DNA of 37,606 nt from IMG/VR virus record IMGVR_UViG_3300045988_011380; one strand, given 5' to 3'. The DNA comes from a virus. Both the position numbers and the translations under genes were made by a program. The notes below the pieces were generated by a model that ran no database searches, was not told where the DNA came from, and saw only the letters and a list, made by a program, of their open reading frames with translations. Positions 1 through 37,606 of the stretch are shown here, one piece after another; positions within the stretch are counted from its first letter, which is position 1, and the number at the start of each line of letters is the position of its first letter.

Positions 1-55
1 GCGATGTACTCAAGGCGAAGATTGTACCGGCGCTTCTTTTCCTGTTTTTCGTTCA
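1..55. repeat. terminal direct repeat, copy 1 (exact match to 37552..37606); assembly-overlap signature of a circular or circularly permuted molecule
   Basis: Read directly: bases 1-55 (gcgatgtactcaagg...ttttcgttca) are identical to the last 55 bases of the window. Confidence 0.95.
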
Positions 56-724
56 CGATGTCAGCTCCTTCTCATATTTGCAGTTTTTCATATCGCAGCT
101 CTTTTTATCTGCGCACACGCTGCATCCGTGCTTCCGGGTGAACTCAGCGACATCCCGCTTTACTCTAGGTCTTCCTCGCTGACATCCGCAGGAGGTTACG
201 CCGCCGGAGCGGAGATTAAAGCCGGGGAGCGTCTTCTCCCTACCGCATTCGCAGACGCAATCGAACATTCCATGTCCGGCTTCCCGTGTTGCAACGATGT
301 TCTTCCGCAGAACTGTTAGCATACCAAACCGCTGCCCCGTAAGGTCGATCAGCCGCCCCTTGCCGCCTTTCTGCCCGCATCCGCACGTCTTCTTGTTCCC
401 CGTGGTGAGCTTGCGGCGTTCAACGGAAACCTCGTTCCCGCACGCGCACCGGCAGAGCCACAGCCCGGATTCTTCCTGCCGGATGACCGTCAGTTGCCCG
501 AACACTTCCCCGGTTAAGTCCCTGCCCCGTTTCCCGGAGTTCTCCCGCGCACAACCGCAGGACTTAACCGTGTTCCCGCGCAGCTGATAGCCGGGGAGGA
601 CTTTTTCCGTGCCGCAATCGCAGCGGCAGAGCCAGTACGAGCCGTTTCTTCCGGTGTGATCGAATCGGAGAACCGTTAGCCGGTTGAACCGCTGCCCGGT
701 TAGATCAATTCGTTGTTTCATCAC
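53..724 (-). CDS. triple zinc-ribbon repeat protein, function unknown
   Basis: 223-aa ORF made of three tandem ~60-aa units. Each has LTGxxFxxLTV ... (W/F)xCxCxCG ... (S/T)CGC, a four-Cys zinc-ribbon-like pattern. The stop at 53 lies inside the terminal overlap. Confidence 0.7.
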   Translation of the reverse strand: MMKQRIDLTGQRFNRLTVLRFDHTGRNGSYWLCRCDCGTEKVLPGYQLRGNTVKSCGCARENSGKRGRDLTGEVFGQLTVIRQEESGLWLCRCACGNEVSVERRKLTTGNKKTCGCGQKGGKGRLIDLTGQRFGMLTVLRKNIVATREAGHGMFDCVCECGREKTLPGFNLRSGGVTSCGCQRGRPRVKRDVAEFTRKHGCSVCADKKSCDMKNCKYEKELTS

Positions 725-1152
725 AGCCTCCTCTTTGCGTAGAGCGCCATCAATAGAGCCTCGGCACAGCCGTCATGCTCCTTGCGGCAGCCCGGCGGGA
801 TGAGATTCACGCCGGGGAACAGCCGCTTGCAGACCTCGATGGACGTGTTCTTGTCGGAGGTGACGGAAAATTCCTTCTTCCACTTCTGCGGGCGGACAAG
901 CTCATACGGAATGCAGTAGGCTTCGAGCATCCCTTGCAGCCAGCCGAAATTTTCACCGAAGTGGAACATCGAAACGCTGCCGTTCTTCGGCATGGCGCCG
1001 ACGTGCTCTAAGCAGCACACCGCCTTTTCCCCGCGCATATCGGACAGGACGCAGCGGTATGTGTCGCGGTCATACCGGAACGTCTGGACATTCTCCCCGC
1101 TCAGAATGGCAAGGCCGCCGTTCTTGCCGGGGTCTATGCCGATATAGATCAT
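721..1152 (-). CDS. RuvC-like Holliday junction resolvase
   Basis: 143-aa ORF starting MIYIGIDPGKNGG (RuvC/RNase-H-fold Asp motif). Its start overlaps the MTase stop (ATGA). It sits in the recombination module. Confidence 0.8.
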   Translation of the reverse strand: MIYIGIDPGKNGGLAILSGENVQTFRYDRDTYRCVLSDMRGEKAVCCLEHVGAMPKNGSVSMFHFGENFGWLQGMLEAYCIPYELVRPQKWKKEFSVTSDKNTSIEVCKRLFPGVNLIPPGCRKEHDGCAEALLMALYAKRRL

Positions 1153-2774
1153 GCTTTCTCGCCTCCGAAATGATGCTTTGTGACGGCAATAGCGAACGGC
1201 TCAATCTCCGACGCCCAAATCGCCGTTCCCTTGCCGTGGATGCTTTCCCAACACAGCGGAAACCCTCCGATGCCATCAAACAGGCTGCCGAGCGTCGCGC
1301 CCTCTGGCAAATACGCCGCCATCCGCTCGAACATCCAGCGCCAGAATGGGAGCGCGATGGAGTTTCCGAGCGCTTTGTATTTCGGCGCGTCTGCTTCCTT
1401 GTGTACGCGGCCTTTCTCGTCCGTCCAGTCGCCGATGCAGACCCATCCGTCCGGGAAGCCTTGAAGCCTTGTGCATTCCAACGGAGTAAGCCGACGAACG
1501 ACCATGCGCTCCATAACGTGCTGTTGTGTGCCGCCGCTCGCATGAGCTTTCAACGTGCCGAATTGGTCTATGTAAGCGTTTTTCTCGTCGTCGATGCCGA
1601 TAACAAGGTCGGTGGCATCTTTGGAATCTCTCTGTTTGCAGGAAGAGCTAATTTCATTCTCTTTGTAATCGCCGAAAGACTGCATGGAGAATGTCAGCGG
1701 GATCTGGTTTCCGCCGGTCCCCATTCTCGCCTGCAACGACATGGACACATCTCTACTCTCGCGTATCACGTCATTCGCGTGCGTCATATCGAAGATATAC
1801 GTCTGCTGCTTCATCCCCGGCTCTGCCGCCAACGCTCCTGCAACGCCGTGAAGATCGCGCACCTCGTCGCGCTGATTCTGGGCGAACGCCATGACGGCGG
1901 GACGATCAATCGTATTCAACGTATAGCTCACGTCCTCCGTCCAGCCCTTGCCATTGCATCCGGCGGTATCGGCACGGTCTATTCCGTTGCCCTGTAAGCA
2001 GAAGATCGTTTGGTCGTTTTCGGTTCTAAGCGTTCCGCTCTTCTCCGTCTGAACTAACGCGCCTTTTCCTCCGCCGTCACATCCCCCCCGGATGCGGACT
2101 GCATAAGCAGAACAGCTTTCAGCATCTCCGGCAATTTCTTCCCGCGCCGTTCCGCCCTCCGTAAGATCCCGGCGCACGCCTTCGGCGTAAGGTTGTACTT
2201 CGGGTCGGGATTCTCTTCCAGAATCTGCGACAACTTCGTGAGCACCAGAATCTTCGGCTCCTCCGAAACGTTCAAAGAGGATGTCCCCTGCGGTGAATCC
2301 GTTAAAATCGACCACCATGCTGATACGCCGTCTGCGCTGCGGCACTCCCCAGTATTGGGCATCGTGCGTCCGCCAAGCGACGCTCCATCCGTCGCCGACG
2401 ATCCCTCCGGCTTTTGTCCACTTCTGCTTGTTTGGCAATCGAGGAAGAGAAAAGGTTGGCTCTGTGATGCGAACAGCTTCTTCCAGCACGGCGGCGAAAT
2501 CCTCTCCTCCGTTGGAACTATAAGCGCCGGGGACGTTCTCCCATGCCATGTACCTCGGTCGAACAAGTTCATTTGTCCGTCCAATACTTCGTTCATGCTC
2601 TCTCATCTCCTTGACGATTCGTATCTGTTCCATGTACAAGCCGGAACGAGCGCCGGCAAGACCCGCACGTTTCCCCGCGATGCTCAAGTCCTGGCACGGG
2701 CTCCCGCCGGTGATGCACCAGACGGGAGAGATCTCCGCGCCGTTGATCTTTGTGATGTCTCCGACGTGCTTCAT
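1149..2774 (-). CDS. DNA (cytosine-5) methyltransferase, circularly permuted (motif order IV-VI-VIII-TRD-IX-X-I-II)
   Basis: Motifs in order: GGSPCQDLS (IV), ENVPG (VI), QRRRR (VIII), RRLTPLECTRLQGFPDGW (IX), GNSIALPF (X), then LFDGIGGFP (I) and WASEIEP (II) in the last ~55 aa. AAAGGAG lies 8 nt upstream of the ATG at 2774. Confidence 0.85.
   Translation of the reverse strand: MKHVGDITKINGAEISPVWCITGGSPCQDLSIAGKRAGLAGARSGLYMEQIRIVKEMREHERSIGRTNELVRPRYMAWENVPGAYSSNGGEDFAAVLEEAVRITEPTFSLPRLPNKQKWTKAGGIVGDGWSVAWRTHDAQYWGVPQRRRRISMVVDFNGFTAGDILFERFGGAEDSGAHEVVADSGRESRPEVQPYAEGVRRDLTEGGTAREEIAGDAESCSAYAVRIRGGCDGGGKGALVQTEKSGTLRTENDQTIFCLQGNGIDRADTAGCNGKGWTEDVSYTLNTIDRPAVMAFAQNQRDEVRDLHGVAGALAAEPGMKQQTYIFDMTHANDVIRESRDVSMSLQARMGTGGNQIPLTFSMQSFGDYKENEISSSCKQRDSKDATDLVIGIDDEKNAYIDQFGTLKAHASGGTQQHVMERMVVRRLTPLECTRLQGFPDGWVCIGDWTDEKGRVHKEADAPKYKALGNSIALPFWRWMFERMAAYLPEGATLGSLFDGIGGFPLCWESIHGKGTAIWASEIEPFAIAVTKHHFGGEKA
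2057..2268 (-). other. segment of the MTase gene whose native coding frame is +1 relative to the annotated ORF (3' part of alt-frame ORF 2054..2596)
   Basis: The alternate frame reads EEPKILVLTKLSQILEENPDPKYNLTPKACAGILRRAERRGKKLP, the element that normally follows motif VIII. Third-position G+C is 47/62 in the alternate frame versus 27/62 in the annotated frame (hand count). The segment is bounded by a T3 run (2266-2268) and a G7 run (2083-2089). Confidence 0.6.
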
Positions 2775-2778
2775 GCCG

Positions 2779-3531
2779 TCAACTCCTTTCGCCGATTTCT
2801 ACGCCCAGCATTTTGCCGAGCCGTTCACGGTCATCGCCTTTTGGCTGCTGCAAAGCAAGGAGCCGTTCAAGGCGGTCTAAGTCGTCGCCATGCGGCATAC
2901 GGGCAGGAGTGGGTTTCTTCGGCGCTTCCGGCTCGTCCTTGAGCGGGAAAACACCCTGCCAGCCTCGCTGGATGCTCTGGTTGAGTATGGCGATCTTCTT
3001 ATCGTCATCACCGGGGGCGAGCTTTTCCAGTTCGGAAATCGTCAAGGCAAGGGCGCGGTCGGTAAGCGGTTTGCGCATCTTTTTCCGCATTTCCGCAAAA
3101 TCGTTCAAAGCCACATCCAGCGCGGACGCGCCTTTATGTTTTTCCTCGGTAGAGGGAAAACATCTGTCTTTGTCTTTATCCTTGTCCTTGTCTTTATCCT
3201 TGTCCTTGTCCTTGTCATTGGCTTTTTTGGGTTTCTCACAAAAGGCTTGGGTTTTTTGGGTTTCTGAATTAACCGACGGCTTTTTCGGTCTGCCGCCTTT
3301 TTTTCCGTTTTCGGACTGCCGCGCACAGAAATCGTTATAGTTGCCCTTATCCCTATCTATCTGCCACTTCATCTGCGGAAAAACAAAACGCTCGTTCCCG
3401 CGGAGGTCGGGGACTTCGCCCGTGCTGCTGTAAGTAAGCAGCGCCGTGAAAAGCCGCCCGCGCTCCGCGTCGTTGAGTTGTTCAATCGCAGTAAGGTAGC
3501 TGTGATAGGCATTGAAGCTCTCTAATGCCAT
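2779..3531 (-). CDS. putative replisome organizer / DnaD-like replication protein with a (DK)n linker
   Basis: 250-aa ORF. The N-terminus (YHSYLTAIEQLNDAERGRLFTALLTY) and the C-terminus (KPLTDRAL...ILNQSIQRGWQGVF) resemble phage replisome-organizer/DnaD-like proteins (recognition from memory). It lies upstream of the SSB gene. Confidence 0.55.
   Translation of the reverse strand: MALESFNAYHSYLTAIEQLNDAERGRLFTALLTYSSTGEVPDLRGNERFVFPQMKWQIDRDKGNYNDFCARQSENGKKGGRPKKPSVNSETQKTQAFCEKPKKANDKDKDKDKDKDKDKDKDRCFPSTEEKHKGASALDVALNDFAEMRKKMRKPLTDRALALTISELEKLAPGDDDKKIAILNQSIQRGWQGVFPLKDEPEAPKKPTPARMPHGDDLDRLERLLALQQPKGDDRERLGKMLGVEIGERS
3166..3216. repeat. 17-codon GAC/GAT-AAG/AAA hexamer array containing an exact tandem 18-mer x2 (3172-3189, 3190-3207)
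   Basis: Read directly: gtctttatccttgtcctt occurs twice in tandem within (gtc ctt/ttt)n. It encodes DKDKDKDKDKDKDKDKD. Confidence 0.9.
3223..3265. repeat. exact 14-nt direct repeat ttttttgggtttct (3223-3236 and 3252-3265)
   Basis: Read directly; 29-nt pitch; adjacent to the hexamer array and to T-runs at 3281-3285 and 3298-3304. Confidence 0.85.
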
Positions 3532-3543
3532 TGTGCGCCTCCG

Positions 3544-3924
3544 TTAAAACGGGAGCTGTCCGTCATCCTCGACATCGGCGAGCTGTGCGCCGGTGGCCGC
3601 GTCCTTGGCCTTTCCCTTGCCGCCGCAGAACCAGACGTTATCCGTCATAACCTCTGCCGCCGTGCGGTTCGAGCCGTCCTTGGCGGTGTACTTCTGCATC
3701 TGCAAACGTCCGGCAACAAGAATCATATCGCCCTTGCTGAAATAGCTTTCGATGAACGCCGCCGTCGCCTTAAATGCAACGCAGTTGATGAAGTCTGTTT
3801 CTTCCCGGTTGAAGTCACGGTCAACGGCAAGCGTGAAACGGGCTACCTTGTCGTTTTTCGTTGTGAGCCGTATCTCCGGCTCCTTCGTGAGCCTCCCTTG
3901 CAAGAGGATTCTGTTCATAGCCAT
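3544..3924 (-). CDS. ssb: single-stranded DNA-binding protein
   Basis: 126-aa ORF with an OB-fold SSB pattern (NRILLQGRLTKEPEIR...FTLAV) and an acidic C-terminal tip DDGQLPF. AAAGGAA RBS lies 8 nt upstream. Confidence 0.9.
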   Translation of the reverse strand: MAMNRILLQGRLTKEPEIRLTTKNDKVARFTLAVDRDFNREETDFINCVAFKATAAFIESYFSKGDMILVAGRLQMQKYTAKDGSNRTAAEVMTDNVWFCGGKGKAKDAATGAQLADVEDDGQLPF

Positions 3925-4247
3925 TGGTTATATTCCTTTCTGTAAATGAGATTCTTCTCGTCCCATCCGGGATACAGGGCTTTGAGATAGTCCCGGCAGT
4001 AGTTCCCGATCTCCTGCCGCATCGTTGTTGTGCCGTTGTCGAAGGCATCATGGCAGAGGCGGCAGAGGGTGAGGATGTTTTCCTCGATACCCAATCCCCC
4101 GCGGGAACGGGGGATGTAATGGGCTTCCGGGAATGCGTAAATCGACTTGCAGTAGACGCAGCAGTGGTTGTCGCGCTCCCATACGCGCTTCTTCACCGCC
4201 GGGGAGATGGCGCACGCCTTAGCGCGTTTGCTTGAGATTCTTTTCAC
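3915..4247 (-). CDS. HNH endonuclease
   Basis: Motif: CCVYCKS...EAHYIPRSRGGLGIEENILTLCRLCHDAFDNG. I prefer the GTG at 4247, preceded by GGGAGGG, over the TTG at 4268 used in the ORF track. Confidence 0.8.
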   Translation of the reverse strand: MKRISSKRAKACAISPAVKKRVWERDNHCCVYCKSIYAFPEAHYIPRSRGGLGIEENILTLCRLCHDAFDNGTTTMRQEIGNYCRDYLKALYPGWDEKNLIYRKEYNQWL

Positions 4248-4752
4248 TCTTTCCCTCCCATTCGCCAAGCAGGGCGGCGAGCTTGTCCGGCGGCATGGTC
4301 TCGATGCCTACGGCTTTCGCGTCCTGAATCAAATTGTCTATAAGGCGGCTCATCTGCCGCGTATCAAAGGTGGACGAGCCGTAATAGAGGATCACGTTCA
4401 CGCAGCCGGGGAGCTTGGATATATCGTCCTCCGTCTGCCAGCCCAGCCCGCGGGATTCCCATATTTTCCGGAGCTGCGGCGCGGCTTCCGCTTTGATGCA
4501 CACGATTTCGGAGTTGCCCCCGACGTCGCGGACGGCATTGCGGTATACCTCCGTTTTCGACACGCCGGTAGCCGCCGCGAGCTTATCAATCAGAATCCAT
4601 GCATACGCATTGGAATCCAGACTTCGGAGGGACTTTTTTGCCTTGATCTCGTATTCCCCCGGCTGAAATGCATAAGCAAAATGCCGTGCGTCCACGTCGT
4701 AGGCTTTGAGCTTGAGATAGCCGTCCTCCCATACGGCGCTGTCGATCTTCAC
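4219..4752 (-). CDS. hypothetical protein of the recombination/replication module
   Basis: 177-aa ORF with a GTG start coupled to the upstream stop (GTGA). The sequence is protein-like; no motif recognised. Confidence 0.6.
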   Translation of the reverse strand: MKIDSAVWEDGYLKLKAYDVDARHFAYAFQPGEYEIKAKKSLRSLDSNAYAWILIDKLAAATGVSKTEVYRNAVRDVGGNSEIVCIKAEAAPQLRKIWESRGLGWQTEDDISKLPGCVNVILYYGSSTFDTRQMSRLIDNLIQDAKAVGIETMPPDKLAALLGEWEGKSEKNLKQTR

Positions 4753-5399
4753 ACCCGATCACCCGCGTCCTCGTGGTTAAGGGCTTTGGCTTCCTCTTCG
4801 AGCTTTTCAAGCTTGAATGCCGCCTTCTGACAGTCCGGACAGAGAATGCGGTCGAACCGGCGGAGGGAATATGCCGCAATGTCCTCCGGCTGCCAAAGCT
4901 CCCCGTCGCGTTTCTTCGTCGGCTGAATGGTCTTTGCGCAATCGGTGCATACCGGAGTAGGGAATACGTTCTTGCCGGGAAGCGCTTCATCCTTCGGCGC
5001 GGTCTTTTCTTCCTCCGGCAAATCTTCCCCGGCGTAGATGTACAAGCCGAGACCGTGACGGGCGACAGCCTTGGTAAGACTGCGCTGGATCGCCTTGTTT
5101 ACGTCAAAGCTCGTGACCTGTTCGACCGGGATGGAGCGGTTCTTGAAGTCCATAACGGGGAGGTATTCGATGTGCTCAACGTCGTTGACGGTAACGCCGG
5201 TCTTGACCCAGCACGTTTTCCCGTCGGTGTGATAGAAGAGACCGTCCGCGTTCTCGTAGATCGTGTAGGTCGCGTCGGGGTGCAGCTTCTTTACCTCGCC
5301 CCAAGCCCACGCCCACGAGAGGTAGGTAAGACCGTTCTTCTTTTCCGTCTTGCCGTTTACGTTAATATTGTTTAGCTCGACGAAATAGTTCTCGCTCAT
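4749..5399 (-). CDS. Rad52-like single-strand annealing protein (Sak/DUF1071-like) with a C-terminal zinc ribbon
   Basis: N-terminus LTYLSWAWAWGEVKKLHPDATY...LPVMD...GLGLYIYAGEDLP matches my memory of DUF1071/Sak recombinases. C-terminus has CTDC...CPDC. AAGGAGG RBS present. Confidence 0.65.
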   Translation of the reverse strand: MSENYFVELNNINVNGKTEKKNGLTYLSWAWAWGEVKKLHPDATYTIYENADGLFYHTDGKTCWVKTGVTVNDVEHIEYLPVMDFKNRSIPVEQVTSFDVNKAIQRSLTKAVARHGLGLYIYAGEDLPEEEKTAPKDEALPGKNVFPTPVCTDCAKTIQPTKKRDGELWQPEDIAAYSLRRFDRILCPDCQKAAFKLEKLEEEAKALNHEDAGDRV

Positions 5400-5668
5400 T
5401 CCGCCGCCTCCTTAACCTCCGCGAGCTTCTGCCGGAGGTCGGCAAGCTCGGCTTCCAGCTCCTTGATGCGCTTGCCCTTCTCGTAGGCTGCCGCGCCGTT
5501 GTTGATGGCGCGAGCCTCGGCTTTCTCCCGTTCCGCGTCCGCTTCGTAAAACGAGCGGATAAGATCGCGGTACTCGCTCGAGCGGATGGGAATGTAAATG
5601 TCCTCCGTCTCCTTGCGGTTCAGCTCGGCGGTAGCGTTGAGCATGATGCTGACTTTGCGTTCTTCCAT
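5396..5668 (-). CDS. small coiled-coil protein, unknown function
   Basis: 90-aa ORF with charged heptad-like sequence (KELEAELADLRQKLAEVKE). Start is coupled to the upstream stop (TAATG). Confidence 0.6.
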   Translation of the reverse strand: MEERKVSIMLNATAELNRKETEDIYIPIRSSEYRDLIRSFYEADAEREKAEARAINNGAAAYEKGKRIKELEAELADLRQKLAEVKEAAE

Positions 5669-5955
5669 TATTCGATGTCCTTTCCGTCAAATATTTCGTT
5701 CAGCGCCTTGATCTCCTCGGCGCTAAAATTACAAATGAGAAGCGCGTGGAATCGCTCGCGGAGGTTGTTTTCACAGTCGGAGCAGTAGAAGTCCGTGGTG
5801 AAGCGTCCGCAGAGTGGGCAGGAGATGCCGATGTCGATCTCCGACGAGCCGCACGAGGGACAGACCGGAACGCCCATTTGGGAATCGCAGAATCCGTAGT
5901 TGATGAACTTCGGGGTAAAATCCTCCGCGCCGCAATTCCGGCATTTATTCGGCAC
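5668..5955 (-). CDS. zinc-ribbon protein, unknown function
   Basis: CRNCG...CPSCG...CPLCG...CSDC. I place the start at GTG 5955, after GGAGGGAGGGG. The longer track ORF (to 6117) would overlap the upstream gene. Confidence 0.5.
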   Translation of the reverse strand: MPNKCRNCGAEDFTPKFINYGFCDSQMGVPVCPSCGSSEIDIGISCPLCGRFTTDFYCSDCENNLRERFHALLICNFSAEEIKALNEIFDGKDIE

Positions 5956-6358
5956 TTGACAGCTCCCCTCCCTCCGTGGTAGGATAATCACGGTTGTTAT
6001 TCCTGCTTGAAGCGCTGTCGGTGTCATCTTCACCGGCGGCGCTTTCGCTTTGTGCGAGCCACGCGAGAACAAGGGATTCAAGGAATGTCTGCATGGATGC
6101 GATGCCGTTTCTCTCAAGCGCTTGTTTAACGCGCTGTGCGGTGCTTTCGGCGAGGCGGCATTGCATTCTAAAGGTCTTGCGTCGCTTCTGGCTGTGGCGC
6201 TTCTGCTGCGTCACGGCGTCGTATATCTCCTGCGCTCTGGTGCAGAATTTGACGCCGTAGTCGCTCGTGTGGAGCGCCATGCTCACCGTGCCCTTATTGG
6301 CTTTCGGGAACTCTTCACGGAGCGCGGCGACGATGGCGGAATATCGCGTGTCGTTCAT
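5945..6358 (-). CDS. putative ribbon-helix-helix DNA-binding protein
   Basis: 137-aa ORF. The central FRMQCRLAESTAQRVKQALERNGIASMQTFLESLV looks like a CopG/Arc-type RHH. GGAGG RBS and ATGA coupling present. Confidence 0.5.
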   Translation of the reverse strand: MNDTRYSAIVAALREEFPKANKGTVSMALHTSDYGVKFCTRAQEIYDAVTQQKRHSQKRRKTFRMQCRLAESTAQRVKQALERNGIASMQTFLESLVLAWLAQSESAAGEDDTDSASSRNNNRDYPTTEGGELSSAE

Positions 6359-6660
6359 TCCGTGCCTCCATTCAGGGCGCTATAAATGACACGCGCCGTT
6401 TTTCCGATATAGTCGGCGTATGCCATTTCCACCCTTGCGCCGTGGCTGCGATGCCAGCCGGGCAGCGCCCGAAGCTCATCCGCTGTGTCGATCATCGCAA
6501 AGCAGATGCGCATATATGCGGCCTTGCTCATGCCCTCCGGCAGCTCGGCAGGATTCAGAACGATATGACCATCTGCTTCCAGTTTCGCCTTTGCCGCAGT
6601 GAACTGTATGCGGTATTCGGGATTGCCGGTGATCTTGCCGGCGAGAAGATAGATAATCAT
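6355..6660 (-). CDS. DUF4406-like (nucleoside 2-deoxyribosyltransferase-fold) protein
   Basis: Begins MIIYLLAGKITGNPEY...VLNPAELP...LPGWHRSHGARVEMAYA. Internal Met 20 of the track ORF is chosen because it is coupled to the upstream stop (TAATG). Confidence 0.6.
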   Translation of the reverse strand: MIIYLLAGKITGNPEYRIQFTAAKAKLEADGHIVLNPAELPEGMSKAAYMRICFAMIDTADELRALPGWHRSHGARVEMAYADYIGKTARVIYSALNGGTE

Positions 6661-6872
6661 TAGTGCCGTCCTCCTCTCTCCGTGATCTGCACGTCCGGGA
6701 GCTGCATCCAGCGGCAAGCATCATCCGCAAGGCTGGAAAAACCGTACAGGGCGAAGATGCCCTCGATCACGGCGAACCCGATTCCGGAGCCGAACCTCCA
6801 GATGAAGAAGATCACGGCGGAAAGGAGTGCCATGATCGCGGTGGTGGCGAACATCGCCTTTCGTTTTGTCAT
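6660..6872 (-). CDS. small two-TM membrane protein
   Basis: 70-aa ORF with two hydrophobic stretches (FATTAIMALLSAVIFFIW and IGFAVIEGIFALYGF). Confidence 0.55.
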   Translation of the reverse strand: MTKRKAMFATTAIMALLSAVIFFIWRFGSGIGFAVIEGIFALYGFSSLADDACRWMQLPDVQITERGGRH

Positions 6873-6881
6873 TCGTTATCC

Positions 6882-7073
6882 CTACTTTCTGCGGCGGTTG
6901 TATGCCAACCGTCGCTGTTTTTTTATCGTATCGACGGTGTAATCCATGATCACGTACCGTCCAGCCCGTGCGTCCCGCCGTGCGTTGCATCCGGCTTTGA
7001 ACTCCGCGTACCGGGGGCAGGATGCATGACAGCCGACGTGACGCTCGGCGCAGTCCTTACACGGGGCGATCAT
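6882..7073 (-). CDS. small Cys/His-rich protein
   Basis: 63-aa ORF with CKDC...HVGCHASC...C, then a basic tail. Confidence 0.5.
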   Translation of the reverse strand: MIAPCKDCAERHVGCHASCPRYAEFKAGCNARRDARAGRYVIMDYTVDTIKKQRRLAYNRRRK

Positions 7074-7179
7074 CGGTCAAGTCCAGCGGCGTGACGGTCA
7101 CGCCGAAATACTTTTCAATGAGCGCCCAGATGATACGCTCGAAGCGCTCGGCCTCTTCCGTGGTGATCGTCTGTTTCAT
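7057..7179 (-). CDS. small ORF (40 aa), below the ORF-track cutoff
   Basis: Translated by hand: MKQTITTEEAERFERIIWALIEKYFGVTVTPLDLTDDRPV. AAGGAGGA RBS present. ATGA coupling to the upstream stop at 7176. Confidence 0.45.
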   Translation of the reverse strand: MKQTITTEEAERFERIIWALIEKYFGVTVTPLDLTDDRPV

Positions 7180-7319
7180 TCCTTATCCTCCTTCTTTTCG
7201 GCTTTGATTCCGTCCAGTCTGCCCTGCAAATAGCCGCGGACATAATCAGCGCCGTCCGGCGGGATCTGCTTCAAGCTGTCGATGACTTCCTTTGCAGCCT
7301 GCTTTTCCTTTTCGCTCAT
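7176..7319 (-). CDS. small charged protein (47 aa)
   Basis: Internal Met 61 of track ORF 7176..7499 (MSEKEKQAAKEV...), preceded by AAAGGAG. The upstream part of that ORF is a low-complexity shadow of the plus-strand gene. Confidence 0.5.
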   Translation of the reverse strand: MSEKEKQAAKEVIDSLKQIPPDGADYVRGYLQGRLDGIKAEKKEDKE

Positions 7320-7350
7320 GGGGTTTCTCCTTTCTTTCCCGTCCGCCATG

Positions 7351-7359
7351 TGGTATATT
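7351..7359 (+). promoter_or_regulatory. candidate extended -10 promoter element TGgTATATT
   Basis: Read directly. It lies about 20 nt upstream of the GGGGGTGG Shine-Dalgarno and the TTG 7378. No good -35 element. Confidence 0.35.
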
Positions 7360-7377
7360 GGCGGCGGGGGTGGTATT

Positions 7378-7728
7378 TTGAATATTTCGGATTTGCTGAA
7401 TGTCGATCTGCCGAAGAACGAGGCGGAAGCGCTTGCGGAATTGACCTCCGGCGCTGTGCTACGGGATAAAGAAAACGCCGATACGCTGGACAATCTCATC
7501 CGCTTGGGGCTTGCCGAGAAGTATGAAACAACGGCAGACGGCTGGTTTGCTCACGGCGCGAAAATTAACGAAGCCGGGAAAAACTACCTGTTTCTGCGGG
7601 AAATGCAGCGGAAAGAGAAGCGGCGGTCATTCTGGCGTGACTTCCTGTTTCTCGTCATCGGCGGCGCTGTCGGCTGGTGCTTCGACCATTTGGTAGAGAT
7701 CATCGCCCTGTCCCGCGTCGGTCGATAG
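7378..7728 (+). CDS. plus-strand (lysogeny-orientation) protein with a C-terminal TM anchor, embedded antisense in the early operon
   Basis: Continuous protein-like frame (...LPKNEAEALAELT...INEAGKNYLFLREMQRKEKRRSFWRDFLFLVIGGAVGWCF). No minus-strand ORF spans 7500-7626. Third-position G+C is 16/20 in 7621-7680. The TTG start is inferred. Confidence 0.55.
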   Translation: MNISDLLNVDLPKNEAEALAELTSGAVLRDKENADTLDNLIRLGLAEKYETTADGWFAHGAKINEAGKNYLFLREMQRKEKRRSFWRDFLFLVIGGAVGWCFDHLVEIIALSRVGR

Positions 7729-8088
7729 CCACAGGGAAAACAGCGCCCAGAACCGCTCAAACTTCCACATCGGGATGTCTCCGGAGAGCTTCCGGCGGAT
7801 AAGACCGGATTCGACCGCCGCCATCAACGCATGGCCTTTGAGGGTGATCTTTACGGCTTTCATGTTTTTGTCTCCTTCCCAAACATCGTCATGCCAGCCG
7901 GTCTTTTCCATTTCGCGCCACATCTGCGTTGTCGCGTCCATGGTGGCGGCAAGCTCCGTCGGTGTAAGGCAGTCGAGGTCTGTTGCTTCCAGCTGCTCAA
8001 CCTGTCGCTTCCAGAGCCGGTAGACCTTCCTTTGAAGCTCTTGCTTTGCCTCGATAAACGGGGCTTCGGGTATTTTCGTAAACTTCAC
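7627..8088 (-). CDS. first gene of the early (lytic) operon, unknown function
   Basis: 153-aa ORF with a GTG start 7 nt after AAAGGAGG, directly downstream of the divergent promoter region. Third-position G+C is 18/20 in 7741-7800. Confidence 0.7.
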   Translation of the reverse strand: MKFTKIPEAPFIEAKQELQRKVYRLWKRQVEQLEATDLDCLTPTELAATMDATTQMWREMEKTGWHDDVWEGDKNMKAVKITLKGHALMAAVESGLIRRKLSGDIPMWKFERFWALFSLWLSTDAGQGDDLYQMVEAPADSAADDEKQEVTPE

Positions 8089-8148
8089 GTTTTCGCCTCC
8101 TTTCTGCCGCCCTGCCGGGCGGTGGTTGTTTACTAACCTTGTGAGCCT

Positions 8149-8177
8149 ATATTAACACCTCAGTTAGAATTTGTCAA
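8149..8177 (-). promoter_or_regulatory. early lytic promoter: -35 TTGACA (8172-8177), 17-nt spacer, -10 TAATAT (8149-8154)
   Basis: Read directly on the minus strand. It faces the 7627..8088 gene. Confidence 0.6.
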
Positions 8178-8197
8178 TCGCTTTTTTGAGATTTTTA

Positions 8198-8226
8198 TTG
8201 ACAAAGTTAGGTTTTTACTATAGAAT
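8198..8226 (+). promoter_or_regulatory. repressor promoter: -35 TTGACA (8198-8203), 17-nt spacer, -10 TAGAAT (8221-8226)
   Basis: Read directly. About 24 nt upstream of the AAGGAGG and ATG 8250. Confidence 0.65.
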
Positions 8227-8249
8227 CAAGTCAGCAAGGAGGTGATAGC

Positions 8250-8633
8250 ATGGAAGAGCGCTTCAAGGAGATACGCCGACTTCTCGGCATCACGCAGGCG
8301 GAGTTCGGAAAGGGAATCAACATCTCGCAGAATTACGTCTGGATGATTGAGAAGGGTGAACGCATCCCCAGCGATCGAACGATTGCTGATATATGCCGCG
8401 TGTACAACGTCAACGAGGATTGGTTGCGTGACGGCACGGGCGAGCCGTTCATGCAGCTGTCCCGCGAGGACACCATCGCGGCGTACGTCGGCAAGATCAC
8501 CGGCGGGCACATCACGGACATTGAGGAGAGCATCATCAAGTTCATGGCGGAAACGCCGGTTGAGGAATGGGAAACCCTCGCCCGCGCCCTGCGGCGGTTT
8601 GCCGAGACAATAAAAAAGCCCGATACGGAGTGA
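8250..8633 (+). CDS. XRE-family HTH repressor (CI-like)
   Basis: N-terminus FKEIRRLLGITQAEFGKGINISQNYVWMIEKGERIPSDRTIADICRVYNVNEDWL is a classic XRE HTH. The gene is divergent from the early operon. Confidence 0.85.
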   Translation: MEERFKEIRRLLGITQAEFGKGINISQNYVWMIEKGERIPSDRTIADICRVYNVNEDWLRDGTGEPFMQLSREDTIAAYVGKITGGHITDIEESIIKFMAETPVEEWETLARALRRFAETIKKPDTE

Positions 8634-8652
8634 TCCGTACCGGGCATTTTTT
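8618..8652. terminator. bidirectional rho-independent terminator
   Basis: Stem gcccgatacgg / ccgtaccgggc (one mismatch), 6-nt loop containing the repressor stop codon. An A6 run precedes it and a T6 run follows. Confidence 0.65.
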
Positions 8653-8661
8653 CTATTTAGG

Positions 8662-8763
8662 TTACAACATATTCAACGCAACGATGTACAAACGGTGCAG
8701 CATTTTTGTGTCCATGAGGCGCAGGATGCGGACGATCTTCTCAATTTGGCGTTCCTTTTCCAT
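8662..8763 (-). CDS. small ORF (33 aa), unannotated in the track
   Basis: Translated by hand: MEKERQIEKIVRILRLMDTKMLHRLYIVALNML. GGAGGG lies 4 nt upstream of the ATG. It ends 10 nt before the bidirectional terminator. Confidence 0.45.
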   Translation of the reverse strand: MEKERQIEKIVRILRLMDTKMLHRLYIVALNML

Positions 8764-8806
8764 TTTTCCCTCCTTATTTTATTGCCTTTCGACAAATTTC
8801 GCCTTG

Positions 8807-8835
8807 ATTATATCGGTAAAAAGAGTTATTCTAAA
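8807..8835 (-). promoter_or_regulatory. candidate promoter for the 33-aa ORF: -10 TATAAT (8807-8812), 17-nt spacer, -35 TTTAGA (8830-8835)
   Basis: Read directly on the minus strand, in an AT-rich intergenic region. Confidence 0.35.
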
Positions 8836-8872
8836 CATATCCACAGTAAAAATTTAATAGGAGTGGGATATT

Positions 8873-9490
8873 ATGAGGAAGAAACTGCTTGCCCTTGCAT
8901 TAGTCTTTGCGCTCGTTTTTGCCCTTAGCGCGTGCGGCGCGGCGGCACCGAAAGAGCCGCAGAAGTCGCAGGAAATGACGGATTTTGAAGCCGCCGTCGA
9001 CGCTCTGCCTACAGAGATCACATACGACAGTTGGGACGCAATCCGCGCCGCGATGGACGCTTACGACGCGCTCACCGAGGAAGAAAAAACCTCCGCGGAC
9101 ACGACGGCGCTTGATGCGGCTAAGGAGCAATACATGGCGCTGCCGGTCGTTGCCGATTGTATCACGTTGCAGAAAAAACTCGCGAACCCGGAATCGCTCA
9201 AAATCTACGGCGACATTCAGCGCTTTACCATCATCGGTACCGGGGCGACAAACATCTTCACCTGTGTGCATTTCGATTCGATCAACTCGCTCGGCGTATA
9301 CACCGGCGAAACCCGCTCGGAGATCGTCAACGGAACCGCCGTCTGCGTTGAGGGGGAGACGAAGCTCTACGGCGTGGAGGATATGACGAAATACGTGTCC
9401 GTAGAGAAATTGAAAGAGATGGGCGTTGAAGTCGAAACCGTATCCGGCAAAAACATCGCCGACGCGATCGGCGCTGAATACGTCGAGTGA
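8873..9490 (+). CDS. lipoprotein of the lysogeny module (candidate superinfection-exclusion protein)
   Basis: Signal peptide plus lipobox: MRKKLLALALVFALVFALSAC. Its position between repressor and integrase parallels Ltp-type exclusion lipoproteins. Confidence 0.75.
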   Translation: MRKKLLALALVFALVFALSACGAAAPKEPQKSQEMTDFEAAVDALPTEITYDSWDAIRAAMDAYDALTEEEKTSADTTALDAAKEQYMALPVVADCITLQKKLANPESLKIYGDIQRFTIIGTGATNIFTCVHFDSINSLGVYTGETRSEIVNGTAVCVEGETKLYGVEDMTKYVSVEKLKEMGVEVETVSGKNIADAIGAEYVE

Positions 9491-9501
9491 TTTTGAGAAG
9501 T

Positions 9502-9533
9502 GCCCCGGCATTGGCGGCAACCTCTGCCGGGGC
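9502..9533 (+). terminator. hairpin downstream of the lipoprotein gene (weak terminator candidate)
   Basis: 9-bp stem gccccggca / tgccggggc with a 14-nt loop, followed by only a short T-containing tail (cttggggt). Confidence 0.3.
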
Positions 9534-9690
9534 TTGGGGTAAGGTGGTAAACCGACACGTCTGCCACGATTCAAGCGTACCCTTTTCTGTTCATAAAGTC
9601 CATGTTTCAAATTGCAAATCAGGAGGAAGAATCAAGAACCATTACCAAAACTGCCGGGAAAACAAACAACTGAATGGAGATGTAAAAAAA

Positions 9691-10251
9691 GTGTCAGCAC
9701 TCACAGACTTGCAGCCTTACTTAGATGAGTATCCAGCCAAAATTCGCAAAGCGAAAAATGCCAGCGGCTTCACCCTGCAAGAATTGTCAGACCTGTCCGG
9801 CGTCCCATACAACAACATCTGTGACACGAATGCAGGGCGGGTCAAGCACCCGCTCCTTTTTTATGCCGCTGCCACTTGTAAGGTATTGAATCTATCGCTG
9901 AATGAGCTTGTCGGTCTGGATGAACAGCCGGACACACAGCATGTCCATGATCTGGAATTGGAGAACGTGCGGTTATCCGGCGAAGTAAAGCATCTGCAAG
10001 AAATGAACGCAGGGCTGAGAAAGCAGGGGGAAACCCACACAAGGACAATTTATATGCTCATAGGCGTATGCAGTATTCTTTTGTGCGCCGTTGTATGGTA
10101 CGTCATATTTGACATCCAGGTAGAGACCGCCGGTATTTTCCGCTCGGCTGGGACAAGCATTTTTGCGGGCGTCCTCGCCCTGATACTGAACGCCTCCGTC
10201 ACAACCATCATTTACGCCTTCAAAAGCATTTACAAGGGGAAAAAGAAATGA
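9691..10251 (+). CDS. membrane-anchored XRE-type HTH protein
   Basis: HTH: GFTLQELSDLSGVPYNNICDTNAGRVKHP. Then a coiled segment and two hydrophobic helices (IYMLIGVCSILLCAVVWYVIF; IFAGVLALILNASVTTIIYAF). GTG start 11 nt after GGAG. Its stop overlaps the integrase ATG (ATGA). Confidence 0.65.
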   Translation: MSALTDLQPYLDEYPAKIRKAKNASGFTLQELSDLSGVPYNNICDTNAGRVKHPLLFYAAATCKVLNLSLNELVGLDEQPDTQHVHDLELENVRLSGEVKHLQEMNAGLRKQGETHTRTIYMLIGVCSILLCAVVWYVIFDIQVETAGIFRSAGTSIFAGVLALILNASVTTIIYAFKSIYKGKKK

Positions 10252-11540
10252 GAGTTGCACTTTATGTCCGCGTCTCCACGGAAGAACAAGCCGTTCACGG
10301 CCTTTCCGTCGATGACCAGAAAGAAAGCCTGAAAAAATGGGCAGAGGAAAACAAGCATAAGGTCGTTGATTATTACGTCGATGCCGGGGTAAGCGGCAGG
10401 AAAAGCGTGTCAAAGCGGCCTGAATTGCAGCGGCTTCTATCCGATGTGGAAGCGGGGGAAATCGATCTCGTAGCGTTCACAAAATTAGACCGTTGGTTCC
10501 GCAACATCGGCGAGTTTTACAAAGCGCAGGAAGTGCTCGACGCGCACGGCGTTGTATGGCAAGCGACATACGAGGATTATGAGACCGCCACCGCCGCCGG
10601 ACGGTTAAAGGTCAACATTATGCTGTCCGTCGCGCAGGACGAGGCAGACAGAACGTCAGAGCGCGTTAAACGAATCATGCAGCACAAGCGGGAGCTTGGT
10701 CTCTGCCCGGCGGGCAAGACGCCCATCGGGTTAAAGGCCGTCGAGAGCCGCCTTTGCATCGACGAAGAAACGGCGCACGTTGCGAGGCGAATGTTTGAAG
10801 ATTACATCGCAACGGGAAGCGTTAACCACGTCAAGAAGATGCTCGTTTCCGAATTTGGAATAATGCGAGGAAATCATCACATCAAGAACGCGCTGGGCAA
10901 TGAACGATACATCGGAAAGAATAATGGGATTCAGGTCTGCGACGCGCTGATACCGCCGGAGGATTTTGCCCTTGTACAGCGGATGCTGACGGCGAGAAGC
11001 GTTCGCAACAACGGATCGCGGCACACATGGCTTTTCTCCGGCCTTGTCTGGTGCGCCGAATGCGGCCATCGTCTTGTGACGCATTCAACACGTCAACGGG
11101 GGACAGATTACTTCTATTACCGCTGCAAAAACTATGAACTGGGCATCTGCCGCCACAAAAAGAGAATCAACGAGGCGGCACTTGAAAAATATCTGCTTGC
11201 CAAGCTGCCAATCGAGGTACAGGCGCATAATGCAAAGCTCAAGGCGGGAAAAATAAAACCGACGGTTGACACGGCGGCGATCAAACGGAAAATGGACAAG
11301 CTGACAGACCTTTACCTTGCTGATCTAATCAACCGCGAGAAATACGAAATTGAATATACAGCATTAAAGGAAAAACTGAACGTACCGCCAGAGCCAAAGC
11401 CCATAGACGAAGCGCTTATCATGTCATTGCTTGACGCCTACGACAAGCTGCCGCCAAGCGGGAAAAAGGAAGCATGGAATCGCTTCATCCGCCGAATTGT
11501 CATTGCAAACAACGGCGAAATATTTTTTGATCTCGTTTAG
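10248..11540 (+). CDS. int: large serine recombinase (phage integrase)
   Basis: N-terminus MRVALYVRVSTEEQ...GLSVDDQ (resolvase catalytic Ser domain), then a recombinase domain and a zinc ribbon (CAECGHRL...YYRCKNY..C). 430 aa. Confidence 0.92.
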   Translation: MRVALYVRVSTEEQAVHGLSVDDQKESLKKWAEENKHKVVDYYVDAGVSGRKSVSKRPELQRLLSDVEAGEIDLVAFTKLDRWFRNIGEFYKAQEVLDAHGVVWQATYEDYETATAAGRLKVNIMLSVAQDEADRTSERVKRIMQHKRELGLCPAGKTPIGLKAVESRLCIDEETAHVARRMFEDYIATGSVNHVKKMLVSEFGIMRGNHHIKNALGNERYIGKNNGIQVCDALIPPEDFALVQRMLTARSVRNNGSRHTWLFSGLVWCAECGHRLVTHSTRQRGTDYFYYRCKNYELGICRHKKRINEAALEKYLLAKLPIEVQAHNAKLKAGKIKPTVDTAAIKRKMDKLTDLYLADLINREKYEIEYTALKEKLNVPPEPKPIDEALIMSLLDAYDKLPPSGKKEAWNRFIRRIVIANNGEIFFDLV

Positions 11541-11591
11541 CTATAGAGTACTTTAACACCAGTTACAATATAATATGACTAAATAATAAAT

Positions 11592-11723
11592 AGTAGCGCG
11601 GGGTTGATCTCCGGCGTTTTCTAACGAAGCATTGAAAATTGGGAGAACGGCGTTTCCAAGCCGCCGGAATATGTTGTACGACTAATCGCGTTCTATCTTG
11701 TGAACAAGGAAAAGGAGGGATGA
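11592..11723 (+). pseudogene. orphan 3' fragment of an XRE-type HTH gene, interrupted by an in-frame TAA
   Basis: Hand translation: SSAGLISGVF-stop-RSIENWENGVSKPPEYVVRLIAFYLVNKEKEG-stop. No start codon or RBS. It is preceded by an AT-rich stretch just after the integrase stop. Confidence 0.5.
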
Positions 11724-11736
11724 AAGGCCCTCCTTT
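11711..11736. terminator. bidirectional terminator between the convergent integrase side and the end of the minus-strand operon
   Basis: 9-bp stem aaaggaggg / ccctccttt with an 8-nt loop. T-runs follow the stem on both strands. Confidence 0.6.
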
Positions 11737-11740
11737 TCGC

Positions 11741-12082
11741 TTATAGGTTGTTTAGTTTGTTCATGACCGCGGCGTAGGTTCTGGGCTGCATCACGCTAAG
11801 GCTTTCCATAAGCTCATCCATCACCCGCCATGCGTCCCGCGGCTCTTTGTCGGAGACGGTGCGGAGGAAGTCGCTGTTGCCGTATGCCGCGCCGGAATAA
11901 GCCGGGATAGACTGCACAACGGTACCTGGCGCAGATTGCATTGAAACCGATTGTGGTTCCTTATCCTTGTCCATTTCGGCGCGGATGGTGTAGAGGTCGG
12001 CGAGTTTGGCGTAATTGGGATAGCTTGACGGCTCATACTCGAGCCTCGCTATCTCCTTGCGAATCTCGAGTGCGTCCAGCAT
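11741..12082 (-). CDS. hypothetical protein (post-lysis cluster, gene 7)
   Basis: 113-aa helical-looking ORF; last gene before the terminator. Confidence 0.6.
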   Translation of the reverse strand: MLDALEIRKEIARLEYEPSSYPNYAKLADLYTIRAEMDKDKEPQSVSMQSAPGTVVQSIPAYSGAAYGNSDFLRTVSDKEPRDAWRVMDELMESLSVMQPRTYAAVMNKLNNL

Positions 12083-12083
12083 A

Positions 12084-12485
12084 TCAGCCGAGATCGTCGA
12101 GGCAGCGGCGCAGCGCCTCGCGGGTACGGTCGTCCTGCGCGTCGCGCATCATGCCCTCGATATGCTCACGCATACCGTCGCGGCTGTACCGTTCACTGTA
12201 ACGGTCGCCCTCGCCGTCGCGGCTGTAGTGGCCGCGGACGTAGTGCGTTCCGCGGCGGGCGTAGCTGCTGCCGCGTCCGTAGGTGCCGCGCATATCCGCT
12301 TCCCACTCACCGGCGCGGGAATAGTCCCCGTCTTCGAGCATTTCGATTTTGTCAATGTTCTTGACAGTATCGGTGATTTTGTGGAGGATATCGAGATCGC
12401 CCGCGCCGAGGTCGGGCTTTCGGGCTACTTCGTCCAGCTCGCGGCAGAGCTTTTCACGGATGGACTTCATTGCATATTCACTCAT
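12084..12485 (-). CDS. hypothetical Arg/Tyr/Gly/Asp-rich protein (post-lysis cluster, gene 6)
   Basis: Met 11 of the track ORF is preceded by AAAGGAG. Helical N- and C-terminal parts flank a low-complexity core: YSRAGEWEADMRGTYGRGSSYARRGTHYVRGHYSRDGEGDRYSERYSRDG. Confidence 0.65.
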   Translation of the reverse strand: MSEYAMKSIREKLCRELDEVARKPDLGAGDLDILHKITDTVKNIDKIEMLEDGDYSRAGEWEADMRGTYGRGSSYARRGTHYVRGHYSRDGEGDRYSERYSRDGMREHIEGMMRDAQDDRTREALRRCLDDLG

Positions 12486-12498
12486 GGTTTTTCTCCTT

Positions 12499-12921
12499 TC
12501 ACGCCACGCGCTCAACGATCATGTTGGCGTTGGCAACGTTGATGGCCTGTCCGCTGATGTTCTCCGCCGCGACAGTCAGGCAGCAGCCGTGGGGAACATC
12601 GACGTTCGCGGAAACAAAGATATTTCCGTAATCACCGACGGCTGCGGGGGTGACGACGGCGGTGGCGCTAACAAGCGGCTCGCCGTTGACGGCGATAGCA
12701 AGGGAAATTGCTTCGACCGTTCCGCCGGTGGGGATAGCAATGTTCGCGCCGAAGGACACTCTGTACCGTGCGCGGCACTGATTTGTCAGCCCGCGGAGGG
12801 TGACGATGCCCGCGCCCTCGCGGTGGACGATGCTGCAATTCCCGGCAACCGCTGTTTCGGTGAGGGGGACATTCTGCCCGGCGGCTACAAGCGCCGTCGA
12901 GGCGTTGGTAAATTCAGCCAT
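12499..12921 (-). CDS. hypothetical beta-rich protein (post-lysis cluster, gene 5)
   Basis: 140-aa ORF with an AAAGGAG RBS. Ala/Val/Gly/Asn-rich alternating pattern suggests an all-beta fold. Any likeness to BclA/C1q-type domains is a guess. Confidence 0.65.
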   Translation of the reverse strand: MAEFTNASTALVAAGQNVPLTETAVAGNCSIVHREGAGIVTLRGLTNQCRARYRVSFGANIAIPTGGTVEAISLAIAVNGEPLVSATAVVTPAAVGDYGNIFVSANVDVPHGCCLTVAAENISGQAINVANANMIVERVA

Positions 12922-12936
12922 TGTGGGTTTCTCCTT

Positions 12937-12970
12937 TCAAAAAGAGCGGCGGGGTATGATGCCCCGCCGC
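12937..12970 (-). terminator. rho-independent terminator between cluster genes 4 and 5
   Basis: 9-bp GC stem gcggcgggg / ccccgccgc with a 7-nt loop, followed on the minus strand by CTCTTTTT. Confidence 0.55.
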
Positions 12971-13031
12971 CGTGTGTTAAGTATCGGTATTATGCCGACC
13001 ATGCCGCTGGGGCAAGCTCTCGGTATGAAGT

Positions 13032-13730
13032 TTAGGCGCTACAACCGCAGCCGTAGTTGCAGCAATACGGGTTGGCGACCTGATACGCCGGGATGGGCGA
13101 CGGGCGAAGGGCAGAGACAAGGTAGCTGTTCTGCGCCGCCTGGGAGGCTGCGAGCTTGAGGCTCTGGTTTTCGCTTTCCAGATCGCGCATCTTGCTCTGC
13201 ACAAGGAAATCAAGGATAGCCTTGCTATTTCCGTTAGCGTTGTCGATGATGTCGCGGGCGGCGTTCTGCACGGTGTTGCGGGTGTCGCAAGCCTGAGATG
13301 CCATATCATAGCGCACCTGCGCAACGGCGGCGCGGTTTTCGCAGCAACACTCCTGCGACTGCATCTGCATCTGGAAGAGCTGCGCCATGAGGGCGGACTG
13401 CTGGTTCGCGCGGGAGAGTTCGGCGGACATAAAGCCGTTGCTCAGGTTCTGCTGCACGCCGTTGATGAGCTGCGCCTGCGCGAAGAAACCATCGCAGAGA
13501 CCGTTGTTCACGCCGTCGAGCTTGCGCTCGATGTTGGCGAAGTCGGAGGTGAGGATGTAACCATCGGTCACACCGCCGCGATTGCCGCCGAAGCCGCCCC
13601 AGCCGAAGAGGACGATGAAGAAGAGGATGATCCACCATCCGTCTCCGCCGAAGCCGCCCCAGCCGCCGTTATTCACGCCGGTAGGAGTTACGGGCATGGT
13701 GGGCTGAATACCACCGTCGGTAAGAGACAT
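13032..13730 (-). CDS. membrane protein with a Gly/Trp-rich N-terminus, Gln-rich coiled region and Cys clusters (post-lysis cluster, gene 4)
   Basis: 232-aa ORF with NNGGWGGFGGDGWWIILFFIVLFGWGGFGGNRGG (one TM), QECCCENR, and C-terminal NPYCCNYGCGCSA. GAAAGGAAA RBS. Confidence 0.7.
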   Translation of the reverse strand: MSLTDGGIQPTMPVTPTGVNNGGWGGFGGDGWWIILFFIVLFGWGGFGGNRGGVTDGYILTSDFANIERKLDGVNNGLCDGFFAQAQLINGVQQNLSNGFMSAELSRANQQSALMAQLFQMQMQSQECCCENRAAVAQVRYDMASQACDTRNTVQNAARDIIDNANGNSKAILDFLVQSKMRDLESENQSLKLAASQAAQNSYLVSALRPSPIPAYQVANPYCCNYGCGCSA

Positions 13731-13758
13731 TGTTCAATTTTCCTTTCAAAAAATATTT

Positions 13759-13776
13759 TTTATCCGGCCGGATAAA
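13759..13776. other. perfect 18-nt palindrome tttatccggccggataaa between cluster genes 3 and 4
   Basis: Read directly; flanked by A/T runs. It could be a hairpin/terminator or a protein-binding site. Confidence 0.4.
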
Positions 13777-13777
13777 T

Positions 13778-13984
13778 TCAACGTAAGAGCGCCTGGAATT
13801 GCTGTGCGGCACTTTGCAGTTGGTTTAGCTGCTGCTGGGAGATTTTGCCGCTTTGCAACAGCTTCTGCACCTCCTGCTGCGGATCGCCGCGAAAGGTGTT
13901 TCGGAATTGCTGGAACTGCTGGACAAGCTGGGCGAACTGGTTGTTCTGCCCGCCGCCGAATGCCTGAAACAGGGGGTTACTCAT
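13778..13984 (-). CDS. small Gln-rich protein (68 aa; post-lysis cluster, gene 3)
   Basis: Internal Met 78 of the track ORF is preceded by GGAGG: MSNPLFQAFGGGQNNQFAQLVQQFQQF...QQLNQLQSAAQQFQALLR. Overlaps the upstream stop. Confidence 0.6.
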   Translation of the reverse strand: MSNPLFQAFGGGQNNQFAQLVQQFQQFRNTFRGDPQQEVQKLLQSGKISQQQLNQLQSAAQQFQALLR

Positions 13985-14357
13985 TTTCGGTCGCCTCCGC
14001 TTTCTTTGCGGTTTTCTTCGGCGCGAACTGCGCCGCGAACGCTTCAAATTCCGCACGGGTGACGTATTCCGGTGTCTGCTGCGCCGGCGCGGGTTTGGTG
14101 CGCTCGGTGTAGTCGAGGATGCGCATGGAGGGAACGCCCGAAGCGTCAACGGACTTGACATAGATGCACATGTTTTCGCTGTCCCACAGCGGGACGGTGT
14201 TTCCCGCCGCGACAAGGTAGGACTTGGCGGCGGCTTCGCCCTGCACCCAGATCATCGGGTTCGGGGCGGGCTGCTGCGCACGGAGCTGCGCGAGCTGATC
14301 CATCATCGGCGGGGCGTAGGGCTGATAGTTCGGCTGGTAATACGGCGGATAGTTCAT
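13977..14357 (-). CDS. hypothetical protein with a Pro/Tyr/Gln-rich N-terminus (post-lysis cluster, gene 2)
   Basis: Met 17 of the track ORF is preceded by GGGAGG, with ATGA coupling. Begins MNYPPYYQPNYQPYAPP, followed by a compact domain (IWVQGEAAAKSYLVAAGNTVPLWDSE...). Confidence 0.65.
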   Translation of the reverse strand: MNYPPYYQPNYQPYAPPMMDQLAQLRAQQPAPNPMIWVQGEAAAKSYLVAAGNTVPLWDSENMCIYVKSVDASGVPSMRILDYTERTKPAPAQQTPEYVTRAEFEAFAAQFAPKKTAKKAEATENE

Positions 14358-14722
14358 CGTTTTTCCTCCCAAACGTAGATCGGTGTTTCGTTGCCGGAAT
14401 CCCAAGCGTCGTAGTATTCCCCATCAACGACCGAAACGACGTGGCCGCTGAGGGCGAGAATGTAGGAGCCGCAGGGATGCTCGGCGGCAAACTGCCGGAC
14501 GGTATAACCGTCGTAATCGGGGAGGGCGGAGCGCACAAATCCACGACGGCGGAGATACGCGCCCCAGACCGCATTAGCTGACGGCATATCGGACAGCTCG
14601 TGCCCTGTCGCCGCCAGATCCATATACACCTTGCCCCAGCTGTCGCCGGTCGCCTTAGCAATCGCACGAATCACGCAATCGCCCACGGCCTTGCCCGCCG
14701 GATTCGGGTTGAAATATTGCAT
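14354..14722 (-). CDS. putative papain-like/NlpC-P60-like cysteine hydrolase fold protein (post-lysis cluster, gene 1)
   Basis: Met 8 of the track ORF is preceded by GGGAGG. Cys...His...Asp spacing (GDCVIRAI ... SGHVVSVVDGEYYDAWDSG) suggests a Cys-His hydrolase. The function call is weak. Confidence 0.6.
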   Translation of the reverse strand: MQYFNPNPAGKAVGDCVIRAIAKATGDSWGKVYMDLAATGHELSDMPSANAVWGAYLRRRGFVRSALPDYDGYTVRQFAAEHPCGSYILALSGHVVSVVDGEYYDAWDSGNETPIYVWEEKR

Positions 14723-14754
14723 ACGGTCGCCTCCCACTACCAAAATTTTCGCAT

Positions 14755-14792
14755 AAAAAAAGAGGGCTAACCCATCGGTTAGCCCTCAAAAA
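14755..14792. terminator. strong bidirectional rho-independent terminator
   Basis: Perfect 10-bp stem gagggctaac / gttagccctc with a 6-nt loop, flanked by A7 and A5 (T7 follows the stem on the minus strand). Confidence 0.7.
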
Positions 14793-14807
14793 CCCATCAA
14801 TAACCCA

Positions 14808-15071
14808 TCATTCGATTGCAGCGGCGATCTTGTCCTTGATCGACCGTATACGGCGCTCGACTTTCTCTGTGCCGTACAGCTCCGTTTCCGTCTCCATGGC
14901 AAAGGAGATTTGCAGTACGCTCATTCCCTTTGCCCGCAGGCGGAAGATTTTTAGTTCCTCATCAGTAAAGCCGCAATCCCGCTCGAACTGTTCTCGCAGC
15001 TCTCGCGGGAATTGCAACTTATTCTTTGTCCCCGGCGTTGTTAAACTCCGTAGGATGCTCTCTGTCGTCAT
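14808..15071 (-). CDS. small sigma-70 region-4 / LuxR-type HTH regulator
   Basis: 87-aa ORF. FTDEELKIFRLRAKGMSVLQISFAMETE...TEKVERRIRSIKDKI fits a region-4-like HTH. Confidence 0.6.
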   Translation of the reverse strand: MTTESILRSLTTPGTKNKLQFPRELREQFERDCGFTDEELKIFRLRAKGMSVLQISFAMETETELYGTEKVERRIRSIKDKIAAAIE

Positions 15072-15171
15072 TGGCTACACTCTCCATATACGCTTCGTAA
15101 AGTGTCTCTGCGAGGCTTCCAGACGCCTCGACGCCATTGATGCGGCAGAATGTTTTTACGGATTCTTTCAT
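15019..15171 (-). CDS. small ORF (50 aa) overlapping the regulator start in another frame
   Basis: Hand translation: MKESVKTFCRINGVEASGSLAETLYEAYMESVANDDREHPTEFNNAGDKE. GGAG lies 9 nt upstream. 53-nt overlap with 14808..15071. Confidence 0.35.
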   Translation of the reverse strand: MKESVKTFCRINGVEASGSLAETLYEAYMESVANDDREHPTEFNNAGDKE

Positions 15172-15293
15172 CTGTTTTTTCTCCGTAATGTCGGTTTACA
15201 AGGATTTAAGGAAAAAGCATTTTGCTTATTGTGGAATCGGAAAGCAATAAGTAAAAAAATTGCCGTTTTCTTTACTTAAAACTGCTCCGTCTC

Positions 15294-15566
15294 TTATTCG
15301 TCTTTGTGGAGCTGCTTAAATACCTGATTGATGCCGGTCGCGGCAAGTCCAGAGACAATACCGACGGCAACAGCAGTCAGGTAGTCAGTGGCAGGGAAGT
15401 CCGGCACAATATGCAGTGCCAGAACACCAAGCGGCGCACCAACAATGCCGCAGATCGCGGGAATCCACTTATCGTTGATAGCATCGGTGTTCTTGATGAT
15501 GATGCCGATGAGATAGGCGATCACAACAATCGCCACGCAAGTAGTCAGCCCGAAGATGTTTTCCAT
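15294..15566 (-). CDS. holin (phiLC3-like, three TM segments)
   Basis: 90-aa ORF with three hydrophobic helices and a charged C-terminus (KQLHKDE), adjacent to the endolysin. Confidence 0.8.
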   Translation of the reverse strand: MENIFGLTTCVAIVVIAYLIGIIIKNTDAINDKWIPAICGIVGAPLGVLALHIVPDFPATDYLTAVAVGIVSGLAATGINQVFKQLHKDE

Positions 15567-15582
15567 GTTTTTACCTCCTAAA

Positions 15583-15969
15583 TCATTTCAAAAAATCGTT
15601 CTTTGCAAGATGGCTTGCGTAGATGCCGTTGAGGTACTGAATCGTATTTGCGGCGCGGTTGTTCTCGTAGAGCGGATGCCCGGCGCAGAACTTTTCGTAC
15701 CGGTCCACGTCCCGGAGAACGTCCGCCCAATGCTCGGCGGTGTGAAGAACGCCCTGCCGCACCTCGTCACCGAAACGCAAAATGCGGCTTCGCGCTTCAT
15801 CCGCCCGGCAATTGGCGTCATCCTCGATGTGCTTCACGAGCTTTCCGTCGAGAGCGTCCAGCCGCTTCACGATCTCGCTTTTGTTCTTTCGGTTTGCGAG
15901 AATCAGCGAGAAGATGCCAGCTACCGCCGCACCGCCGCACGCGGTTATAATTGTGTTCAAGATTTCCAT
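15583..15969 (-). CDS. membrane-anchored protein of the lysis cassette, unknown role
   Basis: 128-aa ORF with an N-terminal TM (IITACGGAAVAGIFSLILA), located between endolysin and holin. Confidence 0.65.
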   Translation of the reverse strand: MEILNTIITACGGAAVAGIFSLILANRKNKSEIVKRLDALDGKLVKHIEDDANCRADEARSRILRFGDEVRQGVLHTAEHWADVLRDVDRYEKFCAGHPLYENNRAANTIQYLNGIYASHLAKNDFLK

Positions 15970-15980
15970 TCTATCTCTCC

Positions 15981-16868
15981 TTAAAATCCGAGAATCTTGT
16001 TCACGCGCTTCTGCACAGCCTCATACTTCGCGCCGAGCTTCTGCTTGCGCTCGTCTCCGTTGCCGTACTCGCCGCGGATGACTGCCTGTGCAAGCGCGGT
16101 GATCTCCTCGTCGGCTACAAGGATGTTTACGCGCTCCTGCACCTTGGCGTAATCGTACCCGGCAGCTTCGAGGGCGTCCTTGCGCGCCTGCCCGTTGCCC
16201 CACTTGCCGTTCAGCACTTCCTGCGCCAGCTCGTCCACCGTCGGCGCATCCTCCTCCGGCGTTTCCCCGGCGGCGAGAGCGTCCCACTCCTCGCCGGTGA
16301 TGTAGGCTTTATTTCCGTCCAGCCGCCCAGCCCAGCCGGAGAGATACAGCATACTGGTGTACTGACGTATATCACACTTGTATGCGCCCTCGTTCCACGG
16401 CGTTTCAAGATACCCACGAATCGGGTTGTAATTCGGATACTGTGCCGCCCAGAGACGGTAAGCGTTCAGCGTATTGGGGAACTGCCCGATGATACCCGCA
16501 GAAATGTAGAGGAAACCCGTGATGCCTACCTCGGATTTAACGTAATCCAGAAAACGTTTTGCCCACGAATCAGCGCCGTAACCATACGCGGCGTTCTGCG
16601 TTTTCTCCCAATCGAGAACGAGGATTGCCTTGCCGATATAGGGCTTCACAATGTTCAAAAAGTGCTGCGCTTCGCGTTCGGGGTTGCCGCCTCCGGCGTA
16701 GTGATACGCGCCCACGCGCTTGCCGGTGTGAATTGCGCGTTCCATCTGCCGCTTGAAGTCGGGGCTGATGTAGCCGGTAGACTGCGTTGCTTTGCAAATA
16801 ACAAAATCTGCGGAGATGTTTTCGAGCATGATGCCCGCCTGCCAGTTGGAAATGTCGATGCCGTTCAT
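15981..16868 (-). CDS. endolysin: GH25 muramidase with two CW_7-type cell-wall-binding repeats
   Basis: N-terminus MNGIDISNWQ...DFVICKATQSTGY (GH25). C-terminal repeats GKWGNGQARKDALEAAGYDYAKVQERVN and GEYGNGDERKQKLGAKYEAVQKRVN. Confidence 0.9.
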   Translation of the reverse strand: MNGIDISNWQAGIMLENISADFVICKATQSTGYISPDFKRQMERAIHTGKRVGAYHYAGGGNPEREAQHFLNIVKPYIGKAILVLDWEKTQNAAYGYGADSWAKRFLDYVKSEVGITGFLYISAGIIGQFPNTLNAYRLWAAQYPNYNPIRGYLETPWNEGAYKCDIRQYTSMLYLSGWAGRLDGNKAYITGEEWDALAAGETPEEDAPTVDELAQEVLNGKWGNGQARKDALEAAGYDYAKVQERVNILVADEEITALAQAVIRGEYGNGDERKQKLGAKYEAVQKRVNKILGF

Positions 16869-17492
16869 TTATCCTGCCTCCCTGTTTCCGAGATACCATT
16901 CCTGTACGACGATTTTATTCGTATTGCCGTACACAGCAAGTCTCGCCTTCCGGGCTGAATTGTAGGTATACGTCAAGCTAACCGTAGCATTTGCTTTTAA
17001 GTCCTTAGATTCGCCGCCGGTATAGTTCTTATAAGAGGAATAAAGCAAGTTACAGTAGTCGCCGCCAACAACAGTAGTGCATTTTGCGGATACCTTCGTA
17101 TCCTGCGAGCAATCAATATCGCTTGAACACGCGCCCCAGTCCTGATAGCCGCCTTGGAACGTGAGTGTATTATCTTGGAACGTCAGCGTGCCATATCCGT
17201 CATATTTTGTGATCTCACCATTGATCGCGCCGTACCAGTAAATATAGTGGTCGGGACGCAGACGAACTGTCGTTGCGCTGTCTATAGACTTTGAAATTGT
17301 CATGGCAGACAGTCCCGCCGTAAATACGTATGCGCCTTTTTTAAGTTCTACTATACCTTGCCCAGTGCCGCTAAGCGTAACAGTCCCAGCTTCTTTTCCG
17401 CTGTAGGAAATGACTTCGTTTGCGCCGCCGTAAATGGTCACGGCGACTTTTCCACCGCTACCGCCCCCGCCGCAGTTTGTTCTTCCGATCAT
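16869..17492 (-). CDS. tail fiber / receptor-binding accessory protein (visibly lower GC)
   Basis: 207-aa ORF starting MIGRTNCGGGGSGG. Beta-rich. Last structural gene before lysis. Its base composition is more AT-rich than its neighbours. Confidence 0.55.
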   Translation of the reverse strand: MIGRTNCGGGGSGGKVAVTIYGGANEVISYSGKEAGTVTLSGTGQGIVELKKGAYVFTAGLSAMTISKSIDSATTVRLRPDHYIYWYGAINGEITKYDGYGTLTFQDNTLTFQGGYQDWGACSSDIDCSQDTKVSAKCTTVVGGDYCNLLYSSYKNYTGGESKDLKANATVSLTYTYNSARKARLAVYGNTNKIVVQEWYLGNREAG

Positions 17493-17496
17493 GCTC

Positions 17497-18414
17497 TCAC
17501 CTCCAAAGGATAATCGTCGGGATCGTCACGGCGGCGGACGGCTGCTCGCTCGCATACAGCATGATCCCGCCGCCGGTACTGTGCGCAACGGGCGCGAAAA
17601 TGCCGCTCGTGGCATCGGCTACATCGAAGATCACCTCGGGAACCATCGCCCCCGTTACCTCGCTGGAAAGCCCCACGAGCGCACGGAACGGGAAGTCTGA
17701 ATAAGTCTCATCGGCTGCCCATTGCGATGCCTGTACAACAACGTTCGTGAACGTCAGCTTCACCGCGTCGGCGGCGAGCTTCTGGTGTGTGATGGTTCCA
17801 TCCGGGATTTCGCCGCCCGCTGCTTGCTCAATCGCCGTGCGGAGCTGCGCGAGCAGCGCCGCAAACTGGGCGTTGATGACGCTCGTGTCGGCAGTCACAC
17901 TTTCTGTAACCAGCCCGCAGACGGCAGGATTAAGGCGCTCATCGGTGATCATGGAAGCCGTGATTGCCGTCGTACCGGCGGCGACGGAAATTTGCGCGAG
18001 GCTGATCTGCCGCTTTGTGCCGTTATTCGTCAGCGCCGGGGCTGCCGCCGTGCTGGATGCCGTGCCTTTCAGAATCTTGATCTCGGGGAGGTCGGCATAG
18101 TCGGTCGTCTGCCACTCAACGATCACGCGATCAATGCGGTTGAGAACACCGTCGGCGGAATCAACCGTCAGTTGAAGCTTTGCCCCGGCGGATTTTTCGG
18201 CATCGTTCCACCAGACGATTCCATTTCCGTCGGAATCGGTGAGCCAGCCCAGCCCGTCGGAGACGGCAACAGCCATAGAGTTTTGAACCGCCGATACGGC
18301 GGCATTATTGTCCGCCGCGAACACGCCGGAGGTGCGCCCATGCAGCCAGCGCATGGCATATTCTGCGCCGATGTATTCATCCCGGTTGTTCGGGAAGGAT
18401 TTAATATTTCCCAT
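17497..18414 (-). CDS. tail fiber / baseplate upper-type protein
   Basis: 305-aa ORF following the Tal-like gene. The pattern (...ITDERLNPAVCGLV...) resembles siphophage fiber N-terminal domains seen in Firmicutes phages (from memory). Confidence 0.6.
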   Translation of the reverse strand: MGNIKSFPNNRDEYIGAEYAMRWLHGRTSGVFAADNNAAVSAVQNSMAVAVSDGLGWLTDSDGNGIVWWNDAEKSAGAKLQLTVDSADGVLNRIDRVIVEWQTTDYADLPEIKILKGTASSTAAAPALTNNGTKRQISLAQISVAAGTTAITASMITDERLNPAVCGLVTESVTADTSVINAQFAALLAQLRTAIEQAAGGEIPDGTITHQKLAADAVKLTFTNVVVQASQWAADETYSDFPFRALVGLSSEVTGAMVPEVIFDVADATSGIFAPVAHSTGGGIMLYASEQPSAAVTIPTIILWR

Positions 18415-19450
18415 TTAATCTCTCCTCACTTAATGCATCAAGGATAGGGTCGCCAAGGATGATCTGCGTCTTTTCACCCGTTCGATCAAGGGTATATTTC
18501 AGACCCGTGATCCGGGCGGCGAACGAGACGCCGAACCGGACGGAAATGCACAGAACAATGTCGCCGAGGTCGTAGCGAACGCCCAGCTCGGATGGGTCGA
18601 TCACGACATCAAAGCTCGAACGCCGGATGTACTTCCCAAGCTCCATGTTGCCGAACGAGGTCGCAGCGCTCGCAGCGTCGGCGGCGGTTCCGTCCGGCTC
18701 CTGCGAGATGGAACTATCGAACCACCGTTCGTACCGTTCATCCCCGGCGGCGTCGCCGACAATCGTTACCGGCTCCGATTCGTCGGATAGCTTGTACTTG
18801 ACATATGCAACATTCTTGAATGTGCTGGTATCCTTGCTGATCACAAGATCGGAGCAGGTTCCCTGCTCCTCGACAAACGCTACCTTGTGAATGCCGCTTG
18901 TCCGATCAACGCCCTTGAACACGCGGAAGGTATGCGTCAGCGTGTTTCCGTTCCAGTCCATCCGATGCCCCAGCTGTGCCGAATCGAGAACATCCATGAT
19001 CTTATCGAGGAGCTGTCCGCCGTACACAGTGTTATCCTCGCCGTCCTCCGGCTGGTACTCCTCTGTCAGCCCCGCGGGCGTCGCCGTCTGGATGCGCGTC
19101 AACCCGCGTAGGTTGTCGTTGATGAGATCGTATACGCCCGTCTCAATCGTCGTTATGGCTTTCTTCGACGCGACGACGCGCTTATTCAGCAACCAGTTGC
19201 AGGTATACCCGTTCGCTGTGATGCGATTCTGCACGGTATCGTGCTTCACGTTCACAAGGAGAAACGTCGTGCCGCGGACGGTATTATAGAGCATCGCGCC
19301 CTCAACGAGGGCGCGGATGTTATAATCGTCCACCGGCGCGACGATCTGAATCTTACCGATCCCGTTGGAATACTCCGTCATCTGAATCGAGATGGCGTGC
19401 GTCAGCTGCCGCCGCGTGGAAAAATCGCTCGGATAAATTTCGTAACTCAT
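18401..19450 (-). CDS. tail-associated (Tal-like, Sipho_Gp37-like) minor structural protein
   Basis: 349-aa ORF immediately after Dit. Call rests on position and N-terminal pattern. Confidence 0.65.
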   Translation of the reverse strand: MSYEIYPSDFSTRRQLTHAISIQMTEYSNGIGKIQIVAPVDDYNIRALVEGAMLYNTVRGTTFLLVNVKHDTVQNRITANGYTCNWLLNKRVVASKKAITTIETGVYDLINDNLRGLTRIQTATPAGLTEEYQPEDGEDNTVYGGQLLDKIMDVLDSAQLGHRMDWNGNTLTHTFRVFKGVDRTSGIHKVAFVEEQGTCSDLVISKDTSTFKNVAYVKYKLSDESEPVTIVGDAAGDERYERWFDSSISQEPDGTAADAASAATSFGNMELGKYIRRSSFDVVIDPSELGVRYDLGDIVLCISVRFGVSFAARITGLKYTLDRTGEKTQIILGDPILDALSEERLNGKY

Positions 19451-20295
19451 ACAGAAATCCCCACGATCTCTTCTGCAAAGTCGATGGATACTTGCAGGTT
19501 GTCCAGCCCTTCGTCCGCCGTCGGCTTCAACACGTTATCGCCAACCGCCAACCGGTAGAGGCTCGATGTCAGTTCCAGTGCGCCGCGGCACTCGCCGTCC
19601 ACGCTCGAGGTGACGTAGGTTCGATCATGCGTGATCTCAATCACCGCACGTTCCCCCGCGGCGAGGGACTTGTTCAGGCGAATGAATTTCCCGGATGCCG
19701 CATCGAGAATCTGCGGATTCTTTACCTCGTTCAGAGCGGAGAACGTCAGTGTGTACGGGACGGGAACTTGTCCGCCGTTCTTCACGTTGATGAACTGCGC
19801 CGTAACAACGGTGCCGAATCGATATTTCCGGCTTTGGTTCCACGGAAACTTAAAGCCGTAAGAGACGCCGGACAACGTTGCCTTGGCGGAGCTGTCCTTC
19901 TGCCAATAGGGATACGGCGCGGTTAGCGAGAATTGGAACGCCGCGAACACCGGACGCGCCTCAATGGTCGGCGTTGCCGTAGGGCGGACGTCGAGGTAGT
20001 AATCATCGGCATAGAATCGCCCGTCGAGGTCGGGGCGCACAACGGAGAGAAGTGCGTCCTTGTTCTCCGCCTGGAACTCGCCGACGAGAATGCCACTGAC
20101 GGTCACGGGACGGGACTGAACGTTGACGCTCTGCACGGTCGTGCCGGTCTGGTCGATGCCCTGCGCTTCGTTGAGCTTGCAGGAGACGGTATCAATTCCA
20201 TTCGGCTTGTTGATGAGATAGCCGCGGTCGTACTCGAATACGATCTCGCCGCCGTCGGCGTTCACATACCGGAACGTTTTGGAAAGGTTGCTCAT
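19447..20295 (-). CDS. distal tail protein (Dit)
   Basis: Met 43 of the track ORF, with ATATGA coupling to the tape-measure stop. Position directly after the TMP. Confidence 0.7.
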   Translation of the reverse strand: MSNLSKTFRYVNADGGEIVFEYDRGYLINKPNGIDTVSCKLNEAQGIDQTGTTVQSVNVQSRPVTVSGILVGEFQAENKDALLSVVRPDLDGRFYADDYYLDVRPTATPTIEARPVFAAFQFSLTAPYPYWQKDSSAKATLSGVSYGFKFPWNQSRKYRFGTVVTAQFINVKNGGQVPVPYTLTFSALNEVKNPQILDAASGKFIRLNKSLAAGERAVIEITHDRTYVTSSVDGECRGALELTSSLYRLAVGDNVLKPTADEGLDNLQVSIDFAEEIVGISV

Positions 20296-22550
20296 ATTGC
20301 CCACCTCGCCATCTCGAAGTATGCCGCCGTCGCTGCGGCAAGCTCTACGGGCGTCTGCGGGACGCTCTGAATATTTTGCACGACTGTAATTCCCGAGGCG
20401 TTGGGTGTGCCGCGCCGCCAATCCTCGGCTTCCGACTTCGTCAGAACGCTTTCCCCGCGATGGAGGACGGCGGAATAGCCGTCGTATGGAACGTAGTCCA
20501 ATCCTCCGGCGCTGTACCGCCCGGTACCGCCGCTGCTCATGCCGACAGCCGCCGCGTTGGAGATGGATTCTCCGGCTTTGCGTGCCGCCTCGGAGCGGCT
20601 GCTCAGTCCGGCGATGAATCGGTCTGCCGCGGCGATACCGGAAACGTAAAAGCTCGCGACGGTCACCTGATCGGAGACGGCAATGGCGGTTCGGTTCACG
20701 AGGTTCTGCCCGGCTTGCTCGGCGGAAACATCGCTGTCCATGGCTTCCGCCATTTTCGTGCCGGGGTTCTCCGTCACATCCACCGCGCCGACGGATTGCA
20801 GGAACGCCTTTACTGCGGCTTCCCCGCCCTCTTCCCAGAGGGCGCGAAGCTCGGCGAGACCGTCCTCTCCTCCTGCGCTTGCCTCGGCGAGCATGGAGAC
20901 TACGCCCGCGTACATCTCCGGTCCGCCGGAATAGAACATCTCCGCCATCTCCGCTGGAAGCTGCCCGGCAATGACGGACATATTATCGGCGAATGCATTT
21001 GTCGCGTCGATGTTGTGGCGCATATTGTCGAGCGCCTGCTGGTAGGACAGCTCGCTCTCCGTGTTGATCCGGGAGAACATATTGGTCGCGGCGTCGGTGT
21101 AGGTGTTCAGGCGCTCCGTCGCCTCTTCCAGCGTCAGGCTGCTGCCGGACAGCTCCACGGAAAAGCCGTTCGCGCTGACCGTCATTTTGTCGATGGCGTC
21201 GGCGGTCTCTGTAGCTGTTTCCGCCGCGGAGGATTCCGCCGCTTCCATATCGGCGAGCTGCGCCGTACCGTAGCTGATCTTGGAATTGAGAGCGTCTACC
21301 TGACCGGTGAGCCGCCAGAATGTATCCGCGTCTTCCGCTTCGGTCACTCCGGCGAGCTGTTCCTTTACATCAGCAAGGGTGGATTTCAGCTCGTCGAGCT
21401 TCGCTCTCGCGTCCTCTACGCTGTCCGTTGGAAGCGGGTTGCGGATGGCGTCCGCTGTGCTTTCCCACCCCTCGGCAACGTCAGCAAACTTCCCTACGAG
21501 CCGTTCCACTAAGCCGAGAAACTTTTCCACGGACGGGGATAGGATGTTCGAGAACGCCGTTTTCAGGCGGGCCGTCTGCTCGCCGACCTTGGCTTGCGCC
21601 TCCTGTAGCCTGAGCTGCGATTCACGCGCACGCATGATCGTGCTGTTGTTCTCCTGCATCGTGTTCGCGGCGTTCTTGTAGGAGGCGGACAGCGTGTCGG
21701 TGATTAGCGCGGCTCGCTCCTGCGTGTCGGCGCACGCGGCGAGGCGCAGGTTGAAATCGTCCTCGGAGATGCCAACCCAATTTAAGGCATCGGCAAGAAC
21801 ACCGGTAACTTTCCCGACTTTCGCCGTCTCGTTTGCCGCTTCGATCAGTCCGTTGATGGGAAGGGAATCGCCGAATGTTCCGTAAACACCCGCGGCAATC
21901 TCCGTCCACCGCGACTGTTCCTCCATGTTGGATGTGAGCTTAGCGAGGAGCTGTGAGGCTTCCACGGCGGTATCGGTGTCGCCGAGGATTTTGTAAAACT
22001 CACGAAAAGTTCTTCTTGCTGATGTGTTGGAGTACCCGACGGCGTTGAACGCCGTCTCGAGTTTTCCCATGGAGACGCGGAAGTCCTCCGTGGATTCGTC
22101 CATGTTCCACACAGCCTCCGCGAACTCGCTGATGGCGGTAACGATCTGCGAAACTACGTTTGCGAGCGTCACGCCCTTCGCTACAGAGCCGACAATGGTT
22201 TTTCCGAAATTCTTTAACGAATCGTCCGCGCCTTTGCCCTCTCCTCCGACGTCACCAAGCCCCTCAGACGTTTCTTTGAGCGGAGGAGCCGCTTTGTCGG
22301 CACCTTTCCCAACACCGCGCATGGCGCGTTCTGCATCGTTTAACGCGGTTTCCGCTTGGTTTGCCTCGGTTGTCGTCTCCTCAACGGACTGCGTGAACTT
22401 GTCAACCGCCTTTTCCGCTTTCTGTGTGTCTTTCGGAACGTCGGCGGCGCTTCCGCCGAGCTTATCAAACGACTTGGAGGCGTCCGTTACCTGCTTGTCG
22501 AAGTCGGAGGTATCGAGCGTTAATTTTGCGAAAAGATCGAACACGTTCAT
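20292..22550 (-). CDS. tail tape measure protein
   Basis: 752-aa Ala/Glu-rich helical ORF downstream of the G/G-T chaperone pair. Confidence 0.9.
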   Translation of the reverse strand: MNVFDLFAKLTLDTSDFDKQVTDASKSFDKLGGSAADVPKDTQKAEKAVDKFTQSVEETTTEANQAETALNDAERAMRGVGKGADKAAPPLKETSEGLGDVGGEGKGADDSLKNFGKTIVGSVAKGVTLANVVSQIVTAISEFAEAVWNMDESTEDFRVSMGKLETAFNAVGYSNTSARRTFREFYKILGDTDTAVEASQLLAKLTSNMEEQSRWTEIAAGVYGTFGDSLPINGLIEAANETAKVGKVTGVLADALNWVGISEDDFNLRLAACADTQERAALITDTLSASYKNAANTMQENNSTIMRARESQLRLQEAQAKVGEQTARLKTAFSNILSPSVEKFLGLVERLVGKFADVAEGWESTADAIRNPLPTDSVEDARAKLDELKSTLADVKEQLAGVTEAEDADTFWRLTGQVDALNSKISYGTAQLADMEAAESSAAETATETADAIDKMTVSANGFSVELSGSSLTLEEATERLNTYTDAATNMFSRINTESELSYQQALDNMRHNIDATNAFADNMSVIAGQLPAEMAEMFYSGGPEMYAGVVSMLAEASAGGEDGLAELRALWEEGGEAAVKAFLQSVGAVDVTENPGTKMAEAMDSDVSAEQAGQNLVNRTAIAVSDQVTVASFYVSGIAAADRFIAGLSSRSEAARKAGESISNAAAVGMSSGGTGRYSAGGLDYVPYDGYSAVLHRGESVLTKSEAEDWRRGTPNASGITVVQNIQSVPQTPVELAAATAAYFEMARWAI

Positions 22551-22834
22551 GCTTCATTGCCTCCTATCGCAGCGCGTATGCGGGAGATGATTGCCTCCGG
22601 CTCTTCTGTCTTTGGCGGATGCAGGATGTCGGCGTAGCGCTTGGTGAGCGTTACCTCCCGGTGCAGGGCGGCATAGAGCGCATCGGCGACGTAGAGCCGG
22701 AAAGACAGGTCCTCAACGCGCCGCGCTTCTTTCGATTGCGCGTATCGCAGGATTGATTTTACGCTTTGTTCTCCGGCGTATTCTCCGGCGCAGAGCCAGC
22801 ACGTCTCGCGCCAACCTGCGCCTGCGTAAAAAAA
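22547..22834 (-). CDS. tail assembly chaperone frameshift extension (T part of G-T)
   Basis: The -1 frame relative to 22759..23157 is open from the slippery run to 22547 and reads ...SVKSILRYAQSKEARRVEDLSFRLYVADALY.... The N-terminal half of track ORF 22547..23080 is not coding. Confidence 0.6.
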   Translation of the reverse strand, partial: FFYAGAGWRETCWLCAGEYAGEQSVKSILRYAQSKEARRVEDLSFRLYVADALYAALHREVTLTKRYADILHPPKTEEPEAIISRIRAAIGGNEA

Positions 22835-23157
22835 GACTTCCACACATCGTCGCCGGTGAGCGCCGCCCAATCCTGCAGGGTGGAGACGTAGGTCAGCTCC
22901 GCGGCGTATTTCTCCGGCGTGGTGCCGTAGCACACCGCCATGACGCGGCAGAAATCGTCCTCGTGCTTGGAGAGAACCTTGTAGAGTTGTGAGAGGATGT
23001 AGGATCGCTTGTCGCGGTTTTCCGGCTTCTTCTCCTGCCGGTACAGCTCCCGCGTGTCCTCGTCCTCGGCGATGTTGCACAGCGGGTCGATCAGGGCGGC
23101 AAAGGCGCTCAACGCGCCCTTGCCTTTGATCTCGGACGGAAGTGTCAGCTTCTTCAC
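22759..23157 (-). CDS. tail assembly chaperone (G-like)
   Basis: 132-aa ORF between the major tail and tape measure genes, with a slippery T7 near its 3' end. Confidence 0.75.
   Translation of the reverse strand: MKKLTLPSEIKGKGALSAFAALIDPLCNIAEDEDTRELYRQEKKPENRDKRSYILSQLYKVLSKHEDDFCRVMAVCYGTTPEKYAAELTYVSTLQDWAALTGDDVWKSFFTQAQVGARRAGSAPENTPENKA
22828..22834 (-). promoter_or_regulatory. -1 programmed frameshift slippery heptamer (U UUU UUU)
   Basis: A7 on the plus strand, which is TCT TTT TTT ACG in the G frame. The -1 frame continues open to 22547. Confidence 0.6.
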
Positions 23158-23741
23158 GCCTCGTCCGTTCCTTCCTTGATGAACACCTCGAACGGCACGA
23201 CCGTCTGAGCGCTCATGCTTACATGGCCGGTAAACTCAAACGCGAACTGCGCCTTTCCCTTGTCGGTACTCTGGAGGGAGAAGCCGCCGGTGGAGAGGGC
23301 ATTGAGAATGTGGATGGCGCAATAGCCGCCGTTCGTCTCGCCGTTCTTGTCGGAATAGTCGCAGACGAACCAGAGATCCTTAAAGTCTGCGGACTTGATG
23401 TCCGTGCGCGGCGTGATCTTCGTCGCGTCGGTCGTTCCGACATCCGCAGCCGCCATGAGCCGGGCGGCGCCTGACGGATTCACCGTAATGAGCGTGCCGG
23501 AGATCTTGATCTCCCACGATTCGAGCTTTTTTAGCTCTTTCATATTCTTCGGGCAGTTGTCGATGTCCTCGCCGAAGTCCGTGAACGTGGGGGTGGCGGT
23601 GAAGTTGATGCCGCCGGAGGTAGCTCCGAGGATGTTTGCATCCTCGATGGTCGGCGTCGCGGGGGTAAAGGCATCAAGGAGAACACCGGCATTGATGCCG
23701 ATATTCTTGAAGGTATCTTCGGGAATTTTTGTAAACTTCAT
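23154..23741 (-). CDS. major tail protein
   Basis: 195-aa ORF upstream of the chaperone pair. Call rests on position and size. Confidence 0.75.
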   Translation of the reverse strand: MKFTKIPEDTFKNIGINAGVLLDAFTPATPTIEDANILGATSGGINFTATPTFTDFGEDIDNCPKNMKELKKLESWEIKISGTLITVNPSGAARLMAAADVGTTDATKITPRTDIKSADFKDLWFVCDYSDKNGETNGGYCAIHILNALSTGGFSLQSTDKGKAQFAFEFTGHVSMSAQTVVPFEVFIKEGTDEA

Positions 23742-23750
23742 TTTTTCACC

Positions 23751-24119
23751 TCAATCTTGCGTTAAAAATTCAGCCGTTATATTGATATAACGGCCTTTGA
23801 TCTTATCGTCCGCCGCGTCGGTCTGCGGCTGGGAAAACGGCGTGCCGCGCTGAATGAGGATCGCGCCGCCGTTGCAGGGAACATAAACGCCGCCCAACCC
23901 GATGGCTTTGGAAATCTCCTCCGACTTGCTGACGATGGGAAGGAGGGAATCGCCGTAATACCATAGATTGATCACTATGGGCATTGCGCCGTCGTCGATG
24001 GAGCCGATGGTCTGCTCATACACGAGGTACGGGAACGCAGCGTCGGCTTCCGCCTGATTCGGATAGGCGGGAATGCCGAACGACGACATGAACGAATGTA
24101 GAGCCTCCGCCTTCGTCAT
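23751..24119 (-). CDS. tail completion / tail terminator-like protein
   Basis: 122-aa ORF in the head-tail joining block; call by position. Confidence 0.5.
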   Translation of the reverse strand: MTKAEALHSFMSSFGIPAYPNQAEADAAFPYLVYEQTIGSIDDGAMPIVINLWYYGDSLLPIVSKSEEISKAIGLGGVYVPCNGGAILIQRGTPFSQPQTDAADDKIKGRYINITAEFLTQD

Positions 24120-24454
24120 GGCAGCGCCGCCAATCTGCGGACGTTGTACCGCTCGAACTGGAAGCTGGAAGCCGACGGAGTTTTCGGCAGTTTGGAAACG
24201 ACGAGGTAATAGCTGCCGTCCGCCTTGATCACGTCCTGCTCGTCGAGGTTGGTGTTCACAGGCGTGACAATGGTATCGGTGTAGGCGACGCCCGCCTGTT
24301 GGGCGGCGATACGCTCCGTAGGTGTGAGGGAGGAAAACGCAGCGCTGATCTCCGCGCCCTCCGTCCAGCCGTTCACGAAGCCACCGACGCCGTCCGGGAC
24401 TTTCGTCTTGTTCATCACGACGGCGGGCGCGTAAAAAGTCTCGTATAGGCTCAT
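24116..24454 (-). CDS. head-tail adaptor / head closure protein
   Basis: Met 49 of the track ORF, preceded by GGAGGAAG, with ATGA coupling. 112 aa. Confidence 0.55.
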   Translation of the reverse strand: MSLYETFYAPAVVMNKTKVPDGVGGFVNGWTEGAEISAAFSSLTPTERIAAQQAGVAYTDTIVTPVNTNLDEQDVIKADGSYYLVVSKLPKTPSASSFQFERYNVRRLAALP

Positions 24455-24885
24455 ATCTTCCTCCATCGGTTCAGGCGGGAGGCAAAAGCGCCTTGCCATG
24501 AGGCGGAATCGCTTCCCGTTCCCTTGCTGTAGGAATAGCCGCCGAAGCTCTCGCTCTGGTATGGGCTTGCGAGAACATCGGCGTTTTTGGCTTTCCATTC
24601 CTCGATCTCGGCGGCGATAGCTTCCAGCGCGGGCGGGATCGCCATAGCCCAGATCGCGCCGTCAAACGTTTCGTCCGCGGGGAGCTTATCCCCGCAGCGA
24701 TACACTCCGTCGCAGAAGACGCTGCCGACGACGCGAAAAAACTGTCCGGCGGCGAGAAACGGCAGCGTGATCTCGCCGTCATTCACGGTGTACTCGCCGG
24801 GAACAATGTCCATGGCGAAATAGTTGTGCAGCGAAGCACAAATCTCGTCGATCATTGCCCCGCTGCACTTGGTATTCTCATTCAC
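24451..24885 (-). CDS. head-tail connector (gp6-like) protein
   Basis: 144-aa ORF with a GTG start 7 nt after AGGAGGG, directly after the capsid gene. Confidence 0.55.
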   Translation of the reverse strand: MNENTKCSGAMIDEICASLHNYFAMDIVPGEYTVNDGEITLPFLAAGQFFRVVGSVFCDGVYRCGDKLPADETFDGAIWAMAIPPALEAIAAEIEEWKAKNADVLASPYQSESFGGYSYSKGTGSDSASWQGAFASRLNRWRKI

Positions 24886-24900
24886 GCTGCCGCCCTCCTA

Positions 24901-25767
24901 TCAGGACACGGAGGCGAGGAGCTTGGCGATCTTCGTGCCGTCCGTGACCTTCGCGCCGTAGACGTGCAGGCCCTTGACCGCGTCGGCAAAACGGCTCTCC
25001 ATGCGGTACGCCTCGGTCTTGATGATCTGCTCGGCGTAGGTGGTGGCGTCGGTGATCTGCGCGGTGATCTCGAAATAGGGCGTCTTGCCGGTGTCCGTGC
25101 CGGTGCCGGTCTTGACGTTGTTGGACATGTAAACGTCGAAACCGGCGATGCGGCCAACAAGGCCGTTGATAAGGGCTTCCTGTCCGGCGGTCGCGGTGCT
25201 CTTGGCGAAGCGGTCGTCGAGCAGGAGGAGGGAGTGGACGTCCGGGGGAACGACGATGGTGCGGCCCGTGTTGGGGACGTTCGCCTTGTCGAGCTTCGTC
25301 TTGAGCTTCACGATGTTCTCATAGACGTTGGAGCCGGTGAGGGCAACGGGGGCGGCGGCAGAGCCGATGGTGTTTCCGGCAGCGGCACCGGCAGCAATCA
25401 CGCCGAGAAGGTAGGCGTCGGAAACGTCGGCGAGGGCGTAGGCGGCGCGTCCCATCGCGGTATCGACCAGCTCGCCCGCGGCCTGCACCTTGTCCACGTC
25501 ATCGACCTGGAAGTTAAAGTACTTGGCCTGGTCAATAACAAGGGTCTGATCGGTCGTGGTCAGGGTTTCGGGAGCGTCGATGTCGGTATTCTTGGTGTAG
25601 CTCTTTACGGTGATCGCACCGATGGTGTTGATGTGGACGGTGTCGCCATGGTTGCTGATCTCGCCCTCATAGTTGCGGTTGACGAGGTTGGTGGCGACGT
25701 GCGCCTTTTCGAGCGCATAGAGAAGTCGGGCGCTCCAAAGTTCGGGAATAAAAGTGGTTACAGCCAT
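24901..25767 (-). CDS. major capsid protein
   Basis: 288-aa ORF (MAVTTFIPELWSARLL...NYEGEISNHGDTVHIN) following the scaffold gene. Confidence 0.85.
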   Translation of the reverse strand: MAVTTFIPELWSARLLYALEKAHVATNLVNRNYEGEISNHGDTVHINTIGAITVKSYTKNTDIDAPETLTTTDQTLVIDQAKYFNFQVDDVDKVQAAGELVDTAMGRAAYALADVSDAYLLGVIAAGAAAGNTIGSAAAPVALTGSNVYENIVKLKTKLDKANVPNTGRTIVVPPDVHSLLLLDDRFAKSTATAGQEALINGLVGRIAGFDVYMSNNVKTGTGTDTGKTPYFEITAQITDATTYAEQIIKTEAYRMESRFADAVKGLHVYGAKVTDGTKIAKLLASVS

Positions 25768-25773
25768 TGTGAA

Positions 25774-26373
25774 TTAGTCTCCTTTCCGGTTGAGGGACGC
25801 CTTTACCGCGTCCCAATTCTTGTTAATTTCGGCGGCGGACATTTTCTTGATTTCGTCCGTCGTGTAGCGGGTGACAGGATTGTTGTTCGGCGGGGTGGGG
25901 GTGTTCGCGCCCTGCGTCTGCGTCGTGGACACGAGCGGCTTAAATGCGCCCGCGATAAGCGCGTCGAGGGACGCGGCGTCTTTGATCTTGTCCCCGTCCA
26001 TTTCGAGCGCGGCCATTTCCTCGCCGCAGCCACGCATGGCGAGGTCGAGATTCCCGCCGGTGATGTGCTTGCTCTCGAAGTAAGCCCGGACGGCTTTCTC
26101 TTTCGCCGCCTTGGATTCCTTCGCGGTGACGTCGGCTTTGTACGCCTCGAAATCGGAGTGCTCCTTTTCGTATTTCGATTTGTAGCCGTCGTCGCCTTTG
26201 GCTTTGAGCGCGTCAAGCTCGGCCTGTACGGCCGGGATCTTTTCCGCGTCCGCCTTGAATGCGTCGCGCTGTTCCTTGAGCGCGTCGGTGGTCTCGACGT
26301 GCATCTCGACGATGCTGTCAACCTGTTCGTCGGTGAGCCCCATTGCCTTGAGGGCCTTTCTTGTGAGTGCCAT
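25774..26373 (-). CDS. scaffolding protein
   Basis: 199-aa charged helical ORF immediately upstream of the capsid gene. Confidence 0.8.
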   Translation of the reverse strand: MALTRKALKAMGLTDEQVDSIVEMHVETTDALKEQRDAFKADAEKIPAVQAELDALKAKGDDGYKSKYEKEHSDFEAYKADVTAKESKAAKEKAVRAYFESKHITGGNLDLAMRGCGEEMAALEMDGDKIKDAASLDALIAGAFKPLVSTTQTQGANTPTPPNNNPVTRYTTDEIKKMSAAEINKNWDAVKASLNRKGD

Positions 26374-26398
26374 AACGATTACTCCTTTTCATTCTTTC

Positions 26399-26493
26399 GC
26401 GGCGGTGCATCGCCGCAGAGTATTAAAAAAGCCGCTTAAAAAAGCGGCAGTAAAAAAATCAGCTTACGGCGGTGCATCGCTGTAAGCTGATTT
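26399..26493 (-). terminator. three consecutive hairpins; two look like rho-independent terminators on the minus strand
   Basis: Hairpin C: 26456-26493, 12-bp stem followed by T7. Hairpin B: 26431-26448, 7-bp stem followed by T6. Hairpin A: 26399-26416, 6-bp GC stem. The 13-nt motif ggcggtgcatcgc occurs at 26401-26413 and 26468-26480. Confidence 0.6.
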
Positions 26494-26503
26494 CTTTATT
26501 CGG

Positions 26504-26920
26504 TTATTTGCTGAGGTATTCCTTGATGATCTCCTTATAGTCGTCAAGGCTGCGCTCGACCGCGTTTTTCAGAAAGCGCCGGGGCTTTTGCGGATAGCCC
26601 ATGCGGAATTGCCCGGTTGCCGGATCGCGGTATACCCAACGCTCTTTAGGCGTTCCGCCGCCGATGGCGTATTTGCCGGTTCCCTCGTGGACGTATACGG
26701 CGTAATTGACGTTCGTTCCGACCTCGACGGAATCGCCATCCACCTGATGGGCGATGCTCGAGCGCAAACGCCCGGTGTCGACAGCGCCGACGTCGGTAAT
26801 CTCGTCCTTTACATCGCCCTCCGCCTGTATGCCGACGGCTTCCAATGCCCGCAGCTTCTGTTCGGCGGTGGCTTTGATAACATCGGCGACGTTGTCATAG
26901 AGCTTATAAACGAATGGCAT
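26504..26920 (-). CDS. HK97 gp10-family protein
   Basis: Met 54 of the track ORF. VDTGRLRSSIAHQVDGDSVEVGTNVNYAVYVHEGTG matches the gp10-family signature from memory. Confidence 0.65.
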   Translation of the reverse strand: MPFVYKLYDNVADVIKATAEQKLRALEAVGIQAEGDVKDEITDVGAVDTGRLRSSIAHQVDGDSVEVGTNVNYAVYVHEGTGKYAIGGGTPKERWVYRDPATGQFRMGYPQKPRRFLKNAVERSLDDYKEIIKEYLSK

Positions 26921-27141
26921 TAGAAATCCGGCTCCCATTCGTCCATTCCGCCGCCGAGGTCGCTGTAAGGACACGCCTTGCATACGCGCCGGGCATTCTC
27001 GATGTCCTCGATCTCGGCAAGCTCCTTTGTGGATGAAATCTTGAACATACCTGTCAGGCAGCAAAGTGAATCGTAACACAAATCTGCCGTAATCACGCGC
27101 CCATACGCCGGGCAGTAATGATCTGCATCATAATCCAGCAT
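26920..27141 (-). CDS. small Cys-rich acidic protein, candidate immunity partner of the MuF C-terminal domain
   Basis: 73-aa ORF. GGAGG lies 9 nt upstream. Its start overlaps the MuF stop by 14 nt. Confidence 0.5.
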   Translation of the reverse strand: MLDYDADHYCPAYGRVITADLCYDSLCCLTGMFKISSTKELAEIEDIENARRVCKACPYSDLGGGMDEWEPDF

Positions 27142-28642
27142 TTTTTATTGCCTCCATCATTGTATCAATTTCCTCATCGTAATCTGCGCGTTTCCACGCA
27201 GTTTTGTATATCCATTGGTCGTTTTCTCGCGTAATTATGCTTATTCCATCGGAAGAAACAAACATTTTCCTTCTTCCGTTCCATTGCACAAACATTATTT
27301 TTGCATTATCCATATATCCGCGTACTTCATCGTCGGTAATTCCGCGTTCAAGCATACGGTGCATGATATGATACGGATCACGTTTTCCACTTGGGAGGAT
27401 ATACGCTCTCTCTTGAACAGGAGGAAGCACAACACCGCGTTCTATTCCGGCCGTTTTTAATTCCCGCTCGACATCGTAGAACGGCTGACTGCTTTCCGGG
27501 TATTTGTCGAGGTATTTTTTCAGACCCTTGACATACTTCCATTTCTCGGTATCAGTATACTTGAAACTCTGGAAATCATCAAATGTTTTCGGCACATTGT
27601 CCCCGACGATTTTTCGGTATTCCTGCCATTGGGCATAATCGGAGCTGCGGCGGGCGGCTTTCTTGAAAGCGAGCGTTGTACCCTCCGGGTCTTCCGCCAT
27701 CTTCTTTTCCAGCCACTCGGTATACGTTTCCCGTTTCCGTCCGTGTCCCTTGACTACGGCTTTGACGGAACAGCGGCAGTTATAAATATTCCAGCCGGAC
27801 GCGCCGTGCGACGTGTCGCCGGGGAACATCAGCTTCTCCCCGCCGACGGTGAACGCTTCCTCCATGCCCACGCGCTGACCGTCTGCCTTGCCGTGCCATT
27901 TTCGGGTACGGTGATCCTTGGTGGCGATCCACTCGCGCTCCATGTCGATGCCCATTGCCGCGGCTTTCTCATACGTCGCCTGACGTCCGCCGTTCTCGGC
28001 GGCGGTAACGGCGGTTCGGGCGGCACGGATGGCGCTCTCGATCTCCATATCCGTAATGCGGCGGCGGAGGTCTGCGGCGATCTCTCGAATGCTGCGTCCC
28101 ATGAGGATGCCGGATGTGACGGCGTTCGTGATCTGCTTCTTTCCGTACTCGAGGTCGATGTTCCGGCGGACGGCTTTTGCCTTGGGATAATACGGCATTA
28201 AATCCGGCTGCTCAACGATCAGGCGGCGGACGGTCTGCTCATCGTAGAGGGTGAAATCGCCGCCAGCGTCCGATACCTCATACGCGGCATAGTTGCGGTT
28301 GAGCGTATATATCCCCGGTGTGGCGTCGTTGACGTAGGAGATGGCTACCTCGTTTGCGTTGGTGAGCCGTTCGGCGAGCTTATTCCGCAGGGCTTCAAAG
28401 CGCTCGCCGCGCCCCATCTGGGCGAGCCGCCATTGTTTGTAGTCTTCTTCCGTCCATTCGCGCCCGTTGACGATGGTGCCGATGAGCTTTTGCATTTCCT
28501 CATCACGGAGGCGGAAGTTGGCGAAATACTCGTCGATGATCTGCTGGAGGTTTTTTTCCGCGCCGCCGTACATCTCCCGGATGCGCTTTTCGAGCGCCGC
28601 CAGCTCAGCGTCGGTCAGGCGGCGTCCCTCGTCGCGCTTCAT
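27128..28642 (-). CDS. minor head protein (SPP1 gp7 / MuF family) with a ~200-aa C-terminal extension ending in a small toxin-like domain
   Basis: The MuF core ends around FPGDTSHGASGWNIYNCRCSV (aa ~270-292). The extension ends DPYHIMHRMLERGITDDEVRGYMDNAKIMFVQWNGRRKMFVSSDGISIIT. The 3' ~500 nt are visibly AT-richer. Confidence 0.8.
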   Translation of the reverse strand: MKRDEGRRLTDAELAALEKRIREMYGGAEKNLQQIIDEYFANFRLRDEEMQKLIGTIVNGREWTEEDYKQWRLAQMGRGERFEALRNKLAERLTNANEVAISYVNDATPGIYTLNRNYAAYEVSDAGGDFTLYDEQTVRRLIVEQPDLMPYYPKAKAVRRNIDLEYGKKQITNAVTSGILMGRSIREIAADLRRRITDMEIESAIRAARTAVTAAENGGRQATYEKAAAMGIDMEREWIATKDHRTRKWHGKADGQRVGMEEAFTVGGEKLMFPGDTSHGASGWNIYNCRCSVKAVVKGHGRKRETYTEWLEKKMAEDPEGTTLAFKKAARRSSDYAQWQEYRKIVGDNVPKTFDDFQSFKYTDTEKWKYVKGLKKYLDKYPESSQPFYDVERELKTAGIERGVVLPPVQERAYILPSGKRDPYHIMHRMLERGITDDEVRGYMDNAKIMFVQWNGRRKMFVSSDGISIITRENDQWIYKTAWKRADYDEEIDTMMEAIKNAGL

Positions 28643-29982
28643 TCATCCAGACCGAGGCGGGCGACCGCCGCGCTGTCCCGGCGCTGCATGAGATCGTCGA
28701 ACTGGTCGGCGTCGCCGTTGATGGTGAGCAGCTTTTTGATGATGTATTCCTCATCGTAGAACTGCGCGGCGAGGATGAGGCTTTGCGTCTCCTCCTGCCG
28801 GTTGATGATCTGGCTGCGCGTGTAGGTCGGCTTGTCATCGATGCCGAGCAGGGAGAGGATGCCGACAATGAAGCGCGTGACCTGCGCTTCAAACATATCT
28901 GTCTTGAGATCGAGAGGAACATACGCCGCCTTGATCGCCGTCGCGGTCTGGTTTCCGGCGGATACGGCGGCGCTGTCAAAGCATTGGAAATCCTCGAACA
29001 GCTTCTTCTTGAGCATATCAATGGTTGTGTTCGTTCCGGCATACGGCGCTTCGAGGGTGTGCGCCTCCGCCTTTGCGCCCTCATCGCCGTCGGCGTGGGC
29101 AACGTGCGTGGTTTTCAGCCGCTCGACAAACCGGGCGTCGTCGAGGTCGTCCATGCCACCGCAGTTGGTGAGGACCCAATAGATGAGGTTTCCCTCGTCC
29201 ACGTTGTTCACCATGTTCGAGGTGGCGAGGTCGAGGGCGTCAATGGTGTTGCGCTTGCCGACGATCTCCGACAATCCGCGTTCGTTGTTAAACAGCGGCA
29301 CGATTGGAAATCCGGTATAATTCTCGCCGTCGAGTATTTCCGTTCCGCCGACATCGGAAGAGCGTACAAGCTGCTTGTAGGCTCTCTTGTCCTGCATGAT
29401 CGTCATCGGCTCGTCCTTGCGCTGGATGAACTCGGTGAAGCCGTCCAGCTCGTAGAGCGTGACGCGCTTCGGCTTTTCCGGCGCGAGCTGCCAGAAGCGG
29501 ATACCGGCGGAGAGTGCGCCCGTTTCCTCATCGTAGAGCGGCACAAACTCCGTCAGGCGAAAGACGCGCAAATGCTCCCAATCCCAGAAGCCGAACGAAA
29601 CGCCGCCGATCTGCGCATACTTGGCGGCGGTCATAATCTCCTCGTCGAAGTCGGCGCAGAGCTTGTCTGCTGTTTTCTTGTCCGCGAACGTGACGCCGTT
29701 GCCGAGGAGATACGCGACCTGCTGGTTAACGTCGAAGCGAAAGAACGAGGACGCGAGCTTGTGATTCGCCGTGAACATATCGCGATGTGCCTTGCCTTTG
29801 AGATCGTAGAGGATCTTTTCATACCGGCTGATCGTTGGGTTCTCGCCGTTATAGTACAGGTCGGCGTCCTCCGCTGTGTGGTACGACTTGCTGCCGGTGT
29901 GCTCGTCGATGGCGTTGTTGATGAACGTCGTCCTCGCGTCGAGCGATCCTCCCGCGGCGAGTAAGTCCTGATATGTGTACAT
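28639..29982 (-). CDS. portal protein
   Basis: 447-aa ORF between TerL and the MuF-like head protein; SPP1 gp6-like size and position. Confidence 0.88.
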   Translation of the reverse strand: MYTYQDLLAAGGSLDARTTFINNAIDEHTGSKSYHTAEDADLYYNGENPTISRYEKILYDLKGKAHRDMFTANHKLASSFFRFDVNQQVAYLLGNGVTFADKKTADKLCADFDEEIMTAAKYAQIGGVSFGFWDWEHLRVFRLTEFVPLYDEETGALSAGIRFWQLAPEKPKRVTLYELDGFTEFIQRKDEPMTIMQDKRAYKQLVRSSDVGGTEILDGENYTGFPIVPLFNNERGLSEIVGKRNTIDALDLATSNMVNNVDEGNLIYWVLTNCGGMDDLDDARFVERLKTTHVAHADGDEGAKAEAHTLEAPYAGTNTTIDMLKKKLFEDFQCFDSAAVSAGNQTATAIKAAYVPLDLKTDMFEAQVTRFIVGILSLLGIDDKPTYTRSQIINRQEETQSLILAAQFYDEEYIIKKLLTINGDADQFDDLMQRRDSAAVARLGLDE

Positions 29983-29991
29983 ATTTCCTCC

Positions 29992-31254
29992 TCACATCCA
30001 CAACGGGATGTATTCCGTGTCCTTTTTATTCCACAGCTTTCGCACGATGGACGAGGCGCTGTCCGGCGCGTCGTCGTGCTCGGCGTTCTCGGTGTAGTCG
30101 CAAATCTGATTGATGTATTCCGCGTCCGTCCCGGCGACGAATACCACGTTTTTCCACTCGCTTTTTAAATAGCTCGTGATCTTGACAAATTTGTTTGTCT
30201 TTTCGTGGTAGGTGTCGGCACGCTCGCCCTTGTCGCGGAGCGTCTTTGCAAGGTAGCCCTTATCCGAGTTCCGCTCGCAGTAGATCAGCCCGGCGTTGAA
30301 CGCCTTTCGTAGGCGGATGATCTCCGGTAAGCAGTCGTCAACGTGCTTCTGCCAGAGCCGCCCGTAAATGTAATACTTGCCGCCGGACTTTTTGCAGATA
30401 GTGAACGCGGTTCCGTCCTCGCCGCCGTAGGAGGCGTCGATATGACAGATGCCCTGCTCGGCAAGCGCCGGGTCTGCGCCCGTTTGCGGTGACGTGAAAA
30501 TAACATCATCGGACGCGATGTGGCGCAGCTCGTAGTTTGCGGCAAAAAGGGAGGCGGTCATCGCCTCCCGAATGATCTGTAATTGCTCTTTGGAAATTAA
30601 GCCGGTAGAGTAACAATCGTGCCGCTCGATGTTGGGCATGAGGGAGAAGCAGTCCTCTTTGTGCCACGGCGTGCCGGTGTTGAAAATGCGCCCGCCGCGG
30701 TTGCGGATGTTCTGCAGCTCCTGATAGACGATCTTTGTGCGGTCGCGCTCGGCCTTACTCGTGCGATCCTGCACGTTGACAATGTCGTCGGTGAAGATTC
30801 TGTCAAAGTGCTTGCCGGTGATGCTGCCATTGATGCCCATCGCAACGATCTGCGATGTGCCCTTGCTGTCGCCGGGCAAATTGGATGATAGCTCCGACGC
30901 CGTCTGCGTTGTGAGAACCATGTCCTTGCCGTGGATGAGCCGCGCCGCCTCCTGCATGGGCGGGGATAGCAAAATATTCCGCACCTGTCGGATGACCTCT
31001 TTCACGTCGGCGTCGGTCTTGCGGAGGAACAGCGTTTTCTTGTTCGGCAGCAAAATGAAAATGCACGCGAGGGCGACGGAAACGCACGTCGTTTTATACG
31101 AGCCGCGATGCGCCTGCAAGGTCTTGTCCTGCGTGCCGCGGATCATCTCCGTGATCCACCGGTTGTGCAGAGCTGTCAATTTGTCAAACCCGACGGCGTA
31201 GCCGACCTTTACCGGCTCATTCAGGAGAATTGCTATCGCCGCTTCCCGCGTCAA
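29992..31254 (-). CDS. terL: terminase large subunit
   Basis: 420-aa ORF with a Walker-A-like HRGSYKTT and a nuclease-half acidic motif; downstream of TerS. Confidence 0.9.
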   Translation of the reverse strand: MTREAAIAILLNEPVKVGYAVGFDKLTALHNRWITEMIRGTQDKTLQAHRGSYKTTCVSVALACIFILLPNKKTLFLRKTDADVKEVIRQVRNILLSPPMQEAARLIHGKDMVLTTQTASELSSNLPGDSKGTSQIVAMGINGSITGKHFDRIFTDDIVNVQDRTSKAERDRTKIVYQELQNIRNRGGRIFNTGTPWHKEDCFSLMPNIERHDCYSTGLISKEQLQIIREAMTASLFAANYELRHIASDDVIFTSPQTGADPALAEQGICHIDASYGGEDGTAFTICKKSGGKYYIYGRLWQKHVDDCLPEIIRLRKAFNAGLIYCERNSDKGYLAKTLRDKGERADTYHEKTNKFVKITSYLKSEWKNVVFVAGTDAEYINQICDYTENAEHDDAPDSASSIVRKLWNKKDTEYIPLWM

Positions 31255-31615
31255 AGCCGATCACCATCGTTTCCAATTCGTCCAGGGACATCCCCTCGCT
31301 GTTTGTGACGTTCACGTCCACGTTGTCCCGCTGGTTGAGGTACTGTTTGCCGAGGAAGATCGCCATGGTGGCGTTCTTTTCGGCGAGCCGCCACTGCATA
31401 CGGCGGAGGGATATTTTGCCCGTTCCGCGCTTTTCCGCAAAAGTGTCCGAGAAAGTCATGTTGTAGGTTTGCTTGCACCATTTGTTCAGCGTGTCTTCGC
31501 ATACGCCAAACCAAGAGCATATCTCCTCTTCCGTGCATTGCAGACCGCAGAGGTTTTCAAATTGTTTTTGATCGATCTCCTTTGGAGGTCTCCCGGTTCT
31601 TGCCATAATCGCCAC
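31217..31615 (-). CDS. terS: terminase small subunit
   Basis: 132-aa ORF with an N-terminal HTH-like RTGRPPKEIDQKQFENLCGLQCTEEEICSWFGV; overlaps the TerL start. Confidence 0.75.
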   Translation of the reverse strand: MAIMARTGRPPKEIDQKQFENLCGLQCTEEEICSWFGVCEDTLNKWCKQTYNMTFSDTFAEKRGTGKISLRRMQWRLAEKNATMAIFLGKQYLNQRDNVDVNVTNSEGMSLDELETMVIGFDAGSGDSNSPE

Positions 31616-31712
31616 CCTTTCTTTGCTGGCGCTGGATGAATTTCTGCATATCCCGCTTTAAATACGGGCTGTTTGTTTTTGCTATGATTGCTTTTGCTTC
31701 TTCAATCGTCAT
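31557..31712 (-). CDS. small basic ORF (51 aa)
   Basis: Met 16 of the track ORF (MTIEEAKAIIAKTNSPYLKRDMQKFIQRQQRKGG...). Overlaps the stop of the MTase gene and the start of terS. Confidence 0.4.
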   Translation of the reverse strand: MTIEEAKAIIAKTNSPYLKRDMQKFIQRQQRKGGDYGKNRETSKGDRSKTI

Positions 31713-32907
31713 GGAGCAGCACCGCTTCCTTTCCCGTGAACTTCTGCCAGCGGTCAATGATCACGTCAACAAATTTCGGGTCGAACTCCATGCAGTACGC
31801 ATGACGCCCGTTCTGCTCCGCTGCCATGATCGTTGTGCCGGAGCCAGCGAACAGGTCGAGCACATTCTCTCCCGGCTTGCTCGAGCACTGCATCTGATAA
31901 TCAAACAACTTGATTGGCTTCATTGTCGGATGCTCCGCAGACCGCAGCGGCTTATCAAAATTCAGAACCGTAGTCTGGCGGCGGTTCTTGAAGAAATAAT
32001 ACGATTTCCCTCGCGTCCAACCATACAGACACGGATCATGTTCGTTTTCCTCGATCTCGCTCTCGCCGTAAAGACATGGCTCATGTTTCCATTGGAAGTC
32101 CTGCCTTCCAAGAACCATCGAATTCTTTACCCATATAAGACATTGCCGAACGCGGAGCATCGCATCACGGCACGCGCCGTGGAAGTTGTACCCCTCACTA
32201 TCCGAGTGCCAGATATAGAATGGCGCTCCCGGCTTCATCACCATCGCAGCATTTGAAAAGGCATCTGTGAGTAAGCGCCGAAACGCCGTATCTTCCATAT
32301 TGTCGTTCTTAATCTTTCCGGCAGCGCTCTGATAGTCCACATTGTACGGAGGGTCGGTGAGAAGTAAATCCATCTGTGCCCCACCCGTGAGCTTTTGTAC
32401 ATCATCCAGAGACGTGCTGTCGCCGCACATCAGCCGGTGGTCGCCAAGCTGATACACATCGCCGATTTTGCTTTTCGGCTCTGCCGGAAGGACAGGATCG
32501 TAATCATCCTCAATGACGGAATCGTCCAGCTCGTCACGCAGCCCCCAGTCGAAATCAAACGCGGACAGGTCGATTTCCGGCAGCTCCATCGAAAGAAGAT
32601 CCATATCCCAATCGCTCTCGTTTGTCTTATTGTCCACGAGGCGCAGGGCGTTGACCTGTTCCGGTGTGAGCTCGTCCACGCAGACGCACGGCACGGATTC
32701 CATGCCGAGCTTCTTTGCCGCCAGAACACGGCAATGTCCGATGACGATCACGCCGTCGCGGTCGATCACTACGGGCTGGACAAATCCGTATTGCCGGATG
32801 CTCTCCGCCACGTTGTCGATCTGCCGCTTATCGTGCTTCTTCGCGTTCTTTGCATACGGCACGATTTCTTTGATTGGGATATTCTTAACGTCCATAACCT
32901 TCTCCAT
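31702..32907 (-). CDS. ParB-like nuclease domain fused to an N6A/N4C DNA methyltransferase
   Basis: ParB N-terminal pattern (IPIKEIVPYAKNAKKHDKRQIDNVAESIRQYGFVQPVVID). Then the catalytic DPPY and an LDLFAGSGTT AdoMet loop (beta-class order). Start taken at Met 20. Confidence 0.85.
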   Translation of the reverse strand: MEKVMDVKNIPIKEIVPYAKNAKKHDKRQIDNVAESIRQYGFVQPVVIDRDGVIVIGHCRVLAAKKLGMESVPCVCVDELTPEQVNALRLVDNKTNESDWDMDLLSMELPEIDLSAFDFDWGLRDELDDSVIEDDYDPVLPAEPKSKIGDVYQLGDHRLMCGDSTSLDDVQKLTGGAQMDLLLTDPPYNVDYQSAAGKIKNDNMEDTAFRRLLTDAFSNAAMVMKPGAPFYIWHSDSEGYNFHGACRDAMLRVRQCLIWVKNSMVLGRQDFQWKHEPCLYGESEIEENEHDPCLYGWTRGKSYYFFKNRRQTTVLNFDKPLRSAEHPTMKPIKLFDYQMQCSSKPGENVLDLFAGSGTTIMAAEQNGRHAYCMEFDPKFVDVIIDRWQKFTGKEAVLLHDD

Positions 32908-32969
32908 CTCCGCCGCCCCCTCTGCTGCGTACGGCTTTCCCGCCTTTCGGCTACTGTTCCACATAACAA

Positions 32970-33019
32970 AAAGCCACGCTTTGGCGCTCGGTGATCGTCC
33001 GGCGTCTCTGCGTGGCTTT
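32970..33019 (-). terminator. terminator-like / attenuator-like hairpin in the leader of the packaging operon
   Basis: 10-bp closing stem aaagccacgc / gcgtggcttt around a 30-nt GC-rich interior. On the minus strand it is followed by TTTTTGTT. Confidence 0.5.
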
Positions 33020-33029
33020 GCTTATTAAC

Positions 33030-33058
33030 ATTATATCACGGGTTTTTCGGAATGTCAC
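33030..33058 (-). promoter_or_regulatory. near-consensus promoter: -35 GTGACA (33053-33058), 17-nt spacer, extended -10 TGaTATAAT (33030-33038)
   Basis: Read directly on the minus strand, between the regulator stop (33077) and the hairpin. Confidence 0.55.
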
Positions 33059-33076
33059 TGACAGAATACTGACAAT

Positions 33077-33514
33077 TTACCTTCCTCCGTGTCGTGCAAT
33101 ATTATACCCCTCAAGCGCTCGTGTCGCCTTGCGCCATACCGTTCGCTCATCGCAGCCCAACTCATTGCTCAGCCGATCAACGCCGTCCCTCTGCTTGTCG
33201 ATGTACAGCACTTCCAGGATTCGCCGTTCCTCGTCTGTCAGCGTGGCAAGGGCTGTCTTCGTCAGACGCACCTCCGCGTCTGCAAAGCGGAGATTGTCAG
33301 AAAGAAGATCAATCAGGCAGATGCTGTTGTTCATTCTTTCCTCATACGATGTACCGCCGCCCTGCACAGGAGCCGTTCCCGCGGATGCGCTCTTTATGGA
33401 CGTCATGCGTTCGCGCTCCATGTCGATCTCCTCCGGTATGGACTGGATCGCCGCCTCGTTCTTCCGGAGGTTGAAGAGGTCAGCCTTGCATTTCATTTTC
33501 CATATCTCGTTCAC
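33077..33514 (-). CDS. candidate late-gene transcriptional activator (region-4-like HTH; RinA/ArpU/DUF1492-like position)
   Basis: 145-aa ORF. The C-terminus LTDEERRILEVLYIDKQRDGVDRLSNELGCDERTVWRKATRAL is a region-4-like HTH. It lies just upstream of the packaging block. Confidence 0.65.
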   Translation of the reverse strand: MNEIWKMKCKADLFNLRKNEAAIQSIPEEIDMERERMTSIKSASAGTAPVQGGGTSYEERMNNSICLIDLLSDNLRFADAEVRLTKTALATLTDEERRILEVLYIDKQRDGVDRLSNELGCDERTVWRKATRALEGYNIARHGGR

Positions 33515-33577
33515 GTTCTCACCTCATCATTCAATATTTAACACGCTATGCCGCGTTTTTATTTACGGCGGGTCTGT

Positions 33578-33808
33578 TTATATCTCCCACCCAAACTCGT
33601 CCTTTATGGCGTCTCTGACTTCCCAGATGTTGAGGTTCTTGCTGTTCACGCTCTCGCGGATGTTGCGCACCTCGTCCGACATGCGGTTCACGTCCTCCTG
33701 CGTAGGATGGAAGCACTCCATCCACGCCCATACGAAGATCGTCATGGCAATGGACACGGCCTTGTGCATGGAGACATCTCTCGGCTTGCGCTTGGATTTA
33801 CTGCTCAT
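33578..33808 (-). CDS. hypothetical protein
   Basis: Met 7 of the track ORF is preceded by AAAGGAG. 76 aa with a basic N-terminus and one hydrophobic stretch. Confidence 0.55.
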   Translation of the reverse strand: MSSKSKRKPRDVSMHKAVSIAMTIFVWAWMECFHPTQEDVNRMSDEVRNIRESVNSKNLNIWEVRDAIKDEFGWEI

Positions 33809-34178
33809 CCGGCGCTCCTTTCTCATCGTAATACACGGGCTGCGTCCTGTCGCGGTCTTTTTCGTATCGGAAATAATCGCCGACTTCTACCGTGCTATAC
33901 ACTTCTTCCGTAACGTAATATGTCGCCGTGATCCATTCGTCATCCTGTACGGCCTTGATGCAGATTTCGTACTGGTCGGGATAATGCCGCCAGACGGGAA
34001 TCATAATAATTCTGATGGTTTCTCCGCTGCTTATCGTACACGGGATCATCATGAATTCCGTGTATGCTGGCGTGAAAGTCTTTTCGTAGACCTCACCCTC
34101 TTGCAGCTTCGGGGCGCAGCCGCAAAGTGTAAGACACAGAAGCGCAGTCAGAAGCAGCGCAGCAGCTTTATGTCTCAT
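33798..34178 (-). CDS. lipoprotein (early region)
   Basis: Met 19 of the track ORF is preceded by AAAGGAG. Signal peptide plus lipobox: MRHKAAALLLTALLCLTLCGC. Confidence 0.7.
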   Translation of the reverse strand: MRHKAAALLLTALLCLTLCGCAPKLQEGEVYEKTFTPAYTEFMMIPCTISSGETIRIIMIPVWRHYPDQYEICIKAVQDDEWITATYYVTEEVYSTVEVGDYFRYEKDRDRTQPVYYDEKGAPDEQ

Positions 34179-34455
34179 CGTTTCTCCTTTCTCCGTCTGC
34201 GCAGAAGAAGTTCTCCGGCACAATACAATCAACGCAAACGCCGTGTGAGCAGCACAAGCCGCCTATGTCCTCCCAACTGTGTTTGCAATCTTTGCAATGC
34301 ACAACCTTTTCATACCCAAGCTGCACCACCATGCGCTTAAACTGGCTGCGGGTGGGGCGGTCAATATCGACCGTCGGAATCTTTTTCATTTCCTCGATTA
34401 CCAGACCGGAAACGTATATTCTGTTCTGCGGGCTTTCAGCGTCAATCAATCGCAT
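34168..34455 (-). CDS. Cys-rich protein (95 aa)
   Basis: Met 101 of the track ORF is preceded by GGGAGG. Contains HCKDCKH...CCSHGVCVDC...FFCADGERR. Confidence 0.6.
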   Translation of the reverse strand: MRLIDAESPQNRIYVSGLVIEEMKKIPTVDIDRPTRSQFKRMVVQLGYEKVVHCKDCKHSWEDIGGLCCSHGVCVDCIVPENFFCADGERRNDET

Positions 34456-35338
34456 TTTCGTAGTCCTCCCAAATGTTTGCTTGTCCCGGTAGAACGCCGT
34501 CCTCCATCCACCAGTGGAACACCTCTTCGCCGGTCTTTCCCCAGCGTGGGTCTTCGACCTTCCCGCGAGCTTTTCGTGCTTCAAGCATCCGGTCAAACGC
34601 TCGGATGTAATTGCGCTGAAAACCCGGCCATCGGGCAAACTCGACGTAACGGGCTTTGCCAGCCATTGGGCAGCCAACACAACCGACGCGGCAAAATCCC
34701 TCGTTGTAAAGCGGGTTCGTCTCAACCTTTTGATCGGTAAGGTAATCCCACACATCCCGATCCGTCCAGTCGATGATGGGATTGCAGACCCGTTTGCCTT
34801 TCATCTGGCAATTTTCAAAAAGCTGTCGGTCTTCCTCGTTGTCGTTGTTCAAAATGAGCTTTTTCTTCGGATCCGAGGCTTGTACTTCCAACGCCCCACG
34901 GTTTGCCGCTCTTTTGACAGATTCTGCCCATCGAACCCCTGTAACGACAAATCGGTCTTTGCCTGCCGTTTCTTTTAAGACAGCGCAGCAGTACCGTGCA
35001 ATTCGCGTCGGCGGCATCAGCTTTTTGGGAATCAAGCCCCACATTGAAGTACGCTTGCCATGATATGTCGGAAGAATTATCGTGTACTCAATGCCCTTTT
35101 CCTCGAACTCTTTGGCACGTTTTCGGACGTGGTACACCGTCTCGGGCGCGTCCGCTGTCGTATGTGAATGGCAAATTTCAAACGGGATTCCGGCATTTTC
35201 GGCGAGCTTACAGATTACGGCACTGTCCTTCCCGCCACTGTCGGTCAGAAGTAGCGGCTTCTTGTACAGTTTCAAGGACATTTGCGACGCAAGACGCAGC
35301 CGCTCCATTGCGGTCTGTTCCAAGTCCGTCATCGCCAT
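34442..35338 (-). CDS. PAPS-reductase-family (PP-loop ATP pyrophosphatase fold) protein
   Basis: PP-loop SGGKDS, then CNPIIDWTDRDVWDYL, and a C-terminal Cys cluster CRVGCVGCPM. Start taken at Met 15, after GGGGGGTG. Confidence 0.85.
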   Translation of the reverse strand: MAMTDLEQTAMERLRLASQMSLKLYKKPLLLTDSGGKDSAVICKLAENAGIPFEICHSHTTADAPETVYHVRKRAKEFEEKGIEYTIILPTYHGKRTSMWGLIPKKLMPPTRIARYCCAVLKETAGKDRFVVTGVRWAESVKRAANRGALEVQASDPKKKLILNNDNEEDRQLFENCQMKGKRVCNPIIDWTDRDVWDYLTDQKVETNPLYNEGFCRVGCVGCPMAGKARYVEFARWPGFQRNYIRAFDRMLEARKARGKVEDPRWGKTGEEVFHWWMEDGVLPGQANIWEDYENAID

Positions 35339-35398
35339 TCCGAACACCCCCCATTCCACCGCCACACACAGCGGTGACATTTGCCGCCGTAACAGGGT

Positions 35399-35716
35399 TT
35401 ATGCATCGCTGTCACCGCCTTTATACTTCGGCATGTCCGCCCATGCTTTCACGCCGTCCCAGTCGCCGCGTGTTTCAAGTTCAAACAGATTGTTACATTC
35501 ATCGCAGTCGATCATGCACAAGTCCTGCGAGACGCCCCAGCTTGTGGCGACAAGGATTTCCTGACCGTCATCCGGCATTTCGCAGGAGAACATATATTCC
35601 GGAATTTCGTAGTCAGCGCATCCGCGCTCGATGTACTCCATTTTTTCTTCGGCAGTCAGCGGGCGCGTCGCAACCTCGTGCCATACGATTTTTTCTTCAA
35701 ACATCGGTGTTATCAT
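35399..35716 (-). CDS. hypothetical protein, DUF551-like pattern
   Basis: 105-aa ORF ending ...GDWDGVKAWADMPKYKG. The start may instead be Met 5 (35704). Confidence 0.5.
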   Translation of the reverse strand: MITPMFEEKIVWHEVATRPLTAEEKMEYIERGCADYEIPEYMFSCEMPDDGQEILVATSWGVSQDLCMIDCDECNNLFELETRGDWDGVKAWADMPKYKGGDSDA

Positions 35717-35825
35717 CCTTTCTCTGATAGCAATTCAGCAGCGGGTCTATCGGATCGCAGAAGCAGCAGGGCTTTCCGTCCGCAGCGCTCGGCGGGTAGT
35801 GGATGCAGGATTCACAATCGTTCAT
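35697..35825 (-). CDS. small Cys-rich ORF (42 aa), below the track cutoff
   Basis: Hand translation: MNDCESCIHYPPSAADGKPCCFCDPIDPLLNCYQRKDDNTDV. GGTGG lies 6 nt upstream. Confidence 0.35.
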   Translation of the reverse strand: MNDCESCIHYPPSAADGKPCCFCDPIDPLLNCYQRKDDNTDV

Positions 35826-35827
35826 GC

Positions 35828-35965
35828 TTACCACCATCCGAAAATTTTGCCCGCCACCATGACCCACAGTGCGTCGGATATGCAGAGCAGAGCATTCACA
35901 ACCGCATGATCGGCACTGTCACACCACGGGACGCACAGCCGAATAATAAAATACAAGACGCTCAT
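35828..35965 (-). CDS. small hydrophobic ORF (45 aa), below the track cutoff
   Basis: Hand translation: MSVLYFIIRLCVPWCDSADHAVVNALLCISDALWVMVAGKIFGWW. Its ATG overlaps the upstream stop (ATGA). Confidence 0.35.
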   Translation of the reverse strand: MSVLYFIIRLCVPWCDSADHAVVNALLCISDALWVMVAGKIFGWW

Positions 35966-36270
35966 TCCGCACCGTCCATCTTCGCCCCGCAGTTGGGGCA
36001 ATAATCAGAGAGCAGCTCAATATTGTTTATAAGCACCTGCGCAGCGTCGTGGCAGGCCGAGCATTCGTGTCTGTGTGGCGAAGGTATGTCGTTGCCTGCC
36101 TCCTCCCACGTAATCCACCGCGCATGTCGTACCGGCGCAACGTCGGCGGCAAGGGCGTCTTGAATCATTTCTGTAAGTCTGCAATTTGGGCATTCCCCGT
36201 CATAGTCGCAGTTGCAGTGCTTATTGCAGATACTGTTCAGCAGCGTTTCGCGTTTGACGTATTCATCCAT
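35962..36270 (-). CDS. zinc-ribbon protein, unknown function
   Basis: 102-aa ORF with CNKHCNC...CPNC...HECSACH...CPNCGAKMDG. Confidence 0.55.
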   Translation of the reverse strand: MDEYVKRETLLNSICNKHCNCDYDGECPNCRLTEMIQDALAADVAPVRHARWITWEEAGNDIPSPHRHECSACHDAAQVLINNIELLSDYCPNCGAKMDGAE

Positions 36271-36544
36271 TCTGTTCCATCCTTTCTTTCAGCCGCCTAA
36301 CCTTTTTCTCCCGCACTTGAAGAACGACAGTTTCGCAGTTAAAAAGCATTTTCATTTGTTCCACCATGATCTCCACGTCGGCGATCTCTTCGGCGATGTT
36401 TTCCTGCGATCCTCTGCCGCGGAGGTACTTGCAAAGCTCCTTTTGCAGCTCGCTCATTTCCTCAAACGCCACGATGATCTGCATAACCGCGCCGTAAGTG
36501 TCAATAGCCGAGCGGAAAATATCGTGTTCTGTGTATTCAGCCAT
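36263..36544 (-). CDS. MazG-like nucleotide pyrophosphohydrolase (small phage type)
   Basis: Met 20 of the track ORF, 8 nt after GGAGG. IVAFEEMSELQKELCKYLRG...NIAEEIADVEIMVEQM fits the MazG EExxE...EExxD pattern. Confidence 0.7.
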   Translation of the reverse strand: MAEYTEHDIFRSAIDTYGAVMQIIVAFEEMSELQKELCKYLRGRGSQENIAEEIADVEIMVEQMKMLFNCETVVLQVREKKVRRLKERMEQNG

Positions 36545-36704
36545 TGTCATCGCCTCCATCCGTCCGCACTTCTTTTTCAAGCGTTGCGCTGATAGCTTCA
36601 ATAGCGTCGAGAATGCCGCAGCTTACGCTTTTGTCGAGGCTAAATATAGCTCCTTCTATGAAGCCTAACATGAACTGAATCGTTGAGAAGTCTTTGTGTG
36701 TCAT
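36537..36704 (-). CDS. small ORF (55 aa), below the track cutoff
   Basis: Hand translation: MTHKDFSTIQFMLGFIEGAIFSLDKSVSCGILDAIEAISATLEKEVRTDGGDDNG. GAGGGG RBS. ATGA coupling at 36701-36704. Confidence 0.45.
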   Translation of the reverse strand: MTHKDFSTIQFMLGFIEGAIFSLDKSVSCGILDAIEAISATLEKEVRTDGGDDNG

Positions 36705-36931
36705 GGCGTTTTCCCCTCATAGTTGTCTTTCATTCCGTTATTTCTCCGGCAACAGGAGCACTTCTGGTGACGCTTGCCGAGCCATTTGCAGTTGTCGCAG
36801 GAAAGCGCGTCCTCTTCGAGCATCCGCAGCCAGTCACAGTCTGCCGGTTCGCAATGATCGTCTGGGTAGAGCTCGTTGCATAATTCGCAGATGATCGTCC
36901 GCGCTGTTTTAATCGTCGTGTATTCAGCCAT
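36701..36931 (-). CDS. Cys-rich protein (76 aa)
   Basis: Met 45 of the track ORF is preceded by AGGAGG. Contains CELC...HCEPADC...CDNC...CSCC. Confidence 0.55.
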   Translation of the reverse strand: MAEYTTIKTARTIICELCNELYPDDHCEPADCDWLRMLEEDALSCDNCKWLGKRHQKCSCCRRNNGMKDNYEGKTP

Positions 36932-37148
36932 TGTCAATCCTCCTATTCCATGCTTCGATTGCCTTTTCCGGCGTAGAGAAAAGCCGTGTTTGTGGGTGGC
37001 ATAAGCAGAGCACATTGTCGCATATTGCGCGATATTTTTTGACATACTCAGTCGTTGTTTCATCGGCTTGACAACATGTATCGCTGAATGTAATCGCCCT
37101 TATGTACGGGCTTCCGCCGCAGAAAGGACACGGTTTAGGTTTTACCAT
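36924..37148 (-). CDS. Lar-family-like restriction alleviation protein
   Basis: Met 31 of the track ORF: MVKPKPCPFCGGSPYIR...C..C...PEKAIEAWNRR matches the Lar-family pattern from memory. Confidence 0.55.
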   Translation of the reverse strand: MVKPKPCPFCGGSPYIRAITFSDTCCQADETTTEYVKKYRAICDNVLCLCHPQTRLFSTPEKAIEAWNRRIDNG

Positions 37149-37455
37149 AGTTTTTACTCCAATTAATCGCCTGTCCGCAATTGGGGCAGAAGCGGGTTTT
37201 TCTCCCAGCGCAGAGCTCCCCGTTAATTTCGGACACAAATCTCATGCCACAATCCACGCAGTAAAAGTGCTTAGAGTCTTTTTGGTTTAACACAACCGGT
37301 GGCTCCGGTATCCGCTTGTCCAGCGCCGCACACGCCTTAAGGCAAGCCTCGTCTACCGCCTCCTGCAATTTCTCCTTGCCTTTGAACCCGATCTCGGCAA
37401 GGGCTTCCCGCGTAGTGTCCGGGTGAAGGATTCGTTTTGCTGTTTCGTAGGTCAT
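37135..37455 (-). CDS. zinc-ribbon protein, unknown function
   Basis: Met 29 of the track ORF is preceded by GGGAGG. Contains CVDCG...CPNCG. It is the first gene after the circular junction in the early operon. Confidence 0.55.
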   Translation of the reverse strand: MTYETAKRILHPDTTREALAEIGFKGKEKLQEAVDEACLKACAALDKRIPEPPVVLNQKDSKHFYCVDCGMRFVSEINGELCAGRKTRFCPNCGQAINWSKNYGKT

Positions 37456-37551
37456 GCCGCGTCCTCCCATACTGGGCGTTTTTTCTTCCACTTGCGCCAG
37501 CGGATAAAGCGCCACTGGGGCGGCTCGCTGTCCAGCCACTTGTTGAAATGC

Positions 37552-37606
37552 GCGATGTACTCAAGGCGAAGATTGTACCGGCGCTTCTTTTCCTGTTTTT
37601 CGTTCA
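37552..37606. repeat. terminal direct repeat, copy 2 (identical to 1..55)
   Basis: Read directly. Confidence 0.95.

Follow-up and report, generated by a model that had tools for sequence, protein, structure and literature searches.

The gene at 1149-2774 of the window, i.e. the whole 37,606-nt stretch of viral DNA that was analysed, is supported by its sequence as that of a circularly permuted DNA cytosine-5 methyltransferase (C5-MTase) with the break between motifs II and III; the gene call is not truncated, and the layout does not stem from mis-assembly. C5-MTases are a textbook example of fixed motif order. In place of the canonical linear order I to X, the main ORF carries the order III-IV-VI-VIII-IX-X-I-II (Table 1), and its product is a complete and probably active DNA cytosine-5 methyltransferase. 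In this arrangement, the AdoMet-binding unit, which runs strand 1-helix A-strand 2-helix B and holds motifs I and II, has moved from the N-terminus to behind the motif X helix; with this unit gone from its N-terminus, the protein therefore begins in the loop that directly precedes motif III (GDI). Four residues precede GDI, and 16 residues follow motif II.

The phage is a temperate siphovirus, complete at 37.6 kb, with hosts of the Oscillospiraceae/Faecalibacterium type, and the main ORF is an orphan methyltransferase in its replication/recombination module, the role of which would be to methylate the phage DNA against host restriction. The explanation as a whole, i.e. a natural Type B C5-MTase encoded by a dual-coding gene, with a nested subunit acting in trans, a switch at a G tract and an origin by tandem fusion, is considered likely.

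Table 1. Features of the methyltransferase gene and of the ORF nested within it, with positions in the window.
Feature	Position	Strand	Basis or remark
Shine-Dalgarno AAAGGAG of main ORF	2783..2789	-	sequence; 8 nt 5′ of the main ATG at 2772-2774
Main ORF, putative circularly permuted C5 cytosine DNA methyltransferase, 541 aa, starting MKHVGDITK	1149..2774	-	order III-IV-VI-VIII-linker-TRD-IX-X-I-II
Motif III, GDIT, aa 5-8	2751..2762	-	new N-terminus; aligned with M.HhaI GDIT 59-62
Motif IV, PCQ aa 26-28, catalytic Cys27	2691..2699	-	nearly invariant in 74-homologue alignment
AAGGAG before nested ORF, 10 nt to ATG (2594-2596)	2607..2612	-	within conserved main-frame VKEMREH codons
Nested +1-frame ORF, 180 aa (MNEVLDGQMNLFD...LSQILEENPDPKYNLTPKACAGILRRAERRGKKLP...)	2054..2596	-	homologous to the module at the N-terminus of the split relatives' beta subunit
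QMNLFD, residues 8-13 of nested ORF	2558..2575	-	family motif Q-x-[SNT]-[LWM]-[FSC]-D; resembles beta-clamp-binding QL(S/D)LF
Motif VI, ENV aa 79-81	2532..2540	-	invariant in 74-homologue alignment
Motif VIII, QRRRR aa 146-150	2325..2339	-	invariant in 74-homologue alignment
Main-frame linker, residues about 171-235, Gly/Ala/Glu/Arg-rich	2070..2264	-	without selection in main frame
Conserved core of nested ORF, residues 121-165, LSQILE..KYxL[ST]xKACxGILRRAxRRGKxLP	2102..2236	-	invariant columns
G7 homopolymer just 5′ of the stop of the nested ORF	2083..2089	-	comparison of tracts and layouts in relatives
Variable/target-recognition region (TRD), aa 236-423	1506..2069	-	modular among homologues (alignment); low model confidence
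Motif IX (RRLTPLECTRLQGFPDGW), RRLTP at aa 427	1443..1496	-	PDB alignment, re-joined Pfam match, motif scan
Motif X (GNSIALPF..., GNS at aa 470) and C-terminal helix of the canonical fold	1308..1367	-	profile and model
PEGAT linker between the motif X helix (former C-terminus) and the motif I strand (former N-terminus)	1293..1307	-	homologue alignments
Motif I (LGSLFDGIGGFP, FxGxG AdoMet loop), FDGIGG aa 499-504	1257..1292	-	F499, G501 and G504 invariant (74 homologues)
Motif II (WASEIEP), SEIE aa 522-525	1197..1217	-	S522, E523 and I524 invariant (74 homologues)

Gene boundaries and motif content

The initial annotation had described a permuted C5-MTase with motifs I and II at the C-terminus, and this was borne out by the motif positions, by the Pfam profile PF00145 and by alignment with M.HhaI. 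Its list of motifs IV, VI, VIII, IX, X, I and II was confirmed, but the N-terminal GDIT, not counted there as a motif, is itself motif III. Every catalytic and cofactor motif was invariant or nearly so among 74 homologues, and E523 aligned as the counterpart of E40 in M.HhaI. The variable/TRD stretch, put at approximately 330 aa, was too long as given, the interval from VIII to IX being about 276 aa. Third-position G+C over 1201-1260 agrees with coding of the I/II segment in its native frame, although the count is 14 of 19 complete codons and not 15 of 20.

The view that the gene call is not truncated held as well: the Shine-Dalgarno sequence, the stop codon of the gene lying 5′ (2779-2781) and the overlap, as ATGA at 1149-1152, with the resolvase gene downstream were all confirmed. 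Since the window is a metagenomic scaffold, the motif order might be suspected to come from a tandem duplication that collapsed, or from sequences joined chimerically, at 1150-1300 or 2700-2800. These junctions, however, recur in over 100 independent contigs of several origins, and the phage isolate FP_Toutatis has them too; both lie in a normal gene-to-gene setting with a Shine-Dalgarno sequence and ATGA coupling; an assembly artefact is already refuted for practical purposes.

Profile and structural evidence for the break between motifs II and III

PF00145 matched the main ORF with an E-value of 2.4e-32 and 113 bits (cut-off 22) in four stretches. The behaviour anticipated for a permuted protein was observed, as the C-terminal tail fitted the start of the profile and the match at the N-terminus began at profile position 46. 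When the last 52 aa were placed in silico before the first 172 aa, the two merged into a single continuous PF00145 stretch (profile positions 4-128) scoring 102 bits, versus 73.7 bits without the relocated 52-aa piece. TIGR00675 gave 101.9 bits (cut-off 100.65), and in a phmmer comparison with PDB, ORF residues 496-538 corresponded to M.HhaI 15-55 and residues 3-58 to M.HhaI 57-112.

A first AlphaFold2 model, built from the alignment of the 74 close homologues, had a mean pLDDT of 33 and was discarded. With a more diverse alignment, residues 1-170 and 426-538 mostly reached pLDDT 80-95, which made the catalytic domain usable, and confidence was low in the TRD and the linker. The relocated I/II tail was predicted as strand-helix-strand-helix. 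M.HhaI and M.HaeIII were the best Foldseek matches of this model, with only about 170 columns aligned because the permuted order is not alignable by Foldseek. The departure from the canonical motif order is one of topology and not of fold.

The main ORF falls into the Type B class of permutants, as its N-terminus now lies between motifs II and III and motif X is covalently joined to motif I. It begins with motifs III and IV, and not in the variable region with the order IX-X-I...VIII as do Type H enzymes. Motifs VIII and IX share the main frame, which sets it apart from the M.AquI type, split into two chains between VIII and IX.

Conservation of the permuted layout

Homologues with the same motif order, a check already proposed in the initial annotation, were abundant: most of the 120 closest, from independent assemblies, agreed with the main ORF in how they begin (M[KN]HxGDIT) and end (...WASEIEPFAIAVTKHHFGG..), and the I/II tail was kept in all 120 of the best. 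The IX-X-I-II tail was matched by 733 protein clusters (50% identity, E≤1e-30); among the 150 of these that were listed, it was a single stretch in every one and nearly always C-terminal, and 23 of the best 150 were clearly full-length Type B proteins. The tail is also present in the isolated Faecalibacterium phage FP_Toutatis. Pairwise diversity of the I/II segment by codon position in the MTase frame was 0.085/0.086/0.303, and the tail is under purifying selection. A megablast search of phage genomes with positions 1-4500 gave no match.

These observations bear on the idea that the ORF is a decaying remnant, in which an MTase gene truncated at its 5′ end was fused to the initial 50 codons of its neighbour, another MTase gene, the whole being open by chance in G+C-rich DNA and without function. 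Frameshifts in many relatives, and tandem or fused methyltransferase arrangements within the family (P0244), would fit such decay. One frame nevertheless holds all motifs intact, substitution is dominated by third positions in the III-VIII part as in the I/II tail, the tail is shared by the 733 clusters, and an artificial enzyme of the same topology is fully active (PMC5944983), which makes a remnant very unlikely.

Nested +1-frame ORF

The gene would be dual-coding, since a +1-frame ORF with its own Shine-Dalgarno sequence and ATG lies at 2054-2596. This ORF, the approximately 65 unselected amino acids of the variable region, and the kinship with split two-subunit enzymes had no place in the initial annotation. 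Homologues of the nested ORF amounted to 326 called proteins of about 150-190 aa, and tblastn returned matches in 119 phage records. In the relatives L016, L024 and L027, the corresponding module is in frame with TRD-IX-X in a separate beta gene following alpha, and in non-permuted split relatives the beta subunit consists of the nested module, TRD, IX and X. Neither Pfam, PHROG nor PDB (profile against solved structures) gave a match to the nested ORF.

Selection in this part of the gene follows the +1 frame. Across a 31-codon core (KY to AL) in eight lineages from phages of Firmicutes, Mycobacterium, E. coli (P1) and Pseudomonas, identity was 64% in the +1 frame, versus 33% and 31% in the main and the third frame, respectively. 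Codon-position diversity at aa 181-216 of the main frame was highest at main-frame position 1, and GC3 in the linker region was 0.75 in the +1 frame versus 0.38 in the main frame. Over the conserved core of the nested ORF, the MTase frame encodes only an unconstrained linker. The +1 similarity as a shadow of main-frame conservation was rejected because of these identities and because diversity and GC3 switch frame there.

Other accounts of the +1 segment were rejected too. One programmed frameshift leading from motif VIII to the nested frame does not fit, because in L016 the module is encoded by its own gene, the nested ORF starts on its own, and the conserved +1 segment overlaps or precedes the main-frame ILFE element in Dove, L005 and P1. 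A tandem duplication separating two overlapping constraints in the window is unsupported, the nucleotide similarity of the two putative copies being below the shuffled expectation. Homology of the LSQILE..KYxLT core with the region following motif VIII in E. coli Dcm was likewise not upheld (hhalign E = 0.08, probability <1%); the alignment selected exactly Dcm residues 309-337, a resemblance which is not significant at this E-value.

By analogy with M.EcoHK31I, we infer that the nested ORF is translated and that its small product may act in trans as an enzyme subunit, like the nested beta chain of that system. The M.EcoHK31I beta chain is encoded wholly inside the alpha gene in another frame, and both chains are needed (PMC2836561). 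In the window, a second polypeptide is similarly encoded wholly inside the larger ORF, a conserved enzyme part being nested in an alternative frame through which the larger ORF reads. The M.EcoHK31I beta chain, however, bears motif IX, whereas in the window the main chain holds motif IX, and the nested ORF corresponds to the pre-TRD segment of the split relatives. If a real subunit, the nested product would be a second example of the EcoHK31I principle, and might link phage DNA methylation with the replisome.

Clamp-like motif of the nested ORF

The N-terminal motif of the nested ORF (family consensus Q-V-S-L-F-D) was found in 123 of 123 sequences with an intact N-terminus, with Q8 invariant. 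The published beta-clamp-binding consensus is QL(S/D)LF (PMC9690074), and the clamp-like pattern of the nested ORF is five residues long and partly overlaps conserved main-frame codons. From this likeness, the N-terminal QxxLF of the nested protein may anchor the enzyme to the sliding clamp of the host.

A wider reading is offered as tentative. A clade of phage C5-MTases (gut Clostridia, Mycobacterium, Pseudomonas, P1 dmt) may hide a trans-acting +1 subunit after motif VIII, the QxxLF of which would tether the MTase to the host clamp at the replication fork. Single-base slips, e.g. G7/G8, would re-partition the enzyme without killing it, because both frames are open across the overlap, and through this tolerance motifs I and II could have moved to the C-terminus. 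Clamp tethering, if true, would be a bacterial-virus analogue of DNMT1-PCNA.

G tract and two-subunit layouts

Layouts in the family differ at the G tract. With G7, as in the window, TRD-IX-X-I-II is joined to the III-VIII frame, and with G8, as in the relative L015, to the nested ORF. The tract would decide the partner of TRD-IX-X-I-II, either III-VIII as in the window or the nested ORF as in the two-subunit G8 relatives, and the enzyme layout may switch at this site.

The true enzyme might alternatively be a heterodimer of alpha′ (III-VIII) and beta′ (nested module-TRD-IX-X-I-II), encoded by genes overlapping by about 420 nt. The 541-aa ORF of the window would then be a one-G slippage variant (G7 for G8), which could be the “other” state of phase variation, a neutral fusion or a homopolymer sequencing error. 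G8 and exactly this alpha′/beta′ layout were found in L015, and among the best 150 representative clusters, beta′-type ORFs with an M..GQxxLFD start and an I/II end numbered at least 17. Furthermore, in L016, L024 and L027, which are canonical split relatives, nested module and TRD are covalently joined, and the G tract is retained between lineages only about 50% identical in protein. Against this, the fused layout was the commonest among the sampled relatives (seven of ten viral loci, in a sample biased towards the query), and in proteins, again from a query-biased sample, the fused junction was counted 71 times, a stand-alone nested ORF 24 times and a G-tract beta′ four times. The fused layout also occurs in L007-L009, relatives entirely without the G tract, and the identical 541-aa protein has been recorded from two contigs. 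The heterodimer is considered unlikely, and even there motifs I and II would be relocated, at the end of the second subunit; the single-chain Type B enzyme is preferred.

Comparison with known C5-MTases

Enzymes engineered to the Type B topology, cp62M.MpeI and cp58M.SssI, were the most active of the ten topologies tested by Slaska-Kiss et al. (2018, PMC5944983). Like the window enzyme, they begin between motifs II and III, with the former termini joined behind motif X; they are laboratory-made, whereas the window enzyme is natural and belongs to a large phage family with a long modular TRD and a nested second ORF. The same work (PMC5944983) also cites M.HaeIII permutants that were evolved in the laboratory and have their start between motifs II and IV. 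The natural permuted C5-MTases surveyed there were variable-region permutants only, with Type B absent, in agreement with the initial annotation, to which a II/III break was not a known layout in nature. The authors were puzzled by this lack and suggested a hidden cost in AdoMet binding (PMC5944983). Our literature searches likewise returned no report of natural Type B permutants, nor of a nested ORF in the permuted-MTase phage family.

The Type H enzymes M.BssHII, M.Alw26I, M2.Eco31I, M.Esp3I and M2.BsaI share natural permutation and the succession of X and I with the window enzyme (PMC5944983). Their break is in the variable region (IX-X-I...VIII) and leaves both domains intact, whereas that in the window splits the AdoMet-binding half of the Rossmann fold. 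The two-subunit M.AquI, split in the variable region, has its parallel in the similar alpha/beta split after motif VIII in L016, L024, L027 (Faecalibacterium sp. An122) and Mycobacterium phage Dove, which are close non-permuted relatives of the window enzyme; M.AquI consists of two chains, in contrast to the single chain with I/II relocated in the window.

P1 Dmt (C5 domain) and the enzyme of Pseudomonas phage vB_PaeS-D14E belong to the same subfamily as the window enzyme and are single-chain, with an “EIEPFP” motif II. P1 Dmt and related enzymes have the same +1 segment after motif VIII (LSQVLE..YFLSxKACAGIxRR...LP) but retain the canonical order I to X, and P1 Dmt is fused to a Dam domain. 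The nested +1 ORF also seems to be present in the long-studied P1 dmt. Plant DRM2 likewise has a circularly permuted C5-MTase catalytic domain, and the weak PDB sequence hits of the main ORF include DRM2 chains. In DRM2, the break is between motifs V and VI, giving the order VI-X followed by I-V, and the enzyme is eukaryotic and of unrelated origin.

Probable origin of the permutation, and frame layouts

A Type-H-like member, P0244, was found inside the window's own family. It has the same X-to-I junction sequence as the window, which continues there into III-VIII, giving the order IX-X-I...VIII. The permutation would most likely have originated by a tandem in-frame X-to-I fusion followed by truncations. 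With canonical-split, Type-H-like and Type-B members and one X-to-I junction, the family therefore offers a natural series for testing the permutation-by-duplication model.

Together, the window and the 733 tail-matching clusters show that the topology with a II/III break is used by nature on a large scale in gut phages. Such genes get fragmented or mislabelled by gene callers and annotators. Frame layouts varied across the family, with a frameshift between VI and VIII in Toutatis and P0378 and a 4-nt insertion after the catalytic Cys codon in some members, so that decay, or a need for recoding, may affect part of the family.

One homologue (P0267) contained an intein-like insertion within motif VI.

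Motif order and break point of the methyltransferase

The initial annotation had read the main ORF, from sequence alone, as a permuted C5-MTase (cytosine-5 DNA methyltransferase) with motifs I and II at the C-terminus, and this observation is confirmed, and its interpretation supported, by the motif positions, Pfam and phmmer alignments and a re-joined sequence. The listed motif order stood, with the correction that GDIT at the N-terminus is motif III itself. Profile PF00145 matched in four stretches (E=2.4e-32), the N-terminus aligning from profile position 46 onward. In phmmer alignments with PDB sequences, M.HhaI 15-55 corresponded to main-ORF residues 496-538 and M.HhaI 57-112 to residues 3-58, so the break falls at a single point of the canonical chain, give or take one or two residues. 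With the last 52 residues moved before the first 172, a single continuous Pfam stretch was obtained (profile positions 4-128), scoring 102 bits versus 73.7 bits without the tail.

Features of the methyltransferase gene and of other genes in the window
Feature	Position	Strand	Description
Main ORF	1149-2774	minus	541 aa; N-terminus MKHVGDITK
Motif III	residue 5 of main ORF		GDIT
Motif IV	residue 26 of main ORF		PCQ
Motif VI	residue 79 of main ORF		ENV
Motif VIII	residue 146 of main ORF		QRRRR
Motif IX	residue 427 of main ORF		RRLTP
Motif X	residue 470 of main ORF		GNS
Motif I	residue 499 of main ORF		FDGIGG
Motif II	residue 522 of main ORF		SEIE
Nested ORF	2054-2596	minus, +1 frame	180 aa; overlaps motifs VI-VIII and the region after (ORF list)
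Cys-pair-rich protein	53-724	minus	223 aa; phrog_374 (annotated HNH endonuclease), 3 matched stretches
ParB-like N-terminal domain + amino-methyltransferase	31702-32964	minus	phrog_498, E=4.5e-151; beside terminase genes; the genome's second methyltransferase

The AAAGGAG Shine-Dalgarno sequence 8 nt 5′ of the main-ORF start, the stop of the upstream gene (2779-2781) and the ATGA shared with the Holliday-junction resolvase gene downstream were found as first described. Two counts were revised: the variable region, put at ~330 aa, is a VIII-to-IX gap of about 276 aa, and the GC3 of 15/20 in 1201-1260 became 14/19.

Slaska-Kiss et al. engineered M.MpeI and M.SssI in ten circularly permuted topologies, of which Class B (Type B), whose chain starts between motifs II and III, had the highest activity (PMC5944983). 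In the REBASE survey of the same study, the break lay in the variable region (M.BssHII type) in 27/27 natural permuted C5-MTases, in agreement with the earlier remark that a II/III break is not a known natural layout, and our literature search returned no natural Type B permutant reported after that study. The motif order and the literature therefore make the main ORF product a natural Type B permutant of a large family, broken between motifs II and III, whereas the M.BssHII type is broken in the variable region. Judged from sequence, the main gene is a new natural variant of C5-MTase with a previously unrecognised nested gene.

Conservation of the layout

The identical 541-aa protein was recorded on two contigs, and the 120 best database homologues (JGI, ENA, Logan, NCBI) were 68-100% identical; WASEIEPFAIAVTKHHFGG-like tails terminated all 120, most of which started with M[KN]HxGDIT. 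The same tail is carried by an isolate, Faecalibacterium phage FP_Toutatis. The last 119 residues (IX-X-I-II), a query of which a canonical enzyme could cover just half, gave 733 clusters at E<=1e-30 among 1.84 billion representative proteins, and in all 150 listed clusters the whole query was matched in one stretch, nearly always C-terminal. When the window and seven relatives were aligned by codon, pairwise diversity at the three codon positions came to 0.085/0.086/0.303 for the I/II tail and, for the first 59 codons, 0.062/0.010/0.221; the main frame is therefore under purifying selection at both ends. A truncated gene call, already doubted initially, or a mis-assembly is contradicted by the shared starts and ends, the tail clusters and this selection; the recurring homologues, one-stretch matches and codon-position diversity likewise make an artefact or remnant very unlikely.

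A representative Type B homologue (P0267, 747 aa) has an intein-like insertion of ~370 aa with intein hallmarks, which splits motif VI (ENV|CFAGETLV...VVAHN|CGAFSS).

Predicted structure

AlphaFold2 on a close-homologue alignment gave a mean pLDDT of 33; a more diverse alignment brought most of residues 1-170 and 426-538 to pLDDT 80-95 and left the target-recognition region (TRD) without a usable model. In the modelled tail, strands 495-497 and 518-521 alternate with helices 504-513 and 526-536, a predicted pattern that matches the canonical C5-MTase fold in its first strand-helix-strand-helix unit. The top Foldseek PDB matches were M.HhaI and M.HaeIII (E down to 4e-7, about 170 columns), which backs the fold without placing the tail, because Foldseek cannot align a permuted order.

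Coding evidence for the nested ORF

Called proteins homologous to the nested ORF numbered 326; they are about 150-190 aa long and lack a Pfam domain. In phages, tblastn matched 119 records. The core contains invariant residues (LSQILE..P.KY.L..KAC.GIL.RA..RGK.LP). At main-frame residues 181-225, diversity by codon position was 0.136/0.081/0.057 (window and seven relatives), and at residues 181-216 its maximum was at main-frame position 1, i.e. +1-frame position 3; GC3 in this region was 0.75 in the +1 frame versus 0.38 in the main frame. A gapless 31-codon core was compared in eight lineages (Mycobacterium phage Dove, coliphage P1 dmt, Pseudomonas phage D14E, gut phages and one split relative); amino-acid identity averaged 64% when the core was read in the +1 frame, as against 33% in that of the methyltransferase and 31% in the third. 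A chance ORF was rejected on the homologues, invariant core, frame-specific diversity, GC3 and identity. About 65 main-frame residues (roughly 171-235) form an unconstrained Gly/Ala/Glu/Arg-rich linker, encoded by DNA that is selected in the other frame. AAGGAG lies 10 nt before the nested ATG, within the conserved VKEMREH codons of the main frame.

In the region 2175-2321 (minus), about 22 codons are additional in the lineage of the window when compared with Dove and L005, a relative's locus; these part main-frame VVDFNGFTAGDILFER from the +1-frame LSQILE..KY core, and therefore the two constraints barely overlap in the window. Their origin by tandem duplication had no support at the nucleotide level.

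In P1 (L018, NC_005856.1; dmt at 1861-4125 of the locus), the +1-frame segment LSQVLEQTSIPQRYFLSSKACAGILRRGEKRRKSLPPLLQMAL is at about 2400-2660, and in Pseudomonas phage vB_PaeS-D14E (L019) it similarly lies inside an annotated single-chain C5-MTase gene. In both, the segment is conserved more than the annotated frame, and a nested gene may have gone unannotated in P1 dmt.

Split relatives and a putative role of the nested product

The canonical-order relatives L016, L024 and L027 (the last the isolate genome Faecalibacterium sp. An122) are split enzymes: an alpha gene (I-VIII) is directly followed, with a coupled start, by a beta gene ([N-terminal module]-TRD-IX-X), and the nested ORF is a homologue of this N-terminal module. 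Dove carries the module nested within its alpha gene, with IX-X on the short gp108. In L015 it is in frame with TRD-IX-X-I-II, giving alpha′ (III-VIII) and an overlapping beta′, a layout also present in at least 17 of the best 150 representative clusters.

M.AquI is the classical split C5-MTase, and in M.EcoHK31I the required chain is encoded wholly within the larger gene in another frame (PMC2836561), a precedent for the nested ORF within the main gene. By this analogy, we infer that the 180-aa product would work in trans with the 541-aa chain. At the N-terminus, this product has an invariant Gln in Q-[VML]-[SNT]-[LWM]-[FSC]-D (QMNLFD in the window, QLDLF in Dove, QLALF in L024), resembling the bacterial clamp-binding pentapeptide QL(S/D)LF (PMC9690074); binding of the clamp through this motif is hypothetical.

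G tract and frame-shifted relatives

A G7 tract (2083-2089) immediately precedes the end of the nested ORF. In all four G7 loci (window, L003, L004, L005), of which L004 and L005 have only about 50-60% protein identity to the window, the TRD-IX-X-I-II half is in frame with III-VIII; in L015 (G8) it is in frame with the nested ORF. The fused form is stable, since L007-L009 are fused even without a G tract.

Frame-shifted relatives are numerous. In FP_Toutatis (L001, 2290-3701) and the homologue P0378 the frame changes between VI and VIII, one ORF containing III-IV-VI and then the nested-ORF core, with motif VIII in a different frame. In Toutatis, annotated with two methyltransferase CDS, the latter frame also has TRD-IX-X-I-II; in P0378 the III-IV-VI frame runs on into TRD-IX-X-I-II. 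Both loci could encode split enzymes or be pseudogenes.

In L004 (about 3880-3895), L005 and L006 (about 3892-3907), a 4-nt TAGA directly 3′ of the catalytic Cys codon introduces an in-frame TAG and shifts motifs III/IV-N to another frame. Its context, TCACCTTGT-TAGA-CAGGATCTATC, is identical over 24 nt in two lineages only about 50-60% protein-identical. About 28/120 closest homologues have gene calls that look similarly shifted or truncated at the N-terminus (starts ..VVHLVRQDLS, MEQIRIVKEMRE). The insertion could represent inactivation, recoding (+1 shift to PC-R-QDLS) or something else. The many frame-shifted relatives, with the TRD lacking a model, weaken the functional claim for the main ORF.

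Origin of the permutation

A complete 540-aa homologue (P0244; L021, 1637-3259), with its own nested +1 ORF, has the order TRD-IX-X-I-II-III-...-VIII. Motif X is joined to I by PFWRWMFQRMAEYLPENAALGSLFDGIGGFP, homologous to the window's own junction, and at the site of the window protein's two termini the chain runs straight through as ...VTKTRFPGMKHLGDITK. Canonical relatives have Met at the same point (FPSMAHKGDI in L016). Junction and Met fit permutation by duplication, in which a single in-frame tandem fusion would have been followed by differing truncations, the new N-terminus using a ready-made internal start codon.

Genome context

The window ends share about 55 nt (1-60 versus 37547-37606; GCGATGTACTCAAGGCGAAG...), and the genome is therefore circularly closed and complete at about 37.55 kb (G+C 55.7%). 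It is that of a temperate siphovirus with a serine integrase (10248-11540), terminase, portal, tape-measure and PAPS-reductase-like proteins. Relatives were found in Oscillospiraceae, 'Clostridiales' and Faecalibacterium genomes. The main gene lies between the genes for a DUF6291 replication-type protein and the resolvase, with SSB, HNH and Sak genes as neighbours; a restriction enzyme partner was not seen adjoining it, and its product is most likely an orphan with an anti-restriction role.

Just upstream of the methyltransferase, mid-DUF6291 protein, is a hexanucleotide tandem repeat (3165-3220, 9.3 copies) encoding (KD)n, read as NDKDKDKDKDKDKDKDKDKD. The Cys-pair-rich protein, encoded directly downstream of the resolvase, has three LTGQRFxxLTV...W.C.C.CG... 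modules.

Follow-up and report, generated by a model that had tools for sequence, protein, structure and literature searches.

A probable methylase subunit gene nested in the +1 frame of a phage C5-cytosine methyltransferase gene

A C5-cytosine methyltransferase gene of phage origin carries a second open reading frame of 543 nt in its +1 frame, which is likely to be a real, conserved gene for a subunit of the methylase and not a damaged stretch of it, as judged from comparative sequence data. It lies in IMG/VR record IMGVR_UViG_3300045988_011380, whose whole stretch of 37,606 nt is called the window here. The same DNA would then give rise to two products, an alpha chain of 541 aa and a beta chain of 180 aa, and in relatives of the window a short run of G residues decides how the coding capacity is divided between them.

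Two reading frames over one segment

The annotated frame belongs to the C5-methyltransferase (C5-MTase) family: it scores 113.1 bits against PF00145 (cut-off 22) and 101.9 bits against TIGR00675 (cut-off 100.65), and motifs IV (PCQ), VI (ENV), VIII (QxRxR), IX, X and I (FxGxG) are all found in it. Their order is not the canonical one from I to X, running instead IV-VI-VIII-TRD modules-IX-X-I-II, an arrangement shared with the best 120 homologues and with many genomes (Table 1). The structure of the 541-aa chain, predicted by AF2 with 22 close homologues, was of low confidence (pLDDT 27.5).

Table 1. Features of the methylase gene and of the frame nested in it
Feature	Coordinates	Strand	Remarks
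Alpha ("fused" form), annotated C5-cytosine methyltransferase ORF	1149..2774	(-)	541 aa, circularly permuted
Beta-short, nested +1-frame ORF	2054..2596	(-)	180 codons, 543 nt; ATG 2596-2594, TAG 2056-2054
SD-like AAGGAG (2612-2607) and TGA (2605-2603)	2603..2612	(-)	TGA ends the +1 frame directly ahead of the ATG; inside methylase codons K-E-M-R
Annotated-frame segment RISMVVDFNGFTAGDILFER	2268..2327	(-)	strand after motif VIII and "ILFE"; copy 1 of an 84-nt duplication
T3 run	2266..2268	(-)	proposed first junction; not functional
Annotated-frame reading FGGAEDSG...GDAES	2115..2267	(-)	open, unconstrained linker; out-of-frame "shadow" cast by the +1 core
Conserved core of the +1 product, KLSQILEENPDPKYNLTPKACAGILRRAERRGKKLPEMLKAVL	2108..2236	(-)	low +1 pN/pS, invariant residues
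G7 tract (C7 on the plus strand)	2083..2089	(-)	sets which upstream frame enters TRD-IX-X-I-II
Motif IX of alpha, RRLTPLECTRLQGFPDGW	1496-1443	(-)	annotated frame
Motif I GSLFDGIGGFPL and motif II WASEIEPFAIAVT	1179..1289	(-)	C-terminal end of alpha; the circular permutation
Predicted +1-frame peptides of the window product			LSQILEENPDPK, YNLTPK, ACAGILR, LPEMLK
Predicted +1-frame peptides of the P1 product			YFLSSK, SLPPLLQMALQSVAK

The shorter ORF lies wholly within this gene, on the same strand and in another frame, which is nesting of the M.EcoHK31I type. Every checked detail that the first-pass annotation had recorded proved exact, namely both ORFs and their relative frame, the peptides quoted from them, the positions of the TTT and G7 runs, the AAGGAG upstream of the nested ATG, and the hand counts of third-position G+C. 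These amount to 16/20 in the +1 frame against 6/20 in the annotated frame at 2221-2280, and to 47/62 against 27/62 at 2057-2242; the annotated frame has 14/20 at 2281-2340 and 13/20 at 1981-2040. A sliding GC3 scan makes the frame change visible: between ~2300 and 2100, GC3 drops to 0.23-0.50 in the annotated frame and climbs to 0.73-0.83 in the +1 frame.

Selection follows the same division. Upstream of motif VIII, 60 IMG/VR relatives give a pN/pS of 0.40 for frame 0 as against 1.17 for +1, and over the overlap core the values are 1.54 and 0.29. Across 2115..2267, the annotated frame has a pN/pS of 1.4-1.5 in the 60 relatives and of 0.9 to infinity in the window clade, while the +1 frame over the core (2108..2236) has 0.06-0.24 versus at least 0.9 for the annotated frame. 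Sliding windows within the window clade place the crossover of the frames at ..EEPKILVLTKLSQILEE.., with +1 pN/pS down to 0.06. Substitutions in the annotated frame over this segment fall mostly at its first codon position and are silent in the +1 frame, as are its variants of the A/S/P/T and S/P/F type, and in a deep alignment many residues of the +1 core are invariant. The earlier view that the segment is read in another frame was thus right, the +1 frame being under selection and the annotated frame not. It had been added that homologues keeping the reading GGAEDSG..AES would speak against this. The annotated frame is indeed open and similar across the segment in the best 120 homologues, but the likeness is superficial, as the changes are mostly silent in the +1 frame. 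From these patterns, residues ~170-220 of alpha appear to be an unconstrained linker only.

In most relatives, the two frames also share a dual-coding zone of ~19 codons, in which RIxLVADFGGxSAPEILFE (frame 0) and SxLSQILExxxPxKYYLS (+1) are both kept and frame-0 third positions are invariant. Because both frames are constrained over the same codons, one polypeptide cannot hold both readings. The window lineage appears to have relieved this overlap by an 84-nt duplication: the single 66-nt zone of the relatives has 50-59% nucleotide identity to copy 1 (2268..2327) and 58-71% to the window copy 84 nt downstream, the 99th percentile of the null being 0.41. Copy 1 retains the frame-0 function.

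The +1 element is by no means confined to the window clade. A profile search found it in 4,744 clusters at 50% identity; this count rests on an exhaustive search, which was needed to recover long split-type proteins, since a word-indexed protein search with the 61-aa +1 peptide returned 35 short ORFs only and missed them. It is present in 125 phage records, among them that of P1, where it lies unannotated in dmt. In 67 of 80 prophage and genome loci, the distance from the Q of QRRRR (motif VIII) to the element, in the +1 frame, is exactly 76 nt; these loci include isolates of Clostridia and Bacilli with complete genomes, both motif orders and methylase identities of 31-50%. Among genome loci it is confined to C5-MTase genes, at this fixed distance from motif VIII. 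A frame under strong purifying selection at 31-50% protein identity is not a relic.

Start signals and nature of the nested product

Upstream of the element, the +1 frame stays open over 85 codons or more in 68/68 divergent loci and contains 0.38 stops per 90 codons, compared to 2.15 in synonymous shuffles. In 58 of 67 loci, its first ATG follows the bounding TGA by 1-4 codons, and the third-position T that creates a +1 ATG occurs at 85% of sites here versus 59% elsewhere (p=2.4e-6). The AAGGAG of the window precedes the ATG by 10 nt, a rather long spacing. Its host codons, K-E-M-R, are written AAG GAG..AGA in 28 and AAR GAA..AGG in 22 of 63 distinct genes, two sets of codon choices by which the SD-like motif is nearly always retained. 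The nested frame therefore has both purifying selection and start signals of its own, as would be expected of a nested beta gene of the M.EcoHK31I type.

We infer that translation of beta begins at AAGGAG-N10-ATG (2596). Its first ~120 residues would be free to vary and its last ~45 would form a strongly conserved three-helix element. In close relatives, the N-terminal ~120 residues show no protein-level constraint, and given this, a start so far upstream is odd. For the window clade, a possible alternative is an internal start, GGAGGAG-N12-GTG, immediately ahead of the core. We also considered whether the universal start might be an ATG at the motif VIII codons "DAQ", where the window reads MPNTGEC and P1 reads MPNTSEW, and rejected this, as methionine is found there in only about half of the lineages.

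What could such a product do? AF2 predicts three helices for it, with pLDDT of at least 90 over model residues ~60-90, the core being a short, very basic unit. The element, whose consensus is LSxILE..KYxL[ST]xKACxGILRRAExRGKxLP, can be connected to the methylases themselves. In split-type proteins, Pfam PF00145 and TIGR00675 (dcm) align it from model positions 187 and 184 onward; a "repaired" protein joining the frames gains 5 bits and two more matched stretches; and hhalign places it on residues 291-337 of E. coli Dcm, directly after motif VIII, albeit weakly (E=0.056). The element would correspond to the stretch of ordinary C5-MTases that comes after motif VIII, at the entrance to their small (TRD) domain. 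This identity, which the first-pass annotation had already proposed, is supported by the two family models, while homology to canonical methyltransferases is weak at the level of sequence. Searches elsewhere gave little: a profile of the +1 peptide had chance-level matches only among PDB sequences, Foldseek with its model found nothing better than E=4 in the PDB, and Pfam, PHROGs and NCBIfam hold no family of its own, with a weak touch on phrog_16143 only. Exact look-up in a collection of 15 billion proteins found neither the nested product of the window nor that of P1, and our literature searches yielded no specific account either of such a nested ORF or of phase variation in a C5-methylase of a phage. 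By analogy with M.EcoHK31I, the most likely role of beta is to bind alpha and thereby complete the enzyme, in which case methylation would depend on it.

A poly-G tract between two architectures

The +1 stop codon comes 27 nt after the G7 tract, which is, as C7 on the plus strand, the sole G/C homopolymer of at least 7 in the whole 37.6 kb window. Among relatives, tracts of G6, G7 or G8 are found between 800-nt flanks that are 100% identical from contig to contig, so that here a homopolymer within an ORF differs in length between otherwise identical sequences, as is characteristic of SSR variation; further G8-G9 tracts with frame breaks are also found. With G7, the motif-VIII frame runs on, which would give a fused alpha and a short beta. 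With G8, the +1 frame runs on instead, which would give a short alpha and an M.AquI-like long beta with motifs IX, X, I and II as well as the element and the TRDs. The allele of the window, G7, is of the fused kind and not split as in M.AquI. In the G8 relatives L017, L210 and L212, the +1 frame reads ..MQSASGGGCDGGGKG.. and alpha and beta are split; L230, a window-type relative, is in the split state as well, its alpha ending at a TAA straight after GDILF.

Of 125 classified loci, the motif-VIII frame is continuous in ~69, the +1 frame in ~40, and neither in 6. One architecture favours a tract-length change of +1, the other a change of -1. As two of the three tract phases, ~95% of the classified loci, keep full coding capacity, the tract toggles the architecture and does not turn the gene off, and both the fused and the split form appear viable. 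The tract is thus a real switch point, as had been suspected, although what it switches is not ON and OFF. We propose that it acts as a hypermutable switch, possibly one with a regulatory role. Most members of the family, P1 and most GTDB loci included, have the nested ORF without any G tract.

The "repaired" reading, in which one T would be removed and one G added to restore a continuous methylase, holds at only one of its two ends. The G7->G8 junction, ...LLMQSASGGGCDGGGKGALVQ..., is natural in L017, L210 and L212, but the T3 junction is not conserved (CGA TTC in L227, TTT TAA TGT in L230). With a +1 ORF that starts at 2596, no junction is required at T3.

Alternative readings

A distinctly unlikely alternative is that recoding joins the two frames into one polypeptide, by a +1 shift near CGT TTC (2266-2268) followed by a -1 shift on G7 or slippage of RNA polymerase there. 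It would yield a canonical ...GDILFER-SEEPK...LSQILEE...SASGG-GCDGGGKG..., from which the junction peptides ILFERSEEPK and SASGGGCDGGGK are expected. The window clade makes a single "repaired" chain conceivable, its coding segments being sequential after the 84-nt duplication; moreover, G GGG GGG permits perfect -1 re-pairing, G8 alleles encode exactly the post-slip product, and the TTT TAA of L230 at the first junction is a possible +1 shift-at-stop site. However, the first junction has no conserved shifty site, and the frames are not mutually exclusive, as they would be in programmed frameshifting. The decoding by +1 and then -1 that the first-pass annotation had listed is incompatible with the dual-constrained zone of most relatives: since both frames are needed over these 19 codons in most of the family, recoding cannot be the ancestral mechanism. 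It also leaves the open +1 frame of at least 85 codons upstream and the conserved SD and ATG unexplained, and we know of no precedent for two efficient shifts within one gene. These same features, the open frame and the start signals, favour the nested gene, which had initially been ranked as the least likely reading. Could that gene encode an unrelated small protein, such as a basic, helical protein that binds DNA and regulates the methylase or the development of the phage? The basic three-helix core would suit such a role, as would the lack of a match to any solved methyltransferase by sequence or fold and of a Pfam, PHROG or NCBIfam family. We nevertheless regard this as unlikely, because in a large minority of loci, the G8 relatives included, the element is covalently fused to TRD-IX-X, because two curated C5-MTase models place it right after motif VIII, and because C5-MTase genes are its only location, at a constant distance from that motif.

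Classical ON/OFF phase variation of methylase expression, with +1 conservation as a secondary matter, would draw on the same tract: its variable length between identically flanked contigs, its standing as the only G/C run of at least 7 in the window and the other G8-G9 tracts with frame breaks. That two of three phases are fully coding, and that the nested ORF mostly occurs without a tract, make it very unlikely. Least credible of all is an artefact or a decaying relic, whether from homopolymer assembly errors or from an old, compensated double frameshift with a +1 signal that is still to erode. The open, superficially similar annotated frame of all best 120 homologues fits it, and a compensated frameshift with scrambled residues does describe the anatomy of the annotated frame. 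Yet the +1 frame is still strongly selected (pN/pS 0.06-0.3, with invariant residues, at 31-50% methylase identity), and the arrangement recurs in hundreds of independent assemblies and in complete isolate genomes, which refutes two homopolymer errors.

Known systems and implications

A nested methylase gene has a clear counterpart in M.EcoHK31I, whose alpha gene encloses the coding region of beta in another frame and whose activity requires the beta chain; this chain carries motif IX, which is missing from the long frame, and internal starts can be used (PMC2836561). The likeness lies in the arrangement, a small second polypeptide wholly inside the methylase gene in another frame, with a conserved methylase element that is absent from the long frame. 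In contrast to M.EcoHK31I, alpha of the window has its own motif IX and the nested product carries the post-motif-VIII element, and the arrangement is family-wide (~4,700 clusters, P1 dmt among them), both frames being constrained over one zone. The known natural circularly permuted C5-MTases are all permuted in the variable region, IX-X-I..VIII, and M.AquI is cited in the same source as a split C5-methyltransferase (PMC5944983). With the permuted M.BssHII, M.Alw26I and M.Esp3I, the window shares motif X before motif I, but its termini lie between motifs II and III/IV, which sets it apart from type H (M.BssHII-like; PMC5944983). The break in the G8 and other "long beta" relatives coincides with that of M.AquI, alpha stopping after motif VIII/ILFE and beta bearing TRD-IX-X. 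Unlike in M.AquI, however, their two genes overlap by ~130-180 codons in different frames, beta of the permuted subfamily also bears motifs I-II, and the window itself is fused. Homopolymer tracts are familiar from phase-variable MTase genes, such as the phasevarion-type mod genes and the poly-G genes of Helicobacter and Campylobacter. There as here, a poly-G tract in the coding region varies faster than any flanking substitution; in the phage of gut Clostridia, by contrast, the choice is between two complete architectures and not between ON and OFF, and switching is known between contigs only.

More tentatively, as a plausible picture that we stop short of calling probable, a deeply conserved, unannotated overlapping +1 gene may be present in thousands of phage and prophage C5-MTase genes, P1 dmt included, and its product would act in trans as an indispensable part of the small domain. 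The poly-G tracts that some lineages have at Gly-rich TRD motifs would reversibly re-wire which chain bears the target-recognition modules. If so, the architecture, and possibly the specificity, of a multispecific phage methylase would be phase-variable. As the same ORF is present in P1 dmt, the hypothesis is directly testable in E. coli.

The locus is also a clean natural case of long same-strand dual coding in a dsDNA phage, notable for its 19-codon dual-constrained zone, for a duplication of 84 nt that appears to relieve the overlap, and for a homopolymer that flips the enzyme from fused to split and back. Should activity depend on the nested product, many "orphan" C5-methylases of phages would be mis-annotated as single-chain enzymes, and codon-optimised or recoded copies would silently lose the second gene and give inactive or altered enzymes, with consequences for phage engineering, for the prediction of methylomes, for annotation of the REBASE type and for these methylases as tools.

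Two reading frames in a permuted methylase gene

The 541-aa ORF encodes a C5-cytosine methyltransferase (PF00145, 113 bits; TIGR00675, 101.9 bits) that is circularly permuted, with a motif order of IV-VI-VIII-TRD-IX-X-I-II that its best 120 homologues and many genomes share. In all natural permuted C5-MTases reported, the break is in the variable region (PMC5944983); a break between motifs II and III/IV therefore looks like another naturally occurring topology. Within this gene lies a nested ORF in the +1 frame; we call the annotated-frame product alpha and the nested product beta. Re-examination of the window confirmed what the first-pass annotation had observed here: both peptides it quoted are letter-perfect, the homopolymers lie at 2266-2268 (TTT) and 2083-2089 (G7), AAGGAG (2612-2607) is spaced 10 nt from the ATG at 2596, and recomputing its four manual third-position G+C counts gave identical figures. 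A sliding GC3 scan of codon periodicity agrees: over ~2300-2100 the annotated frame drops to 0.23-0.50, while the +1 frame climbs to 0.73-0.83. The 37.6-kb window has a single G/C homopolymer of at least 7, namely the C7/G7 run where the frames meet. The interpretation offered for these observations is supported in part. Nearby, the ORF preceding the methylase (2779-3531, minus strand) carries a low-complexity (DK)n run, and another at 53-724 (minus strand) has three tandem repeats of a Cys-rich unit, LTGQRF..LTVL...W.C.C.CG.

Features of the methylase gene in the window
Feature	Position	Strand	Description
Methylase ORF	1149..2774	minus	ORF, 541 aa
Nested ORF	2054..2596	minus	ORF, 180 codons; phase one base downstream of methylase
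Motifs I-II	1179-1289	minus	C-terminal part of methylase ORF
84-nt tandem duplication	2178-2327	minus	Matches to relatives' dual-coding zone

Selection, dual coding and the start of the +1 frame

Could the frame change be an artefact of two homopolymer assembly errors, as had been considered? A search with the 'repaired' protein, in which one T is removed at 2266-2268 and one G added to G7, scored 8,000 relatives; the best 120 (61-90% identity), which come from different metagenome contigs, all share the annotated-frame reading FGGAE.SG.HEVVADSGRESRPEVQPDAE.VRRD.PEGGTAREE.AGGAE.CS, which excludes assembly error. The first-pass annotation had held that homologues keeping the reading GGAEDSG..AES would speak against a frame change. 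Formally, the 120 do keep it, but their residue variation points the opposite way: the variable residues (A/S/P/T or S/P/F) are first-codon-position changes in the annotated frame that are silent in the +1 frame. Nei-Gojobori counts on the DNA of 60 distinct IMG/VR relatives gave a pN/pS of 0.40 in the annotated and 1.17 in the +1 frame upstream of motif VIII, and of 1.54 and 0.29, respectively, in the overlap core. In the window's own clade, sliding-window pN/pS places the crossover at ..EEPKILVLTKLSQILEE.., past which the ratio is 0.9 or above in the annotated frame and drops to 0.24, 0.16 and 0.06 in the +1 frame. Judged from these substitution patterns, protein-level selection acts on the +1 frame, with the annotated reading as its shadow, and we regard it as very likely that the +1 frame is a selected coding frame.

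A codon-by-codon alignment of 61 divergent genes shows the ordinary pattern of variable third positions up to motif VIII. There follows a zone of ~19 codons in which RIxLVADFGGxSAPEILFE (annotated) and SxLSQILExxxPxKYYLS (+1) are both conserved and many third positions of the annotated frame are invariant; past it, conservation is confined to the +1 frame, where A, C, G, I, L, R, K, L, P and L of ..ACxGILRRAxxRGKxLPxxLxxAL are each 100% conserved. Slippage-dependent decoding, proposed earlier, would join both segments in a single chain. The same nucleotides, however, encode two conserved peptides, which a single frameshifted chain cannot both contain; two translation products are therefore required, and recoding is unlikely. 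Nor does the T3 run mark a frame junction, as had been suggested; it is not conserved. In most relatives both readings overlap on the same DNA; the window lineage has 84 additional nt between motif VIII and the core. The relatives' single 66-nt dual-coding zone matches the window twice, at 2327-2268 (50-59% nucleotide identity) and 84 nt further downstream (58-71%). Both matches exceed the 99th percentile of the null (0.41), and thus an 84-nt duplication separated the two functions: copy 1 retains the annotated-frame reading RISMVVDFNGFTAGDILFER, copy 2 the +1 reading TKLSQILEENPDPKYNLT. The apparent junction near T3 arose because the duplication pulled the two readings apart.

A free-standing nested gene had been ranked least likely, a ranking against which the start region speaks. 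Upstream of LSxILE, the +1 frame stays open for 85 codons or more in 68/68 divergent loci (range 85-128; one 183); stops occur at 0.38 per 90 codons, compared with 2.15 once the synonymous codons of these genes are shuffled. Its 5' boundary is a TGA embedded in the methylase K-E-M-R codons (ATG AGR), and in 58/67 loci the first ATG comes 1-4 codons later. The annotated-frame residues at this ATG vary by lineage (HD/HE, AD, TNG, KTDG, YD, DA), and the third-position T that creates it is present at 85% of start sites versus 59% in the rest of these genes (p=2.4e-6). Codons for KEMR change together (AAG GAG..AGA in 28 genes, AAR GAA..AGG in 22, neither in 2), thereby nearly always retaining a Shine-Dalgarno-like motif. 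Such codon choices favour a genuine start site, and AAGGAG with ATG 2596 in the window corresponds exactly to this conserved start. A puzzling feature is that, upstream of the core, the +1 product shows no amino-acid constraint in close relatives; in a deep alignment, constraint is apparent at scattered positions only, e.g. the two Leu of 'FLDL'.

The G tract

A DNA pattern covering the tract matched 120 IMG/VR loci, which fall into two architectures a 69-nt insert apart. In the short architecture, the motif-VIII frame is continuous with CDGGGKGALVQ.. at G7 (45 loci and the window) and the +1 frame at G8 (19 loci); in the long one, the corresponding lengths are G6 (about 10 loci) and G7 (16 loci). 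The third phase, with neither frame continuous, occurs in only 6 loci over both architectures. The favoured length change runs in opposite directions in the two architectures (+1 and -1); mutational bias cannot account for that, whereas selection for either of the two productive phases can. Most of the interrupted tracts (GGGGTGG, TGGGGGG) belong to loci in the fused phase. Tract length differs (G6, G7 or G8) among contigs whose 800-nt flanks are 100% identical. In G8 relatives, the repaired junction proposed in the first-pass annotation is the natural reading, ..LKAVLLMQSASGGGCDGGGKGALVQ.., and the alpha frame stops directly past the tract. In a window-type metagenome relative in the split phase (L230, ERZ1026846.2394), alpha ends with TAA directly after GDILF, so the annotated-frame linker is dispensable; the TTT TAA at this end could double as a +1 shift-at-stop site. 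Given the phase counts, the length variants between identical flanks and the G8 and L230 alleles, the G tract appears to be a real, fast-changing switch. The earlier idea of a phase switch holds as to rapid length variation (G6/G7/G8), but what would be toggled is architecture, fused alpha with short beta versus short alpha with long beta, rather than on and off. Four GTDB loci (L204, L154, L159, L170) contain further G8-G9 (or C8) tracts in Gly-rich TRD motifs (RMGTGGG, KPGGGGKG), immediately past which, near its stop, the methylase frame breaks; these methylases may thus have several switch points, or error-prone sites, at homopolymers.

Distribution, identity and precedent of the +1 element

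A search with the 61-aa +1 peptide matched only short called proteins of 67-107 aa; two of these (L005, L008) start near motif VII/VIII within ordinary non-permuted C5-methylase ORFs of unrelated elements and are read in the +1 frame. A GTDB scan with one genome per species yielded 80 loci (31-63% methylase identity) of both canonical and permuted motif order, 67 of which have AC.G[IL]L.R in the +1 frame exactly 76 nt past the Q of QRRRR. Cultured isolates are among them: Sellimonas catena and Anaerocolumna sp., both with complete genomes, and Blautia schinkii, Lachnoanaerobaculum saburreum and Heyndrickxia shackletonii. By tblastn, the element is present in 125 phage records, with Vibrio, Mycobacterium, Streptococcus, Pseudomonas, Pasteurella and Escherichia as hosts. 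Phage P1 (L220, AF234172) has a 163-codon +1-frame ORF (2159-2650) within dmt (1861-4125), ending ..MPNTSEWHNDADACLLSQVLEQTSIPQRYFLSSKACAGILRRGEKRRKSLPPLLQMALQSVAKA; it is not annotated in that record, and its product has no entry in a collection of 15 billion proteins. The DNA methylase of the cluster-J mycobacteriophage Schatzie (L219, MK524521, 327-1850) also has the element; it is annotated with the words 'coding region not determined; unable to determine intron boundaries' and encloses a gene for an HNH endonuclease.

When 1.84 billion representatives were searched with a profile of the element, 4,744 clusters (50% identity) matched. Of the best 150, sorted with a simple motif scan, 76 are nested, ending at most 60 residues past the core, 17 are split, running in frame through TRD and motif IX, and 48 are long but show no motif IX, many of them probably truncated at a contig edge; in 7 the N-part of the methylase is sporadically fused to the +1 frame, at varied points, and in 2 the core does not fit the motif pattern used for sorting. 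The canonical in-frame order motif VIII, ILFE, LSxILE was found in none of these 150. The called proteins P0185, P0190, P0204, P0206, P0217 and P0256, in which the N-part of the methylase runs in frame into the +1 ORF at varied points (in P0190 through loss of one G from TGGGGAG within motif VIII), are probably sporadic frameshift alleles or errors.

What, then, is the element? In split-type proteins, SRLSQILEE.. aligns from position 187 of PF00145 and 184 of TIGR00675 on, past motifs IV-VI and ahead of IX-X; repairing the window protein adds 5 bits and two matched stretches to what the as-is version scores. Hhalign places the element, with weak significance (E=0.056), on residues 291-337 of E. 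coli Dcm, immediately past motif VIII. AF2 predicts a core of three helices (pLDDT >=90) and a disordered upstream part; the element has neither a sequence nor a fold match in the PDB. From these alignments and structural comparisons, it most likely represents the small (TRD) domain's entry segment, encoded out of frame in this family. Protein-family models include none for the nested product, and the searchable literature yielded no description of a family-wide nested ORF in C5-methylases.

The closest precedent is M.EcoHK31I, whose beta chain is required for activity, is read from within the alpha gene in a different frame and has usable internal starts (PMC2836561). Both systems encode a second chain in another frame within the methylase gene; however, M.EcoHK31I beta bears motif IX, whereas in the window motif IX is part of alpha itself and the nested product bears a different element. 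We infer that the +1 frame is translated and that its product associates with alpha and is needed for activity. The nested ORF probably encodes a methylase subunit and is separately initiated, the G tract switching the enzyme between its fused and split states.

Follow-up and report, generated by a model that had tools for sequence, protein, structure and literature searches.

Downstream of the lysis genes in a 37,606-nucleotide stretch of viral DNA (IMG/VR record IMGVR_UViG_3300045988_011380, hereafter the window) lie seven tightly packed minus-strand genes which the original prediction could not match to standard virion, lysis or lysogeny functions. Are these genes real, do they belong together and what might they do? 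The observation itself was confirmed. All seven open reading frames exist on the minus strand between 11741 and 14722: g1, 14722..14354 (122 aa); g2, 14357..13977 (126 aa); g3, 13984..13778 (68 aa); g4, 13730..13032 (232 aa); g5, 12921..12499 (140 aa); g6, 12485..12084 (133 aa) and g7, 12082..11741 (113 aa). They are genes rather than chance reading frames as six match PHROG families at E values of 4e-7 to 7e-56 and all seven have protein-level homologues in many loci. As had been predicted, Shine-Dalgarno motifs precede g1 to g6 while g7 has none and is coupled to g6 (TGAtATG). The g1 and g2 genes overlap as ATGA and g2 and g3 overlap by 8 nt. The upstream genes encode a GH25+CW_7 endolysin and a Hol44 holin, and a convergent serine recombinase gene lies downstream.

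The hairpins proposed to insulate the cluster were compared with shuffled controls. Three were far stronger than the controls: 14787..14762 with a T7 run (z −5.5), 12971..12945 (z −4.8) and 11736..11711 (z −7.5). The fourth, 13776..13759, was no better than chance (z +0.2). The first forms the intrinsic terminator of the lysis-gene unit (14752..14787, minus strand; −23.3 kcal/mol), with an 11-bp stem, a 4-nt loop and the T7 run, and a terminator-like hairpin lies upstream of the cassette in 28/39 non-redundant loci. The terminal hairpin (11711..11736, minus strand; −21.5 kcal/mol) closes the cassette between the convergent g7 and the recombinase gene, and a terminator-like hairpin follows the last gene in 12/38 non-redundant loci.

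Conserved synteny, which had been named beforehand as a test of whether the genes form a system, was examined by anchoring on either g4 or g5. The gene order was collinear in about 90/124 loci anchored on g4. When g5 was used, 75/75 loci with enough flanking sequence had the order g1<g2<g3<g4<g5 and 72/72 had g6. The g7 gene is the least constant member, being present in 45/124 and 50/72 loci. Protein identity falls to about 30% across these loci, yet only 2–4 of 80 loci share the lysin, holin or tail genes of the window. The identical g4 occurs next to either an Amidase_2 or a CHAP lysin and next to either a tyrosine or a serine recombinase. As the lysis, tail and integrase genes differ around a conserved block, the block is a mobile cassette, exchanged among thousands of gut phages. 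None of the seven proteins matched Pfam, NCBIfam or PADLOC at curated thresholds, and the virion gene set of the phage, from TerL to Tal, is complete without them. The lack of a PADLOC hit speaks against a defence system. The interpretation in the original prediction was thus partly supported: this is an undescribed multi-gene system with conserved synteny, but the comparison with exosporium proteins holds for g5 only and a role in the spore coat or exosporium was not supported.

The descriptions of the proteins made from sequence alone were accurate. The g1 protein is assigned as a minimal papain-like cysteine peptidase with a C39/Josephin-like predicted fold (AF2 pLDDT 94.9). Its Cys-His-Asp triad is invariant in 32 diverse homologues, the invariant residues being D15-C16, H94 and D105. 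Matches in the PDB were weak, Josephin-2 giving a probability of 0.96 and a TMq of 0.51, but BFVD shows that the fold is widespread in phages and includes a C39-domain protein. The g1 protein matches phrog_3754. The g5 protein is all-beta and is predicted to be a stand-alone TNF/C1q-like jelly roll (AF2 pLDDT 93.5) with an invariant Cys-Cys pair. A Foldseek search of the PDB gave E of about 1e-7 and TM scores of 0.73–0.78 to 9h38, 7r1m, 8d02 and 1wck, the model superposing on BclA-C, ExsFA and BxpB, although the Pfam BclA_C score of 18 bits is below the 38-bit cut-off.

The signature gene of the cassette is g4. Alignment and analysis of hydropathy and charge indicate a single-pass membrane protein with a Gly/Trp-rich hydrophobic segment (residues 31–49), a long helical, coiled-coil region with a near-invariant CCC, the motif LAASQxAQN and a Pro- and Cys/Gly-rich C-terminus. 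The family has at least 7,966 clusters at 90% identity and 1,483 clusters at 50% identity. A homologue in Bacteroides phage C3_41T2LP scored 99.8% probability in hhalign and crAss-like homologues were also found. Only a sub-threshold resemblance to the influenza HA2 fusion-peptide region was seen. The remaining four proteins are orphans with low-complexity regions. The g2 protein (phrog_21718) has a Tyr/Gln/Pro-rich N-terminal segment (74% Y/Q/P/N/M/G and 4% charged residues), a conserved beta-rich core of ∼55 aa (WVQGE...DASG.P) and a C-terminal helix with a Lys-rich tail; a PDB sequence search gave no hit. The g3 protein (phrog_22984) is a helical protein containing 29% Gln with a conserved N-terminal NP..F..(L)GG motif. 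The g6 protein has an N-terminal helical hairpin, a centre that is 73% R/Y/G/S/D and a C-terminal helix. Analogues of g6 in variant cassettes and in crAss-like and Bacteroides phages carry the same composition, fused or adjacent to DUF7841. The g7 protein is helical, with no detectable relation to DUF7841 and no hit in a PDB sequence search.

The original prediction held that there was no room for a promoter between the upstream terminator and g1, so that expression would need read-through or antitermination. This was an inference and the comparative data do not support it. Four phased 11-bp direct repeats (TGATGGGTTAT / TGATGGGTTTT / TGAGGGCTAAC / CGATGGGTTAG) lie at 14767..14810 on the minus strand, occupying the −35 region and lying upstream of it, and the terminator is built from repeat units 3 and 4. 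A −10-like hexamer, GAAAAT (14745..14750, minus strand), read from the sequence, lies 16 nt after the last repeat and 22 nt before the g1 ATG. Together these form a predicted promoter overlapping the terminator. Tandem Repeats Finder reported period 11 with 3.9 copies. In 46 non-redundant upstream regions period 11 was the best period in 23, with a mean match of 0.63 against 0.47±0.06 in shuffles, and the position relative to the first gene is conserved. The same layout recurs in roughly half of the divergent lineages examined, the same spacing being found with CATACT, TATGAT, TAGAAT, TACAAT, CATAAT or TATAAT. A low-GC relative, L101, has seven phased TACAA repeats.

The last gene of the lysis-gene transcription unit (14808..15071, minus strand) encodes an 87-aa stand-alone HTH protein of the sigma-70 region-4/LuxR(GerE) type, here called sig87, and a small HTH gene occupies this position in most lineages examined. 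Positional equivalents pass the Pfam cut-offs for Sigma70_r4, r4_2 or GerE. While sig87 itself has no Pfam hit, it is 45–50% identical to the L086–L088 type, of which L086 passes GerE. The HTH gene and the repeats stay 94–96% identical when the payload is swapped, i.e. the HTH gene and the promoter-like site move as one unit independently of the payload.

The spacer between g4 and g5 (12922..13031, minus strand) was found to be a conserved structured RNA element with no match in Rfam. It comprises hairpin A (13014..13002), hairpin B (12998..12984) and the GC-rich hairpin C (12971..12945), which is followed by a U-run and the g5 ribosome binding site. Hairpin C is present in 33/39 non-redundant loci with a nearly constant stem, GCGGCGGGGC/GCCCCGCCGC, and compensatory changes at 9 pairs. 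The key pair of hairpin B covaries (AU 14, GC 12, CG 2) and hairpin A keeps its register with unrelated stem sequences in about 26/29 sequences. The element is a candidate attenuator or stability element.

The distribution of the cassette bears on its role. The complete cassette is present in Butyrivibrio phage Ceridwen, a phage of Butyrivibrio fibrisolvens which was only seen to grow lytically and has no reported excisionase or other evidence of integration (PMC7372960). It is also present in a Vescimonas fastidiosa prophage, where it is the last phage block before host genes. The core of g4, an R/Y/D-rich protein and DUF7841 is present in crAss-like phages and in the plaque-forming Bacteroides phage C3_41T2LP. 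A lysin or holin lies within 3.5 kb upstream on the same strand in at least 16/29 non-redundant loci. In crAss-like cr52_1 the core sits beside a LysB/FtsL-like membrane protein in the stop-codon-recoded late region, and late structural and lysis genes are the recoded ones in such phages (10.1101/2021.08.26.457843). The link with lysis genes is not universal, however, as in several loci a giant polyvalent protein precedes the cassette and in C3_41T2LP the core lies among recombination and replication genes. The beta-rich neighbour of g4 in this Bacteroides phage is not detectably related to g5.

The reading preferred here, at a probability of about 0.4, is that of an autonomous cassette, exchanged horizontally and expressed during lytic growth. 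The gene set, its synteny and the conserved DNA and RNA elements are observed and the protein folds and topology are shown or predicted, whereas regulation, binding, expression, localisation, assembly and phenotype are inferred, the promoter and activator model resting only on conserved anatomy. In this view sig87 would bind the four repeats, which replace a −35 element, and switch on a promoter with only a −10 element so that the cassette would be expressed very late, after the lysis genes. Transcription would run through g1 to g4 and meet the three-hairpin element, which would pass only part of the transcripts into g5 to g7, and would end at the hairpin in front of the recombinase gene. The g4 protein would insert into the cytoplasmic membrane through its Gly/Trp-rich segment. 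As its N-tail carries no positive charge, the large coiled-coil and Cys-rich part may face the cytoplasm, though this topology is inferred only from the positive-inside rule. The g5 protein would form a TNF-like trimer, and g2, g3, g6 and g7, which have no signal peptides and are rich in Tyr/Gln/Pro or Arg/Tyr/Gly/Asp low-complexity regions, would form a scaffold around g4 and g5. The g1 peptidase would process one of the components; in a Bacteroides phage a PolyVal metallopeptidase sits at the equivalent position. Least certain is the role. The best guess is that the membrane-anchored complex acts on the cell envelope at the end of the lytic cycle, in lysis timing, membrane disruption or egress, and is neither a virion part nor a lysogen trait. 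Against this, single-membrane (monoderm) hosts already have a holin and an endolysin here so the need for a further lysis factor is unclear, and five of the seven proteins have no fold assignment.

Other explanations appear less likely. The proteins may be virion-associated, with g4 and g5 forming a fibre, spike or decoration or being ejected to penetrate membranes, and with the low-complexity proteins packaged or internal and matured by the peptidase, as happens with polyvalent proteins. The g5 model also resembles the central spike knob of phage phi812 and a cyanophage tail protein, and crAss-like and Bacteroides records annotate the g4 homologues as ‘spike protein/glycoprotein’ or ‘outer capsid protein/viral fiber’. 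The hydrophobic Gly-rich segment followed by a coiled coil underlies the sub-threshold HA2 matches, a peptidase is a recurring member (papain-like here, PolyVal metallopeptidase in C3_41T2LP), the cassette follows a MuF_C/LPD38 polyvalent protein in some loci and it is co-oriented with the late genes. However, it is separated from the structural genes by the lysis genes and a strong terminator, it has its own candidate regulator and the virion gene set is complete without it. It is nearly identical in phages with unrelated heads and tails, with parts in both siphoviruses and podoviruses, which is hard to reconcile with specific docking onto a virion, and expression after the lysis genes would be too late for incorporation into procapsids. 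Somewhat less likely again is a lysogenic-conversion ‘moron’ cassette expressed from the prophage and altering the envelope of the lysogen, for example by superinfection exclusion or by building a surface structure. The cassette occupies the classic position between the lysin and the recombinase/attachment site, it is bracketed by terminators with its own promoter-like site, it borders host genes in the Vescimonas prophage and many IMG/VR contigs end just after it. The lytic growth of Ceridwen, the presence of the core in crAss-like and other plaque-forming Bacteroides phages, the lack of signal peptides and the absence of a PADLOC match argue against this, and the location of the candidate activator gene at the end of the lysis unit points to lytic-phase expression.

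A cargo set free by phage lysis to act on third parties, such as a bacteriocin-like or signalling peptide or a binding protein, with g1 cutting a Gly-Gly leader off g3 or g4, is doubtful. Proteins without signal peptides encoded beside a holin, an endolysin and a region-4 regulator recall the TcdR/TcdE and UviA/UviB loci. The g1 fold matches C39-domain proteins, g3 has a conserved short N-terminal segment ending in GG, g4 ends in a Cys-rich peptide and high conservation across unrelated phage backbones fits a target outside the phage. However, no toxin or bacteriocin family was matched, the GG motif does not fit the double-glycine leader consensus, g1 is missing from a variant cassette that keeps g2-, g3-, g4- and g6-like genes, and a membrane protein and four further conserved proteins would be left unexplained. 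Least likely is the suggestion of the original prediction, itself offered as speculation, that these are proteins of spore-coat, exosporium or surface-layer type, which here would modify the host spore or surface. In its favour are the predicted BclA-C/ExsFA/BxpB fold of g5, Cys-rich, Tyr-rich and Gln-rich compositions resembling coat proteins and a GerE-like regulator, GerE controlling coat genes in Bacillus. There is, however, no collagen-like stalk, the BclA_C score is sub-threshold and none of the proteins has a secretion signal. The idea is largely refuted by the host range, as the hosts of the complete cassette include B. fibrisolvens and V. fastidiosa, neither of which is known to sporulate, and the g4/DUF7841 core is found in phages of Bacteroides and in crAss-like phages.

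The seven genes described in the original prediction are real. On the minus strand of the window, the tail genes are followed by a GH25+CW_7 endolysin (16868..15981), a 128-aa membrane protein, a Hol44-type holin (15566..15294) and two small overlapping ORFs, after which come seven tightly packed genes: g1 (14722..14354, 122 aa), g2 (14357..13977, 126 aa), g3 (13984..13778, 68 aa), g4 (13730..13032, 232 aa), g5 (12921..12499, 140 aa), g6 (12485..12084, 133 aa) and g7 (12082..11741, 113 aa). Six of the seven have Shine-Dalgarno motifs, g7 is coupled to g6 (TGAtATG), and g1/g2 and g2/g3 overlap. A convergent serine recombinase gene ends at 11540. The 128-aa protein between the endolysin and the holin (15583-15969, minus strand; phrog_37604, unknown function) has an N-terminal membrane segment and may belong to an unrecognised lysis-associated family. 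A 50-aa ORF (15019-15171, minus strand) overlaps the first 53 nt of the HTH gene sig87 (14808-15071, minus strand) in another frame, and both are conserved in the close relatives (84-96% identity). The rest of the window is a complete siphovirus gene set, namely large terminase, portal, MuF-like minor head protein, major head, major tail, tape measure, Dit and a minor tail protein. The seven genes are therefore not needed to complete a standard virion.

Three hairpins are far stronger than shuffled controls: 14787..14762 followed by a run of seven T residues (z -5.5), 12971..12945 (z -4.8) and 11736..11711 (z -7.5). The small hairpin at 13776..13759 is no better than chance (z +0.2). The first two, followed directly by T7 and CTTTTT respectively, have the GC-rich stem-loop and U-run of intrinsic (Rho-independent) terminators, while the third has a strong stem but its U-run is partly inside the stem and interrupted.

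The block is a conserved system and not a chance neighbourhood. When 124 loci were fetched through g4 from IMG/VR and from GTDB genomes, the order g1-g2-g3-g4-g5-g6 recurred in about 90 of them with protein identity down to about 30-50%, whereas the holin, lysin and tail proteins of the window recurred only in its five closest relatives. To avoid ascertainment through g4, the test was repeated with g5 as the anchor. All 75 loci with enough upstream DNA have g1<g2<g3<g4<g5, and of the 72 with enough downstream DNA all have g6 and 50 have g7, but only 2-4 of the 80 loci share the lysin, holin or HTH gene of the window. One exact g4 sequence, listed in 419 blocks of the assembly collection, occurs with either an Amidase_2 or a CHAP lysin and next to a tyrosine integrase instead of a serine recombinase. 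The families are large. The g4 family has at least 7,966 clusters at 90% identity and 1,483 clusters at 50% identity, all about 200-300 aa and never fused in the top 150, while g5 has at least 8,000 clusters and g1 has 4,769. The named carriers are Oscillospiraceae and other Clostridia MAGs, Ruminococcus bicirculans and Subdoligranulum. The block is therefore a mobile cassette under purifying selection. Independent occurrence of the genes, which had been named beforehand as an outcome that would refute the idea of a multi-gene system, is not observed. The interpretation offered in the original prediction is thus supported in part: the genes do form a conserved multi-gene system, but its speculative comparison with spore-coat or exosporium proteins as a guide to function, and its statement that a promoter cannot be accommodated, are not supported.

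All seven proteins are of 'unknown function' in PHROGs (g7 has no PHROG at all), and none reaches a curated cut-off in Pfam, NCBIfam or PADLOC. The search of PADLOC-DB 2.0 gave only a chance-level hit of g3 to DpdA (E 0.005), and a reading as a known anti-phage defence system was rejected. Profile searches against solved structures found nothing for g1, g2, g5 and g7 and gave only noise for g6 and for DUF7841. None of the seven has a signal peptide.

In g1 the residues D15-C16, H94 and D105 are invariant in sets of 32 and 51 homologues, in the Cys-His-Asp order of C39- and Josephin-type peptidases. The AlphaFold model is confident (pLDDT 94.9) and places the Cys at the start of helix 16-25. 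On this basis g1 is predicted to be a minimal papain-like (clan CA) cysteine peptidase. Its model matches solved structures only weakly (Josephin-2 at E 0.019 and TMq 0.51, staphopain and Tae4). Among predicted viral structures in BFVD the fold is common in small uncharacterised proteins of many phages and includes a C39-domain protein at E 1e-3. Unlike the described C39 and Josephin peptidases, g1 is only 122 aa long and has no Pfam match, no solved close relative and no attached transporter domain.

The model of g5 (AF2 pLDDT 93.5) is a TNF/C1q-type jelly roll. Its best matches are the exosporium proteins F-BclA, ExsFA, BxpB and BclA-C of the Bacillus cereus group (PDB 9h38, 7r1m, 8d02 and 1wck, TM 0.73-0.78, Foldseek E about 1e-7), with TNF ligands and a phage spike knob coming next. 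Like ExsFA/BxpB it is a stand-alone protein of about 140 aa. However, identity to these proteins is only 11-17%, and Pfam BclA_C (PF18573) aligns over the full length but scores 18.1 bits against a cut-off of 38 bits. The low-GC analogue scores 15.9 bits. As the bare 140-aa domain, g5 has neither the N-terminal collagen-like stalk nor the exosporium-targeting motif of BclA proper, and it has an invariant Cys-Cys pair. It is encoded by phages of hosts that are not known to sporulate, and this host range argues against a location on the spore.

The g4 protein has one hydrophobic Gly/Trp-rich segment near its N-terminus, a long helical region with a near-invariant CCC and the motif LAASQxAQN, and a Pro-rich then Cys/Gly-rich C-terminus. 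Its N-terminal tail of about 30 aa lacks Lys/Arg in 27 of 41 family members, while the downstream flank has 1-3, from which it is inferred that the large domain may be cytoplasmic. A profile search of solved structures with g4 returned only sub-threshold hits (E 0.16 and above), all to the fusion-peptide/coiled-coil start of influenza HA2. This is treated as a resemblance and a lead, not as homology, though it probably explains the 'spike protein/glycoprotein' labels in crAss-like records. The arrangement of an N-proximal hydrophobic segment followed by about 180 aa of coiled coil with conserved cysteines, usually encoded beside lysis genes, is shared with lysis accessory membrane proteins such as the i-spanin Rz and the T4 holin T, as well as with class I viral fusion subunits. 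It differs from the two-component spanin Rz/Rz1 in that, judging from signal sequences alone, none of the seven proteins is a candidate for the outer-membrane lipoprotein partner, and the hosts are Oscillospiraceae and Lachnospiraceae, most hosts having a single membrane. The g2, g3 and g6 proteins carry low-complexity regions whose composition, and not their sequence, is conserved: the N-terminal segment of g2 is 74% Y/Q/P/N/M/G, the centre of g6 is 73% R/Y/G/S/D and g3 is 29% Gln.

The anatomy of the region suggests that the cassette is its own transcription unit. In most lineages examined the gene just upstream encodes a 66-87 aa HTH protein. At several of the fetched loci (designated by L numbers) this protein passes the Pfam cut-offs: Sigma70_r4_2 in L024 at 38.9 bits (cut-off 25.7), Sigma70_r4 in L101 at 30.2 bits and in L112 at 35 bits (cut-off 24.1), and GerE in L086 at 25.9 bits (cut-off 23.5). 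The copy in the window, sig87 (15071..14808), has no Pfam hit of its own but is 45-50% identical to the L086-L088 type. Between the sig87 stop codon and the g1 ribosome-binding site lie four tandem 11-bp units, TGATGGGTTAT, TGATGGGTTTT, TGAGGGCTAAC and CGATGGGTTAG (14810-14767), for which Tandem Repeats Finder reports period 11 and 3.9 copies. Units 3 and 4 form the terminator stem. After 16 nt comes the -10-like hexamer GAAAAT (14750-14745) and, 22 nt further on, the ATG. The same layout, with 2-7 units, about 16 nt of spacer and a constant geometry, recurs with unrelated repeat sequences in other lineages, such as TGATGC.., TGACCC.., GACAGATT.., GGGCAGTTT.., GCCACTTT.. and seven TACAA units in a 30%-GC relative, and is seen for instance in L101 (9150-9270) and upstream of g1 in L031, L091, L098 and L067. 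The hexamers in these lineages are CATACT, TATGAT, TAGAAT, TACAAT, CATAAT and TATAAT. Over 46 non-redundant upstream regions, period 11 is the best of nine periods in 23, and the mean three-unit match is 0.63 against 0.47+-0.06 in shuffles. In the examples with clear repeats, the repeat block starts about 85-95 nt before g1, or about 200-215 nt before it where an extra small gene (g0) intervenes.

A natural swap experiment was found in sister phages with the same backbone as the window (L052, 6945-9664, and the sister loci L050, L053, L055-57, L065-71 and L074). These keep sig87 (94-96% identity), the repeats, the hairpin and a GACAAT hexamer, as well as the recombinase (93-96% identity where it lies within the fetched locus). 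Behind them, however, they carry a different version of the cassette, with no g1, very divergent g2- and g3-like genes, g4 at 63% identity, a Cys-rich 129-aa beta protein and an R/Y/D-rich, g6-like protein fused to DUF7841 (E 1e-30). The payload has thus been swapped behind a constant regulator and promoter-like site.

From this conserved anatomy alone, it is inferred that the HTH protein activates a -10-only promoter through the phased repeats. The claim of the original prediction that there is no room for a promoter does not hold. Because the HTH gene is the last gene of the lysis unit, the cassette would be expressed very late. The arrangement recalls small stand-alone region-4/LuxR-type activators such as GerE, and phage late-gene activators that act at promoters lacking a -35 element (Mu Mor/C, phi29 p4), in that a small HTH protein is encoded just upstream of a promoter-like site with a -10 hexamer but no -35, with repeated sites in its place. 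One relative also gives a weak Mor-family hit. It differs in that the candidate sites are direct repeats phased at 11 bp and not an inverted repeat, and in the window they overlap an intrinsic terminator.

The hairpin noted in the original prediction at 12946-12970 is part of a conserved element of about 100 nt that occupies the g4-g5 spacer (12922-13031, minus strand; also, for example, L044, 8718-8838, and L211, 5883-6003). The stem of its hairpin C, GCGGCGGGGC/GCCCCGCCGC, is present in 33 of 39 non-redundant loci, lies about 60-70 nt after the g4 stop and is almost constant in sequence even where g4 proteins are only 33-50% identical. Nine pairs show compensatory changes. The stem of hairpin B, TCRGC...GCYGA, covaries (AU 14, GC 12, CG 2), and hairpin A covaries as well, keeping its register next to a conserved TG.TC anchor in about 26 of 29 sequences with completely different stem sequences. 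A U-run and the g5 ribosome-binding site (GAAAGGA) follow. A search of Rfam 15 gave one spurious miRNA hit at E 0.22 inside g4 and nothing in the intergenic regions. The element probably attenuates or stabilises transcripts, setting the ratio of g1-g4 to g5-g7, and the constant stem sequence suggests that a protein recognises it.

The DUF7841 domain of the variant cassette led to crAss-like phages. In cr52_1 (NC_055888, 28.3-31 kb; locus L125) the neighbouring genes encode a LysB/FtsL-like membrane protein, a DUF7841 protein with an R/Y/D/E-rich tail (E 9e-43), a clear g4 homologue with the G/W-rich segment and CCC motif, and a beta-rich protein. The protein that precedes the g4/DUF7841 core here (L125, 2668-3291) has an architecture similar to that of the 128-aa protein of the window. 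These genes lie in the region that uses recoded stop codons, and the g4 homologue and its upstream neighbour (L125, 2668-5499) contain in-frame stop codons under the standard genetic code. This is consistent with published work reporting that late structural and lysis genes are the recoded ones in such phages (10.1101/2021.08.26.457843). The cultured Bacteroides phage C3_41T2LP has a g4 homologue (hhalign probability 99.8%) followed by a beta-rich protein, a coiled-coil protein, a 77-aa R/Y/D-rich protein, a DUF7841 protein and a PolyVal metallopeptidase, all among recombination genes. Its beta-rich protein is not detectably related to g5 (hhalign probability 0.8%). A weak g4-like hit even occurs in a virus assigned to Methanomassiliicoccales (Caudoviricetes sp. 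vir335). The labels on these genes in public records, 'spike protein/glycoprotein', 'outer capsid protein/viral fiber' and 'RNA polymerase sigma factor/ubiquitin-like protein', the last being that of the crAss-like DUF7841 proteins, look like artefacts of weak remote matches. In variant cassettes and in crAss-like and Bacteroides phages DUF7841 is fused or adjacent to an R/Y/D-rich segment next to a g4 homologue. The window has no DUF7841, and g7, which occupies the equivalent position, is not detectably related to it (hhalign probability 0.5%).

The complete cassette was found in the cultured Butyrivibrio virus Ceridwen, which carries, in order, a lysin, a 64-aa membrane protein, a 73-aa region-4 HTH, a terminator, g0, g1-g5, an inserted HNH gene, g6 and g7. 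Its authors saw only lytic growth and reported no evidence of excisionase genes (PMC7372960), and there is no other reported evidence of integration. The cultured bacterium Vescimonas fastidiosa MM35 carries a prophage with the cassette as its last block before host genes. This prophage, on a Vescimonas chromid, is also the only carrier in the plasmid collection. Given these hosts and phages a spore-specific role was rejected, and a purely lysogenic role is unlikely.

Taken together, the analysis itself establishes a mobile, conserved cassette that contains a predicted papain-like peptidase, a predicted TNF-like jelly roll, a single-pass membrane protein and four proteins that are orphan or low-complexity, and that is flanked by strong hairpins and contains a covarying RNA element. 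The dedicated region-4 activator acting on phased repeats, the very late expression and the attenuation between g4 and g5 are inferences from conserved anatomy, as any peptidase activity of g1 is from its sequence and model. Least certain is the inference that the proteins assemble on g4 at the cytoplasmic membrane and act on the envelope at the end of the lytic cycle. In its favour, lysis genes lie within 3.5 kb upstream in at least 16 of 29 non-redundant loci, whatever the lysin type, and both the crAss-like context and the presence in lytic phages point the same way. However, some loci place the cassette among recombination genes or directly behind a giant ORF of 1,200-2,400 aa (L102, 1137-8405; L044, 65-6397; L098, 40-5103; L203, 57-3662), which in L102 is a polyvalent protein with MuF_C and LPD38 domains, and in those cases the link to lysis is not evident. 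The giant ORFs may instead hint at a link with injected polyvalent proteins. This explanation is held only tentatively, with a probability of about 0.4.

Among the alternatives, virion accessory or ejection proteins are less likely than the reading above, and the completeness of the virion gene set without the cassette has already been mentioned. A lysogenic-conversion cassette is slightly less likely again. The position of the cassette is that of the morons found between the lysin gene and attR of Gram-positive temperate phages, and it has its own promoter-like site, a predicted promoter only, and flanking terminators. In contrast to such morons, it has seven genes and a regulator, none of its proteins has a signal peptide, and carriage does not appear to be limited to temperate phages, since it is complete in Ceridwen, which was seen only to grow lytically, and its core is in crAss-like phages. 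Cargo released by lysis appears improbable and a spore-coat role more so. A bolder possibility, unlikely but not excluded, is that the cassette encodes a new kind of phage membrane machine, in which a protease-primed g4 with an HA2-like hydrophobic segment and a coiled coil would be capped by a TNF-like trimer of g5 and surrounded by a condensate-like scaffold of Tyr-rich and Arg-rich low-complexity proteins. It would be switched on after the lysis genes by its own region-4 activator, tuned by a new attenuator RNA, and would remodel or fuse membranes at egress, in lysis, vesicle formation or release. If true, such a machine would be shared by gut phages of Bacillota and Bacteroidota and possibly by archaeal viruses.

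No curated protein, RNA or defence library searched contains the parts, the combination matches no known phage module, and literature searches on DUF7841, on prophage BclA/exosporium proteins and on crAss fusion peptides or lysis cassettes found no description of this cassette. It is considered new at the level of the system, although it could still turn out to be an unusual form of lysis accessory or virion accessory. None of the seven families has a name or a function, yet the cassette is abundant, is held under strong purifying selection and moves between unrelated phages, and its core crosses bacterial phyla. It very likely serves a general step of phage biology in the gut that has no current explanation. 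Two apparently new regulatory elements come with it, a predicted promoter type built from phased 11-bp repeats with a putative dedicated region-4 activator and the conserved three-hairpin RNA. The cassette or its core is available in three cultured systems, Ceridwen on B. fibrisolvens DSM 3071, the V. fastidiosa MM35 prophage and C3_41T2LP.

Many versions of the cassette have the extra small gene g0 (40-68 aa; e.g. MYDRLLALGFTEQMAMDILTLF...) just upstream of g1 and overlapping its start, as in L128 (5741-5908) and in L212 (Ceridwen, 3878-4084). The window lacks it. It resembles a UBA-like three-helix motif, which together with the weak Josephin-like match of g1 makes a curious pairing. The extra DNA between g4 and g5 in L081 (11118-11780) is an inserted HNH-type endonuclease gene, as is the insertion between g5 and g6 in Ceridwen (L212, 6449-7312). 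These are not further members of the cassette, which therefore tolerates mobile insertions at its internal junctions.

Follow-up and report, generated by a model that had tools for sequence, protein, structure and literature searches.

A putative MuF polymorphic toxin with a predicted RNase-like tip and a four-cysteine partner in a gut Clostridia phage

MuF toxins are presumed to travel inside phage heads and to be injected together with the phage DNA. To our knowledge, the (p)ppApp-synthetase type is the only one among them to have been characterized. The packaging of MuF and its exit with the DNA were proposed by Zhang 2012 (PMC3482391), by Jamet 2017 (PMC5576092) and by Iyer 2017 (PMC5512222), and the combination of a MuF toxin with a downstream immunity protein has been shown experimentally for Apk2 (PMC12226406). 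The Ntox49 domain is described as having a predicted BECR fold with an "H, [KR]" signature, and is delivered by both MuF and LXG proteins (Zhang 2012, PMC3482391).

We analyzed a viral DNA sequence of 37,606 nucleotides (IMG/VR record IMGVR_UViG_3300045988_011380; hereafter, the window), in which a MuF gene carries a long 3′ extension and overlaps a small gene for an acidic protein with four invariant cysteines (Table 1). The locus shares with the MuF polymorphic toxins (Zhang 2012, PMC3482391; Jamet 2017, PMC5576092; Apk2, PMC12226406) a MuF gene located by the portal gene, a variable tip, a small ORF specific to that tip, and Firmicutes hosts. It is well supported as a new example of this known kind of phage-borne toxin, located in a head-morphogenesis module. 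In our preferred reading, to which we assign a probability of roughly 0.7, it is the MuF polymorphic toxin of a temperate gut Clostridia phage, with an RNase-like tip and a four-Cys immunity partner.

Table 1. Features of the MuF locus, in window coordinates
Feature	Coordinates	Strand	Basis or remarks
MuF/gp7-type minor head protein gene, 504 aa	27128..28642	-	ORF; predicted delivery scaffold plus candidate toxin tip
Conserved MuF core, aa 1-300	27743..28642	-	G+C 0.61, GC3 0.78
Linker, aa 301-371	27530..27742	-	Contains junction motif, aa 334-368
Terminal toxin-like module (domain X), aa 372-504	27131..27529	-	Profile alignment and AlphaFold model
Predicted BECR/RelE-like core, aa 425-504	27131..27370	-	G+C 0.39; holds His425 and Thr481
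GGAGG ribosome-binding site	27151..27155	-	9 nt upstream of partner ATG, inside MuF 3′ end
Acidic four-Cys partner gene, 73 aa, candidate immunity protein	26920..27141	-	ORF; phrog_35328, E 1e-41
HK97-gp10-like/tail-completion-type gene	26504..26920	-	Pfam HK97-gp10_like, E 5.6e-7; phrog_5, E 1.7e-19
Swappable 784-bp cassette (MuF codons ~313 to 504 and the entire 73-aa ORF)	26921..27704	-	

The MuF gene and its exchangeable 3′ cassette

The MuF gene is directly preceded by an SPP1-type portal gene (28639..29982), which ends where MuF starts, and its flanks also hold the terminase, scaffold, and capsid genes. The 504-aa protein matches head-morphogenesis families in PHROG (E down to 2e-34) and the Pfam family Phage_Mu_F across aa 169-293 (E 8e-14). 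This extent agrees with an earlier note on this DNA, which had placed the end of a normal MuF core near the motif NIYNCRCSV (from aa 285) and the start of an extension beyond it. Two further landmarks are SDYAQWQEY in the linker (from aa 334) and DPYHIMHRM (from aa 422). The linker matches phrog_21033 and MuF proteins of Clostridium, Clostridioides, and Streptococcus phages, and its junction motif is common to MuF proteins with unrelated tips, including RelA/SpoT-like and DUF6883 domains.

The 3′ part of the gene had also been described as an AT-rich, swapped cassette, and both observations stand. From the core to aa 425-504, GC3 drops to 0.375 along with the G+C content (Table 1), and the 450-nt stretch from 27126 has the lowest G+C of all 1487 such stretches in the 37.6 kb; this composition suggests recent acquisition from DNA of lower G+C. 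Homology at the DNA level to ~90% identical relatives stops at 27704/27710 and restarts at 26921, with the HK97-gp10-like gene forming the right border, and between these breakpoints close relatives hold either an empty site or unrelated cassettes. For example, one relative with a short MuF and ~90% DNA identity (L181) aligns to 31000..27705 and to 26920..24012, with 37 nt between, while two others (L174 and L173) have different cassettes between 27711 and 26921/26920. Because these breakpoints are sharp when set against empty or differently occupied relatives, the intervening 784 bp can be delimited as a swappable cassette. A bacterial chromosomal remnant (L041) shares DNA with the window at 27778..26429 only.

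Whether only the C-terminus varies among MuF orthologs, as the cassette idea implies, was addressed with 77 relatives of the MuF core. In close IMG/VR relatives the core keeps 87-97% identity whichever C-terminus is present, and the relatives either lack an extension or carry one from a set of at least 15 unrelated types. In the short orthologs, the gp10-like gene follows within 5-39 nt and without an ORF between, and nearly all extension types bring their own small downstream ORF (the exception, L187, has none). The tips found in the orthologous slot include an ADP-ribosyltransferase (ADPrib_exo_Tox, E 4e-15), DUF6883 (E 5e-14; L188 and L232), an ATLF-like peptidase, and a RelA/SpoT-like domain that matches Tas1 (PDB 8vx3, E 2e-11).

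Domain X and the four-Cys partner gene

The terminal toxin-like module, termed domain X, belongs to a large family: its profile recovers 340 cluster representatives (50% identity) at E<=1e-3, mostly from gut Clostridia phages. In full-length proteins the domain is C-terminal in all but one (P0319) among the matches listed, and in 60 of 61 long homologs it is fused C-terminally to a member of either of two distinct MuF-type families. His425 (27370-27368, minus strand) is invariant, and Thr481 (27202-27200, minus strand) invariant or nearly so, across the main family and two distant subfamilies; together they correspond to the colicin D-like configuration of a His and a Thr/Ser (Iyer 2017, PMC5512222).

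An AlphaFold model of domain X from a 59-sequence alignment was obtained with a pLDDT of 93.5 and a pTM of 0.87; a model from 12 sequences (pLDDT 45) was discarded. The secondary structure predicted is an alpha-alpha-beta4-alpha core, in which helices H55-62 and H66-74 precede a set of four strands and a final helix at the C-terminus. In Foldseek searches, 20 of the top 50 PDB entries are toxins of the RelE/YafQ/HigB/YoeB/ParE type, all with E>=0.22 and low TM-scores, and no match was significant in either the PDB (E>=0.22) or BFVD (E>=0.015). Sequence profile searches of the PDB with domain X, and likewise with the partner, returned nothing meaningful.

The earlier note had likened this domain to RelE- and DUF4258-type nucleases and proposed a remote-homology search with the C-terminal part; the likeness is detectable but weak. 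A resemblance to DUF4258 (PF14076) recurs, with subthreshold matches in 24/27, 22/53, and 11/61 of domain X relatives, but none rises above the curated or significance thresholds: the window domain scores 14.6 bits (E 0.043), while the highest score in the family, 22.8 bits, comes from an alignment to model positions 2-40 of 71; the curated gathering threshold is 25 bits. Scans of domain X and the partner against NCBIfam and, under relaxed settings, against Pfam gave only these subthreshold DUF4258 matches, and no PBECR or DUF6883 model was among the Pfam matches (E<=1) of the window domain and of the 27, 53, and 61 relatives. Domain X is probably, to judge by the model and the conserved His and Thr, a BECR-type RNase tip (RelE/colicin-like; Ntox49/DUF4258-like).

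A homolog of domain X was found in one non-MuF context, so that the domain, as is typical of the C-terminal domains of polymorphic toxins, is shared with another toxin family. A Listeria LXG protein (OR846743; PF04740, E 9e-35) ends in this homolog (42-63 bits), which keeps both His and Thr, and a DUF1871 gene lies downstream. Since the LXG homolog is paired with DUF1871, a four-Cys protein is not the sole way to pair with domain X. The toxin-like nature of domain X is thus argued from three sources: the homologous LXG toxin tip, the predicted fold, and the conserved His and Thr.

The partner gene (ATG, 27141-27139) overlaps the 3′ end of MuF, through its stop codon (TGA, 27130-27128), by 14 nt and is followed without a gap, its TAA overlapping the ATG of the HK97-gp10-like gene (TAATG at 26922-26918). 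Its product had been described in advance as an acidic, Cys-rich protein with its own GGAGG and this same 14-nt overlap, all of which can be read from the sequence; it has a pI of 4.2, a net charge of -9.5, and six Cys, complementary in charge to the basic toxin-like core (pI 9.7). The match to phrog_35328 and at least 194 homologs (54-99% identity) indicate that this is no chance ORF. Across the subfamilies, in which the partner is 56-78 aa long, C10, C22, C54, and C57 are invariant and form the signature C-P...C...C-x-x-C, and the protein probably binds a metal (zinc), as far as this signature indicates. It has no Pfam or NCBIfam family match, no similarity to the N-terminal zinc domain of MqsA (hhalign probability 0.2%), and no tblastn match among GenBank phages; it is without a DNA-binding domain and too short for an HTH. 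A description of such a family was not found in the literature searched. Four promoter-like matches occur inside the AT-rich cassette, a number not above expectation (1.8 +/- 1.3), and none is convincing as a separate promoter for the partner, which leaves expression of the partner in lysogens unsupported.

The coupling of the partner to the extension, also claimed beforehand, is borne out across independently sampled sets of 47, 80, and 10 loci. The four-Cys ORF overlaps the domain X stop in 47/47 IMG/VR loci, which were picked by the domain, and does the same in 80/80 loci of a second subfamily, which the main-family profile recognizes only weakly (E 1e-7 to 1e-10). The overlap also occurs in 9/10 loci of a third subfamily (0 loci from the IMG/VR scan, 10 from a metagenome scan), and likewise in MT835552. 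Among relatives of the MuF core, 4/4 that have the domain also have the ORF, against 0/73 of those lacking it. The partner gene is additionally found on its own in chromosomal surroundings that are not phage (L016, L035, L037, L038) and downstream of displaced tips, in one case with a 3′ remnant of the former domain still in place, yet domain X was never seen without some small partner; this asymmetry is expected of a toxin and its immunity protein. Stand-alone two-gene forms exist as well: beside a transposase gene (L001), as a separate gene after MuF (L002), and in the chromosomal remnant (L041-L044).

Distances among domains and among partners are correlated (r 0.57, Mantel p<=0.0005), also when the MuF core is controlled for (partial r 0.52). 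Both members are fairly conserved and not hypervariable, with mean identities of 58% for the domain and 69% for the partner. Between the window and L041, identity is reduced to 40-73% in the domain core only and to 72-85% in the 5′ half of the partner, while the flanks are 93-100% identical. By sequence comparison, domain X and the four-Cys protein are an ancient, co-diverging pair.

Two other interpretations of the homolog counts were set aside. The excess of 194 homologs of the 73-aa protein over 13 for the domain prompted the idea of a fixed head-module gene, but the word-indexed search had given only proteins <240 aa and so missed the fused MuF proteins, and the gene is absent from 73/73 MuF-core relatives without the domain. 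Matches of 190 aa could represent truncated gene calls, which is probable for P0001/P0002 and false for L041-L044, where the shortened MuF 3′ end truly abuts an aminotransferase gene.

Alternative roles for the pair

In the preferred reading, the MuF protein would, like SPP1 gp7, be packaged into the capsid via the portal and exit with the DNA, and its terminal module would enter the newly infected cell. There, it may act as a metal-independent RNase of the BECR fold (RelE/colicin D-like; Ntox49/DUF4258-like), in which catalysis would fall to His425, which opens the first core helix, and Thr481, located in the last strand. The four-Cys protein is acidic and probably binds zinc; expressed from the late operon along with the toxin, it would bind and block the basic RNase in the producing cell, and copies in other prophages or orphan chromosomal genes may protect cells from incoming toxin. 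An immunity role, in which it neutralizes the tip, appears the most likely one for the four-Cys protein. Going further, one might propose that these proteins constitute an undescribed metal-binding immunity family for a divergent, Ntox49-like, capsid-delivered RNase, with orphan or left-behind copies disarming the injected effectors of incoming phages. We regard this extension as speculative and rather doubtful; if true, such copies would confer anti-phage or superinfection immunity by way of a "stolen antidote".

The same anatomy could serve the phage itself, which we consider possible, though on the unlikely side. The virion-delivered domain would then be an early take-over or counter-defense effector that cuts host or defense RNAs (mRNA, CRISPR RNA) and not an interbacterial weapon, and the four-Cys protein would only shield the producing cell or silence the enzyme until packaging. 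While exactly such a role is argued for the MuF-BECR fusions described in Iyer 2017 (PMC5512222), the orthologous slot in this lineage holds classic antibacterial tips (ART, RelA/SpoT-like (p)ppApp-type, DUF6883), and a homolog of domain X serves an LXG toxin of type VII secretion. The location of the cassette in a late head operon, its translational coupling, the lack of a separate partner promoter, and the relative conservation of the domain are all consistent with take-over, whereas the orphan chromosomal partner genes resemble retained immunity genes. The take-over and weapon roles are not mutually exclusive.

It is improbable that the pair is a type II toxin-antitoxin module (addiction/abortive-infection), ordered toxin first like mqsRA/higBA and fused to MuF, that acts inside the lysogen (e.g., in stabilizing the prophage or excluding other phages) and is not delivered by the virion. 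The free-standing two-gene versions are compatible with such a module, but nearly all long homologs are fused to MuF-type families, and the linker junction and cassette swapping are typical of polymorphic toxins. DUF4258 proteins are indeed listed as TA toxins, some of them fused to the zinc-binding antitoxin MqsA; the partner, however, has no detectable similarity to MqsA and no DNA-binding domain, and a module that has to be active in lysogens would be out of place in a late structural operon.

Slightly less probable still is a non-toxic structural or nucleic-acid-binding head accessory, for example one that binds DNA, RNA, or the portal, with the four-Cys protein as a metal-binding assembly factor. 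The want of a significant match to a characterized toxin, the fair conservation of the pair, and the inactive BECR domain of the phage Mu MuF, with a presumed binding role according to Iyer 2017 (PMC5512222), would fit, but the extension is not an invariant structural part (in ~90% identical relatives the cassette is missing altogether or replaced by unrelated toxin cassettes), the pair persists outside phages and the small gene as an orphan, a secreted LXG toxin has a homologous domain as its tip, and the putative catalytic residues His and Thr show conservation, not degeneracy.

Significance and relation to described systems

The locus defines a large candidate toxin/partner pair outside the Pfam and NCBIfam families, and the preferred reading yields testable predictions: a basic RNase-like core of ~90 aa with candidate residues His425/Thr481, and an acidic partner of 56-78 aa with the signature C-P...C...C-x-x-C. 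If the partner is a zinc-dependent inhibitor, it would represent a new structural class of immunity protein. In addition, the lineage offers a natural series for the study of capsid-delivered toxins, from an empty site and alternative cassettes to displaced tips, stand-alone pairs, and orphans.

The ART, RelA/SpoT-like, and peptidase tips of the orthologs are like those reported for MuF toxins (PMC3482391, PMC5576092, PMC12226406). Unlike known MuF toxins, the candidate toxin tip in the window exceeds the threshold of no Pfam, NCBIfam, or PDB family. The MuF-PBECR polyvalent proteins (Iyer 2017, PMC5512222) are also predicted to be packaged and injected; there, counter-defense is stressed and, in the part of that paper drawn on here, no dedicated inhibitor gene is described. 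Fusions of MuF to DUF6883 (BECR-Tox3) have DUF4926 partners, and DUF6883 tips share the orthologous slot in L188 and L232, but no PBECR/DUF6883 model matched domain X, whereas DUF6883 was readily found in other cassettes.

Among toxin-antitoxin systems, MqsR-MqsA and HigB-HigA are similar in their gene order (toxin first) and RelE-like toxin, and MqsA binds zinc via four Cys. The present partner differs in that its first two Cys are 12 residues apart, without a CxxC knuckle, and in the absence of a DNA-binding domain, and the putative toxin differs from MqsR and HigB in being fused to a virion protein. The likeness to DUF4258 consists of recurring matches to the first ~40 model positions, which remain below 25 bits and cover half of the model.

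The LXG toxins differ in their delivery domain (LXG and not MuF), in the downstream gene (DUF1871 and not a four-Cys protein), and in their bacterial locus, as opposed to a phage head module; the Listeria protein nevertheless ends in a homolog that retains both His and Thr, and its gene is followed by one of immunity type. For Ntox49, the listed immunity family is Imm22 and the TA versions pair with MqsA-like antitoxins, neither of which is a four-Cys mini-protein. Compared by its published signature alone, Ntox49 is nevertheless similar to domain X in several respects: H425 and R429 of domain X lie in its first helix, the predicted layout is alpha+beta, and both the MuF and the LXG delivery contexts occur.

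An exchangeable cassette at the MuF locus

The MuF gene and the small Cys-rich gene that follows it lie in a head module encoded on the minus strand, in which the gp10-like gene is succeeded by the scaffold and major capsid genes. In the sequence, the 73-aa ORF begins inside MuF, 14 nt ahead of where the MuF stop codon ends. A GGAGG precedes the ATG of this ORF by 9 nt, and its TAA overlaps the start codon of the gp10-like gene. The G+C content (GC3) falls from 0.61 (0.78) in the MuF core (aa 1–300) to 0.39 (0.375) in codons 425–504, and this 3′ stretch is the lowest-G+C 450-nt window in the 37.6 kb (rank 1 of 1487). The earlier note had described the ORFs, the overlap, the GGAGG, and the low G+C correctly. 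A large serine recombinase, a GH25/CW_7 lysin, and DNA methylases are encoded elsewhere in the window, and this gene content marks the source as temperate, either a phage or a prophage, with a Gram-positive host.

Features of the window and their coordinates
Feature	Coordinates	Strand	Remarks
Terminase large subunit	29992..31254	-	First in head module
SPP1-type portal	28639..29982	-	Pfam E 4e-35
MuF protein, 504 aa	27128..28642	-	Phage_Mu_F aa 169–293, E 8e-14
Linker motif, MuF aa 334–368	27530–27742		Y/W-x-E-Y-x-x-[IV]-[LV]-G-x-x-x-P-x-[ST]-[FL]-x-x-F-Q-x-x-K-Y
73-aa ORF	26920..27141	-	Between MuF and gp10-like gene
HK97-gp10-like gene	26504..26920	-	HK97-gp10/tail-completion type
Terminator-like hairpins (two)	26431–26493		One 17-bp stem; one GC-rich stem with T run
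Low-G+C island (about 0.43–0.46)	11100–11400		3′ part of serine recombinase ORF (10248–11540)
Low-G+C island (about 0.43–0.46)	14830–15280	+	149-aa ORF, no Pfam match; possibly a moron
Modification genes	1149–2774, 31702–32964, 34442–35380		C5 cytosine methylase, ParB-N-terminal/N6-N4 methylase fusion, PAPS-reductase-like protein; typical anti-restriction or DNA-modification cargo

The place of the gp10-like gene, between MuF and scaffold, is unusual for a neck/tail-completion gene and is kept throughout the lineage of relatives. The two hairpins lie between the gp10-like and scaffold genes, midway through the head operon, and the DNA block common to the window and the contig L041 ends at them.

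The MuF locus was compared with 77 IMG/VR loci encoding relatives of MuF residues 1–300. One of these (L172) is 97.5% identical to the window across 6.7 kb and has the same cassette, whereas three loci about 90% identical to the window (L181, L174, and L173) all differ in the cassette region. In L181, a 320-aa MuF is separated by 13 nt from the gp10-like gene, and the DNA can be aligned to 31000..27705 and 26920..24012 of the window; in L174 and L173, the alignment runs as far as 27711 and resumes at 26921 and 26920, with unrelated inserts of 827 and 693 bp, respectively, between the blocks. These breaks therefore delimit a variable unit of 784 bp (26921..27704), which comprises the MuF codons from about 313 onward and the complete 73-aa ORF and is close to the span proposed from sequence inspection.

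Across the 77 loci, the gp10-like gene comes immediately after short MuFs (320–359 aa), and longer ones carry at least 15 unrelated types of extension, nearly all with a type-specific small intervening ORF (L187 is the sole longer MuF without one). Recognized toxin domains among the alternative extensions include an ADP-ribosyltransferase (E 4e-15), the BECR-type RNase family DUF6883 (E 5e-14), an anthrax-lethal-factor-like peptidase, and, in L019 and L039, a RelA/SpoT-like domain (PDB 8vx3, Tas1; E 2e-11). Cassettes have thus been exchanged at this locus. The linker motif also precedes unrelated tips in other MuFs (RelA/SpoT-like, DUF6883, and "HFIAR" types), and may mark a shared site of recombination or a pre-toxin element. 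In three IMG/VR relatives (L215, L216, and L222), an intein-like insertion of about 290 aa splits the MuF core immediately ahead of the N-C-R-C motif, at the position of NIYNCRC in the window; it has C...HNC ends and a Pfam Intein_splicing match (E 2.6e-7) that falls below the cut-off.

Pairing of the terminal domain with a small partner

The terminal domain (MuF aa 372–504) and the 73-aa partner are strictly paired and translationally coupled. Among IMG/VR loci chosen by the domain, a Cys-rich ORF overlaps its stop codon in all 47; among genome loci chosen by the small ORF, the domain is immediately upstream in 28 of 38. The exceptions comprise four or five MuF genes with a different tip and that tip's own small ORF ahead of the Cys-rich gene (in L026, about 30 codons from the 3′ end of the old domain persist), as well as remnants and orphan Cys-rich genes amid ordinary chromosomal genes, around which the domain was sought in all frames and not found. 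In two deeply diverged domain subfamilies, an overlapping ORF of 56–78 aa follows the domain in 80/80 viral loci and 9/10 metagenome loci, respectively. The domain was never seen without a small partner among the loci surveyed, whereas the partner does occur alone, an asymmetry expected of a toxin and its antidote. Orphan four-Cys genes (L016:2324–2554, L035:5971–6183, L037:5959–6183, and L038:7129–7329) neighbor recR/macro-domain, fur-like/yihY-like, and other ordinary chromosomal genes, and their products have no counterpart of the C28/C29 pair found in phage copies.

Stand-alone, two-gene versions of the pair occur in L001, in L002 (with MuF followed by the domain as a gene of its own), and in the Logan contigs L041–L044, in which a bacterial aminotransferase gene directly abuts a truncated MuF 3′ end. 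L041 (726–2064) retains an intact 190-aa ORF (linker and toxin-like domain), followed by a four-Cys gene of 69 aa and then a gp10-like gene. With the pair still intact, the L041–L044 group resembles a remnant that has been domesticated or is decaying. Identity between the window and L041 is 95–100% in the linker and 93–100% in the gp10-like gene, vs. 40–73% in the domain core and 72–85% in the 5′ half of the partner. Distances of domain and partner are correlated across 39 non-redundant full-length pairs (r 0.57, Mantel p ≤ 0.0005; partial r 0.52 controlling for the MuF core), more strongly than either is with the MuF core; mean identity is 58% for the module, 69% for the partner, and 32% for the carriers.

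Identity of the domain and its partner

A profile of the last 133 MuF residues, searched against 1.84 billion proteins, matched 340 cluster representatives at E ≤ 1e-3. This exhaustive search corrects the counts of a word-indexed search (113- or 133-aa query), which under-represent the family since only proteins shorter than 240 aa were returned and full-length MuF fusions were missed. Among the matches listed, the domain is C-terminal in full-length proteins, with the exception of one protein (P0319). Upstream of it, 36 of 61 long matches carry Phage_Mu_F and 24 carry Phage_min_cap2, so the module has become fused to two different MuF-type carriers.

Sequence searches with the domain gave subthreshold matches only, always to DUF4258 (window, 14.6 bits; 24/27, 22/53, and 11/61 relatives; best 22.8 bits vs. 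a cut-off of 25), spanning model positions 2–40 of 71. The structure predicted with confidence from 59 homologs (pLDDT 93.5, pTM 0.87) consists of a small N-terminal sub-domain, then two helices, four strands, and a C-terminal helix. Foldseek returned nothing significant with this model (best E 0.22); RelE, YafQ, HigB, YoeB, or ParE-type toxins make up 20 of the 50 best PDB matches, all non-significant. Conservation is complete or almost complete across all three subfamilies for two residues, His425 where the first core helix begins and Thr481 in the final strand.

The window MuF shares its domain with an LXG toxin: in the Listeria record OR846743, a 455-aa LXG-domain protein (E 9e-35), encoded between a DUF3130 gene and a DUF1871 gene, ends in a homolog (42–63 bits against the domain profiles) that retains the His and Thr. 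This homolog lends independent support to a toxin role. The record (L249) is named "Listeria phage LM 4-11-1" in GenBank and marked UNVERIFIED_ORG, and the region at 771–3441 resembles a type VII secretion toxin locus of a bacterium more than phage DNA.

Ntox49 was described as a predicted BECR RNase with a conserved "H, [KR]," delivered by LXG, MuF, and other systems (Zhang et al., 2012, PMC3482391). From the DUF4258 matches, the model, the His/Thr pair, and the LXG homolog, we infer, for both fold class and activity, that the domain is a divergent Ntox49/DUF4258-like RNase toxin, and that it probably belongs in or near the clade named in 2012.

When partners of all three subfamilies are aligned, only C10, P11, I17, C22, C54, and C57 are kept, and the four conserved cysteines suggest a metal site. 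The partner had no match in Pfam, NCBIfam, or PDB family searches and no detected similarity to MqsA; its sole family match is PHROG 35328, of unknown function. It is acidic (pI 4.2) vs. the basic domain core (pI 9.7).

Proposed role and relation to known toxins

Following the literature on SPP1 gp7/MuF and MuF toxins, the MuF protein would enter the capsid via the portal and leave it together with the DNA, placing the tip in the cytoplasm of the infected cell, where its fold and residues predict that it would cleave RNA. Genomic context and charge suggest that the four-Cys protein would bind and block the tip in the producing cell, and that retained or orphan copies may protect other cells. 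The same machinery is also compatible with a role in counter-defense or host take-over. A hitch-hiking toxin-antitoxin module is unlikely given the near-exclusive fusion of the domain to MuF. Relatives with an empty site, survival of the pair outside phages, and the LXG homolog contradict a reading of the domain as a non-toxic structural accessory.

The His425/Thr481 arrangement is the one that Iyer et al. (2017, PMC5512222) describe for colicin D-like BECR RNases and MuF-fused BECR domains. The MuF toxin architecture is itself already known, and the locus has the defining pattern of MuF polymorphic toxins, with variable toxin tips on MuF, each with its own small ORF; the apparently new elements are the family of four-Cys partners, how large and how deep the pair is, and the clean natural series that surrounds the locus.
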